Positions 1 to 64,000 of a stretch of 64,000 nucleotides of DNA are shown in pieces (position 1 is the first letter of the stretch; every line of letters starts with the position of its first letter). The notes beneath the pieces were generated by a model. It was given only the letters and a program-made list of their open reading frames with translations. It searched no databases and was not told the DNA's origin. A program made the position numbers and the translations under genes. Origin of the DNA: Macrostomum lignano (lineage: Eukaryota); contig NIVC01000866.1 of NCBI GenBank assembly GCA_002269645.1, positions 386,441 to 450,440 of the forward strand, written 5' to 3'.

Positions 1-244
1 TTAACTTACAACCCCCTACAAATAAAATTTTAATGCCAAAACACTTCTAAAATGTTGGCATTAATGGCCCATAATAATTCATTTTTGGAAAGTTCCATGT
101 TAATAGCTAAAAAAGATGCATAAAGTGAATCTAATAAACAATTCTGCAAGTTGCAAGATAGCCAAAATTTCATCATTTATGCCAGACTAATGCCTGGCTT
201 ATATGTAATGCATGCTAGGCATATTGCCTGGACAAGGGGGGCCA

Positions 245-432
245 TAGCCCAGCAGTCTAGCACAGGCTCTAGTGTGCCAGCAACCCAGGCTCGATTCCAA
301 GTGCAGTCACATTAATTTGGGACTGAATTGGAATCTCGGCTTGGCTCTGCTCATGCAATTAATGGCCTTGAGGGCCAACCCCCCAAGGCACAGTGAAGTG
401 TCCATGCCTAACGATAAATAAAGTTAGGGCCG
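245..432 (+). mobile_element. tRNA-derived SINE-like repeat, copy 1
   Basis: A-box-like TAGCCCAGC and B-box-like GGCTCGATTCC; alignable over ~170-190 bp to the reverse complement of 37161-37330. Confidence 0.65.
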
Positions 433-1898
433 TTGTATACTCCTGTGTGAGTGTGTGCCTGCGATGTATCCGTGCGCTTGTATGCCTGCTTAGGGGAGTC
501 AGCGGAATGGGCAGTAATGTCTCTTACTGGTTATGTACCTATGTTGCTTAAAGTGCAACAGGGTGCACACAACCTCCCTGCTTCTAATAAAAGAAATATT
601 GCATGGACTAGGAGGGGGTGTGCACAATTTGTACAAAAATTTTTCATTTCAAAAAAGTTTAATGTTTTTATTTGAGTGGAAGAGAAAAGTGATAGAAAAT
701 ATTTTATGCAAATGTCTGTCAAATAACCAGTGGCAGTTCACCCTACTACATAATATTTTTTAAGGCTTTATTTAAAAACATTTTTTACGAAAATTAACTT
801 GTGAAAACTGAATGACCTTTTAAGGAGAATTTTTTATTGTACATTTTAAGAACATTTTTGTTTTTGATGTACACTGCCATTGGCATATATTTAACTGAGA
901 TAGGGTTCTTGTTGAGGCATATATTTACACAATCCACAACCCTAGGCAAGAACTATTAGAGTTCCAATATTGGAACCTATTTTTAATAGCTATGGATCAG
1001 GTCATAGTTTGACAGGCAACACATGCTAGGATTTCCCAACGTACTATAAGGGAACTTGGCATTTTTTAATGTATATTAGCATATATCCCAGGGTATATGA
1101 CAGTGAAAAAATTTCAGCTTATATCTATAGCATGCTTGCATATATGATAGGATAGTGGCATAGCTAAGATTTTGAAAAGGGGGATAACTTTAAAGGACAA
1201 AATTATAGACTAAGAAAAAGTTTTTTTTGCAATTTTTTGCTTAAAATATACATTTAAAAAGTACCAAAACCATGCTTATTAGGCAAAAAGACTTTACTTT
1301 GTTAAAATCAGAATAAAGCCCACAGACTTCTGTCCTGACTAAGGCATTTTAAGAATTAGGGATTTGTAGAAATATCATTTAAAACATTTTAATAGTAATT
1401 TATGAGTGAAATATACTATTTTTGTGCAATTTTGCTAAATCTAAGCCACTTTATTTGTTTTTTCTTCAAAAACCTATTTTTGTTTCCTATAAATCATCAA
1501 AATGGAGGATGTATTTTTGGACCCCCCTACCTACACTACTTACTTATTTCTTTCTTACGCCAAGCCTATAACCTAAATTCTATCCTATCCTAGACCCTAA
1601 TTTCTAAACCCTAACCTTAACTTAAACCTTGTGTAAAACCTATCTTAGACCCCAATTCCTAAACCCTAGTCCCTAACCCTTAACACAAACCTTACCTAAA
1701 CCCTGATTTCTCTTTGCTTATTGGGCGCCCCAAAGGGGGCATTAGATTGCTAGTCCATATACTAAAAATTCCAACTAATTATCATAGACTGATTGTGGCT
1801 GATTTCCCCTTATTATTGCAGCTCCACACGTATCTTTGAAGCGCAAGCACCATAGAAAGTTTAAAATTTAAATAAAAGTTTGTTAATCTCCAAATCAA

Positions 1899-2473
1899 AT
1901 GAGTAAGAAACGAAAGCTGACCAATGGTCAGTTGTCGCCAAGCAGCAATAATGCCGCTAAGAAGCAGCGCCGATCGCAGCAAAAGCAGAAGACTGGCAGC
2001 AACCTTTCTGCTTCCGGAAGCAGCAACACCCGCTGTCGATACTGCAAGCAATTTCTAGACGACGCCGTGCAATTTCGCAACGAAAGACCCGACGCCCAGG
2101 AGGAGTGCGTGGCCCTGACCCACCCGGCCTTGTCGCTGGTGTCCGAGGGCTCCGTCCTGTCTGACGAAGCCGACGCCCGGCCGCAGCAGAAGCTGACGGA
2201 CTTCTCCGTGTACTGCCCGGCCGGCCACCTGTGCCCGTTCGACACCGGGCTGATTGAAGACAATGTCGAGCTGTACTTCAGCGGCCTGCTTGTGCCCGTC
2301 TACGCCGCTGTTGAAGACGAGGAGGCGGCCGGCTCGACGATGGTGGCCTGCTGTCGGATGGGGCCGATCGACGAGTGGTGGCTGTCCGGCTTTGACGGCG
2401 GCCAGAGGGCCATTGTGGGCTTCAGCACCGTGTATGGCGAGTATATTCTGGCTAAGCCGCACTCGGAATACAG
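1899..2473 (+). CDS. DNMT1: DNMT1 exon 1 (basic NLS-like start, N-half of RFTS)
   Basis: ATG at 1899 with in-frame TAA upstream at 1869-1871; donor AG|GTGAG at 2474 (phase 2). Confidence 0.92.
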
Positions 2474-5400
2474 GTGAGAGGGGTCAGTATGCGGGTGGCT
2501 TTAAATCCCAGATCCTAAAAAATCCTCAAATTCTAGATTGGGGTCCTCAAATCCCAGATTGTGGTCCTCAAATCTCAGATTGTGGTCCTAAAATCCCAGA
2601 TTGTGGTCCTCAAATCCTAGCTTGAGATCCTTAAATCCCAGATTGGAGTCCTCAAATCCCAGATTGGGGTCCTCAAATCCCAGATTGTGGTCCTCAAATC
2701 CCAGATTGGAATCCTCAAATCCCATATTGGAATCCTCAAATCCGAGATTCGAATCCTCAAATCCCAGATTAGAATCCTCAAATCCCAGATTGGGGTCCTG
2801 AAATCCCAGATTGGGGTCCTCAAATCCCAATAGGAGATCCCCGGATCCGGATTGGAATCTGAAATCCCAGATTGGAATCCTCAAATCCCAATAGGAGATC
2901 CCGGATCCGGATTGGAATCTGAAATCCCAAAGGTCCTCAATGAAAGCATCTCGGCATGACGCCCACGCACCCGCAGGTTCCTGATGGAGTCGGCCCTGGA
3001 AAAAATCCACCTAACCAAGCGCGTCACCGAGTGCCTGCTAGACGACAGTCGCAAAGAGGAGGCCGTGGAATACGAGGAGTTGCTTGAGTTGGTGGCGCCC
3101 ATCAGCGCCGATGCGGTTCAATCGCACGCCAGCTTCCTCATCGAGCAGGTCCGGGCAATGGACGATGAAGAGGGCACGGAGCTGATGCGGCAGCCCTGCA
3201 TGCAGACCCTGGTTGAGCTCGGAGGACTCAACGAAGATGCCGACAGCGAAGAAGCCGACCAGGAAAATGTCGATCGACCGACCGGACGCCGGGATCGCAG
3301 GTCTCGAGCGCCGGAGCGGCGTCCGCAACCTCGGCGTCATCGCCGGATTGTGCAGGCCAAGCCGCAGCAGGCGGCACAGTCGGCCGACACCAAGGCCACC
3401 GTCACTCCGCTGGTGCGCTCCGTGTTCGACTCCATCTTCCAGCATCAGCTGGACGACGACGCCGGGGCGGCAGATTTCGTCACTTCCACCAAGGCCGACA
3501 TGTTTCTGCGACTGGCTCGGCTCAATGCGGCGGCGCTAGTGCAGGTCAGGGTCGGGGTTTACAGCAATGCCATTGGTGTCTGGCCTGCGATGTCGCTAAT
3601 CTTCAGATGGAGCCGATGCCCTTCCAGATCCTCAGTTGCTGAGCCACCAGCCTCTCAGATCCTCAGTTGCTGGGCCAGCCTCCCAGATCCTCTGTTGCTG
3701 GGCCAGCCTCCCAGATCCTCAGTTGCTGGGCCAGCCTCCCAGATCCTCAGTTGCTGGGCCACCAGCCTCCCAGATCCTCAGTTGCTGGGCCACCAGCCTC
3801 CCAGATCCTCAGTTGCTGGGCCAGCCTCCCAGATCATCAGTTGCTGGGCCAGCCTCCCAGATCATCAGTTGCTGGGCCAGCCTCCCAGATCCTCAGTTGC
3901 TGAGCCACCAGCCTCCCAGATCCTGTTGCTGGGCCACCAGCCTCCTAGATCCTTAGTTGCTGGGCCAGCCTCCCAGATCCCTTCAATTTACATCCGCATA
4001 GCAACAAAGACGCGTCGCCACTCCGCAGGCTGGCGACCCGGTCGAGTTCCTCGGTGAGCCAATTCAGCGCAGGCCGCCCTCGGTAGCGGCGGGCCGGCGG
4101 CTCCGCCTGTACTATTCCGCTGTCCGTCTTGGCAGTCGCTGCCGCCTATCGATCGGCGATTTCGTCCTGTGGCGCTCAAGCTGGCGCGACGCCAGGCCCG
4201 GCTCTTGGCGCGCGGCCCGAATCACCAGGCTGTACTCCGAGGGCAGCGGGCCGCAGCTGCAGGCCAGGTTTCACGGCAGCGCCTTCCTGCACGGCGAGGA
4301 CACCATCCTGGGCCGGACTGCGGATCCGTGCGAGCTGTTCGCCACCAACGACGAGTGCTGCAGCGCCGAACTGGCCGCCGTGGTGATGCGGCTGGAGGTG
4401 GCGCGAAGATCTGCAGGTGAGGGGGTGGCGTGGTTGCTGCTGGAGACAGTCTGTGACCATGTTTGATGGCTGGATGCATCTGTCCTTGATGATGACGCGT
4501 TTAGTTGATGATTGACATATCCTTAATTGATATCGTGCAGGATTGATACATCCAGTTGATGATTGATACATCCGGTTGATGATTGATACATCTGGTTGAT
4601 GATTGATACATCCGGTTGATGATTGATACATCCGGTTGATTACTAATACTTCCGGTTGATGATTGATACTGATACATCCGGTTGATGATTGATACATCCA
4701 GTTGATGATTGATACATCCGGTTGATGATTGATACATCCGGTTGATGATTGATACATCCGGTTGATGATTGATACATCCAGTTGATGATTGACAGACCCA
4801 GTTAATGATTGACAGACCCAGTTAATGATTGACAGACCCAGTTGATGATTGACAGACCCAGTTGATGATTGACAGACCCAGTTGATGATTGACAGACCCA
4901 GTTAATGATTGACAGACCCAGTTGATGATTGACAGACCCAGTTAATGATTGACAGACCCAGTTAATGATTGACAGACCCAGTTAATGATTGACAGACCCA
5001 GTTGATGATTGACAGACCCAGTTGATGATTGACAGACCCAGTTAATGATTGACAGACCCAGTTGATGATTGACAGACCAAGTTGATGATTGACAGACCCA
5101 GTTGATGATTGACAGACCAAGTTGATGATTGACAGACCCAGTTAATGATTGACAGACCAAGTTGATGATTGACAGACCAAGTTGATGATTGACAGATCAA
5201 GTTGATGATTGACAGATCAAGTTGATGATTGACAGACCCAGTTAATGATTGACAGACCCAGTTAATGATTGACAGACCCAGTTGATGATTGACAGACCCA
5301 GTTGATGATTGACAGACCCAGTTAATGATTGACAGACCCAGTTGATGATTGACAGACCAAGTTGATGATTGACAGACCCAGTTGATGATTGACAGACCAA

Positions 5401-8400
5401 GTTGATGATTGACAGACCCAGTTGATGATTGACAGACCAAGTTGATGATTGACAGACCCAGTTGATGATTGACAGACCAAGTTGATGATTGACAGACCAA
5501 GTTGATGATTGACAGACCCAGTTGATGATTGACAGACCAAGTTGATGATTGACAGACCAAGTTGATGATTGACACATTAAAACACACCTGGAATCTCAGG
5601 TGACCGCCTAGTGACAGCGAGCGCAGCCGAGATGGAGGCGAACGCATCCGCAGGCCGTCTGTTCTACCAGAAAGTCTACCTGCCGGATAAAGGATTCTTC
5701 ATTGACCCGCCAAACGACCAAGCCGAGGAGGAGCCGGCCGATCCAGATGCCGATGCAGATGGCAACCAAGATGACGAGGACAGCTACAGAGATTGCTCAA
5801 CCTGCTCAGCGAGGCGGCGCTCCTGTCTGGAGGCCGTCCCCAGACCCTGCCGAGCTCTGACAGCCGCAGCTTCGGCCGCTTCAACAGCAGGTGCCAACAA
5901 GCAGCGCTACTCGGCCTTCCGCTGGCGAGGCCAGGTCTACAAGTTGCTAGGCTGTTGCTACCTGGAGCCTGGCTCGCATAAATTTGCAAACGAATCAACC
6001 AGGCGGGCTTCACAGCAGCAGCAGCAGCAGCCGGCTAAGGCAGATAAGGATTCGCCTTATCCCGACTCCGTGTACACTGAGCGGTATCGCAAGACTGCCT
6101 ACGTAAAAGGATCCAATGAGTCTACTCCGGCGCCTTATCAGGTGAGCTGTTTTGTCTTCTCTTTGGCATTCACCACTATCTTCACGATCACTGATTTCTT
6201 CACAATCACCAATATCCTCACATTCAATACTCGTAATTTCTTCACAATAATCAATCTCTTCACATTCACCAATATCAGATTCACTAATCTCCTCACATTT
6301 ACTAATCTCCTCACATTCACCAATCTCCTTACATTCACCAATCTCCTTACATTCAACAATCTCCTCGCATTCACCAATCTCCTCACATTCACTAATCTCC
6401 TCACATTTACTAATCTCCTCACATTCACTAATCTCCTCACATTCACAAATCTCCTCACATTTATCAATCTCCTCACATTCACAAATCTCAGATTCACTAA
6501 TCTCCTCACATTCACTAATCTCCCCACATTCACCAATCTCCTCGCATTCAACGATCTCCTCACATTCACCAATATCCTCACATTCACTAATCTTACATTC
6601 ACCAATCTCACATTCAATAAACTCACATTTACCAATCACATTCACCAATCTGCTTGCATTCACCAATCTCTCCACACTCACCAATCTGCTTGCATTCACC
6701 AATCTCTCCACACTCACCAATCTGCTTGCATTCACCATTCTCTCCACATTCACCAATCTGCTTGCATTCACCAATCTCTCCACATTCACCAATCTGCTTG
6801 CATTCACCATTCTCTCCACATTCACCAATCTGCTTGCATTCACCATTCTCTCCACATTCACCAATCTGCTTGCATTCACCATTCTCTCCACATTCACCAA
6901 TCTGCTTGCATTCACTATTCTCTCCACATTCACCAATCTGCTTGCATTCACTATTCTCTCCACATTCACCAATCTGCTTGCATTCACTATTCTCTCCACA
7001 TTCACCAATCTGCTTGCATTCACTATTCTCTCCACATTCACCAATCTGCTTGCATTCACCAATGTCTCCACACTCACCAATCTGCTTGCATTCACCATTC
7101 TCTCCACATTCACCAATCTGCTTGCATTCACCAATCTCTCCACATTCACCAATCTGTTTGCATTCACCATTCTCTCCACATTCACCAATCTGCTTGCATT
7201 CACCATTCTCTCCACATTCACCAATCTGCTTGCATTCACCATTCTCTCCACATTTACCAATCCCTTCGCGTTCCCGCTTTCAGATCGGACGAATTGTTGA
7301 AATATTCAAGCGAGGCCCGTCGTTCCCCTTGCGAATTCGGTTGAAGATGTTCTACAGACCCGAGGACGCGGTCGCCACCTTGGACTCTGACCGGCTCCGG
7401 CCGCTGCACCTTCTTTACTGCAGCGACGAGGAATGCTCCGTGGTTGTCTCCGAGCGCGTCAGAGGCCTCTGTACGGTTGTTCACGCGGACGAATTGGAAG
7501 GATTGTACACCTCGCCGGAGCAGTTCTTTCTGTCTGGTCCAGACCGCTTCTACTACGATACTCAGTTTGATGCTGACACTGGGCAGATGGAGTCTGTCTG
7601 CGTTGAGCAGGAGTCTGTAGATCTGCAGGCTATGCGGGATGAAGCTGCTCAACTGGCTCAGGTAGCTAAAAGTCAGATCTTACTGTCAGATAATCTAAGA
7701 GTCAGACCTTACTGTCAGATGATCTATAAGTCAGACCGTATTGTCAGATAATCTATGATGAGTCAGACCTTATTGTCAGATGATCTATGAGTCAGACCTT
7801 ATTGTCAGATGATCTATTAGTCAGACCTTATTGTCAGATAATCTATGATGAGTCAGACCTTATTGTCAGATAATCTATGAGTCAGACCTTGTTGTCAGAT
7901 TATCTATGATGAGTCAGACCTTATTGTCAGATAATCTATTATAAGTCAGACCTTATTGTCAGATGATCTATGAGTCAGACCTTATTGTCAGATAATCTAT
8001 GATGAGTCAGACCTTATTGTCAGATAATCTATGATGAGTCAGACCTTATTGTCAGATGATCTAAGAGTCAGACTTTATTGTCAGATGATCTATGAGTCAG
8101 ACCTTATTGTCAGATGATCTATGACGAGTCAGATCTTATTGTCAGATGATCTATGACGAGTCAGACCTTATTGTCAGATGATTTATGATGAGTCAGACCT
8201 TATTGTCAGATGATTTATGATGAGTCAGACCTTATTGTCAGATGATCTATGACGAGTCAGACCTTATTGTCAGATGATCTATGAGTCAGACCTTATTGTC
8301 AGATGATCTATTAGTCAGACCTTATTGTCAGATAATCTATGATGAGTCAGACCTTATTGTCAGATAATCTATGAGTCAGACCTTGTTGTCAGATTATCTA

Positions 8401-11400
8401 TGATGAGTCAGACCTTATTGTCAGATAATCTATTATAAGTCAGACCTTATTGTCAGATGATCTATGAGTCAGACCTTATTGTCAGATAATCTATGATGAG
8501 TCAGACCTTATTGTCAGATAATCTATGATGAGTCAGACCTTATTGTCAGATGATCTAAGAGTCAGACTTTATTGTCAGATGATCTATGAGTCAGACCTTA
8601 TTGTCAGATGATCTATGAGTCAGACCTTATTGTCAGATGATCTATGACGAGTCAGACCTTATTGTCAGATGATCTATGAGTCAGACCTTATTGTCAGATG
8701 ATCTATGACGAGTCAGACCTTATTGTCAGATGATCTATGACGAGTCAGACCTTATTGTCAGATGATTTATGATGAGTCAGACCTTATTGTCAGATGATTT
8801 ATCATGAGTCAGACCTTATTGTCAGATGATCTATGACGAGTCAGACCTTATTGTCAGATGATCTATGACGAGTCAGACCTTATTGTCAGATGATTTATGA
8901 TGAGTCAGACCTTATTGTCAGATGATTTATGATGAGTCAGACCTTATTGTCAGATGATCTATGATGAGTCAGACCTTATTGTCAGATAATCTATGATGAG
9001 TCAGACCTTATTGTCAGATAATCTATGATGAGTCAGACCCTATTGTCAGATAGTCTCTGAGTCACAATTTGCCTCAACTCCTCTCCCAATCGCCCAGGTG
9101 AAGCCGCTTCGCTGCCTAGACGTGTTCTCCGGCTGCGGCGGCCTCTCCGAGGGTTTGCACCAAGCCGGAGCCGCCGTCACCCACTGGGCCATCGAGCGCG
9201 ACCCGGACGCTGCCAAAGCGTTCGCATTGAATCATCCTGACTGCGCCGTCCTCACCGACGATTGCAACCGGCTGCTCCGTCTGGCCATGGACGGCGTGTC
9301 CGAGACTCCGGACAGTCGCCGGCTGCCGATTCCCCAGCGCGGCCAAGTGCAGCTGCTATGCGGCGGCCCGCCCTGTCAGGGCTACAGCGGCATGAACCGG
9401 TTCAGCGCCCGGGAGGCCAGCAAGTTGAAAAACTCTCTAGTGGCATCGTTTCTGAGCTACGCCGATTTCTACAGGCCGGACTATTTCCTGCTGGAGAATG
9501 TGCGCAATTTTGCCGCTTATAATAAGTCCTGCGTGCTGCAGCTCACCATGCGATGTCTGCTGGCCATGGGGTATCAGCTGGGTGAGTGAGCTTTGTATGT
9601 TCATAATCTCTCCCTGTTTGCCGTGTCTTATCTCACCCTGTCTGCCGTGTCTTATCTCACCCTGTCTGCCGTGTCTTATCTCTCCCTGTCTGCCGTGTCT
9701 TATCTCACCCTGTCTGCCGTGTCTTATCTCACCCTGTCTGCCGTGTCTTATCTCACCCTGTCTGCCGTGTCTTATCTCACCCTGTCTGCCGTAGCTTGGT
9801 GTCTTATCTCACCCTGTCTGCCGTGTCTTATCTCAACCTGTCTGCCGTGTCTTATCTCACCCTGTTTGCCGTGTCTTATCTCACCCTGTCTGCCGTGTCT
9901 TATCTCACCCTGTTTGCTGTGTCTTATCTCACCCTGTCTGCCGTGTCTTATCTCACCCTGTCTGCCGTGTCTTATCTCACCCTGTCTGCCGTGTCTTATC
10001 TCACCCTGTCTGCCGTGTCTTATCTCACCCTGTCTGCCGTGTCTTATCTCACCCTGTCTGCCGTGTCTTATCTCACCCTGTCTGCTGTGTCTTATCTCAC
10101 CCTGTCTGCCGTAGCTTAGTGTCTTATCTCACCCTGTCTCCCGTAGCTTGGTGTCTTATCTCACCCTGTCTGCCGTAGCTTGGTGTCTTATCTCACCCTG
10201 TCTGCCGTAGCTTGGTGTCTTATCTCACCCTGTCTCCCGTAGCTTAGTGTCTTATCTCACCCTGTCTCCCGTAGCTTGGTGTCTTATCTCACCCTGTCTG
10301 CCGTAGCTTGGTGTCTTATCTCACCCTGTCTCCCGTAGCTTAGTGTCTTATCTCACCCTGTCTCCCGTAGCTTGGTGTCTTATCTCACCCTGTCTGCCGT
10401 AGCTTGGTGTCTTATCTCACCCTGTCTGCCGTAGCTTGGTGTCTTATCTCACTCTGTCTGCCGTAGCTTAGTGTCTTATCTCACCCTGTCTCCCGTAGCT
10501 TAGTGTCTTATCTCACCCTGTCTCCCGTAGCTTGGTGTCTTATCTCACCCTGTCTCCCGTAGCTTAGTGTCTTATCTCACCCTGTCTCCCGTAGCTTGGT
10601 GTCTTATCTCACCCTGTCTCCCGTAGCTTGGTGTCTTATCTCACCCTGTCTCCCGTAGCTTGGTGTCTTATCTCACCCTGTCTGCCGTAGCTTAGTGTCT
10701 TATCTCACCCTGTCTCCCGTAGCTTGGTGTCTTATCTCATCCTGTCTACCGTAGCTTGGTGTCTTATCTCACCCTGTCTGCCGTGTCTTATCTAACCCTG
10801 TCTGCCGTGTCTTATCTCTCCCTGTCTGCCGTGTCTTATCTCTCCCTGTCTGCCGTGTCTTATCTCACCCTGTCTGCCGTGTCTTATCTCACCCTGTCTG
10901 CCGTGTCTTATCTCACCCTGTCTGCCGTGTCTTATCTCACCCTGTCTGCCGTGTCTTATCTCACCCTGTCTGCCGTGTCTTATCTCACCCTGTCTGCCGT
11001 GTCTTATCTAACCCTGTCTGCCGTGTCTTATCTCACCCTGTCTGCCGTGTCTTATCTCACCCTGTCTGCCGTGTCTTATCTCACCCTGTCTGCCGTGTCT
11101 TATCTAACCCTGTCTGCCGTGTCTTATCTCACCCTGTCTGCCGTGTCTTATCTCTCCCTGTCTGCCGTGTCTTATCTCACCCTGTCTGCCGTGTCTTATC
11201 TCACCCTGTCTGCCGTGTCTTATCTCACCCTGTCTGCCGTGTCTTATCTCACCCTGTCTGCCGTGTCTTATCTCACCCTGTCTGCCGTGTCTTATCTCAC
11301 CCTGTCTGCCGTGTCTTATCTCACCCTGTCTGCCGTGTCTTATCTCACCCTGTCTGCCGTGTCTTATCTCACCCTGTCTGCCGTGTCTTATCTCACCCTG

Positions 11401-14094
11401 TCTGCCGTGTCTTATCTCACCCTGTCTGCCGTGTCTTATCTCACCCTGTCTGCCGTGTCTTATCTAACCCTGTCTGCCGTGTCTTATCTCACCCTGTCTG
11501 CCGTGTCTTATCTCACCCTGTCTGCCGTGTCTTATCTCACCCTGTCTGCCGTGTCTTATCTAACCCTGTCTGCCGTGTCTTATCTCACCCTGTCTGCCGT
11601 GTCTTATCTCTCCCTGTCTGCCGTGTCTTATCTCACCCTGTCTCCCGTAGCTTGGTGTCTTATCTCACCCTGTCTCCCGTAGCTTGGTGTCTTATCTCAC
11701 CCTGTCTGCCGTAGCTTAGTGTCTTATCTCACCCTGTCTCCCGTAGCTTGGTGTCTTATCTCATCCTGTCTATCTCGTGTCTAATCTCACCCTGTGACTG
11801 CCTCTCTCGTGTCTAATCTCACCCTGTCTCTCTCGTGTCTAATCTCACCCAGTCTATTTCGTGTCTTATCTCACCCTGTCTATCTTGTGTCGATCTCCAA
11901 GATGCCATCCAGGCTGCTCATCAAGCATTAGTCAGCTCTGGCCATGCCTTCGCATTTCGTATTAACGAATTGGAAGCCATATTGGCATCCCTAGCTTGAC
12001 TGTAACGATGGCAGCTAGAACAGATTGCAGCTGTAAAGAGATTTCAGTCTGCAAGGGGCTCCTTCACATCGAGTTGAGAGTCTTTTAGTTTTTTTTGCTC
12101 ACACTCGAGTTGGCTGAGTCCTACATGCATGTCTTGTATTATAGCTAACCCGCTGTGTCCATCTTGTGTGCAACTGCTTCTCTCATCTCCCCGATTCTTA
12201 CTTCATTTCAGTCTCTCCTCTTTCCCTCTTCCCCTCTCTTCTTCCCCCGTCTCCCTCTCACCCTGTCTCCCTCTCCCCCTTTCTCTCTCTCATCCCGTCT
12301 CCCCTCTCATCCCCTGTCCCCCTCATCCCCTGTCTCACCTCATCCTCTATCTCCCTCTCACCCTGTCTCCCTCTCACCCTGTCTCCCCCTCATCCCCTGT
12401 CCCCGTCATCCCCTGTCTCACATCATCCTCTGTCTCTCTCTTACCCTGTATCCCTCTCCCCCTGTCCCCCTCATCCCCTGTCCCCCTCATCCCCTGTCTC
12501 CCTCTCCCCCTGTCTCCCTCTCACCCTGTCTCCCTCTCACCCTGTCTCCCTCTCACCCTGTCTCCCTCTCACCCTGTCTCCCCCTCATCCCCTGTCCCCC
12601 TCATCCCCTGTCCCCCTCATCCCCTGTCTCCCTCTCACCCTGTCTCCCTCTTACCCTGTATCCCTCTCACCCTGTCTCTCTCCCCCTGTCTCCCCCTCGT
12701 CCCCCCTCATCCCCTGTCCCTCTCATCCCGTCTCCCCCCATCCCCTGTCTCCCCAATCCCCTGTCTCCCCCCCCCCTGTCTCCTGGCGTGCTGATGAGAT
12801 GGGCCTTGCAGCTCCCTAGCCACTAACGCTAATCCGCTCGACCGCAGGCGCCGCCATCCTGCAAGCCGGCCAGTTCGGGGTGCCGCAGACTCGTCGCCGC
12901 CTCATCATCCTGGCCGCCGCTCCGGGTCGCCAATTCGCCCAATTCCCAATCGCCGTTCACTCGTTCTCGCCCAAAGCCTGCGCCGGCCTCGCCCTGCTAG
13001 TCGGCGATCGCCGATACGAACCACCGACCTCGCCTGCCAGCGGCTGCTTCAGCGGCCCGCTTCGACCAATCACAGTTGGTGACGCGCTGAGCGACCTGCC
13101 GGTGATCGACAGCGGCGGCGCATCCCGACTGGACCAGCCGGCGCCCTACGGGTCGAAGCCGAAGACTCATTATCAGCTGATTATGCGGGCCGGTCGGCTG
13201 GACAATTCAGACAAGCTCACTGATCATGTGACTAAGCAGCTGACTCCGCTGGTTGAAGCGAGGTTGGCCCTGATTCCCACTTGTCCCGGAGCTGACTGGC
13301 GCGACCTGCCCAATGTGGAGGTTTGTATTTGTGCTTAATTCCTGTCTTGATTCTTCTATTAATCAACCTCATAACTGTCTCATAATCGCCTTGATAATTA
13401 CCTAAGAATCCCCCTGATAATTGCTAAGAATCGCCCTGATGCTCACTAAGAATCGCCCTGATGCTCATTGAGAATCGCCCTGATGCTCACTGAGAATCGC
13501 CCTGATGCTCATTGAGAATCGCCCTGATGCTCATTGAGAATCGCCCTGATGCTCATTGAGAATCGCCCTGATGCTCACTGAGAATCGCTCACTGAAGTCC
13601 CAAACCGAGCTCAAACATCGCTCTCCCCATGCCCGCAGATCACTCTCAGCGACGGCTCCCTGGCCCGCCGCCTCCGCTACACGCACGGCGACCGAGGCGT
13701 CTGTCCGTGCGCCATCAAGCCCGGCAAATGCGACAGCCAGGCCAAGCAGCTCAACACGCTGATCCCCTGGTGCCTGCCGCACACCGGCGACCGGCACAAC
13801 CACTGGGCCGGCCTGTATGGCAGGCTGGACGTCGAAGGCTTCTTCTCCACCACAGTGACCAATCCCGAGCCAATGGGCAAGCAGGGCCGAGTGGTGCACC
13901 CAACCCAGAACCGGGTCGTGTCCGTGCGGGAATGCGCCAGATCGCAGGGCTTCCCGGATGCTTACAGATTCGCTGGCGACCTGGTTGCCAGGCATCGTCA
14001 GATTGGCAACGCGGTGCCGCCTCCGCTGGCCAGGGCGCTGGGAGTGCAGCTGGTTCGGGCTCTGGCGGCTGCGGTTCAGGATTCGCCTACTTAG
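1899..14094 (+). CDS. DNMT1: DNA (cytosine-5)-methyltransferase 1, 8 exons, ~1296 aa: join(1899..2473,2977..3544,4002..4416,5600..6141,7284..7661,9098..9581,12848..13320,13639..14094)
   Basis: All introns are GT-AG and phase-consistent (3891 nt in total). RFTS motifs [26 protein letters not shown] and [14 protein letters not shown]; BAH1; BAH2 ([21 protein letters not shown]|IGRIVEIF). MTase motif I DVFSGCGG, catalytic GGPPCQG (Cys codon 9374-9376), [30 protein letters not shown] and [12 protein letters not shown]. Recognised by similarity to vertebrate DNMT1 from memory; no search run. Confidence 0.96.
2505..2935. repeat. ~21-bp minisatellite (CCTCAAATCCCAGATTGG..) in DNMT1 intron 1
   Basis: Visible tandem array. 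Confidence 0.9.
2977..3544 (+). CDS. DNMT1: DNMT1 exon 2 (C-half of RFTS to [17 protein letters not shown])
   Basis: Acceptor CCGCAG at 2971-2976 gives [17 protein letters not shown]; donor CAG|GTCAGG at 3545 (phase 0; exact donor less certain). Confidence 0.85.
3620..3980. repeat. Minisatellite (GTTGCTGGGCCAGCCTCCCAGATCCTCA-like) in DNMT1 intron 2
   Basis: Visible tandem array; explains the read-through ORF 2984-4057. Confidence 0.9.
4002..4416 (+). CDS. DNMT1: DNMT1 exon 3 (BAH1)
   Basis: VEFLGEP...LYYSAVRLG...SIGDFVL...ARITRLY...[16 protein letters not shown]. Acceptor TAG 3999-4001 (in-frame alternative CAG 4026-4028); donor GTGAG at 4417. Not in the ORF track because it lacks a start codon. 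Confidence 0.88.
4500..5575. repeat. 20-bp minisatellite (GTTGATGATTGACAGACCCA) in DNMT1 intron 3
   Basis: ~50 copies in two subtypes (GATACATCCG, then GACAGACCCA). Confidence 0.95.
5600..6141 (+). CDS. DNMT1: DNMT1 exon 4 (end of BAH1, start of BAH2)
   Basis: [44 protein letters not shown]; acceptor TCTCAG ending 5599, donor GTGAG at 6142. Confidence 0.9.
6170..7262. repeat. 18-bp then 36-bp minisatellite in DNMT1 intron 4
   Basis: Translates as TNLLTF and [12 protein letters not shown] repeats. Confidence 0.95.
7284..7661 (+). CDS. DNMT1: DNMT1 exon 5 (BAH2 and linker)
   Basis: IGRIVEIF...KMFYRPED...[10 protein letters not shown]...GPDRFYY; acceptor TTTCAG ending 7283, donor GTAGC at 7662. 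Confidence 0.9.
7670..9055. repeat. 28-31-bp minisatellite (GAGTCAGACCTTATTGTCAGATGATCTATGAT) in DNMT1 intron 5
   Basis: ~45 copies; the variant series at ~7765-8110 recurs at ~8280-8620. Confidence 0.95.
9098..9581 (+). CDS. DNMT1: DNMT1 exon 6 (MTase motifs I, IV, VI)
   Basis: [28 protein letters not shown]; acceptor CCCAG ending 9097, donor GTGAGT at 9582. Confidence 0.95.
9605..11880. repeat. 24-bp and 32-bp minisatellite (TGTCTTATCTCACCCTGTCTGCCG +/- TAGCTTGG) in DNMT1 intron 6
   Basis: A block of 32-bp units (~10110-10760) lies between blocks of 24-bp units. Confidence 0.95.
12215..12780. repeat. Polypyrimidine minisatellite near the 3' end of DNMT1 intron 6
   Basis: CCCTGTCTCCCTCTCA-like units. 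Confidence 0.9.
12848..13320 (+). CDS. DNMT1: DNMT1 exon 7 (motif VIII, start of TRD)
   Basis: [49 protein letters not shown]; donor GTTTGT at 13321. Confidence 0.93.
13395..13595. repeat. 22-bp minisatellite (GAGAATCGCCCTGATGCTCATT) in DNMT1 intron 7
   Basis: ~8-9 copies. Confidence 0.9.
13639..14094 (+). CDS. DNMT1: DNMT1 exon 8 (TRD, motifs IX and X, stop)
   Basis: [62 protein letters not shown]; stop TAG 14092-14094. Confidence 0.95.
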
Positions 14095-14191
14095 CCAGTG
14101 CTAGCACGGCTGCTTCGATACATATCGGCTGCTGCTCTGCGCGTCTTTTGGATTTGTCTGTGCTACTGACTCCACTTGCTGTACTGTCCTC

Positions 14192-14930
14192 TTGCTCCTT
14201 ACCCTCCCCTCTTACCCTCCCTCTTACCCTCTTACCCTTCCACCCTCTTACCTCCCTATCATCTTACCCTTTCAACCCTCTCACCCTCTTACCCTCCCAC
14301 CCACTTACCCGGGTAGTGGGTGGGAGGCCTCTATCCGTCTTACCCTCTTACCCTCTATCCGGTCTAACCCTCTTACCCTCTATCCGTCTTACCCTCTTAC
14401 CCTCCCACCCTCTTACCCTCTTAGCCTCACCCTCCCACCCTCTTACCCTCACACCATCTAACCCTCTCACCCTCACCCTCCCACCCTATTACCCTTTTAC
14501 CCTCCCACCCTCTAACCCTCTCACCCTCACCCTCCTACCCTATTACCCTCTTACCCTCCCACCCTCTTACCCTCTCACCCTCTTACCCTCACACCCTCAC
14601 CCTCCTACCCTATTACCCTCTTACCCTCCCACCCTCTCACCCTCTAACCCTCTCACCCTTACCCTCCTACCCTATTACCCTCTTACCCTCCCACCCTCTA
14701 ACCCTCTCACCCTCACCCTCCTACCCTATTACCCTCTTACCCTCCCACCCTCTTACCCTCTCACCCTCTTACCCTCTCACCCTCTTACCCTCTTACCCTC
14801 CCACCCTCTTACCCTCTCACCCTCTTACCCTCTAACCCTCTTACCCTCTCACCCTCTTACCCTCTTACCTTCTCACCCTCTCACCCTCTTACCCTCTTAC
14901 CCTCCCACTCTCTCTCATCCTCTCACTCCT
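14192..14930. repeat. C/T-rich (TACCCTC-type) low-complexity repeat 3' of DNMT1
   Basis: Visible degenerate array. Confidence 0.9.
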
Positions 14931-15669
14931 TACCCTTTCATCCTTCCGTCTTTCTCCTCATCCTCAACTGTAACCCTCCCATCTCATTTTGCCCTCTCTA
15001 ATATGCTTAATCCTCACCTCTCTTCCTCTTCTCTTTCATCCTGCACCCTCGCGTCTCACCCTGCACCTGCCCTCTTCTCTGTTCCTCTCCTATTCAATTC
15101 ATAGGCGTATTTTTTAACTTTAATTCAAGCATGATGATGGCGCATTTTCGTTGCATTTGCAGCAGCCAACTTCCGTTTTTAATTCTCTAGAATGCTCAAA
15201 TAGGTAATTCTCAATTGCATTCAATATTCAGCATTCGCTCAAATAGGTAATTCTCAATTGCATTCAATATTCAGCATTCGCTCTCATTAAGTGCCACTTT
15301 GTTGCACTGACGAGTAACTTCAGTTATTATTTTTGGTATACAGGATTGCACAATGTCATCCAGTTTGCCCTTTATAAATTTATGACAAGAAATCTGCAGT
15401 CAGTTTTAATCATCTGCAATTTTATACTGTTGCTGCATTGATTTTGCAGGACACAAGTTTTACTAATTATGTAATAACTATTCAATGTTAGATATTTATT
15501 GCTCAGCTGTCAATTGTGCGCAGTGTCTGCATTTGCATCTATCATAAAAAATATAACAAAATTGCGTTTATTAACAATGCCAAATTCAAATTTTAAGTAG
15601 CTGAAGCACTTCTGTATCTAGCTGTTTAATTCAATGAATTTAATATCCATTGCAAAATATTTTCGTCTC

Positions 15670-16000
15670 TAGCTATAAATCCCCATAGCAACGCGTCCTC
15701 GTATAGCTGCAAATCCCCATAGCAACGCATTCTCGTATAGCTGCAAATCCCCATAGCAACGCGTCCTCGTATAGCTGCAAATCCCCATAGCAACGCATTC
15801 TCGTATAGCTGCAAATCCCCATAGCAACGCGTCCTCGTATAGCTGCAAATCCCCATAGCAACGCATTCTCGTATCTAGCTACAAATCCCCATACCAACGC
15901 ATCCTCGTATAGCTACAAATCCCCATAGCAACGCATCCTCATGGCTACGAATCCCTATAGCAACGCTTCCTTATATGGCTAAAAATCCCCATAGCAACGC
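15670..16000. repeat. 34-bp minisatellite (AAATCCCCATAGCAACGC..CTCGTATAGCTGC), ~10 copies
   Basis: Alternating GCGTCCTC/GCATTCTC variants give a 68-bp higher-order unit. Confidence 0.92.
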
Positions 16001-16031
16001 CTAATCAAACGCTAATATCTATAACTCGCAG

Positions 16032-18120
16032 ACGACCTTTGACGAGGCCCAGCCGCAGTCGCAGCTGCCCGAGCAGCAGGAGCAGCTCACGCGCCGCCGA
16101 AGCTCAGCCGCGTCCAGCTGCATCTCCGTCCAGCTGCAGCAGCCGCAGCTGGACCAGGACCTGGCCGAGAAGCTCGCCCGCCGTCTGCAACTCTCTGATG
16201 CCGGCAGCGAAGATGCCGCAGCCGTCGGGGCAGTCGCAGCCGACAGCGAAGCCGGAGCCCAGTGTGAGCATCAGTCAGCCGCGAATGCCATCGACGACAT
16301 GTTGAGCGAGCGTCGGGAACGTCAGCGGCTCCTGCTGGCTCGCTGCGGCCCCTGCCTGTGCCCTCAGCTGGCAGCCAAACTTGCCACCAGGCTGGAGAAG
16401 TCCGAGTCCACCGATAGCGACGTGTCCGAGACCTCCTTCAGCTTTATCGCCGCGTCGCCTCAGCAGCAGAAACGAAATCCGCCTCCTCCGGCTTCTTCGA
16501 CACCGCCGCCAGCACCGCCGCCTCCGTCCAATCCTTCAGCTGGCGTCGCCGAACCGCCAGCAGCAGCGGCGCCAGCCGCGGAGCCGCCCGCTGACTTGCC
16601 GGAAAAGCCGCCGCAGCTGGCTGCTACTAGAAGGAAATTCAACCCCAGCCTGGAGTTCCCGAGTTCTCCCATCGCGACATCAATCGCCTCAGAGAAGCCT
16701 TCGTTATGTACGACGCTGATGGGATAATTTCATCGGATTCAACGATCTCAAACTGATGATGGAGAAGCTGGGCGCGCCACAGACTCATCTGGGTTTGAAG
16801 TCGATGATTAAAGAGGTGCGGATTTTGTGCGCGTAACTACCGGTAAATGGTATCGTTCCTGTCTCCCTCTCCCTGTCTCCCTCTCCCTGTCTCCCTCTCC
16901 CTGTCTCCCTCTCCCTGTCTCCCTCTCCCTGTCTCCCTCTCCCTGTCTCCCTCTCCCTGTCTCCCTCTTCTCCCTGTCTCCCTCTCCTCCCTGTCTCCCT
17001 CTCCTCCCTGTCTCACTCTCCTCCCTATCTCTCCTTCTCCTCCCCGTCTCCCTCTCCTCCCTGTCTCCCTCGCGACCCCCGCCTCCCTTTTCTCCCTGGC
17101 TCCCTCTCCCCTGTCTCCCTCTCATCTCTCTCTCGCCCCATCTCTTTTTCACCTCCTTCATGTCTCCCTCTCCTCCCTGTCTCTCCCTATCCTCCCTGTC
17201 TCTCCCTCTCCTCCCTGTCTCTCCCTGTCTCTCCCTCTCCTCCCTGTCTCCCTATCCTTCCTGTCTCCCTCTCCTCCCTGTCTCTCCCTATCCTTCCTGT
17301 CTCTCCCTCTCCTCTATGTCTCTCCCTCTCCTCCCTGTCTCTCCCTATCCTTCCTGTCTTCCTCTCCTCCCTGTCTCTCCCTCTCCTCCCTGTCTCTCCC
17401 TCTCCTCCCTGTCTCTCCCTCTCCTCCCTGTCTCTCCCTCTCCTCCCTGTCTCTCCCTATCCTTCCTGTCTCCCTCTCCTCCCTGTCTCTCCCTCTCCTC
17501 CCTGTCTCTCCCTATCCTTCCTGTCTCTCCCTATCCTCCCTGTCTCCCTCTCCGCCCTGTCTCTCTCCCTCTCCCTGTGTCCCTCTTCTCCCTCTCAATC
17601 CCCCGAATCTCTTTTCCACCTCCTTCCTGTCTCGTTCTTTTTTTCCAAAAATTTATTTCCCAACATTTCATAAAATGTCTTTTTGCAGTTTTGATTAACT
17701 TTAAACCCAATTTAGTTTCCTGATTTTCTTTTTGGACCCATGGCATGCTTTTTATCAACGTGTTTTTAAAAAATAATATCCCTTTGATCGATCGATTGAC
17801 AGGTCGACGAGGATCACGACAGTCGCATCAATTTCCGCGAATTCCTGGCGATATTCCGCAAGGCCAGAGCCGGCCAGCTGGACTACTCTGGCGAGCTCAT
17901 GGCCTGGTACGACTGCTACGTTGAGGTGTCGGAGATCAACGTTGAAGAGGTGGGCGTTATGGAGGCTAAGAACTTCTTCGAGTCCAAGATCGCCATCCAG
18001 TCGGCTGATGGCAAACTGCAGGCCGAGCTGAGGGAGCAGCGGCTGCGGCGGCAGGCCGAGGAGGAGGAGAAGCAAAGAAGCAGAGACAGCTTCCGGAATA
18101 CGAGAGCCATGTTCACGTGA
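16032..18120 (+). CDS. EFHD2: EF-hand domain protein EFHD1/EFHD2 (swiprosin-1) homolog; exons ~16032..16815 (two apparent 1-nt deletions) and 17803..18120; 5' end unresolved
   Basis: DLAEKLARRL and QLAAKLATRL, then RRKFNPSLEF[P]EFSHRDINRLREAFVMYDAD[G]DNFIGFNDLKLMMEKLGAPQTHLGLKSMIKE|VDEDHDSRINFREFLAIFRKA...SEINVEEVGVMEAKNFFESKI. These match swiprosin motifs. The frame shifts at 16659-16660 and 16721-16722. Confidence 0.9.
16857..17600. repeat. Polypyrimidine repeat in the EFHD intron
   Basis: CTCCCTGT/CTCTCC units. Confidence 0.9.
17803..18120 (+). CDS. EFHD2: EFHD last exon (EF-hand 2, ligand-mimic helix, coiled coil)
   Basis: Acceptor GACAG ending 17802; open frame to TGA 18118-18120. Confidence 0.9.
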   Translation, partial: VDEDHDSRINFREFLAIFRKARAGQLDYSGELMAWYDCYVEVSEINVEEVGVMEAKNFFESKIAIQSADGKLQAELREQRLRRQAEEEEKQRSRDSFRNTRAMFT

Positions 18121-18194
18121 CACGAGGGGTGAGCTGTGAGCGTTAATTGCCTTTATTGACTTGGAAAATTGCACATTCTAAACTGATAATTGTC

Positions 18195-19205
18195 TAGTCT
18201 GATTCTAAGAAACTGATATTCGTTTGGTCAGATTCTAAGAAACTGACATTAATTTGGTCAGATTCTAAAAAACTGACATTAATTTGGTCAGATTCTAAGA
18301 AACTGACATTAATTTGGTCAGATTCTAAGAAACTGACATTAATTTGGTCAGATTCTAAAAAACTGACATTAATTTGGTCAGATTCTAAAAAACTGACATT
18401 CATTTAGTCAGATTCTAAGAAACCAACATTAGTGTAGTCGGATTCTAAAAAACTGACATTCATTTAGTCAGATTCTAAGAAACCGACATTCATTTATTCA
18501 GATTCTAAGAAACCGACATTCATTTATTCAGATTCTAAGAAACCAACATTCATTTATTCAGATTCTAAGAAACCGACATTCATTTATTTAGATTTTAAGA
18601 AACCAAAATTTGTCACTTCTAAGATTCTAAGAAACTCATTTAGTCAGATTCTAAGAAACCAACATTACTATATTCGGATTCTAAGAAACTGACATTAATT
18701 TGGTCAGCTTCTAAGAAACTGACATTAATTTGGTCAGATTCTAAGAAACCAACATTAGTATAGTCAGATTCTAAGAAACCAACATTAGTATAGTCAGATT
18801 CTAAGAAACCAAAATTAATTTAGTCAGATTCTAAGAAACTCACATTAATTTGGTCAGATTCTAAGAAACTGACATTACTTTGATCAGATTCTAAGAAACC
18901 AACATAAGTTATAGTCAGATTCTAAGAAACCGACATTCATTTAGTCAACCGACATTAATAAGAAACCGACATTATTATTGTCAGATTCTAAGAAACCAAC
19001 ATTTATCTTGTTGGGTTCTAAGAAACAAACATTTTTTCTATTCTGATTCTAAGAAACCAGCATTTATTAGGTTATGTTCTAAGAAGCTGCAATTTAACTA
19101 GTCGGATTCTTAGAAATCGAATATCTATCTAGTCAGATTTTATGAAATCGTCATTCTTCAGTCATATTCTAAGAAAGCACTCTTCAATGGTTTTAATTCT
19201 AAGAA
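18195..19205. repeat. ~30-bp minisatellite (TCAGATTCTAAGAAACTGACATTAATTTGG)
   Basis: ~30 increasingly degenerate copies 3' of EFHD. Confidence 0.92.
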
Positions 19206-19669
19206 ATGATCTCACTTTTCAGATTTTCAATGTCTTCCCGGGTAAACTGTGGACCTGTCTCAGTATTTGCTATAAGAAGAAACGTTTTTGTAAAAAATGA
19301 AATATTTTTATTAACGCTAATTATGTTTTTTATTTTCTTCTTACCATTGTATGACCGATGTGTGCAGTATTTACTTTTGAATCCTTGAATATGCTTTTTC
19401 ATGTTTTTAAAACACCTGACTGTTTATCAGTATTTTAGCTGCCCGCTGTTCTGTTTATCTAGTCACAGAATGCCGTTTTCTATTTTTTGTTTTCACACAA
19501 TAGTTTCAATATCTGCGTTCTTTGTTTTTCAATTTTCTCACCCCTGTGAGTTACGAGTATTTTTACCTGCTTTCTATTAATAAATATGATTGCAATTGCC
19601 GCTTCATGGAGTTGGTTTTCTGATCAACTGGCGCTAACTTTTAACTTACGGTATTCAAAAGTTCTCCAC

Positions 19670-20415
19670 AAACTTCTGGCCCCAATGTGCACTTGTGCCC
19701 CATAAACTTCTGTCCCCAATGTACACCTGTGCCCCATAAACTTCTGTCCCCAATGTACACCTGTGCCCGATAAACTTCTGCCCCCAATGTACACCTGTGC
19801 CCCATAAACTTCTGTCCCCAATGTACACCTGTGCCCCATAAACTTCTGTCTCCAATGTACACCTATGCCCCATAAACTTCTGTCCCCAATGTACACCTCT
19901 GCCCCATAAACTTCTGTCCCCAATGTACACCTGTGCCTCAAAAACTTCTGCCCCAATGTACACCTGTGCCCGATAAACTTCTGCCCCCAATGTACACCTG
20001 TGCCCGATAAACTTCTGCCCCCAATGTACACCTGTGCCCCATCAACTTCTGCCTCCCCCCCAATGTACACCTGTGCCCCATCAACTTCTGCCCCCCCCAC
20101 CCAATGTACACCTGTGCCCCATCAACTTCTGCCCCCAATGTACACCTGTGCCCCATCAACTTCTGTCCCCAATGTACACCTGTGCCTCAAAAACTTCTGC
20201 CCCAATGTACACCTGTGCCCGATAAACTTCTGCCCCCAATGTACACCTGTGCCCCATCAACTTCTGCCCCCCCCCCAATGTACACCTGTGCCCCATCAAC
20301 TTCTGCCCCCCCACCCAATGTACACCTGTGCCCCATCAACTTCTGCCCCCAATGTACACCTGTGCCCCATCAACTTCTGCCCCCCCCCCACCCAATGTAC
20401 ACCTGTGCCCGATAA
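19670..20415. repeat. ~33-bp minisatellite (CCCCAATGTACACCTGTGCCCCATAAACTTCTG)
   Basis: Visible tandem array. Confidence 0.92.
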
Positions 20416-21164
20416 ACTAGTATTTGTTGTATTGCGTTTTGCATACGTTGTCACAAATAGCAAAATTTATTATTACAGTTGTAATTCATTACTCTTTATA
20501 AAGTTTTTACGCTCAACAATTCAATATTAAGTTCGTCTTCCTTTGAATTCGTCTTCAAAACAAATTTTGTTTCTAGTTTTAGACATCCTAATTATCATTT
20601 TAGTAACGGCAGTTTACAACCACTAGCATATTCGTTTGTTTCTACTCGCGACTCTCGATTTAGTAGTATCACTCGTATATGCGAGCATTTTTGTGGTCAC
20701 GCAAATTTATAGTTTTATCTACTAGTCATCTGTCCCGATTGCATGGCTTGAGTTATTTGTGTTTTTATTACCTGCAAATTTTCAACTAATGATACCTGAT
20801 GACGTTTTATAATACACGAATTTTATGCAAAATTATTATACCTTTTAACTGCACCTTCAATCCACGTTGCTGGGTCCACTTGAAGCGTGGGCAGCTCAAG
20901 CAGAAGATCTTTTTTCGTTTTGGAATTATTTTTTTTAGCTTCAAATTCCTAATGGTTCAACATCTGGACTGTCAAATTCTAAATTAAATGTACATGTATG
21001 TGTTTTATCCAAGCTGCACTGCTAGAGATTCCAGCTGTTCCTGTCTCTGTAGTGCCTTTTCTACTTTGTCTATGGCAAAACCAAGGACTATTGAACTAAA
21101 TGAACTGCCAAACATTCCAGTGCTCCTTGTAATAACATTGAGAGTAATGGGGCTGGCCCTACCC

Positions 21165-21655
21165 TATACATATGTACATAGAGGGGAGTGAGGTTGGGCC
21201 CTACCCTATACACATGTACATTGAGGGGAGTGAGGTTAGGCCCTACCCTATACACATGTACATTGAGGGGAGTGAGGTTGGGCCCTACCCTATACACATG
21301 TACATTGAGGGAAGTGAGGTTGGGCCCTACCTTATACACATGTACATTGAGGGGAGTGAGGTTTTTGCCCTACCCTATACACATGTACATTGAGGGGAGT
21401 GAGGTTGGGCCCTACCCTATACACATGTACATTGAGGGGAGTGAGGTTTTTGCCCTACCCTATACACATGTACATTGAGGGGAGTGAGGTTGGGCCCTAC
21501 CCTATACACATGTACATTGAGGGGAGTGAGGTTGGGCCCTACCCTATACACATGTACATTGAGGGGAGTGAGGTTGGGCCCTACCCTATACACATGTACA
21601 TTGAGGGGAGTGAGGTTGGGCCCTACCCTATACATATGTACATTGAGGGGAGTAA
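21165..21655. repeat. 42-bp minisatellite (GCCCTACCCTATACACATGTACATTGAGGGGAGTGAGGTTGG)
   Basis: ~11-12 copies. Confidence 0.93.
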
Positions 21656-21964
21656 GGTAATGCGATCTGGGAAATTAGCGGCACTAATTGGTCAGGCAGA
21701 CGATCAATATTTCAAGCAGCTGTTCTGTACAAGTCGAATCACGTGAGTTAAAATGCGCCATAGGTATCGTGACTGGTGCAAAACTTAATCAAGAAGTTTT
21801 AATAACTCTTGAAGGAGAGACTTGATTGAACTTACTCGGCTCTGGCTGTATGCTTTGAGTCCCCTCTACGTGCGAGACAAACACCAAGGATTCGAGCCTG
21901 ACGTCTCTGGGGACTGCGCCATGTTCACTCTGATGGAAATTAAAAAATAAAAGTACACGAACAC

Positions 21965-22140
21965 AGACGGACAGACAGGCAGGTAGACCTGTGACGTTCT
22001 GTGACATTTCTGTCATGACAGGCAGACAGACAGAAAGACAGACAGTAGAAATTCAGACAGACAGACAGACAGAAAGACAGACAGATAGAAAGACAGACAG
22101 ACAGACAGACAGACTGGCATATAGACAGACGTACAGATCG
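21965..22140. repeat. Imperfect (GACA)n microsatellite
   Basis: Visible. Confidence 0.8.
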
Positions 22141-23092
22141 TAGAAAGACGAACTCAAAAATGGCAGCGAAGACAATACTTGTCCTCAATTTTCCAGATAG
22201 ACCACAATTAACGCGCTCAATACGCAAGGTGGGTTCATTTTTAACAATTAATGCATAAGCCTTAAGAAAGACCTGACAGACCGAACGGGCGACTTTATAC
22301 CAACATTGAAGTTTGAACTGGGCGGCTTGCGCGGGATAAAAATGATTTCGAAACAGCGAAATCCTAAATTTCAGCCTTCAGCGCCATCTCCGGCACCGGA
22401 AATGATTTTGAGCGATTTTTGGAAAATTCATAAATCGATTCCTAGTAGGCGTTCCCTGCATTTGGCCAGGCAGAATTCTGAGGAATTTTTGCCACTAATC
22501 CGAGGATTAGCTGCTGATCGCCTTCAGCCAATGATTGCGCGGCTTGGATTCGATAAAACAAATTGTCGACGGATTTGATTACAAAATTCTGCCCGTATTG
22601 AAATTGAAGCACAACTGGCTGACCGAGAAATTCCTGACTAAAATTGTAAGTTTTGAACTCAGTTATTTGCTTCGTATTCTGTGACTTTTGTTTGCTACTT
22701 AAGGCAGTGAGATCGGTAATTATATGCTGATTGGAAGTTAGATTGGTAGCTAGATTGATAGTTATAGAGTAGGTTGGTAGTTAGATTGGCAGTTAGTTTG
22801 GTAGTTGATTAGATTAGCAATTGGATGGGCAGTTAGATTGGCAGTTAATTAGACTTGCAGATATAATGGTAGTTAATTAGATTGGCAGTTAGACTAGAAG
22901 TTAATTAGATCGGCAGTTAGACTGGTAGTTAATTAGATTGGCAGTTAGACTAGAAGTTAATTCGATTGGCAGTTATACTGGTAGTTAATTAGATTGGCAG
23001 TTATAATGGTAGTTAATTAGATTGGCAGTTTTAATGGTAGTTAATTGGATTGGCAGTTATACTGGTAGTTAATTAGTTAAGATTGGCAGTTA

Positions 23093-24394
23093 CGAGGGTC
23101 AGTCAAAAAGTAATGATAATTTTGTTCTCACGAGTCTCAAACTTTAAATTAAAATCTGCTTTTCAACATAGTCCCCCTCCAGGGTCAGGCACTTCTCCAT
23201 GCAGTGTCGCCATCTCTCCAGGCTGTTTGCGTAGAACTCAGGAGGCTGTGCAGCAAGCCACTGTACAGTAGCCTTTTTGGCAGCCTCTTTGTCCTCATCT
23301 TGGACTCCTTTGATTGCTTCCTTCAGCTTGGGAAGCAAAAAAAGTCCGAAAGAGCCAAACCAGGGCTATATGGAGGATGCTGGAGGATTTCCCAGCAGAA
23401 ATCTCGCAGGGCTTCATGGCAGAGCCGAGAAGTGTGAGCTGGTGCATTGTCGTGGTGAAAGAGAATCCCAAGTTGCAACTTGCCATGTTGCTTTTTGGCC
23501 AGTTCAGTGCGGAGCTTTTACAGAAGCGACTCATAATAGGTGGCATTGATGGTCTTCTGGCTTTCCAAGAAGTCCACCGTCACCACTCCCTCAACATCCC
23601 AGAGAATCGTCGCCAAGACCTTCACTGCAGACCGTTCCGAATGGAACTTCTTGGGGCCTGCTGAATCTCGTGGCAGCCACTCCTTGGATTGGACCTTGGA
23701 CTCGGGATTGTGTTGAAATATTCATGTTTCATCCCCGGTCACTAAGCGCTGGTAACTGTTTTCTGAATCAGCGTCCAAGCGGTTCAGCAGGTTTATGGCG
23801 CACTCAGTGCATTGAACCCAGTGTTCAGGCCGCAACAGCCGCGGGACCCAGCAAGCACTCAGCTTGCTCAGACCAAGATAGTCCATCGCAATGGAGTGAG
23901 CACTGCCATGAGCAATGCCCACTTTTTTAGCAATATTGTCTATGGTCACGCGCCGATCCAGCTCAATCACTGGCTGCACAGCTACCACATTTTCCCCTGT
24001 GCGCGATGTTGTGGGCCTTACCTACCGCTGGGCGTCTTCCGTGGACTCTCGGCCTTCCTTAAAAGCCTGAATCCAGCAGTAAATGGTTGGATCTAGTGGA
24101 GCAGTGTCCCCATAGACCTTCTTCAAAGCGTCAATGATTTCGGCTGGCTTCCAACCAAGCTGTACAAGAAATGTCACTATATTAGTACGAGCTTCGATTT
24201 TTGAATTTTCCATTGCTTAAAGGATATACTGTGATTAGAGTGTCACCATGCAGGCATCAATCACTTTAGAAGAACCAAAACTCTGTCAAATAAAGATCAA
24301 AAGATGTTTTTTCAAATGAAACCAGTTGCAGTTCAATAACTCTGATATTTTAGGCGGTACAACAAAATTATCATTACTTTTTGACTGACCCTCG
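23093..24394 (-). mobile_element. Full-length but defective mariner (D,D34D) transposon, 1302 bp
   Basis: Perfect 34-bp TIRs CGAGGGTCAGTCAAAAAGTAATGATAATTTTGTT; TA duplication at 23091-92 and 24395-96; broken transposase on the minus strand. Confidence 0.95.
23144..24213 (-). pseudogene. Mariner transposase pseudogene
   Basis: Fragments MENSKIEART..., WVPRLL, LVTGDET*, LFHHDNAPAH, HPPYSPGLALSDFF (34 residues between the 2nd and 3rd Asp); internal stops and frameshifts. Confidence 0.92.
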
Positions 24395-25884
24395 TATACT
24401 GGTAGTTAATAAGATTGGCAGTTATACTGGTAGTTAATTATATTGGCAGTTAGACTGGTAGTTAATTAGATTGGCAGTTATACTGGTAGTTAATAAGATT
24501 GGCAGTTATACTGGTAGTTAATTAGATTGGCAGTTAGACAAGAAGTTAATTAGATCGGCAGTTCAACTGGTAGTTAATTAGATTGGCAGTTAGACTAGAA
24601 GTTAATTAGATTGGCAGTTATACTGGTAGTTAATTAGATTGGCAGTTATACTGGTAGTTAATTATATTGGCAGTTAGACTGGTAGTTAATTAGATTGGCA
24701 GTTATACTGGTAGTTAATAAGATTGGCAGTTATACTGGTAGTTAATTAGATTGGCAGTTAGACAAGAAGTTAATTAGATCGGCAGTTCAACTGGTAGTTA
24801 ATTAGATTGGCAGTTAGACTAGAAGTTAATTAGATTGGCAGTTATACTGGTAGTTAATTAGATTGGCAGTTAGACAAGAAGTTAATTAGATTGGCAGTTA
24901 TACTGGTAGTTAATTAGATTGGCAGTTAGACTGGTAGTTAATTAGATTGGCAGTTAGACAAGAAGTTAATTAGATTGGCAGTTATACTGGTTGTTAATTA
25001 GATTGGCAGTTATACTGGTAGCTAATTAGATTGGCAGTTAGACTGGTAGTTAATTAGATTGGCAGTTAGACTGGTAGTTAGTTAGATTGGCAGTTAAACT
25101 GGTAGTTAATTAGATTGGCAGTTAGACTGGTAGTTAATTAGATTGGCAGTTAGACTGGTAGTTAATTAGATTGGCAGTTAGACTGGTAGTTAAATAGATT
25201 GGCAGTTAGACTGGTAGTTAATTAGATTGGCAGTTAGACTGGTAGTTAATTAGATTGGCAGTTAGACTGGTAGTTAATTAGATTGGCAGTTAGACTGGTA
25301 GTTAATTAGATTGGCAGTTCGACTGGTAGTTAATTAGATTGGCAGTTAGACTGGTAGTTAATTAGATTGGCAGTTAGACTGGCAGTTAATTAGATTGGCA
25401 GTTCGACTGGTAGTTAATTAGATTGGCAGTTAGACTGGCAGTTCGATTCACACTTAAGCCGGCTCTATCGGAAGAGCAGGTCCGATTTCAGTGATTTAGG
25501 ATCTACTTTCCGAAACTCTACCGCCTCAAGAAGGCAGATGGGCTGCACAACAGCGCAAAATGGAAGTCAAGGACGACAAAGTCCTTGACGGAAATATCAA
25601 AATATCTCTACTCAATGTATCCGGTAAAGACGATCCGCGAAGGAAGATTGATGCAGCAAAAGAAACAAGATAGGAAAAGACAAGCTTTGGGGGCTAAGGG
25701 AACACAAAGGAAAAGTGCTGACCTCTCTTGTGCTTAGCGTGAGGCTTCATCTGAGGCTTGGCTGCCTGATTCAAAATTAAATAATTCGCTTCTCTACGCT
25801 TGTGTTGCAGCATCGCTGCCTGCCTGCTTGCTACTATTTTCCAATTAATTTCCCCCTAGGCACATGTTAGCTCTGCAATCATGT

Positions 25885-28450
<2,566 letters not shown>

Positions 28451-28929
28451 TCTACCAGATGGGCCTGAGCCAGTGCCTGATGCTCGGACGTCACGAACAG
28501 AGCCCAAGCCAGTCAGCAGAGGAAAATCCGCTCGAGCAGTCGCAGCCGTGGCCGCCCCAGGAGCGGCTGTTGGCTCAGCCAGCAGCAGGGGCTCCCAGTC
28601 GATCCCAGCAGCTGCAGCGAAAATCAACATCAAGAGGCGGCAGCGGCAGCTGGACTTTCTACCAGCTGCCAGCCGAGCTGTCCAAGGAAGCCGGCCGGGA
28701 GATCAAGATCCTCGAGGGCATGGTCATCACGGGCTTCCTGTCCTTCGAGAAGTACAAGGACAGCGCGTGCAGCATCGTGGAGGCTGAGCTCGGATGCTGC
28801 GACCTCGTCACCATCGCAGTTGGCGAGGGCGGCAGCAGCGGAGGGAGGCACCGAGGCAGAATGTCCCTGCAGCTGGAGGCCTGCCATTCACGAAACTGCG
28901 TGAACTAAGTGGGACATTATTCATGTGAT

Positions 28930-29370
28930 GAGACATCAATTATGTACTGTGACATCAATCATGTACTGTGACATTAATCATGTACTTTGACATCAATCAT
29001 GTACTACGACATCAATCATGTACTATGAAATCAATCATGTACTTACATCAATCATGTACTGTGACATCAATCATGTACTGTGACATCAATCATGTACTAT
29101 GACATCAATCATGTACTGTGACATCAATCATGTACTTTGACATCAATCATGTACTACGACATCAATCATGTACTTACATCAATCATGTACTGTGACATCA
29201 ATCATGTACTGTGACATCAATCATGTACTGTGACATCAATCATGTACTGTGACATCAATCATGTACTTTGACATCAATCATGTACTACGACATCAATCAT
29301 GTACTTACATCAATCATGTACTTTGACATCAATCATGTACTGTGACATCAATCATGTACTATGACATCAA
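28930..29370. repeat. 19-bp minisatellite (GACATCAATCATGTACTGT)
   Basis: Visible tandem array. Confidence 0.92.
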
Positions 29371-29759
29371 TACTGAGATACACCTCAATCATGAACTCTG
29401 ACACACCTGAATTGAATACATGTATTTTTTTACTTTTGCCTCGACACTGAAAGGGTCTTTAAATAATTAAATGAGTGGAAATCTTGTCATATAAGTGTTT
29501 TTACAAGCATAGCTTCATTAACCTACTGTTACTAGTATCATGCACAAACGAACGTAAAATGTGCATTATATGTATGCTGTTTTTTACGAGCGTAATAAAC
29601 GTTAATGTACGAGTAATGTAATCTATTACTCGTAGAACAGTGAGTGTGCGATTTCCAAAATTTCCGAATCAAAAATACATTCCATCACTGTAATAGATGT
29701 TATTCCATCAAGTTAAATAAGTGAGATATGTAACAAATCAATAGATTTTTTCCTACTGT

Positions 29760-30020
29760 AATCTGGGATCGGGATCTGGGATCGGGATCTGGGATCGGGA
29801 TCTGGGATCGGGATCTGGGATCGGGATCTGGGATCGGGATCTGGGATCGGGATCTGGGATCGGGATCTGGGATCGGGATCTGGGATCGGGATCTGGGATC
29901 GGGATCTGGGATCGGGATCTGGGATCGGGATCTGGGATCGGGATCTGGGATCGGGATCTGGGATCGGGATCTGGGATCGGGATCTGGGATCGGGATCTGG
30001 GATCGGGATCTGGGATCTGG
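29760..30020. repeat. 13-bp perfect repeat (GGGATCGGGATCT)n, ~20 copies
   Basis: Visible. Confidence 0.95.
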
Positions 30021-30240
30021 GATTTTGTTTGCTCAAGACCAACACAGAGGTAGCTACTGCCTGAGCAGAAATGAAGGCATTGAGTTTGCAATGCCGATCC
30101 AATGGGAATGGGGGCATTGGATAGAGAAGAGTCAGATACTGCAGTTTCAGGAAATTTAAAAGCAGGTCACATTAAACAGCTGCAACAGCTTTACCATCGG
30201 ATCCGAATTCCTTTACGACGTAAAAACTTTTCTAAAGGAA

Positions 30241-30313
30241 ATGAAAGTGAAGTTCGGCCACCAACTTTTTTACGGACTGTTGGTCGGGCATATTTGCTTT
30301 GCGGCTGTGACTG
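30241..30313 (+). CDS. Lectin exon 1 (signal peptide)
   Basis: ATG at 30241, hydrophobic core, donor G|GTGAGT; phase matches the next exon. Confidence 0.7.
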
Positions 30314-33300
30314 GTGAGTGAGATTCTTGTCTTTGTTGCTTTGGCCTCTGCGAAAAGGCTGGTAGGTAGGTAGATAGGAACATAGGTAGATAGGTAGGTA
30401 GGTAGGTAGGTAGGTAGGTAGGTAGGTAGGTAGGTAGGTGGGTAGTTAGGTAGGTAGGTTGGTTGGTAGGTAGGTAGGTAGGTAGGTAGGTAGGTAGGAA
30501 GGAAGGTAGGGGTAGAGTATCTTGGGGGTTGTCATGTTTGTCACCTGTGTCGGATTGCGGTAAGGCAACCCGGGTTTGAAGGTGATTTTAGGTGACAGAC
30601 AGACAATCTGCAAATATAAACGGCAGGAAGCGAATGCAAAATGCATCGCTAATGGTTGCCAACCAAATCTCTTCCAATTTCCTGCAATCGCTGTTTTGAA
30701 AAGCTTTTTGGTTTAGCTTTGTTGTGAAGCTCCCAGCATCCATTAAAGTAAAAGTCAGGTTTCCATCCATTTCCCCCCTTCGAGTGGGCGTTTCAGTGCG
30801 TGTTTAAAACCGCATGCTGCCAAAATAGATCACGGTAGATTGCGGTAGATCACAGAAAATCGCGGTAGATCACAGTAGATCACAGAAGATCACGGTAGAT
30901 TGCGGTAGATCACAGTAGATCACAGAAGATCACGGTAGATTGCGGTAGATCACAGTAGATCACAGAAGATCACGGTAGATTGCGGTAGATCACAGAAAAT
31001 GACGGTAGATCACAGGAGTTTAAGATAGATTAAGGTAAACCACGGTAGCTATATCAAATTCTATCACGGTAGATCATGTTGGACTACAGTAGATCACGGT
31101 AGATCATGTTGGATCTACTGTAGATCACGGTAGATCATGTTGGACTACAGTAGATCACGGTAGATCATGTTGGACTACAGTAGATCACGGTAGATCATAA
31201 TAGATCGTCAAACCAATTAAAAACCGTCACTCACTTCGCAGGCTTCGAGCTGACCCAGGTGCCCAAGAACAGGCCGGCTAAGGCCTCCTCCACGCATCAG
31301 ACATCAGCGAACCCCATTCAGGTGAACGACGGAGCCACGAGAGGAAGACTGTTTCACACCAGGCCTTGGGACCCGCGGCCGTGGCTGATGCTGGACCTGT
31401 CCCTGCCGTACGCCATCTTCGGTGTTCGAGTCTGGAACCGACCGGATGAATGGTCAAAAAGATTCTCCAAGATAATGATCGGTGAGCAGGTTTCATCACA
31501 GTTGCACAAATAGTGACGGGAAAAGTAAAGACACGAGAAAGCAAAAAATCCCTTTTTTCATTAAATACAGAGATTACACTTTACAGCAATAACAACAAAG
31601 GCAGCGACAAAACGACACAAAACGACAACAGAACAACGACAAAATTAACTACAAAACTACAAAATAACGTAACAAGAAAACTAAAACAAGCGTAAAAACA
31701 AATCTACGAAAAATTCAATAACAAAAGCGACAACAAAGCGACAAAAAAGCGACAAAAAAGCGACAAAAAAGCGACAACAGAAGCGACAACAAAAGCGACA
31801 GCAAAAGCAACAACAAAAGCGACAACAAAGCGACAGCAAAAGCGACAACAAAAGCAACAACAAAAGTGACAGCAAAAGGGACAACAAAAGCAAAACAACA
31901 AAAGCGACAACAAAAGCGACAACAAAAGCGACAACAAAGCGACAACAAAAGCGAGAGCAAAAGCAACAACAAAAGTGAGAGCAAAGGCGACAACAAAAGC
32001 AACAACAAAAGTGACAGCAAAAGCGACAACAAAAGCAACAAAAAAAGCGACAACAAAAGCGACAACAAAAGCGACAACAAAAGCGACAGCAAAAGCGACA
32101 ACAAAAGCAACAACAAAAGTGACAGCAAAAGCGACAATAAAAGAGCAAAAGCGACAACAAAAGCAACAACAAAAGTGACAGCTAAAGCGACAACAAAAGC
32201 GACAACAAAAGCAACAACAAAAGTGAGAGCAAAAGCGACAACAAAAGCAACAATAAAAGAGCAAAAGCGACAACAAAAGCAACAACAAAAGTGACAGCAA
32301 AAGCGACAACAAAAGCAAAACAACAAAAGCGACAACAAAAGTGACAACAAAGCGACAACAAAAGCGACAACAAAAGCAACAACAAAAGTGAGAGCAAAAG
32401 CGACAACAAAAGCAACAATAAAAGAGCAAAAGCGACAACAAAAGCAACAATAAAAGAGCAAAAGCGACAACAAAAGCAACAACAAAAGTGACAGCTAAAG
32501 CGACAACAAAAGCAAAACAACAAAAGCGACAACAAAAGCGACAACAAAAGCGACAACAAAGCGACAACAAAAGCGACAACAAAAGCAACAACAAAAGTGA
32601 GAGCAAAAGTGACAACAAAAGCAACAATAAAAGAGCAAAAGCGACAACAAAAGTAACAACAAAAGTGACAGCAAAAGCGACAACAAAAGCAAAACAACAA
32701 AAGCGACAACAAAAGCGACAACAAAAGCGACAACAAAGCGACAACAAAAGCGACAAAAAAGCAACAACAAAAGTGAGAGCAAAAGCGACAACAAAAGCAA
32801 CAACAAAAGCGACAACAAAAGCAACAACAAAAGCGACAACAAAGCGACAGCAAAAGCAACAACCAGAGCGACAACAAAGCAACAACAAAAGCGACAGCAA
32901 AAGCAACAACAAAAGCGACAGCAAAAGCGACAACAAAAGCGACAGCAAAAGCAACAACCAAAGCGGCACCAAAGCCCCTACAAAACAATGCAAAACATCA
33001 GACTCGAAAACAATAAACAATAAAATTACGCTGTTGAAACCCTGTGTGAAGGCTTCTATGAGTCTGTTTTTGACTCGCCCCTCTGATCGTTCCTCCCATG
33101 CCAAGCCTACTGTAGCTAAGCTACATGTAGCGCAGATCTGAGTGTTTTTCATGTTTCACGCCGCACACCCCATCCAGGAGTGACCAACAACCCAGCCGTG
33201 TGGTCTGCATTCAACAAAGACCTCTTCGACACCTGCTTTTACTACACACACGTGCCAACTGCCGCTGAGAGGCCAATCAGCATCAACTGCACGCGGCTCA

Positions 33301-34214
33301 TTGTGGGCAGGTATCTCGCCTTGTACATGAATGTCACCGCTGTTGCTGACGCGAATCTCAGGTACATTCACTTCTATGAAATTGACATCTTTGCTGGTGA
33401 GACCGTCTTCTGGCTTGTTTTGTCACCTGAATCTATTTGTAAAGAATGATTTATTATTGAGCACACTGCAATCTCACTGATTATTGAGCACACTGCAATC
33501 TCACTGATTATTGAGCACACTGCAATCTCACTGATTATTGAGCACACTGCAATCTCACTGATTATTGAGCACACTGCAATCTCACTGATTATTGAGCACA
33601 CTGCAATCTCACTGATTATTGAGCACACTGCAATCTCACTGATTATTGAGCACACTGCAATCTCACTGATTATTGAGCACACTGCAATCTCACTGGTTAT
33701 TGAGCACACTGCAATCTCACTGATTATTGAGCACACACACTGCAATCTCACTGATTATTGAGCACACACTGCAATCTCACTGATTATTGAGCACACACTG
33801 CAATCTCACTGATTATTGAGCACACTGCAATCTCACTGATTATTGAGCACACTGCAATCTCACTGATTATTGAGCACACTGCAATCTCACTGATTATTGA
33901 GCACACTGCAATCTCACTGATTATTGAGCACACACTGCAATCCAAATTCAGTGGCCAAAGGCGCTTCTCTCTACGCCAGCGATGTGCAGCCCAGCTTCTC
34001 TGCTACATCAAACGTGCTCGTAGCCCATGATTGGTCCGGCCTGCACGTCAGATCCCACATTGACTGCCTGCTGCAGTGCTTCCGCCTGCAGCCTGCCTGC
34101 CTGTTCGCTCTGGTCATTCCGGGATCCGGTAGCTGCCTGCTGTTCGGACCTCCCAGCCTCCCGACTGGCTTCATCGCCACAGAGTTCTTTAAGCTGGTCA
34201 ACGAGTTCGAGTAG
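30241..34214 (+). CDS. Secreted F-type lectin (FTP/F5-8C fold) + PAN/Apple-like protein, 264 aa: join(30241..30313,31242..31481,33178..33396,33952..34214)
   Basis: Signal-peptide-like exon MKVKFGHQLFYGLLVGHICFAAVT. F-lectin motifs VNDG...FHT...PWLMLDL...VWNRPDEWSKRF...GRYL...FYEIDIF. C-terminal DCLLQCFRLQPACLF...SCLLF. All three introns are phase 1 GT-AG. Confidence 0.82.
30360..30500. repeat. (TAGG)n microsatellite in lectin intron 1
   Basis: Visible. Confidence 0.9.
30830..31200. repeat. CACGGTAGAT-based repeat in lectin intron 1
   Basis: Visible 10-bp-based array. Confidence 0.85.
31242..31481 (+). CDS. Lectin exon 2 (N-half of F-type lectin domain)
   Basis: Acceptor TTCGCAG, donor GTGAGC; H-X27-R-X-D-X4-R motif. 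Confidence 0.85.
31600..32970. repeat. 12-bp (AAAAGCGACAAC / AAAAGCAACAAC) array in lectin intron 2
   Basis: Almost T-free + strand, which produces spurious long ORFs. Confidence 0.93.
33178..33396 (+). CDS. Lectin exon 3 (C-half of F-type lectin domain)
   Basis: Acceptor CATCCAG, donor GTGAGA; C...C...VGRYLALY...FYEIDIFA. Confidence 0.83.
33452..33940. repeat. 27-bp minisatellite (GATTATTGAGCACACTGCAATCTCACT) in lectin intron 3
   Basis: ~17 near-perfect copies. Confidence 0.95.
33952..34214 (+). CDS. Lectin exon 4 (PAN/Apple-like domain, stop)
   Basis: Acceptor AATTCAG; C-x3-C-x6-C...C pattern; TAG 34212-34214. Confidence 0.75.
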
Positions 34215-34254
34215 CTCGAGTTCGGATAGCAACTGGATGGTGAAGAGATGCTGA

Positions 34255-35860
34255 GCGGGTGGTGACCCTGAGTGGGTGGTGTAACTGAGCGGGTGGTGAC
34301 CCTGAGTGGGTGGTGACCCTGAGTGGGTGGTGTAACTGAGTGGGTGGTGACTCTAAGTGGGTGGTGCAGCTGAGTGGGTGGTGACTCTGAGTGGGTGGTG
34401 ACTCTGAGTGGGTGGTGACTCTGAGTGGGTGGTGACTCTGAGTGGGTGGTGACTCTGAGTGGGTGGTGCAGCTGAGTGGGTGGTGACTCTGAGTGGGTGG
34501 TGACTCTGAGTGGGTGGTGACTCTGAGTGGGTGGTGACTCTGAGTGGGTGGTGCAGCTGAGTGGGTGGTGACTCTAAGTGGGTGGTGACTCTGAGTGGGT
34601 GGTGACTCTGAGTGGGTGGTGACTCTGAGTGGGTGGTGACTCTGAGTGGGTGGTGACTCTGAGTGGGTGGTGACTCTAAGTGGGTGGTGACTCTGAATGG
34701 GTGGTGCAGCTGAGTGGGTGGTGACTCTAAGTGGGTGGTGACTCTGAGTGGGTGGTGACTCTAAGTGGGTGGTGACTCTGAATGGGTGGTGCAGCTGAGT
34801 GGGTGGTGACTCTAAGTGGGTGGTGACTCTGAGTGGGTGGTGACTCTGAGTGGGTGGTGACTCTGAGTGGGTGGTGACTCTAAGTGGGTGGTGACTCTGA
34901 ATGGGTGGTGCAGCTGAGTGGGTGGTGACTCTAAGTGGGTGGTGACTCTGAGTGGGTGGTGACTCTGAGTGGGTGGTGACTCTGAGTGGGTGGTGACTCT
35001 GAGTGGGTGGTGACTCTGAGTGGGTGGTGACTCTGAGTGGGTGGTGACTCTGAGTGGGTGGTGACTCTAAGTGGGTGGTGACTCTGAGTGGGTGGTGACT
35101 CTGAGTGGGTGGTGACTCTGAGTGGGTGGTGACTCTGAGTGGGTGGTGACTCTGAGTGGGTGGTGACTCTGAGTGGGTGGTGACTCTGAGTGGGTGGTGA
35201 CTCTAAGTGGGTGGTGACTCTGAGTGGGTGGTGACTCTGAGTGGGTGGTGACTCTAAGTGGGTGGTGACTCTGAATGGGTGGTGCAGCTGAGTGGGTGGT
35301 GACTCTAAGTGGGTGGTGACTCTGAGTGGGTGGTGACTCTAAGTGGGTGGTGACTCTGAATGGGTGGTGCAGCTGAGTGGGTGGTGACTCTAAGTGGGTG
35401 GTGACTCTGAGTGGGTGGTGACTCTGAGTGGGTGGTGACTCTGAGTGGGTGGTGACTCTGAGTGGGTGGTGACTCTGAGTGGGTGGTGACTCTGAGTGGG
35501 TGGTGACTCTGAGTGGGTGGTGACTCTGAGTGGGTGGTGACTCTGAGTGGGTGGTGCAGCTGAGTGGGTGGTGACTGAGTGGGTGGTGACTCTGAGTGGG
35601 TGGTGACTCTGAGTGGGTGGTGACTCTGAGTGGGTGGTGACTCTGAGTGGGTGGTGACTCTGAGTGGGTGGTGACTCTGAGTGGGTGGTGACTCTGAGTG
35701 GGTGGTGACTCTGAGTGGGTGGTGACTCTGAGTGGGTGGTGACTCTGAGTGGGTGGTGACTCTGAGTGGGTGGTGACTCTGAGTGGGTGGTGACTCTAAG
35801 TGGGTGGTGACTCTGAGTGGTTGGTGACTCTGAGTGGGTGGTGACTCTGAGTGGGTGGTG
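34255..35860. repeat. 17-bp G-rich minisatellite (CTGAGTGGGTGGTGACT), ~1.6 kb
   Basis: Starts ~40 bp after the lectin stop codon. Confidence 0.96.
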
Positions 35861-36424
35861 CAGACTGTATCTGCATAGAGAGCTATAGTGAGTGTAAGCT
35901 GTAATTACACTTTACTGTGTTTTCAATGGAAAATTTTATTTCTAAATAGCTTGATACACCTATATTTTGCTTAGGTCTAACTTCAAGTGCAAGAAAGATT
36001 TCGGTAAACTCTCTGTACTACATAATTCTCTGTTCTAAAATATGTTGAAGTGCATATTAAAATCCAGTCGTTTTGACTACGTAAACGGTTTGACTAAATA
36101 ACGCATAAAATACTTTTTTCCTATCAAATACTGCACTTTGGTTTTTGTTTTTTGTCAATCGTTTAGATTTTCTTCTTTTTGAGTATATATGGCTTCTTAA
36201 TTTATTAATGAATTTACTCCACTTTCCTTAATTCTATTTGCACCGCTTCTCTGTCGATACGAGCTACAATTGGAACGCAAAATATAGACTGGAGGCAACA
36301 AAGAAGTAAATGAAATTATTTTCATAATCTATGTGGGTTTTGATCTTAGTCAGTCGCTATTGTTATGTATGGTATCTTACAGAAAATGATTTTTCCTAAC
36401 TCCAAACAATTTCTCATTGACTTC

Positions 36425-36770
36425 ATTGACATCTCAGCGTTTCCCCCGTGAGCCTTGACATCTCGGCAATTCCCCATGAGCCTTGACATCTCATCAATTC
36501 CCCCGTGAGCCTTGACATCTCAGCAATTCCCCATGAGCCTTGACATCTCATCAATTCCCCCGTGAGCCTTGACATCTCAGCAATTCCCCCGTGAGCCCTG
36601 ACATCTCAGCAATAACCCATGAGCCTTGACATCTCAGCAATTCCCCCGGGAGCCTTGACATCTCAGCGATTCCCCCGTGAGCCCTGACATCTCAGCAATT
36701 CCCCCGGGAGCCTTGACATCTCAGCAATTCCCCATGAGCCCTGACATCTCAGCAATTCCCCATGAGCCGC
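36425..36770. repeat. ~31-bp repeat (GAGCCTTGACATCTCAGCAATTCCCC..)
   Basis: Same family as the inverted array at 43100-44035 and relics at 47240-48220. Confidence 0.88.
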
Positions 36771-37160
36771 AGAGTTTTGGTCTCTGCGCTGCTCAAGCAA
36801 CGAATCTCTGTAACCAATGAACACATCGACTTAGTCAGAAAACAGGAATTCGATGCCGGATGCAAACTCTCACCAATATTGGCTGCTGCTACATGTTGAT
36901 GTCAACCGGATGTGAGTTTCGTTCAAAAATGAAACCCAACCTGGGTTTAGGTAGGAAACAAATGACTAACAGAAGTTTGCACAAAATTAGCTCCGCGGAT
37001 GCCAACTGGAAAATCCAGACCAGGTTCTGGCAGTGTAAATTTAGAGTGTGGGAGTTGATAAACGTCTGCCTAGAGAATTAAAAAATCTGGGATCAAGATT
37101 CGAATCCATTTATCTACATGTATCTTGTCTTGAGCAGGCACACCCTCACAGATGAATAAA

Positions 37161-37330
37161 GCGGCCCTAACTTTATAAATCGTTAGGCATGTATACTTCG
37201 CTGTGCCTTTGGGGTTGGCCTTCAAGACTGTTTGTTGCAAGAGCAGAGCCAAGCCGAGGAATTTAGGCACAAATTAATGTGAAGGCACTTGGAATCGAGC
37301 CTGGGCCGCTGGCGCATCACCGCTGGGCTA
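37161..37330 (-). mobile_element. tRNA-derived SINE-like repeat, copy 2
   Basis: Minus strand TAGCCCAGCGGT...GGCTCGATTCCAAGTGC...GGCTTGGCTCTGCTC...CCTAACGA...AAGTTAGGGCCG, shared with 245-432. Confidence 0.65.
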
Positions 37331-38669
<1,339 letters not shown>

Positions 38670-39444
38670 TGACAGCACAGGTCAATTGTTGAACTTTGCT
38701 AACAGATAAGACGCATTATAATTGTAAAGCAATAATAATTATACATCTGCACTATCTCAGAGTCCAATACAAAATTTGGTGTACAAAACACAACACGCAC
38801 AAGCACACAGATTACGCAGGAAGTTATAAATGGTCATATTAAACACTTAAAGAAAACAGAGAGACTGGCAATAGAGGACGCTAAAAGTATAGCAGCTATG
38901 CACTAAACACACTACTGATTGAGTAGGCAGCTAAGTAGATTAACTCGATAATTAATTGAAAAAACTAATTTAAAATTTGCATTTGAAAAAAAAAATTTTG
39001 TTGAGCAACAATAACTCAGAAGACGAGAGAAAATAATTAGCCAACTTTATATGATTTCTACTGGCCGATATGTATCGAAAAACCACTATATTGGAGAAGC
39101 ATGGCACAACTTGAAGACTGATACTATGCATATATATAGCTGAATTGTCAGAAACAACCAGAATTACATGTCTACTGTTAAATTTACATGTCTACTACTT
39201 ATAAGACAACAAAGTAGAGTTGCGCGAATGTTGTAAGCATTTTTTGTACTAAGCTACCAAAATTAAATTGTGGCATGTGAAAAATTGAAGGTTAAATTCT
39301 ATCAGAACTGCCAGAGTTCAGAGTTGCTTAATTAGTACAAGTACAAGTTCCTGTGCACTAGAAACAAACGCATACCATTCAATTGAAATTTGTTCTTCTA
39401 AACGAAAGAGGTAAACATTTCAATATGACAACATTTTCAGATTT

Positions 39445-39511
39445 TCATTTCACGCGAATATCGTCGAACTTTCGCAGCAAGTCGTCCCGGTCTTTCTCCC
39501 GCTTTCGCTCT
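39445..39511 (-). CDS. PPP2R5: PPP2R5 exon 6 (stop)
   Basis: Acceptor TCTTCAG; (K)[21 protein letters not shown]; phase matches exon 5. Confidence 0.82.
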
Positions 39512-42500
39512 CTGAAGACATTTGATGTCGCAAAAAGGTTGAAATTTATTGGCGAGAGGATTGGAAAATTCCTGGGACGGATAAATGGAGATCCTCAGCG
39601 GATAAGGGGAAATTCTCAAGGGCGGATAAGTGGAGATTCTCAGGGGAGGATAAGGGAGATTCTCAGGGGCGGATAAGGGCAGATTCTCAGGGGAGGATAA
39701 GGGAGATTCTCAGGGGCGGATAAGGGCAGATTCTCAGGGGAGGATAAGGGCAGATTCTCAGGGGCGGATAGGGAGATTCTCAGAGGAGAATAAAGGAGAT
39801 TCTCAGGGGCGGATAAGGAGATTCTCAGGGGCGAATAAAGGGAGGTTCTCAGGGGCGGATAAGGGAAGATTCTCAGGGGCGGATAAGGAGATTCTCAGAG
39901 GAGGATAAGGGAAGATTCTCAGGGGCGGATAAGGGAGGATTCTCAGGGGCGGATAAGGGAAGATTCTCAGGGGCGGATAAGGGAAGATTCTCAGGGGCGG
40001 ATAAGGGAAGATTCTCAGGGGCAGATAAGGGAGATTCTCAGGGGCGGATAAGGGGAGATTCTCAGGGGCGCATAGTAGAGATGAAAAGCTTTCAAACTCA
40101 CTTTTGCCTCTCATTCTTGTAGGCGTTGGTGAGATCATCAAACAGTTTAGTGTTCATCTCCATAAAGGTCTTGAGCACATTGTAGACCATGGCCACAATG
40201 GTTTGGTTCCAGTGCTCTCGCGAAATCCTGTAGAACGCTGGGAACAGAATGGGCATGAGGACTTCATTGTGCTCCTCAACCAGTGATGCAATGTACTCAT
40301 TGTTCCAGTAGAGCACCGCTCGCTCGGCCACCTGCGGATTGGTGCAGCCAGCTTGTAACTTGCTTTTGAAAATAAATGCTTACTAGAGAACTCGGATTGT
40401 CTTGTATCTACAAACTACCCCGGGTACTAAATTCTACCCTAGGTGCTTAAAAACTACCGTAGGTACTTACAAAATACCCTAGGTGTCTACAAACTACCGT
40501 AGGTACTTACAAACTATCCTATATGCTTACAAACTACCCTAGGTACTCAAAACTACCCTAGGTGTCTATAAACTACTCTAGGTACTTACAAACTAGCCTA
40601 GGTACTTACAAACTAGCCTAGGTACTTACAAACTAGCCTAGGTACTTACAAACTAGCCTAGGTACTTACAAACTATCCTAAGTACTTACAAACTAGCCTG
40701 TGTTTGTAAACTACCCTAAGAACATACAAACTACCCTAGGTGTCTATAAACTACCCTAAGTACTTACAAACTACCCTAGGTGTCTATAAACTACCCTAGG
40801 TGTCTGTAAACTACCCTAAGTACTTACAAACTACCCTAGGTGTCTATAAACTACCCTAAGTACTTACAAACTACCCTAGGTGTCTATAAACTACCCTAAG
40901 TACTTACAAACTACCATAGGTGTCTATAAACTACCCTAAGTACTTACAAATTACCCTAGGTGTCTGTAAACTACCCTAGGTACTTACAAACTACCCTAGG
41001 TCTCTATAAACTACCCTAAGTACTTACAAACTACTCTAGGTGTCTGTAAACTACCCTAGCTACTCACAAAGGTTTTTAAAAACTATCCTAGGTATCTAAA
41101 AGCTACTCAGACAGCAAAACTAGCCAACGCACTCATACAACATGCCTTATCTAACCGTAATGCAATACCTTACAGAAAGAGAAGCACGAGTTCCTACCTG
41201 AAAATGCGAGCTGCCCACAGACCGGGCCACCTGTCTAAACAGCGGTCTCATAATCTTCTCAAACTGGGCCGGCTCGATCACGTCCAGAATCTCTTCAATC
41301 TCGCCGAGGTACATCACCTCCTTGGAGCTGACTGTCCTGGGCCAGAACTTGAGCAGCCCCAGCACCACCGGCTCGGTGAGGGTTGAGTCCTTCTCAAGGA
41401 ACTGCACTACACAGTAGGCCAGCTGGGCGTGAAACATGCCGAGAGACTTGGCCTTGTGCAGCGGCAGCAGCACTTTCATGAGGAACTGCTTGTGCTCAGC
41501 CTTCAACGGCAGCGCAAATCCATTGATGATGCTGCCCAGAATCTCAAGCAACTCGCCAACACCATTGAACTTCTCAGTCTGATAGATGAACCGCAGGAAA
41601 ATATTATTAATCTGCTTCCTAATGAAAGCTCTCAGGCCGAGAAATTTGCCATAGATTCGGTGGAGAACAGTTTTCAAAAAGTCGCGCTCTCGAGGATCTT
41701 CGCTGTCGAAGAGTTCGAGGAGCTGAGGTTTGAAGAGGGATTATTAAATTGGGATAACTGATCAGACTGTCAGATTAGTTCAATGTACATCTTAGTAACA
41801 GTTAAAAAGTTTTTGCCATATTTTTCTTGCATTGCTACTAACAGTATATGAACAAGCACATGGCTAACGTGTTTAATGTTTTGCTATTCATTTACTCCTA
41901 TTTCTACTAACAGTAGATGAACAAGCACATGGCTAACGTGTTTAATGTTTTGCTATTCATTTACTCCTATTTCTACTAACAGTAGATGAACAAGCAAATG
42001 GCTATCGTGTTTAATGTTTTGCTATTCATTTACTCGCATTTCTACTAACAGTAGATGAACAAGCACATGGCTAACGTGTTTAATGTTTTGCTATTCATTT
42101 ACTCCTATTTCTACTAACAGTAGATGAACAAGCACATGGCTAACGTGTTTAATGTTTTGCTATTCATTTACTCGCCTTTTTACTAACAGTAGATGAACAA
42201 GCAAATGGCTATCGTGTTTAATGTTTTGCTATTCATTTACTCGCCTTTTTACTAACAGTAGATGAACAAGCAAATGGCTATCGTGTTTAATGTTTTGCTA
42301 TTCATTTACTCGCATTTCTACTAACAGTAGATAAACAAGCACATGGCTAACGTGTTTTATGTTTTGCTATTCATTTACTTGAATTTCTACTAACAGTAGA
42401 GTAGTTGACATAATAATATCTAAATTTCTTACTTTAACATTAACATTAACGGTGAAATATTATTAACATACCTGCAGTACGAACCGCTGGTCGATGTACT

Positions 42501-44466
42501 TTTTAGCCACGGAAGGTTGGAAATCTGGCGACTCCAGTACGCGCAGAAAGAATTCGTAGATGAACTAGAATATTATGAAATCAGGTCATTCGGAGCTTTC
42601 TTTCATTTTAAGGCACTGTTATTAAACGATTTATAAAGGCTATAGCAGACCTGAAGATGCGGCCAAGAAGCCTCCAATGTTGGATCATCCTCATCTGGAT
42701 CGAACTCGGCGTTGTCGGACGGAGGCAGATTGCGGAAAATGTTGCACGCAATCTGCGGATTGGGGGAGGGGATGGGCGGCTTTATGATCCAAACAGGTGT
42801 ACATTTTTACATTCGCGGGGGGTTGGGGGAGGGGTGGGTGGCTTTGTGACCCAAGCATATGTATGTACATTTGTACATTGGCGGGGGTAAGGAAAATTTG
42901 TGTACATGCGAATGGGCACTTTAGGGAGAGAAAAGATGAGGCGTAGGAGGGATAAAGAGAAAAAATAACGTCAAATGTACAGTCAACCATTGGGAGCACT
43001 CCATCAAGACCAGGGACTTCTAGTTTCTTGGACTTAAAGCCAACTTGCGTATTAAGGCCCCAATTGACTTGAATCTCTCGTTTCATGATTTGGGGGTGCT
43101 GAGATGCCAAGACTTACAAGGGAATTGCTGAGATGCCAAGACTCAGGGGGAATGCTGAGATGCCAAGACTCAGGGGGAATGCTGAGATGCCAAGACTCAG
43201 GGGGACTGCTGAGATGCCAAGACTCACAGAGGGGAATGCTGAGATGCCAAGACTCACAGAGGGGAATGCTGAGATGCCAAGACACACAAGTGAATGCCGA
43301 GATGCCAAGACTCAGGGGGAATGCTGAGATGCCAAGACTCAGGGGGAATTTCTGAGATGCCAAGACTCAGGGGAATGCTGAGATGCCAATACTCACAGAG
43401 GGGAATGCTGAGATGTCAAGACTCAGGGGAATGCTGAGATGCCAAGACTCACAGGGAATGCTGAGATGTCAAGACTCAGGGGAATGCTGAGATGCCAAGA
43501 CTCAGGGGGAATAGCTGAGATGCCAAGACTCACAGAGGGGAATAGCTGAGATGCCAAGACTCAGGGGAATAGCTGAGATGTCAAGACTCACAGGGGGGAT
43601 GCTGAGATGCCAAGATTCAGGGGGAATGCTGAGATGCCAAGACTCAGGGGGAATTTCTGAGATGCCAAGACTCAGGGGAATGCTGAGATGCCAATACTCA
43701 CAGAGGGGAATGCTGAGATGTCAAGACTCAGGGGAATGCTGAGATGCCAAGACTCACAGGGAATGCTGAGATGTCAAGACTCAGGGGAATGCTGAGATGC
43801 CAAGACTCAGGGGGAATAGCTGAGATGCCAAGACTCACAGAGGGGAATAGCTGAGATGCCAAGACTCAGGGGAATGCTGAGATGCCAAGACTCAGGGGAA
43901 TGCTGAGATGCCAAGACTCAGGGGAATGCTGAGATGCCAAGACACAGGGGGAATTGCTGAGATGCCAAGACACAGGGGGAATTGCTGAGATGCCAAGACT
44001 CAGGGGAATGCTGAGATGCCAAGACTCAGGGGGATGCTTAAATGTCACTTGTCAGGCTTGAATACTGAAATGTGCTCACCATTCGTATAATCTCTGGATA
44101 AGTTGAGTCCTGCAGCACGCCCCTAGTGACAGTGACAAAGTCAACCAGTTCATTCAGGCAGGTCCGTTTAACCTCTTTCGATTTCAGATCGGACACGGGG
44201 TCGCTGAAGTCGAACACAACGCGGCACTGCTGCAGCTTCTGCTGGAACAGTTCAATCTGATCAGCGCTGGTTGCATCTTTCAGCGGCGGCAGAGCGTTCA
44301 GCTCAGTTGGGGCTTTCGGTCGATAATGCGACGAGCCGTGAGAGCGCTTCGGTTTTTTGCTCGCCTTCAGCTCATTGCGGTTGCGAAATGGGTCGGCCTT
44401 GTCACCGCTAGGAGCTGCATTGGCGGCTACATGAGGAGCTGCAGAAGATTTTCCATGGGCTGACAT
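39445..44466 (-). CDS. PPP2R5: PP2A regulatory subunit B56 (PPP2R5A/E, widerborst-like), 467 aa: complement(join(39445..39511,40102..40331,41198..41722,42472..42564,42651..42752,44080..44466))
   Basis: [103 protein letters not shown]. Six phase-consistent GT-AG exons (1404 nt). Confidence 0.96.
39590..40070. repeat. ~23-bp minisatellite (GGGAGATTCTCAGGGGCGGATAA) in PPP2R5 intron 5
   Basis: Visible. Confidence 0.92.
40102..40331 (-). CDS. PPP2R5: PPP2R5 exon 5
   Basis: [13 protein letters not shown]...[22 protein letters not shown]. Confidence 0.95.
40420..41100. repeat. ~20-bp minisatellite (TACTTACAAACTACCCTAGG) in PPP2R5 intron 4
   Basis: Visible. Confidence 0.92.
41198..41722 (-). CDS. 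PPP2R5: PPP2R5 exon 4
   Basis: [17 protein letters not shown]...GSSHFQ. Confidence 0.95.
41833..42400. repeat. 69-bp tandem repeat in PPP2R5 intron 3, ~8 copies
   Basis: CTACTAAC recurs at 41904, 41973 and 42042. Confidence 0.93.
42472..42564 (-). CDS. PPP2R5: PPP2R5 exon 3
   Basis: [31 protein letters not shown]. Confidence 0.93.
42651..42752 (-). CDS. PPP2R5: PPP2R5 exon 2
   Basis: [34 protein letters not shown]. Confidence 0.93.
43100..44035. repeat. ~27-31-bp minisatellite (GCTGAGATGCCAAGACTCAGGGGGAAT) in PPP2R5 intron 1
   Basis: Visible. Confidence 0.93.
44080..44466 (-). CDS. PPP2R5: PPP2R5 exon 1
   Basis: MSAHG...[10 protein letters not shown]...LPPLKD; donor GTGAGC. The frame stays open upstream to an acceptor at 44506-44507. 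Confidence 0.9.
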
Positions 44467-45092
44467 GACCTTATTTGACTGACCAGGCTGGAGCTGGCTG
44501 ACATTCTGCAAGATGTGAAGTTAATCAAATTCAATTTTGGCATCCTGCGCATTTTTACCCCAGAAGTGCGCCGCCATTAAATTTATATATGTATTTAAAT
44601 TATCAGTATTTGTAGAATTAGTTTGGCACCCACTATCCCTACTTACAGTAATACATATCGCAGCAGATAAAATTTTAAGAAAGAGCAAATTAAACAACTG
44701 GGCGGCAATCCCAATTCACATGGTATATAGCAATTTCATCTGCCATATTTTTTTGCTTTACCGCACGCTTGAAAAGAGCAAAATCTACTGTCTACTAAAT
44801 AGACAGGGATAACTTTTTGAAGAATGCTTTTTTCAACACATTAATGCTTATATATTCTACTTTCCAATGACACCAAACTTGTTGATTTTCAATATCAATA
44901 ACAAGCATAATTGATTACAATTGATTGCAACCAACAGCTATCGCCCAGTGCATCTGAAGGCTGTGTACGGCTATTTAGTCCAAGGACTAGGGGGGGGGGG
45001 GTTGCTACACATAGCTCAAGAACACAAATTGTTCCAGTGTGATTGGGAATTGAAACTCCCCCCTCCCCAACCTTCAATTTGTAAGTGCTTGA

Positions 45093-45884
45093 GGCTCATT
45101 CCATATAAGCATGGTCGTAACATGACAGGTTATTTTTACTTATAAAATGAAATCTAATAATACAATAGAATATACTAAACCAATATTTTAAATGAAAGAT
45201 TATTTTGTCTAGAATATATTTACAGAGTTTCATATAGATATCATCATTAGTATAGATGCTATTAAACCTTAAATGACACTTATGGTCGTAACGACAGGAT
45301 TTTTGACATATAGAAACTAAAAGGTAAAAGTCTTATAACATTTTTCATTTTTGATATTTTGCAATACATTTTTAAAATTTGACTAAGAACATCTTTAGAA
45401 ATCATACTCTTTTATTAGAATATATAAACTCAAAAGGCAACAAAGATACAAAAGAAAAGGCAGCCTTATGGTCGTAACATTATGGTCGTAACATATTTTT
45501 TTCTGTCAATTCAGTAACTTTGAGGTACTAATACATTAAAAATATAATAGATTATTTGGTCACCAATGCTTTTATCTGATGATGCAAGTACTATACTTTT
45601 ATCTATAGTTTGTTTCAACCTTCAAAAGCTTTCTATTTGTTTTTAAAAGGTACAAAATCTTAATGATGTCTTTTGCTTCGAAAAATGTCCAAATTTTTAC
45701 AAAAATGACTTTTTGCCAATTGATAACATACTAATCCAACATTTTACCATTCCTTTATTCTTAGATTGTATATATTGCACAATATAAACATTTGGTAAAA
45801 AAAATAGGCTAATTAGGCAATGGCAAGCAAAAATATTGACTTTTTTCTATTTTCCAAATATGTCCATCTTATATGGAATGAGCC
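45093..45884. mobile_element. Non-autonomous DNA transposon with 17-bp TIRs and TTGA target duplication (Kolobok/Sola2-like)
   Basis: GGCTCATTCCATATAAG at 45093 and its perfect reverse complement ending 45884; TTGA on both sides; internal repeated TGGTCGTAAC. Confidence 0.7.
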
Positions 45885-47367
45885 TTGATACAATATATAT
45901 AATTTTTTAATACAAGTTGCATATATGCACAAATCTATGCACAAATTTATAACACCCTTCAGAATATATTGTGATGTGTTCTACAGTGTATAGTACAATT
46001 ATATATAGTTCTAAATGTACATTTACATGTAATCAATTGTGCACAGATAAAAAATACATATATAACAATCCATGTACTAAAAATGGTCTGTCTATAGGTA
46101 TCTATCTAGGTATGTGATCCATTTTAGCAAAAATGGCTCAATATTGAACACTAAAGTTGTTGCAAGCTATAATCATAGTTACTTTGAACCTGCTGCTTGG
46201 CAGTTGCTATGCTATAAGAAGTCTTCCCAAATGAGAAACATAATGGCTATATTTTTCATTAAAGCCTAGCAGTTTATCAAAGAATTAGCCTGCTTGGCCT
46301 TATCCTATATACTCAATGCAATAGACCTATGTATACTTTATACAAATACTTGTAGCTAATGACGCTATCTTGCTTGCTAGCTAATAGTATTAAAACTGCA
46401 TTTGAAGACCCATAGCTGCAAATTAGGCATCATAGGCACAAATAGACCTATATAACTACATTGATTTAACATGGTTATTGCATTCTATGTGGAGTGTTCA
46501 GTCCCTCTAAGTATATATATACTTGCTAGTACTTATTAATGTTAACAAGATAAACAATGCTAATCAGGATTTATACTTAGGATGGAAAATATGTAATATT
46601 ATACATGATTTTGCTTTAAATTAATATTTAAGCAAAGCAAAAAAACTTACTAGGGCTGCAGCTTTGTAGCCTTATATTTCTATATTAACACTGTTCTCAA
46701 ATCAAGGCAAAGCATTGTACTGTAAGGTTATAGTAGAGGCAGCATAAATAGCTTAGCTCATGAGGCTTGTAAGCCGCTTGTTATCCCTATTGGAATAGAA
46801 TCACCAAAACCTGCAGATACCATGCAAGCCATTGCAAGGAAATTTCAAAGGGCTATGCTTGGCTTGCCTTGGTAGCCTTATTAGAATAAGTGGCTTGGAC
46901 ACTCCAATATAGACTAAAAAGAGTTAAGTTACTTATTATGTGCATATGCAACTAGGTCATTCCACTTTCACAACAGGGTCTTATCAGGTTTTTTAACTTT
47001 AAATTAAGCACTTGTAACTTTTTAACCATAAGTATAATAGATAGAACAAAGTTACAAAAAGCAATAATGTCAAAATTCTACTTCTATACTTTTTACTAGC
47101 TGCTTATGAATTCTAAAACAACTGAAAATATAGATATAACTAGCAATCTACGCCCCCCGTTGGGGAGCCAAAGAAATGCAATACACGTTTTTTTAATAAG
47201 CTACATGTATCCTTGAAATCTTAAAAAATCTCCTGTCAAACCTTGTAAGCCTTGACATGTCAGTAATTCCCCCCACAAGCTTTAACATATCAACTTCCCC
47301 CCCCCCCCTGACATCTCAGCAATTCCCCCAATAAGCCTTGAAAATCTAAAAATATCTGTCAACCTTC

Positions 47368-47440
47368 TAACCCTAATCCTAACCTAACCCTAACCCTAAC
47401 CCTAGCCTAACCCTAACCCTAACCCTAACCCTAACCCTAA
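47368..47440. repeat. Interstitial telomere-type (CCCTAA)n / (TTAGGG)n tract
   Basis: ~11 mostly perfect hexamers. Confidence 0.85.
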
Positions 47441-48329
47441 AGCATTGAAATTTCAGTAATTCTCTCTAAGAGTCATTATAGCACTACTACAGCATTATAG
47501 CGATTCCCTGCAAGCCTCGACATCGTAGGGATTCCCAAATGAATCTCTTAACTTCGACATGAAGCTTCTTTTATTTTTTACATTACGCTTTTTTTATCAG
47601 CGATCCCTCCCCTGAGGAGGCATCAAATAATGTAATAAAAAGTTTTCAATAAACTACATGTAGCTTCTGGCTTTAGCCTTGAAATCTCATTTATACCCCA
47701 GTGAGCCTTGACATCTCAGCTACTCCCCCCGTAAGCCTTGACATGTCAGCGATGGCCCCCATAAACCTTGAAATCTAAAAAATCCCCTGTTAACCTTGAA
47801 ACCCGATAAAATATAACCCTCAACCCACACCTGACCTAAACCTAACTTTAACCCAACCTAAAGCCTTGAAACCTCAGCAATTCTTCTCCCCTAAGCCTTG
47901 ACATTTTAGTGATTCCTTCTTTAAGAATCATAGCACTATAACGATTTCCACCAAGCTTTGACATCCTAGCAATTCCCAAATGAATCTTTTAACTTTGACA
48001 TGACTTTTCTTTTATGTATACATAGTGCTACTTTTATTTTTTACATGACTCTTCTTCTATCAGCGCCTCCCCCCGTGGCGAGCCAACAAAAAATGCAATA
48101 AAAAAATTGAGTAAAGTACATGAACTCTGAAGTAGCTTCTGACTTTTGCTTTGACATCTCAGAAACGCCCCCATAATCTCAGTTATTCTCTGTGAGCCTT
48201 GACGTCTCAGTTTTTCTCCCCAGCACAGCATTATAGCTGCATTTAATTTTTACATGACACCTTCATGTCTGACATGACGCTTCTTTTATTCTACCATGAT
48301 GCTTCTTAATTTTTTAAATGACACTTTCA

Positions 48330-51295
48330 TTAGTCTTTAAATGAGGCTTCTATGATTTTTTATGACGCTTCTATGATTTTTACATGATGCTTCTATGATT
48401 TTTTATATGACGCTTCTATGATTGTTTACATGACGCTTCTATGCTTTTTAGATGACGCTTCTATGCTTTTTAGATGACGCTTCTATGATTGTTTATATGA
48501 CGCTACTATGATTTTTACATGACGCTTCTATGATTTTTACATGACGCTTCTATGATTGTTTACATGACGCTTCTATGATTTTTTACATGACGCTTCTATG
48601 GTTTTTTATGACGCTTCTATGATTGTTTACATGACGCTTCTATGATTGTTTACATGACGCTTCTATGATTTTTACATGGCGCTTCTATGATTGTTTACAT
48701 GACGCTTCTATGGTCTTTACATGACGCTTCTATGATTTTTTATATGACGCTTCTATGATTTTTTTACATGACGCTTCTATGATGGTTTCATGGATGAATG
48801 AATAGAATGGATTGCTATTCTGGCTCTGGCTTTTTTCGTTTTTGACTCTTTTGCATCCGGTTCCCCCCGTGCCTTTTCATTGGTTGATGATTGCCATAGA
48901 CAATTTTCGGCCTTCGCCCCTTTCTTTTGATGCACAAGCGCAAAGAACTGAGAATTTCAGTTACTTGCAGAGAATATCGAGCACTCGTAGGTCTTCCCCC
49001 TTTATTTCAAAACACGAGCGAAAGCGCTTGTGCATCGAAAGAAAGGGGCGAAGGCCGAAAATTGTCTATGGCAATCATCAACCAATGAAAAGGCACGGGG
49101 GGGAACCGGATGCAAAAGAGTCAAAAACGAAAATAGCCAGAGCCAGAATAGCAATCCATTCTATTCATTCATTCATGGATGGTTTACATGACGCTTCTAT
49201 GATTTTTTACATGACGCTTCTATGATTGTTTACATGACGCTTCTATGATTTTTATATGACGCTTCTATGATTGTTTACATGACGCTTCTATGATTTTTTA
49301 CATGACGCTTCTATAATTGTTTACATGACGCTTCTATGATTTTTTTAAATGACGCTTCTATGAATTTTATATGACGCTTCTATGCTTTTTACATGACGCT
49401 TCTATAATTGTTTACATGATGCTTCTATGATTTTTTTAAATGACGCTTCTATGAATTTTATATGACGCTTCTATGCTTTTTACATGACGCTTCTATGATG
49501 GTTTACATGACGCTTCTATGATTTTTTACATGACGTTTCTATGATTGTTTACATGACGCTTCTATGATTTTTTTAAATGACGCTTCTATAATTGTTTACA
49601 TGACGCTTCTGTGATTTTTTCATGACACTCCTATGATTTTTTCATGACGCTTCTATGATTGTTTACATGACGCTTCTATGATTTTTTTAAATGACCCTTT
49701 TATGATTTTTAACATGACGCTTCTATGATTGTTTACATGACGCTTCTATGATAGTTTATGTGACGCTTCTATGATTTTTTACATGACGCTTCTATGATTG
49801 TTTACATGACGCTTCTATGATTTTTATATGACGCTTCTATGATTTTTTACATGACGCTTCTATGATTGTTTACATGACGCTTCTATGATTTTTATATGAC
49901 GCTTCTATGATTGTTTACATGACTCTTCAATGATTTTTTACATGACGCTTCTATGGTTTTTTTATGACGCTTCTATGATTTTTTTAAATGACGCTTCTAT
50001 GAGTTTTATATGACGCTTCTATGCTTTTTACATGACGCTTCTATGATTTTTTACATGACGCTTCTATGATTGTTTACATGATGCTTCTATGATTTTTTAC
50101 ATGACGCTTCTATGATTTTTTTAAATGACGCTTCTATGAGTTTTACATGACGCTTCTATGATTGTTTACATGACGCTTCTATGATTTTTTTAAATGACGC
50201 TTCTATGATTGTTTACATGACGCTTCTATGCTTTTTACATGACGCTTCTATGATGGTTTACATGACGCTTCTATGATGGTTTACATGACGCTTCTATGAT
50301 TGTTTACATGACGCTTCTGTGATTTTTCATGACACTCCTATGATTTTTTCATGACGCTTCTATGATTGTTTACATGACGCTTCTATGATTTTTTTAAATG
50401 ACCCTTTTATGATTTTTAACATGACGCTTCTATGATTGTTTACATGACGCTTCTATGATAGTTTACGTGGCGCTTCTATGATTTTTTACATGACGCTTCT
50501 ATGATTGTTTACATGACGCTTCTATGATTTTTTACATGACGCTTCTATGATTTTTTTAAATGACGCTTCTATGATTGTTTACATGACGCTTCTATGCTTT
50601 TTACATGACGCTTCTATGATGGTTTACATGACGCTTCTATGATGGTTTACATGACGCTTCTATGATTGTTTACATGACGCTTCTATGATTGTTTACATGA
50701 CACTTCTATGATTTTTTACATGACGCTTCTATGATTTTTTATGTGACGCTTCTATGATTTTTTACATGACGCTTATATGATTTTTTACATGACGCTTCTA
50801 TGATTGTTTACATGACGCTTCTATGATTGTCTACATGACGCTTCTATGCTTTTTCCATGACGCTTGGATGATTGTTTACATGACGCTTCTATGATTTTTT
50901 ACATGACGCTTCTATGATTGTCTACATGACGCTTCTATGCTTTTTCCATGACGCTTGGATGATTGTTTACATGACGCTTCTATGATTTTTTCATGACGAT
51001 TCTATGATTTTTTACATGACGCTTCTATGCTTTAAACATGAGGCTTCTATGATTTTAGATGACGCTTCTATGATTTTTAACATGACACTTCTATGATTGT
51101 TTACATGACGCTTCTATGATTGTTTACATGACACTTCTATGATGGTTTACATGACGCTTCTATGATAGCTTACATGTCGCTTCTATGATGGTTTACATGA
51201 CGCTTCTATGATTTTTTTAAATGACGCTTCAATGATTTTTTACATGACGCTTCTATAATTGTTTATATGACACTTCTATGATTTTTTACATGACG
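48330..51295. repeat. ~21-22-bp satellite (TTTACATGACGCTTCTATGATT), ~3 kb, interrupted by the foldback MITE
   Basis: Visible; more than 100 units. Confidence 0.96.
48795..49171. mobile_element. 377-bp foldback MITE with ~147-bp TIRs
   Basis: Arms 48795-48941 and 49024-49171 are reverse complements with ~3 differences; 82-bp spacer; flanking direct repeat TTCATGGA. Confidence 0.85.
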
Positions 51296-53666
51296 CCTTT
51301 TGTCCTTTATTTGACCTTGAATAAAAGCTTTTAATAAAAAACTTTTCACTACTAAGATTCGAACCCAGGTTGCTGCATTTGCAGTCCAGTCTGTTCACAT
51401 CTAGGCTAGCTCTTATCGAATTTTATAAATGAAATTGTAGCACTTATATAATTCAACACAAACTCACGAAGCAGTTATGACATAATCAATTTCCCAGGCA
51501 AGTCAGTATCAGTCTCTATTAAAGTTGACAATATGGTTACGCAATCTAAATCAAGTCTGGTGCTACGCTTCCACACTGCATTTTCAATACTGTGACGCAA
51601 TTCAAGTCGGAGTTACAATTCAGTTATGATGTAATCTATTTCAGAATCAGAATTCAACCAGTCAGTTTTTTCTCTAGCATTCTTACAATGCATTTCAAGT
51701 CGAAAAGTTTGCTTGACCTTTGCAAAAAAGCATGTTTTTCGAATATTTAATCGCTTTAACATGGAGCAATTTCTTAGCCAAGATGCATGTACTGTCCCAG
51801 GAAAATTTCTGATCGAACAGTGCAAGTTTGAAGAAAATCGGTCCAGCCATTTTTTCTCTAATCGATTGCGTACAAACAAACAACTCATTTTTAGTATATA
51901 GGATAACAACAAAATATGTGACCCCGCATGCACAGTTACAGTTAGGGCAGGGCACATCAGATGGCACGCTGCAGAGCCTGGGAGCAAACAAAGTCTGCTC
52001 CACTGGCAGTGTTGGGTGCCCCAGCATCGCACAGGAAGCAGTCTACATATTGATGGGTTTGGGCCTGCCCACCTGAATGGACCCTGCAAGATGAGCAGCA
52101 GGACATCCTAAACAGGTTGGGGGCAGTAGCCCTTGGCCCAGATCACGTGACCTGCCAGTTAAAGTTGCCACTAGCCTAGGATGATGGTTAAAAGACCTAG
52201 TCAGAGCATTAAACTATGCTGATAAGTCATTTTTATTAGGTCATTTTTAATGAATAAAGCTACATTTAGGATAGGCCTATAGCCTATAAGACACAATATT
52301 TGATTAACTTATTATTTTGCTACTAGCACTTATCTTCTATTAGGGATTGTATAACAAAAGTTCTAACAACTCTTAAATGGATAGTGCTATTGCTACATGA
52401 TTATATAAATTATAATGATAAAAGAAACCAGTTATTTTGGCAATAGGTTGACTCAGCATTAGCCAATTTGGCAACATTAGGGGGGGGGGGGAATTTGTCA
52501 TTTGTTATCCATTGCATTAAGTTTGCATATCCACTCAGATTTAAAAATAAGCCAAACTGGTAACCCTATTATTACATATATGCTTTTCTAGTATAAGTCA
52601 TACCTGCTTTAAGTAAAACATGTTAAGATAGTAAGAATAATTGTTGAACAGACTAAACATTAAAATCTTGCTTTAATTCTATTTTATACTGACTCTTTTA
52701 TAATTTGCACTTTTTGCTATGAAAAGTATAATGCCTGATATACTATATGCATTGTACATTGGATTGTATATATGTACATGCATAATGAACTGCGTTCCAC
52801 TCAAAAGCTCATTCACAACCACTATAACATAAAGCTATCAAATCCCATGACTGCTATACAAAGTATAATGAATAATTAAGGGAACACAAAGTTAAGTTAG
52901 CTTTTTAAAATATACAAAGTTAAGATCAAAAGTAAAAATTAGCTATACATATTTTGAATGTGCAGTCTTGCCTATCTAGCATGTGAAGAAATAAGTCAGC
53001 AGTTTTTTTAGCTACAAACTATAGTTCAGCTAGAGCCTCTGCAACTTTTGTATAACTTTGTGTAGGCTACATGGTTGCAAAGCACAATCTGGAACATCCG
53101 GGAACTTAGGGTTTCAAGAAGGACATGCGCTCAAACAATGACACTAAAGGGAAGCATAGGAAGCTAAATGCCAAAGCAAAGCCATTCAACTTTAATTCTA
53201 CCTATTGGTATGGCTGTTGCACAAAGAGGCCTAGAGATAGTTGCCATTGAATTGCAGCTTATTGCTTAAGGGGCTTAGCAAAGGTATCAAAGACCAAATT
53301 ATTATTGAATAGAACGGCAATATCAATACTTCTAAGGCAAATACACATCAAGAGTGCAGACTGCCAAATGCTTGCTAGATGCCTGCAGCTTGCTAAATGG
53401 CTTTAAGTGATTTTTATAAGTTTTATATTGCTATGCCTAGGCCTATATGACCTACTCTAGGCCTACTTAGTTTTCACTTTTTAACTTTTTACTTACTTTC
53501 ATGCTTCTATAGTCAATTAATTGTTTGATTATCAACTTAAAAAATAAAGTTATAAATTAAACTTAAACTTAAATTTATGGTTTATTAGAGATCCAATATA
53601 GTTGAATCTAAGACTCAAATGGAGCATAGATGTATATGTACGTCTTTAAAAATGTGTTATTTGGTG

Positions 53667-54975
53667 GGTCCATGAGAATTGCCCGCAGACAAATTGCCCA
53701 CCGAGATTTGCCTGCAGGAGATTTGCCCGTGGAGATTTGCCCGCCGAGCTTTTCCCGCGGAGATTTGCCCGCCGAGCTTTTCCCGCGGAGATTTGCCCAC
53801 AGTGCATTTTGCCCGTGAGCGAATTGCCCGTGGAGATTTGCCCGCCGAGAATTGCCCGCCGAGATTTGCCTGCAGTGCAATTTGCCCGCGAGCAAGTTGC
53901 CCGCCGAGTTTTTTCCCGCCGAGGTTTGCCCGCAATGCTTTTTTCCTGCAGCGCATTTGGCAGCTAGATTCTGTCTGCATTGCCCCCCCCCCAAAAAAAT
54001 ATGCATTTGATATGCAGTTACTATCAAAACGTTTTGATCGTGTAAATCTCTTTATTGAGATTAACACGTATTGGTTTTTGCGAGCTATCTCAGCCAAGGA
54101 GCAAGCAAACTCATCCATCCCATAGATTTCAATACGACGAAGGAGGTGGTTTGAACCATAGACTATCACGTTTTTTCAACCAAACTCATCCAACGGGCGA
54201 GCAATCTCAGTCATAGCTTGTCTGCCCATTCATTTCCTCTTCCCTTCTTTCTTTCCTCCTCCGATGGCTCAGTTGCGACAAACATCCAACTCCGACAGAG
54301 AGAAGCTAATCAACACATGGAATGATGGACAAAATTTGAGCACTGCTTCACGCATTTTCGGGATAAAGCTGAAGACGTCCAGACATATAATCCGGACTTA
54401 CGTAGCTACTGAAAGAATTGCTGCTCTCCAACGTGGCGGAATAAGGCAGGAATCAAGCAAGATTGATGTGCTGCTCTATCATAAAGTCTCTTATATACGA
54501 ACCAATAAAATTTTTCGCTTAATAAACAAGCTATGGCTGAGATTGCTCGCCCGTTGGATGAGTTTGGTTGAAAAAACATGATAGTCTATGGTTCAAACCA
54601 CCTCCTTCGTCGTATTGAAATCTATGGGATGGATGAGTTTGCTTGCTCCTTGGCTGAGATAGCTCGCAAAAACCAATACTAAGCATTGGGAAGGCAATGC
54701 AGACAAAATCTGCTGCGTCACTTAATGCGCTGCAGGAAAAAAGCATTGCCGGCAAACCTTGGCGGGAAAAAACTCGGTGGGCAACTTGCTCGCGGGCAAA
54801 TTGCACTGCGGGCAAATCTCGACGGGCAAATCTCCACGGGCAATTTGCTCACGGGCAAAATGCACTGCGGGCAAATCTCCGCGGGAAAAGCTCGGCGGGC
54901 AAATCTCCACGGGCAAATCTCCTGCGGGCAAATCTCGGCGGGCAATTTGTCTGCGGGCATTTCTCGTGCTCCCGT
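53667..54975. mobile_element. Foldback-type element with long internally repetitive TIRs and a central Tc1/IS630-like HTH remnant
   Basis: Left arm ~53667-54221 and right arm ~54526-54975 are inverted copies containing GAGATTTGCCCG-type subrepeats; central ORF 54264-54581. Confidence 0.75.
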
Positions 54976-56335
54976 TATTTGGCATGGTTAAAACAAAACC
55001 TTTATTTGAATGGCAAGAACTAATGGCAATATAGGCCGTTAAATTTCAATGAGTATCATAGCTTTCTTTAACCCTTGGCCTTAGCATTTGTCGCAGGCCT
55101 TTCAACTCTCTTTAGAAATCTCAACCGCTAACACCAAAGTTGTCAAAGGCCTGTTTTTTCTGTCTCTTCAAATGATTTCACAGCTGTCACTAAGTTGTCA
55201 AAGGGCTAAACTCCTGTTTTATAAATGTTGGTAGCTGCCACCAGGATTATCCTATTAATAAATTATGAGTTTATCAATTTTGGAATAATCCAAGAAACGT
55301 TTCTTAGAATGGGTCTGAGTATATATCTTAGTATTTAGTAATTTAGTCTGATTATTTAGTCTTAGTATTATTCTTAGAAAACCATTAGCCCTTAAAGATT
55401 TTTATTTTTTCTATTATTCTAGTAGCGTTTATTCTGATTCCGGTAGCATTTACTATACTTTTGGCCTGAGTGGTCTACTGACTATACTGGTAAATGTATT
55501 CCATGTACTTTGCAAGTCCTTGGGCATTACCAAGATCAGAGGGTCACAGCCTCGAGTTATTCTTACACAAATCACTTAAGAACTACTTCGTATTTTTTCA
55601 CTACTCAATATTGCTGCTTCTCAATAGTATGTACTGTATACACTTTAGTCTACTTTAATCTTACTTCTTAAAAGGAATTAACACAAGAAACACTTCTTTA
55701 ATTCTTATTTTCTTGGAACTCTTATTCTTTGATATGACTGTTTCATTAGTGAACCACGATGCGCGAGGTTGGTTCTCCCTCTACCAAATTTGCTTCTATT
55801 TATACTGCTTTTAATTGTAGATTAAAACAAAAATGTATTTGTGCAAAATAATATAAAAAATACGAGCATTAAAACAAAAGAAATTGCATCTTAGTTTTGG
55901 CGTAAATTTGAGTTCAACTACTCGGTAACTATTTTTATAGAAAATCAGGAGGGGCCCTTTACACATTTGCTGAATTGGCTATTGTTGAACTGACTTATCA
56001 CCAAATTGGTTGTCACTAAATTAGGCCCTAGTTCCTAGCTTGTTGCCAAATTAACTGGAAGCCTAAGGCCTATTAATTTTAAAGTTAGATAGAAGACCAT
56101 AACTAAGGGGCAAGGGCCTATACTATAAGTATAGGTAGCCTAGGTGCTGCTTACTAGAATTGAATCAACATATAGCCAATATAGCCAAGGCCTAGACATA
56201 GGTAGGGCCTAATTTTAAACATGCATAAAACATACAAAAATATAAGCCTAAGATCTAATGACTTTTTAAGAAGTTTGGACTAGCTAGCCAATCCACCAAG
56301 ATAGGTCCAATAACTGTCAATGGCCAATGGCTAGC

Positions 56336-56712
56336 TAGAGTTCTAGCACTGGAACTGGAACCCATTTTCTAATAGCTATGGATCTAGCAGTAGTATTCTA
56401 GGAGGGCCTAGTGCAATTTATGGGTATAGTAGGCTCTAGGCCTGCCTAGGGGCCTATATAAAAAACATTTTACTTTTTATTATAGGTGGTTGATATTGAG
56501 ATTTCGTTCAAGATAAGATTAAAACAAAATGATAAGATTTAAAACAACTTAAACAAGTTACTTCTATTCAAAGATTTCATTTGATTTGTAGTATAGGCTT
56601 AACTTCCTGCAGAAGACTACTAGATGATCCTAGATCAATACTCGACCATAGGCAGGCCCATGGCCAATGGCTAAAGCCATTAGAGAAAATGAGTTCCAGT
56701 GCCAGAACTCTA
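56336..56712. mobile_element. Degenerate MITE with TAGAG termini (hAT-like)
   Basis: TAGAGTTCTAGCACTGGAAC... at 56336 versus the inverted ...GTTCCAGTGCCAGAACTCTA ending 56712; no clear TSD. Confidence 0.5.
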
Positions 56713-57960
56713 GGCCCTAGCTATTACCCAAATAACCAATACTAGACCTGGCTGGGACTGGGACCACAGCACAGCCCACAGCACAGGTAGGCCCACCCAA
56801 GACTAATAGTAATAGGCCTAACGCCCTAACCGCCTAAGTAAATACTTTGTCAAAGTTTTACTTAAATTTAAAAAATAAAAAGCATGTTTTAGTAGAGACT
56901 CTTAGCTTGTTAACTTATCGTTTTTTTAAAGTTTAGATACAATTCTTCTGGTTTACAGCAAATGAAATGAAATAATTTATTAAAAAGTAATTAAAATTTC
57001 TCGATCCAACGTTGACCAAATGTTTTTTTACTAATGCAAATAAAATAAAATAGGTAATAAAGGTAATATAACAAGGTAATAAAATAGCAGCTTAATTTTT
57101 TTTAACAGTTTTAATTAATAAGTACTATTCTACTTTGTGTACTTCTAGATATTGCCTCTTAATGCTATATTCTTTTTGTTAAAACTAGATGAATCTAAAT
57201 TTTAAACTGGTTTTCCTGCATTTTTTCACGCTTTGAAATATTGCGCGCTTGCAAAATACTATATCTTTTTACAAAAAACGCTCTTTCAAATACCTTAATA
57301 ATTTTACAAATATCGTAACTCGCATCGTAACTGGTGTAAAAATTTAACCTTTTGAACAAATTTAACCTTTTGAACTTAATCGTAATTAAACAACTAATGC
57401 TAAAATAACTTAAATACACAGAAATATACTGGCCAAACAGGCTTCTTGCCTGAGCCAACATACTACTACTACTACTACTACTGCATTCTAGTTTCTAATA
57501 AACCGCGCGCGCATCTATTTGATCAGTATATTTTTTCTACAATTAGGTAACAAATTAATAATCACCTTGACCAAAGTGACTCCGGCTAATTGATTATAAA
57601 TATACATTAATTAGTGAAGCACCATGGCTACAAGATTCAGGGCCTATGGACGTAGGCCTAGCTTACAAAAATTTTAATTTAAGTAATTTCTAGATTCTAG
57701 CAAGTTTTTTTCTTTGGCACGATGCTTTGCATATATGCCGACATTTTAGAATTCACACCAGAAAATTCTGGCATGTGTTAAATTTTTCAAGGTATGGGGT
57801 AGTTGTCACTTGAATAAATTCATATGCTAAAATGATTTAAACTTAAAAATAATTGGGCAAAACAAACTAGCATTACTTGCGGCCACGCCCCTGACTTTGG
57901 GCATATTTCAAGTGGTTCCTAGTTATTTTTTGCAATTTTGTAATTTAGGATGTTTATAGG

Positions 57961-58368
57961 TAGAGGTCAGACAGGATCCAGGTCCCCAAACCCTGGGATC
58001 CCAAGGAAAATTGTATTTCCGCGAGACCAGGATCCCAACTCTAAAAAACATAGGCCTAAGATTTAGGAACAAGTCTTTTGATCAAAAGTTTACAGAACTA
58101 GTGATTATTTAAATGTATTTTGTTTTAACTTGTATTCATTACATTATTACTTTGTTCGTTACAAAATTTTGCATCAATTTTGTTGCGTTTTACTTTTGAT
58201 CTTGACATTTTTTGCTCAATATTGTTCAACTTTATATAAACCTACAAACTACAATACATTAAAAGACCTGATCCTAATTCTCGAATCCCAATCCTAATCC
58301 CAATCCTGAGAAAAAAATAATTCTTGATCCCAATCTTGTCCAAAGATTTCAATCCCATCTAGCCTCTA
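57961..58368. mobile_element. Degenerate hAT-like MITE, 408 bp
   Basis: Termini TAGAGG...CCTCTA with GGATC/GATCC subterminal motifs; flanks TTTATAGG / GTTATAGG (7/8 match, 8-bp TSD). Confidence 0.6.
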
Positions 58369-60814
58369 GTTATAGGCCTAACCTAACCTTTTAGTCATTT
58401 TTAGCTTCATTAGTTCCTAATCAGCATAGCCTACATTAACTAAAGGGAGTCTGTTATCTAGTGTCTATGGCACTAGTACTAGGGCCAAGAATACAATCTA
58501 CTTTGGTAATAGCCACCACTATTATAAATATTGTAAAATAAGTTTCTTAATTTGATGGTTCAACAATTCAATCTATGTAATCAAAGTAGTTAAGATATAT
58601 TCTAAATAATGACTAGATCTATTATTGAATTAAAACTGGATTGACTGGAACTCTGGAACAGCTATGCAACCCTACAACTACAACTGCTATGACGCCTAGA
58701 AGACCTAACACCAAAACACAGTGCATTTGCATTTGAAATACAATAGGAATTAGCATACAGTAAAACAATAGTAGTAAAGTAAGCAACCAATAATGTGTTG
58801 AGGCAAGACTCCTCTTGTGCAAACTAATCCTTATTCCCACCCTTATTTCCCCTTTATTTACCTTGAATTTCCTTGATAAAACTTTTTCTAAGTTAGTGGC
58901 ATCGCAATGGGATGATTTCCCAAGAGCCCAACTGCTTTTTACTAGTAGTGAAGTCCCAAAAGTAGTGATTTAACCCACTCTAATTACTTCCCCTAGCTAA
59001 AACTACTGATAGTAGTGTAAAAGCATATCTAAATTCACCCACTAAGTTAATGCCTTATTACAATCACTATATCAATATCTCAAAGTTAATATTCTTAACA
59101 TTGATCATATCATTTTAATTGTTTTAATTATATCAATGAGTATATGTACCCATGTATATCTAATATAAAACAGAAGTTAAAGGACAAAATTTATAATACT
59201 AATAAAGCAGTCAATGGAAAAGACCACAGTGAAAAAAGTTAGGGCCCAGCTTTACAATTAGCTTTCTTTAAGTAAAGAGTACTTGAGTATATTTACCAAT
59301 TAATATAAATGCTGCTGGCAATGGCATTGGAATAGATAATGAGTTGGGCTTAATCTCTAATACTGAAACATCTTGCAGCTGCAATAGTAGTCTACATGGT
59401 AGTGGAACTCCTTGCTTTGGCCAATGCTGATGGTGATTTTCAGAAACTTTAGGTTCAACTCTGCTTCTGCTTTCATGATCTTCAACCAATAAATTAGATC
59501 TAGACTCCCTAGTTGGTCTAGAACTAGTTAAATTTAACTGACCTAGCCTCATAGATATTCAAGTAAGAGTCCAAGCTAGAGTCAAATTGTATTATGCAAT
59601 AATGAAAACTATATTTACTTGTTCTTTCACTATTATTTAAGTTATTTATAATATGGGCCTATGGCTAGTTTTAGTTACAGAAACACAAAACTGACAAAAG
59701 TGACACACTAAGATAAGCAATTAAATTTAATCAAATAGTACATAAAGTCAATGAAATGTTATAATGTTATCTTGCAATGTAAACTTTTTTATCAATATCA
59801 GTTTTCTATCACAGAGCATTTTAATCATTTTTGGCATATTGGCATATAGAAAAATCTGGCATACAGGACACCTTTCTGATCCTAAGTATGGAGCTCAATA
59901 TGCTTGGCTAATCTTGTCTTCCATATTAGACAACATTAGGCTAGAATCTTGTGCCAAGTTTTTAATGGATAGGCAACAGGGCTTCTACATTGTTTGCAGT
60001 TTGTCTATCTGAGCAGTCTGGTTTTTGGTATCCACAAGGATTTGTAGCCTTGTCTAGACTGACTTTCATTCTGTGAGGGTAGTCATATTGTCTGAGGCCC
60101 TACCTAGTTGCCAAAGGGTGGGCATTGTTCCAGGCAGTGGCTAAGACTATCCTGTTATACTATACTAAGACCTGGATAGGCCCTACTGATAGATTTGCTT
60201 GAGTAGCAAGTTGACATAATGTATACTGGCCTGCTGTGTGCCACCTTCAAGATCAGCTATTAGCAAGTAACCAATGTGGCTTTGTATCATTATGCTAGCC
60301 TAGTCCATCCAAGTGACCTATTGTACCATTGTCAACTCTAGCTGGCAGGCCACATCATCTGCTGCAGGCACCCTACTAATAGGGGTAGGCCTATACTCAG
60401 CATTTTGTTGATTGCTTTCTAGCTGATGCTGGCACCCCAGATTTTAAGCAAATATAAAAGTGATCAATATGGCAAGTATTATATTGCCATGTATAAATTT
60501 TAGATAGTCCCTATAACAATTGAGCAACATAGCCATGCAGTGCATATTTGTGTATATTAAGAATTCATTTTTTGTTATAATTCACATACAATGTTAAAAA
60601 CATACTGCTATAGAATATTATTTCTTATTGTATTGAAAAGCAAAATTTTAGTAATAACTGATAAGTTGCATAGTGACCTAATATTTGGCGCAATAATTTG
60701 CGTTAACTTCCATTTTTCAGCTCAATTAATTACACTTGAAGTGTCATTGTTGTCTGCTTTAAAACAAAACCCAACGCTACCAGACTTCTGTCAACACTAT
60801 ACTATAAATTAATA

Positions 60815-61189
60815 ATGTCAGACGAAGACCGCACCAGCAACAACAGCAGCTGCAGCGGTGGCAGCAACCCAGCTGCCCCAATGAAAAGTTCTCTACCAGC
60901 TGTTAAGCCTCGAACTCGCTCTATGCTTGTAGTGTCCAAATCTGAGGCCTCTGAACAGCCTGCAGCCGACCTGAGCTCACCATCTGGAACCTCCGCCGCC
61001 TCTCCCGGTCTCCCTAGCGGCGAGGACAGCATCTCCAGCGGATTATCAGTGCTTAGAGAGCTGGCCGAAGCTCGCAAACTGTACATGAGCACGGCTAGTG
61101 AGAATGCTCAGATGAAGCAGTACGTGGAGGATTTGAATAGCGAGTGCTTGGAACTGCACGACTCCCTGTTTCAGGAGGCTAATAGACAG
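60815..61189 (+). CDS. RAB3IP: RAB3IP exon 1
   Basis: ATG at 60815; donor CAG|GTGAGA at 61190. Confidence 0.88.
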
Positions 61190-64000
61190 GTGAGAATGTA
61201 GCGAAGCTCAAGTGTCTTAGATCACTGAAGCATCAAATCTCTCAGATCCCTGAAGCATCAAATCTCTCGGATCACTGAAGCATCAAGTCTCTCAGATCAC
61301 TGAAGCTGAGTCTCTCAGTTCACTGAAGCATCAAATCTCTTAGATCACTGAAGCATCAAGTCTCTCAGATCACTGAAGCTGAGTCTCTCAGTTCACTGAA
61401 GCATCAAGTCTCTCAGATCACTGAAGCATCAAGTCTCAGATCACTGAAGCATCAAGTCTCTTAGATCACTGAAGCATCAAGTCTCTCAGATCACTGAAGC
61501 ATCAAGTCTCTCAGATCACTGAAGCATCAAGTCTCTTAGATCACTGAAGCATCAAGTCTCTCAGATCACTGAAGCATCAAGTCTCTTAGATCACTGAAGC
61601 ATCAAGTCTCTCAGATCACTGAATCATCAAGTCTCTTAGATCACTGAAGCATCAAGTCTCTCAGATCACTGAAGCTGAGTCTCTCAGTTCACTGAAGCAT
61701 CAAGTCTCTCAGATCACTGAAGCATCAAGTCTCTCAGATCACTGAAGCATCAAGTCTCTTAGTTCACTGAAGCATCAAGTCTCTCAGATCACTGAAGCAT
61801 CAAGTCTCTTAGATCACTGAAGCATCAAGTCTCTCAGATCACTGAAGCATCAAGTCTCAGATCACTGATGCATCAAGTCTCTCAGATCACTGAAGCATCA
61901 AGTCTCTCAGATCACTGAAGCATCAAGTCTCTCAGATCACTGAAGCATCAAGTCTCTTAGATCACTGAAGCATCAAGTCTCTTAGATCACTGAAGCATCA
62001 AGTCTCTCAGATCACTGAAGCATCAAATCTCTCAGATCACTGAAGCATCAAGTCTCTCAGATCACTTAAGCATCAAATCTCTCAGATCACTGAAGCATCA
62101 AGTCTCTCAGATCACTGAAGCTGAGTCTCTCAGTTCACTGAAGCATCAAATCTCTCAGATCACTGAAGCATCAAGTCTCTCAGATCACTTAAGCATCAAA
62201 TCTCTCAGATCACTGAAGCATCAAGTCTCTCAGATCACTTAAGCATCAAATCTCTCAGATCACTGATGCATCAAGTCTCTCAGATCACTGAAGCATCAAG
62301 TCTCAGATCACTGATGCATCAAGTCTCTCAGATCACTGAAGCTCCCAACTCCCATATTCTCAAGCTCCAGTCCCTTACCCATCCCCGCCAATTATCAGGT
62401 AAGCGAAGCGCTACAAGCCAAGGACCGTGTTGAGAAGCGCTGCATCGAGCTGGAGCGCCAGAACGAAGTGCTGACTAGCGAGGTTGCCGCCCTCAAAGCG
62501 CTGATCGAGCGAGCCTCGCCTTCGCTGTCTGAGTGCGGGCACCGGCGCACAGGGTCCTACTCTGATGTGCGACAGGCGGAGCAGCTGACGGACAGTGATA
62601 TTCAGAGCTTTGAGCTGGACCCGCTGGTCTACGGCGAGTTTCTGGACTGGTTGAATTCTCCCGGCTTGGATGCGAGCAAGTCCGCTTTTATGGACCGCAT
62701 TGTTAACAGGTGAGAGCCGTGGGATTCCAATCCACGAATCCTGGGATTCCAAGATCCCTAAATCCTGGGATTCCAATCCCTGAATCCTGGTATTCCAATC
62801 CCTGAATCCTGGTATTCCAATCCCTGAATCCTGGTATTCCAATCCCTGAATCCTGGGATTTCAATCCCTGAATCCTGGTATTCCAATCCCTGAATCCTGG
62901 GATTTCAATCCCTGAATCCTGGTATTCCAATCCCTGAATCCTGGGATTTCAATCCCTGAATCCCTGAATCCTGGGATTCCAATCCCTGAATCCTGGGATT
63001 TCAATCCCTGAATCCTGGTATTCCAATCCCTGAATCCTGGGATTTCAATCCCTGAATCCTGGTATTCCAATCCCTGAATCCTGGGATTCCAATCCCTAAA
63101 TCCTGGGATTCCAATGCTTAAATCCCGAGATTCCATTCCCTAAATCCTGGGATTCCAATCCCTGAATCCTGGGATTTCAATCCCTGAATCCTGGTATTCC
63201 AATCCCTGAATCCTGGGATTCCAATCCCTAAATCCTGGGATTCCAATGCTTAAATCCCGAGATTCCATTCCCTAAATCCTGGGATTTCAACCCCTAAATC
63301 CCGAGATTCCAATCCCTAAATCCTGGGATTTCAATCCCTGAATCCTGCTATTCCAATCCCTGAATCCTGGGATTTCAATCCCTGAATCCTGGTATTCCAA
63401 TCCCTGAATCCTGGGATTTCAATCCCTGAATCCTGGTATTCCAATCCCTGAATCCTGGGATTCCAATCCCTAAATCCTGGGATTCCAATGCTTAAATCCC
63501 GAGATTCCATTCCCTAAATCCTGGGATTCCAACCCCTAAATCCCGAGATTCCAATCCCTAAATCCTGGGATTTCAATCCCTGAATCCTGCTATTCCAATC
63601 CCTAACACCCCTAACCCAATCCCTAAATTATCCCACTCGATAATCATTCCTCGCTCCGCCCCGCAGAGACATTCGGTGCTGTCTCGAGTTCGCCAATCGC
63701 GACCTCGGCGCCCAGGTGATCGAGGCGGCCCTCACCAACCAGCTGCACATTGAGGCGCTCACCTCCAACCGCTCGGCGCCCCAGGGCAAGCAGCGCTGCT
63801 CGCTGATGAAGTCAAAGCTCTGTCACTATCGGGTTCGACTCTCTGAGAGCTCCGACGCCCCTTGGCACTATATATCCCACTGCGCCAGGAATAGAATCAT
63901 TGCCACCTGCAATCTGCTGCATTACCTGCGCTACGTACAGCAGGGCCTGCTGCCCAGCGCTACCAGCTCGGATAAATTCACCGAAATACAGAGTCACAGG
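60815..64000 (+). CDS. RAB3IP: Rab GEF Rabin8/RAB3IP/RAB3IL1 (Sec2 domain), partial: join(60815..61189,62399..62709,63667..>64000)
   Basis: Sec2 coiled coil ECLELHDSLFQEANRQ|VSEA...EVLTSEVAALKALI; LDPLVYGEFLDW; DIRCCLEF; CSL...CHYRVRL...WHYISHCARNRIIATCNLLHYLRYVQQGL. Junctions are phase-consistent; the gene runs off the window. Confidence 0.92.
61215..62340. repeat. 25-bp minisatellite (AGATCACTGAAGCATCAAGTCTCTC) in RAB3IP intron 1
   Basis: Visible. Confidence 0.95.
62399..62709 (+). CDS. RAB3IP: RAB3IP exon 2
   Basis: Acceptor TTATCAG; EVAALKALI; donor AG|GTGAG at 62710. Confidence 0.9.
62720..63600. repeat. 22-bp minisatellite (AATCCCTGAATCCTGGTATTCC) in RAB3IP intron 2
   Basis: Visible. 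Confidence 0.95.
63667..64000 (+). CDS. RAB3IP: RAB3IP exon 3 (truncated by window end)
   Basis: Acceptor CCCGCAG; C-terminal Rabin8 motifs; frame open to the window end. Confidence 0.9.

Follow-up and report, generated by a model that had tools for sequence, protein, structure and literature searches.

In the DNMT1 predicted for the flatworm Macrostomum lignano, the CXXC finger and the linker that follows it are truly missing. With a probability of about three in four, this protein is a genuine and selectively maintained animal orthologue, which has secondarily lost CXXC and nearly all of the linker and would still act in maintenance methylation. The gene (GenBank BOX15_Mlig007124g1) is located at positions 1899-14094 of the forward strand of the window, the whole analysed stretch of 64 kb from contig NIVC01000866.1. 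It comprises eight exons with GT/AG at all junctions, giving an uninterrupted ORF of 1296 amino acids. Across the gene, the window is 100% identical to the contig, and the window-derived protein is 99% identical to BOX15_Mlig007124g1, the deposited protein being 1287 amino acids long.

Exon 1 (1899-2473) opens at position 1899 with the ATG, 15 nt downstream of an in-frame TAA, and codes for a short N-terminus rich in Lys and Arg as well as the first portion of the RFTS (RFD) domain. Exon 2 (2977-3544) encodes the rest of RFTS, an insert, the Activating Helix and a 35-residue replacement segment. In exon 3 (4029-4416, with the acceptor of the deposited model), an 11-residue lead-in strand precedes BAH1, and exon 4 (5600-6141) runs from the end of BAH1 through the BAH1-BAH2 connector into the first part of BAH2. 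Exon 5 (7284-7661) contributes BAH2 and the connector between BAH2 and the methylase, which carries no (GK)n repeat. The methylase motifs I to VI, including a 13-residue stretch and ENVRNF, are encoded by exon 6 (9098-9581), motif VIII (QTRRR) together with the initial portion of the TRD by exon 7 (12848-13320), and the 26-residue 5mC-reading pocket of the TRD with motifs IX and X by exon 8 (13639-14094), which ends with the TAG stop at 14092-14094. All eight exons are on the forward strand.

The initial annotation of this region had noted that the CXXC finger and its linker appear to be missing, and in this respect Pfam, the Cys count, the spacer length and a six-frame profile search agree. 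A Pfam scan of the spliced 1296-residue protein, which had been proposed as a check, recognised a single DNMT1-RFD stretch (PF12047, E 1.8e-31, residues 92-231), two BAH stretches (PF01426, E 3.9e-19), which were modelled with high confidence, and DNA_methylase (PF00145, E 3.8e-45), and gave no match at E<=1 to zf-CXXC, the eight-Cys domain PF02008, in the space from RFTS to BAH1. PF02008 is also missing from the deposited 1287-residue protein and is present in 10 of 10 non-Macrostomum full-length hits. As had been noted, the stretch after the conserved 17-residue motif behind RFTS (3389-3439) contains no Cys; it consists of 35 residues encoded at 3440-3544. In the numbering of the 1287-residue protein, there is no Cys between C266 and C419. 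The space from the Activating Helix to BAH1 comprises 32 residues and 0 Cys, versus 84-92 residues and 8-9 Cys in CXXC-bearing DNMT1s, and it includes 4 D/E and 3 K/R, versus 12-17 D/E and 16-22 K/R. By this comparison of composition and length, the acidic/basic autoinhibitory linker between CXXC and BAH1 was not found. The phmmer search against the PDB returned human DNMT1 with E 1.9e-256 in two aligned blocks, one covering RFTS (query 43-300) and the other extending from BAH1 to the C-terminus (query 415/430-1294), and the unaligned gap between them is the site of CXXC and the linker in the human chain.

Intron 2 lies between the exon of the Activating Helix and that of BAH1, approximately at the position expected for the coding sequence of the CXXC finger and linker. 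Its GT donor at 3545 directly follows exon 2, and it extends to 4028, ending in CAG, or to 4001 if a TAG acceptor is used. The initial annotation placed the intron at 3545-4001 with an in-phase splice to 4002. The donor and the frame hold, but the acceptor needs correction: the GenBank (P0001) and UniProt (P0002) models both join ...AAALVQ to AGDPVEF, which places the acceptor at 4029 (ctccgCAG/GCT) and not at 4002 (gcaTAG/CAA). The other six acceptors of the gene are all CAG. The junction from 3544 to 4029 or 4002 is based on GT/AG signals, frame, homology and these two deposited gene models. Both acceptors are in frame and differ by nine Cys-free residues (QQRRVATPQ), and the correction leaves the conclusion on the loss of CXXC unchanged. 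The earlier description of the intron as about 70 bp of unique sequence and a minisatellite, with no Cys-rich exon, proved accurate: 75 nt of unique sequence were counted, followed by a minisatellite at 3620-3980 (28-nt unit, 12.4 copies), and the intron has no CXXC-coding potential.

It is extremely unlikely that the absence is an artefact of the gene model or assembly, with a CXXC exon hidden in the minisatellite intron, collapsed from it, or used in an alternative isoform only. Intron 2 is mostly tandem repeat, a type that assemblies can collapse, and its unique part contains a CxxCxxC pattern; however, the intron is built alike in two independent contigs, with one more minisatellite unit in the second genomic copy, and the same residues are joined in a model that comes from an older assembly. 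Moreover, a profile of 26 DNMT1 CXXC domains, searched through all six reading frames of the 64-kb window, gave no score in the intron, and its best match (E 0.5) lay outside the DNMT1 gene. No hidden CXXC exon is therefore present in the window, between exons 2 and 3 or elsewhere. The CxxCxxC pattern (QCHWCLAC, 3568-3588, in one frame) was considered as a CXXC relic and rejected as a probable chance occurrence. It obtains no score with the DNMT1-CXXC profile, its frame differs from that of exon 2, and it lacks usable splice sites and meets a stop in the repeat. It is the sole CxxCxxC pattern within the first 16 kb, and such a pattern occurs in 0.3-0.5% of comparable 81-nt stretches. A loss through simple exon skipping obtained no support from the intron positions of the pseudoscorpion Cordylochernes, where the Activating Helix and most of CXXC are on one exon. 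The nearest Cordylochernes intron is of phase 2 and lies inside the last CXXC codons, while intron 2 of M. lignano is of phase 0.

A second genomic copy, on contig NIVC01000112.1, encodes an identical protein. The exons of the two copies differ at 2 of 3864 nt, both differences being silent, versus 149 of 6291 nt in the aligned intron (about 2.4%) and about 5% in the flanks (Fisher p 1e-28). Judging by this pattern, the gene is under purifying selection and is not a decaying duplicate, which had been named as an outcome that would undermine the original claim. The other such outcome, a CXXC-bearing paralog, was not found in M. lignano by a word-index search, which covered less than the whole genome and performed poorly on this low-complexity-rich protein. 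Run with the RFTS-BAH1 region, the search returned almost nothing and missed the gene's own protein, and is therefore uninformative on relatives. The sequences P0002, P0020, P0021 and P0178, which were considered as paralogs (71-93% identity over their best local alignment), turned out to be older-assembly models of this one gene, either frameshifted or reading into introns. A single DNMT1 type was found in M. lignano.

These data also bear on the idea of a degenerating duplicate or pseudogene, or a non-catalytic DNMT1 in a species with fading methylation, as has been proposed for Dimorphilus with its CXXC-less protein and for Tribolium. CXXC, the linker, (GK)n and the N-terminal region are missing together, low 5mC has been reported in M. 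lignano, and the loss of CXXC in Dimorphilus accompanies the loss of 5mC (PMC11292947). Such decay is nevertheless very improbable here, given the ORF intact over eight exons, the conservation of all catalytic motifs, the contrast between silent exon differences and non-coding divergence, the lack of any other DNMT1 type among the sequences found, and the reported presence of 5mC and DNMT3.

The machinery retained in the protein is extensive. The statement of the initial annotation that the catalytic motifs are intact was borne out, since motifs I, IV (PCQ), VI (ENV), VIII, IX and X were located both in the protein and in the alignment, together with a large TRD of the DNMT1 type. The 25 residues of the 5mC pocket are conserved in the alignment, and a preference for hemimethylated CpG is putative on this ground. 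The RFTS region matched human RFTS structures with E about 1e-47, and the alignment to human DNMT1 starts at residue 43. The 17-residue Activating Helix motif (aa 330-346, nt 3389-3439) aligns with vertebrate KATTTKLV..FDTFF and agrees with the consensus sought after RFTS, K/T-A-T-x-T-x-L-V...F-[DE]-x-[FI]-F. It was modelled as a helix with pLDDT of about 80; its role is taken from published work (PMC12474915). Between RFTS and the Activating Helix lies an acidic and Arg-rich insert (aa 277-320, nt 3230-3361), and the 35-residue Cys-free replacement segment contains a predicted helix at aa 364-374. No (GK)n repeat was found between BAH2 and the methylase, where GKGKGK occurs in 6 of 6 aligned comparison species, and the long N-terminal region binding DMAP1 and PCNA is also missing. 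An AlphaFold model of residues 330-1287, based on a 130-sequence alignment, reached pLDDT 87.8 and pTM 0.91; it replaced an earlier run on residues 88-1287 with an 11-sequence alignment (pLDDT 52.5). The model superimposes on mouse and human DNMT1(731-1602) with a target-normalised TM of 0.92-0.93 and an rmsd of about 3 A.

Mammalian DNMT1 (human and mouse; PDB 4WXX, 3PT6, 4DA4, 7XI9) arranges RFTS, Activating Helix, BAH1, BAH2 and C5-MTase just as the M. lignano protein does, to which it is 37-45% identical over the full length. In contrast to the mammalian enzyme, the M. lignano protein has no CXXC, acidic/basic linker, (GK)n or N-terminus binding DMAP1 and PCNA, and carries the extra acidic and Arg-rich insert. 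The plant MET1 (Arabidopsis; PDB 9M5X, 9M5U) also lacks CXXC, and the target-normalised TM of the model is about 0.85 with its DNA-bound MTase fragment (9m5u_A) and about 0.64 with the full-length structure (9m5x). Unlike the M. lignano protein, however, MET1 carries a pair of RFTS domains, along with an acidic linker and a connecting linker specific to plants; in M. lignano, Pfam gave a single RFD, and neither tandem RFTS domains nor the plant connecting linker were found. The best sequence matches are animal DNMT1s (E 1e-256 versus 1e-126 for MET1), and the M. lignano protein groups with these by sequence. An engineered mouse Dnmt1 without CXXC (Frauer et al. 2011, PMC3032784) likewise represents a DNMT1 without the finger, but that laboratory deletion removed the finger alone and kept the linker, while M. 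lignano is a natural variant where the linker is also gone.

The initial annotation named plant MET1 as a CXXC-less relative and overrated how rare the loss is: it is also recurrent in arthropods and has been published for annelids, namely for Dimorphilus gyrociliatus and for one of the Capitella teleta paralogs (PMC11292947). CXXC-less DNMT1s with the RFD-BAH-BAH-methylase arrangement were found in wasps, aphids, lice, mites, ticks, a centipede, a copepod and an ostracod. Eight representatives were confirmed by Pfam, including a gall wasp, an aphid, a louse, a braconid wasp, a mite, a centipede and a copepod; for a second mite, the ostracod and two ticks, the Cys-pattern search was the sole indication. 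The arthropod set comprises Tigriopus japonicus, Strigamia maritima, Menopon gallinae, Macrosiphum euphorbiae, Belonocnema kinseyi, Chelonus insularis, Halotydeus destructor, Notodromas monacha and ticks. In several insects, the CXXC-less protein may be one among several paralogs. Like M. lignano DNMT1, the CXXC-less animal proteins share the RFD-BAH-BAH-MTase order and keep the Activating Helix motif, and the spacer between the helix and BAH1 is about 18-50 residues long, except in Chelonus (80). Unlike M. lignano, Belonocnema retains the end of the finger together with the acidic stretch. The boundaries of the deletions differ, and the losses in different phyla look like independent events. 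Most annelids have a DNMT1 with RFD-CXXC-BAH-BAH and a KG linker (PMC11292947), and the same composition was found in the mollusc Biomphalaria. The presence of CXXC in Biomphalaria and most annelids points to a secondary loss in M. lignano. In the literature searched, no paper stated that the finger is missing from M. lignano DNMT1. The protein is one more CXXC-less DNMT1, and the loss, already known in invertebrates, is not unusual.

The initial annotation suggested that the loss of CXXC and the linker removes an autoinhibitory layer, which would result in appreciable methylation of unmethylated CpG and a de novo contribution. In truncated mouse DNMT1(650-1602), disruption of CXXC binding to CpG or deletion of the linker increased activity on unmethylated DNA, and deletion of residues 701-711 of the human linker raised activity generally (PMC6316889). 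Since both the finger and the linker are absent from M. lignano DNMT1, some regulatory change may therefore exist. However, full-length mouse Dnmt1 without CXXC was similar to the wild type in vitro and in the rescue of methylation in dnmt1-/- ES cells, where H19a was not remethylated (PMC3032784), and in a full-length in vitro study CXXC-DNA binding had no effect on specificity (PMC6316889). The CXXC-less MET1 is specific to hemimethylated CG, autoinhibited by RFTS and activated by ubiquitinated H3 (PMC12474915). In M. lignano, the 5mC pocket of the TRD and RFTS are intact, and only low 5mC levels and the retention of DNMT3 have been reported for the species. On balance, an appreciable de novo role is unlikely, and the published tests, as we read them, give no firm sign that the loss of CXXC alters the enzyme.

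It seems most likely that M. lignano DNMT1 acts in maintenance methylation, as its conserved residues suggest. The protein retains RFTS, the Activating Helix and the two BAH domains ahead of the C5-methyltransferase, with the 35-residue spacer and its predicted helix in front of BAH1. The parental 5mC would be read by the TRD pocket, RFTS would provide the main autoinhibition and the reading of ubiquitin, and the Activating Helix would switch on the catalytic domain. The CXXC gate would be dispensable, as in many other lineages, and de novo methylation would be left to the DNMT3 reported for the species. There is a small chance that this is a naturally un-gated sole maintenance DNMT1. In that case, either the 35-residue segment with the helix at aa 364-374 or the insert at aa 277-320 might have taken over the role of the linker, or nothing did, and relaxed discrimination might shape the low 5mC pattern.

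M. lignano DNMT1 is not a new kind of enzyme. The species is the main genetically tractable free-living flatworm reported to keep DNMT1 and DNMT3, and for the design of knock-downs, antibodies and assays it matters that the sole DNMT1 type found is a minimal RFTS-BAH-BAH-methylase. The repeated loss of CXXC in invertebrates, with RFTS, the Activating Helix and the TRD pocket kept, provides comparative evidence for the CXXC gate as an accessory and not a core element of maintenance methylation, a matter on which the mammalian literature disagrees.

The DNMT1 gene region is identical base for base to contig NIVC01000866.1 (GCA_002269645.1). An eight-exon model was obtained on the forward strand by linking GC-rich exons at GT/AG sites: exon 1 (1899-2473), exon 2 (2977-3544), exon 3 (from 4002 or 4029 to 4416), exon 4 (5600-6141), exon 5 (7284-7661), exon 6 (9098-9581), exon 7 (12848-13320) and exon 8 (13639-14094). 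The start ATG lies at 1899, with an in-frame stop 15 nt 5' of it, and the preceding 1.9 kb contain no GC-rich coding segment. The reading frame is uninterrupted and encodes 1296 or 1287 residues, depending on the exon 3 acceptor; its product shares 99% identity with GenBank BOX15_Mlig007124g1. Two in-frame acceptors, TAG at 4001 and CAG at 4028, lie 27 nt apart. The initial annotation used the former and began exon 3 at 4002, but both deposited models read AAALVQ joined to AGDPVEF, which corresponds to the CAG acceptor and a start at 4029, and a 27-nt shift is probable. The remaining acceptors of the gene are CAG in every case; alternative use of both exon 3 acceptors is possible. The stretch 4002-4028 differs at one position between the two genomic copies of the gene (G to C at 4025), a change that is silent if the stretch is coding. 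The TAG version adds nine residues, QQRRVATPQ, and because these include no Cys, the choice of acceptor does not touch the conclusion on the CXXC domain.

The Pfam scan proposed in the initial annotation recognised in the spliced protein a DNMT1-RFD domain (the RFTS, residues 92-231), two BAH domains and a C5 methylase, and no zf-CXXC even at E<=1. Among PDB sequences, human and mouse DNMT1 gave matches with E values of about 1e-256. The alignment falls into two parts, one covering the RFTS (query 43-300), the other running from BAH1 to the C-terminus (query 415/430-1294); the unaligned gap between them is the position of the CXXC domain and autoinhibitory linker in the human chain. When six DNMT1s that carry CXXC were aligned with the M. 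lignano protein by MAFFT, the conserved 17-residue motif proved to be followed in M. lignano by a Cys-free stretch, where the six proteins have KRxRCGxCExCQxPDCGxCxxC..., and no cysteine occurs between C266 and C419 (numbering of the deposited 1287-aa protein). The segment between the helix motif and PVEFLGEP, which leads into BAH1, is 32 residues long, compared with 84-92 in CXXC-bearing proteins, which bears out the reported absence of the CXXC-BAH1 linker. Intron 2, described initially as free of any Cys-rich exon, indeed comprises 75 nt of unique sequence and a minisatellite with a 28-nt unit, and none of its three forward frames contains a stretch resembling a CXXC domain. All six frames of the 64-kb window were searched with an HMM made from 26 DNMT1 CXXC domains, which gave no significant match (the best, with E 0.5, fell outside the DNMT1 gene). 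Judged from the sequence, the loss of the CXXC domain is real, and it had been correctly located apart from the probable acceptor shift.

A CxxCxxC pattern is present in the unique 5' part of intron 2 (3568-3588, forward strand), between the exons flanking the missing domain. It is the sole such pattern within the first 16 kb of the window, and the chance rate is about 0.3-0.5% per comparable stretch. The second genomic copy has the stretch unchanged. The DNMT1-CXXC profile assigns it no score, and its frame is not that of exon 2. It is probably a coincidence; a relic of the CXXC domain is conceivable. Intron 2 separates the exon of the helix motif from that of BAH1, and this position suggests that the CXXC domain may have been lost as a whole exon. 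Such a route is not matched by the one intron-rich comparison, the pseudoscorpion Cordylochernes, in which the helix and most of the CXXC share one exon and the nearest intron, within the last CXXC codons, is of phase 2, intron 2 of M. lignano being of phase 0.

A second locus of the same assembly (contig NIVC01000112.1) encodes an identical 1287-aa protein. Intron 2 is organised alike there, with one repeat unit more. Over 3864 nt of exon sequence the copies show 2 differences, both silent, and over 6291 aligned nt of intron they show 149 (Fisher p 1e-28); the flanks show about 94-95% identity. The near identity of the exons beside diverged introns and flanks indicates that the CXXC-less coding sequence is under purifying selection and is not decaying, which speaks against a degenerate duplicate. 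Each of the seven introns is occupied almost throughout by its own minisatellite, unrelated to the others: 2523-2890 (intron 1, unit 21 nt), 3620-3980 (intron 2, 28 nt), 4541-5574 (intron 3, 20 nt), 6167-7262 (intron 4, 18/36 nt), 7671-9051 (intron 5, 32 nt), 9606-11891 and 12212-12783 (intron 6, 24/32 plus 16 nt) and 13384-13588 (intron 7, 22/44 nt). Minisatellite length is unequal between the two copies in all seven. No further M. lignano DNMT1 emerged when the whole protein and the catalytic domain were used as queries, and the CXXC-bearing paralog envisaged at the outset did not turn up; by these searches a close paralog is excluded, a distant one less fully. Four candidate paralogs (P0002, the UniProt model, and P0020, P0021 and P0178) were rejected: long stretches are identical to the DNMT1 gene and the rest is garbled, and they are frameshifted or intron-reading models of this gene from an older assembly.

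The catalytic motifs are intact, as stated initially: I, IV (PPCQG), VI (ENVRNF), VIII, IX and X were all located, and the TRD segments of the 5-methylcytosine pocket (26 residues) are near-identical to the consensus. The post-RFTS motif singled out in the initial annotation is the Activating Helix, two aromatic residues of which insert into the methylase Toggle Pocket in active DNMT1 (PMC12474915). It is kept in M. lignano, with I-F at the aromatic positions, likewise in several insects. Between the RFTS and this helix lies a lineage-specific insert, acidic (15 residues) and then Arg-rich (20 residues), at aa 277-320 (nt 3230-3361, forward strand). The BAH2-methylase connector (7560-7661 and 9098-9110, forward strand) has no (GK)n repeat, an element that all six comparison species carry ahead of the methylase. 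No DMAP1-binding or PIP-box N-terminus was found in the protein; short N-termini also occur in two beetle comparison proteins (Pyrocoelia, Phyllotreta). An AlphaFold model from 11 sequences was unusable (pLDDT 52.5). A model of residues 330-1287 from 130 sequences reached pLDDT 87.8 and pTM 0.91 and resembled DNMT1(731-1602) crystal structures with a target-normalised TM of 0.92-0.93 and rmsd of about 3 A. In it, the Activating Helix (336-351) precedes an acidic loop of low confidence, and the replacement segment is predicted to hold another helix (364-374, pLDDT 72-80).

A phmmer search with the RFTS-to-BAH1 region as query, exhaustive over 1.84 billion cluster representatives, gave 46 matches of at least 700 residues, about 20 of which were flagged by their Cys pattern as lacking CXXC. 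Pfam found RFD, BAH, BAH and methylase, with PF02008 absent, in all eight flagged proteins tested. By source name, the flagged proteins come from the gall wasp Belonocnema, the aphids Macrosiphum and Metopolophium, the louse Menopon, the braconid wasp Chelonus, the mites Halotydeus and Leptotrombidium, the centipede Strigamia, the copepod Tigriopus (identical sequences occur in Logan contigs of 4-6 kb, a transcript-compatible size), the ostracod Notodromas, two ticks and the amoebozoan Mastigamoeba. The aligned CXXC-less proteins keep the Activating Helix motif, which is separated from BAH1 by 18-51 residues (80 in Chelonus); their deletion boundaries are not the same, which points to independent losses. 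CXXC-less DNMT1 has already been published for the annelid Dimorphilus and one Capitella paralog (PMC11292947). Since DNMT1 of the mollusc Biomphalaria has the complete RFD-CXXC-BAH-BAH-KG architecture, the flatworm state is a secondary loss. Canonical animal DNMT1 has the CXXC, the linker and the GK repeat, whereas the M. lignano protein lacks all three; its orthology, its fold and all its catalytic features nevertheless make it a DNMT1. Plant MET1 is also CXXC-less (PMC12474915), but the single RFD of the M. lignano protein and its nearest sequences, which are animal, show that it is no MET1. No mention of the loss in M. lignano was found in the literature searched; the deposited protein records already display the domain content.

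Several other features of the window were recorded. An AIF-1-like EF-hand gene follows DNMT1 (16027-18120, forward strand; Pfam AIF-1/EF-hand in the second copy). Its frame is broken in the window by two one-base deletions in homopolymer runs near 16657 and 16721 (CCCC to CCC, GGGG to GGG), as compared with the second copy; these are either indel errors of the assembly or the mark of a disabled gene. The reverse strand carries, at about 41147-44511, exons of a gene for a B56 regulatory subunit of protein phosphatase 2A (Pfam B56, E 1.4e-78 and 1.4e-19, two ORF segments). The observed/expected ratio of CpG amounts to 1.0 for the DNMT1 exons and 0.38 for the introns of the gene; it is 0.57 for the whole window and 0.24 for the AT-rich upstream region 1-1898, where GpC reaches 1.47. 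CpG is thus depleted in non-coding DNA and not in exons, the reverse of the usual invertebrate gene-body pattern; this could reflect germline methylation of intergenic or repeat DNA, or just mutation bias. The upstream region includes a GC-rich island (200-420), tRNA-derived SINE-like by eye; ARAGORN called no tRNA in the 64 kb.

Domain content, conserved residues, selective constraint and fold being established for M. lignano DNMT1, the functional reading proposed initially, namely that loss of CXXC and linker enhances de novo activity, can be considered. It is in line with the autoinhibition model derived from truncated mouse DNMT1(650-1602), in which disruption of the CXXC-DNA contact or deletion of the linker increases activity on unmethylated DNA, and with the general rise in activity after deletion of human linker residues 701-711 (PMC6316889). 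However, full-length Dnmt1 without CXXC is as active in vitro as the wild type and rescues methylation in dnmt1-/- ES cells, H19a not being remethylated (PMC3032784); in vitro work on the full-length enzyme (Bashtrykov 2012, cited in PMC6316889) places specificity in the catalytic domain; and MET1 without CXXC is still specific for hemimethylated DNA (PMC12474915). Low 5mC and the retention of DNMT3 are also reported for M. lignano (PMC11292947, PMC9246332, PMC10658182), so that its methylation can be explained without a de novo role of DNMT1. Enhanced de novo activity seems improbable, and a large functional effect of the kind proposed is unlikely. We infer that the enzyme would still be a maintenance methyltransferase, with specificity for hemimethylated CpG located in the TRD and catalytic domain; its main regulation would be RFTS-mediated autoinhibition, relieved via ubiquitin reading and the Activating Helix, and the CXXC gate would simply have been lost. 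That the gate is dispensable and the enzyme still one of maintenance has, in our estimate, a probability of roughly three in four. M. lignano represents a further case of an evidently common kind, an animal DNMT1 without the CXXC finger.
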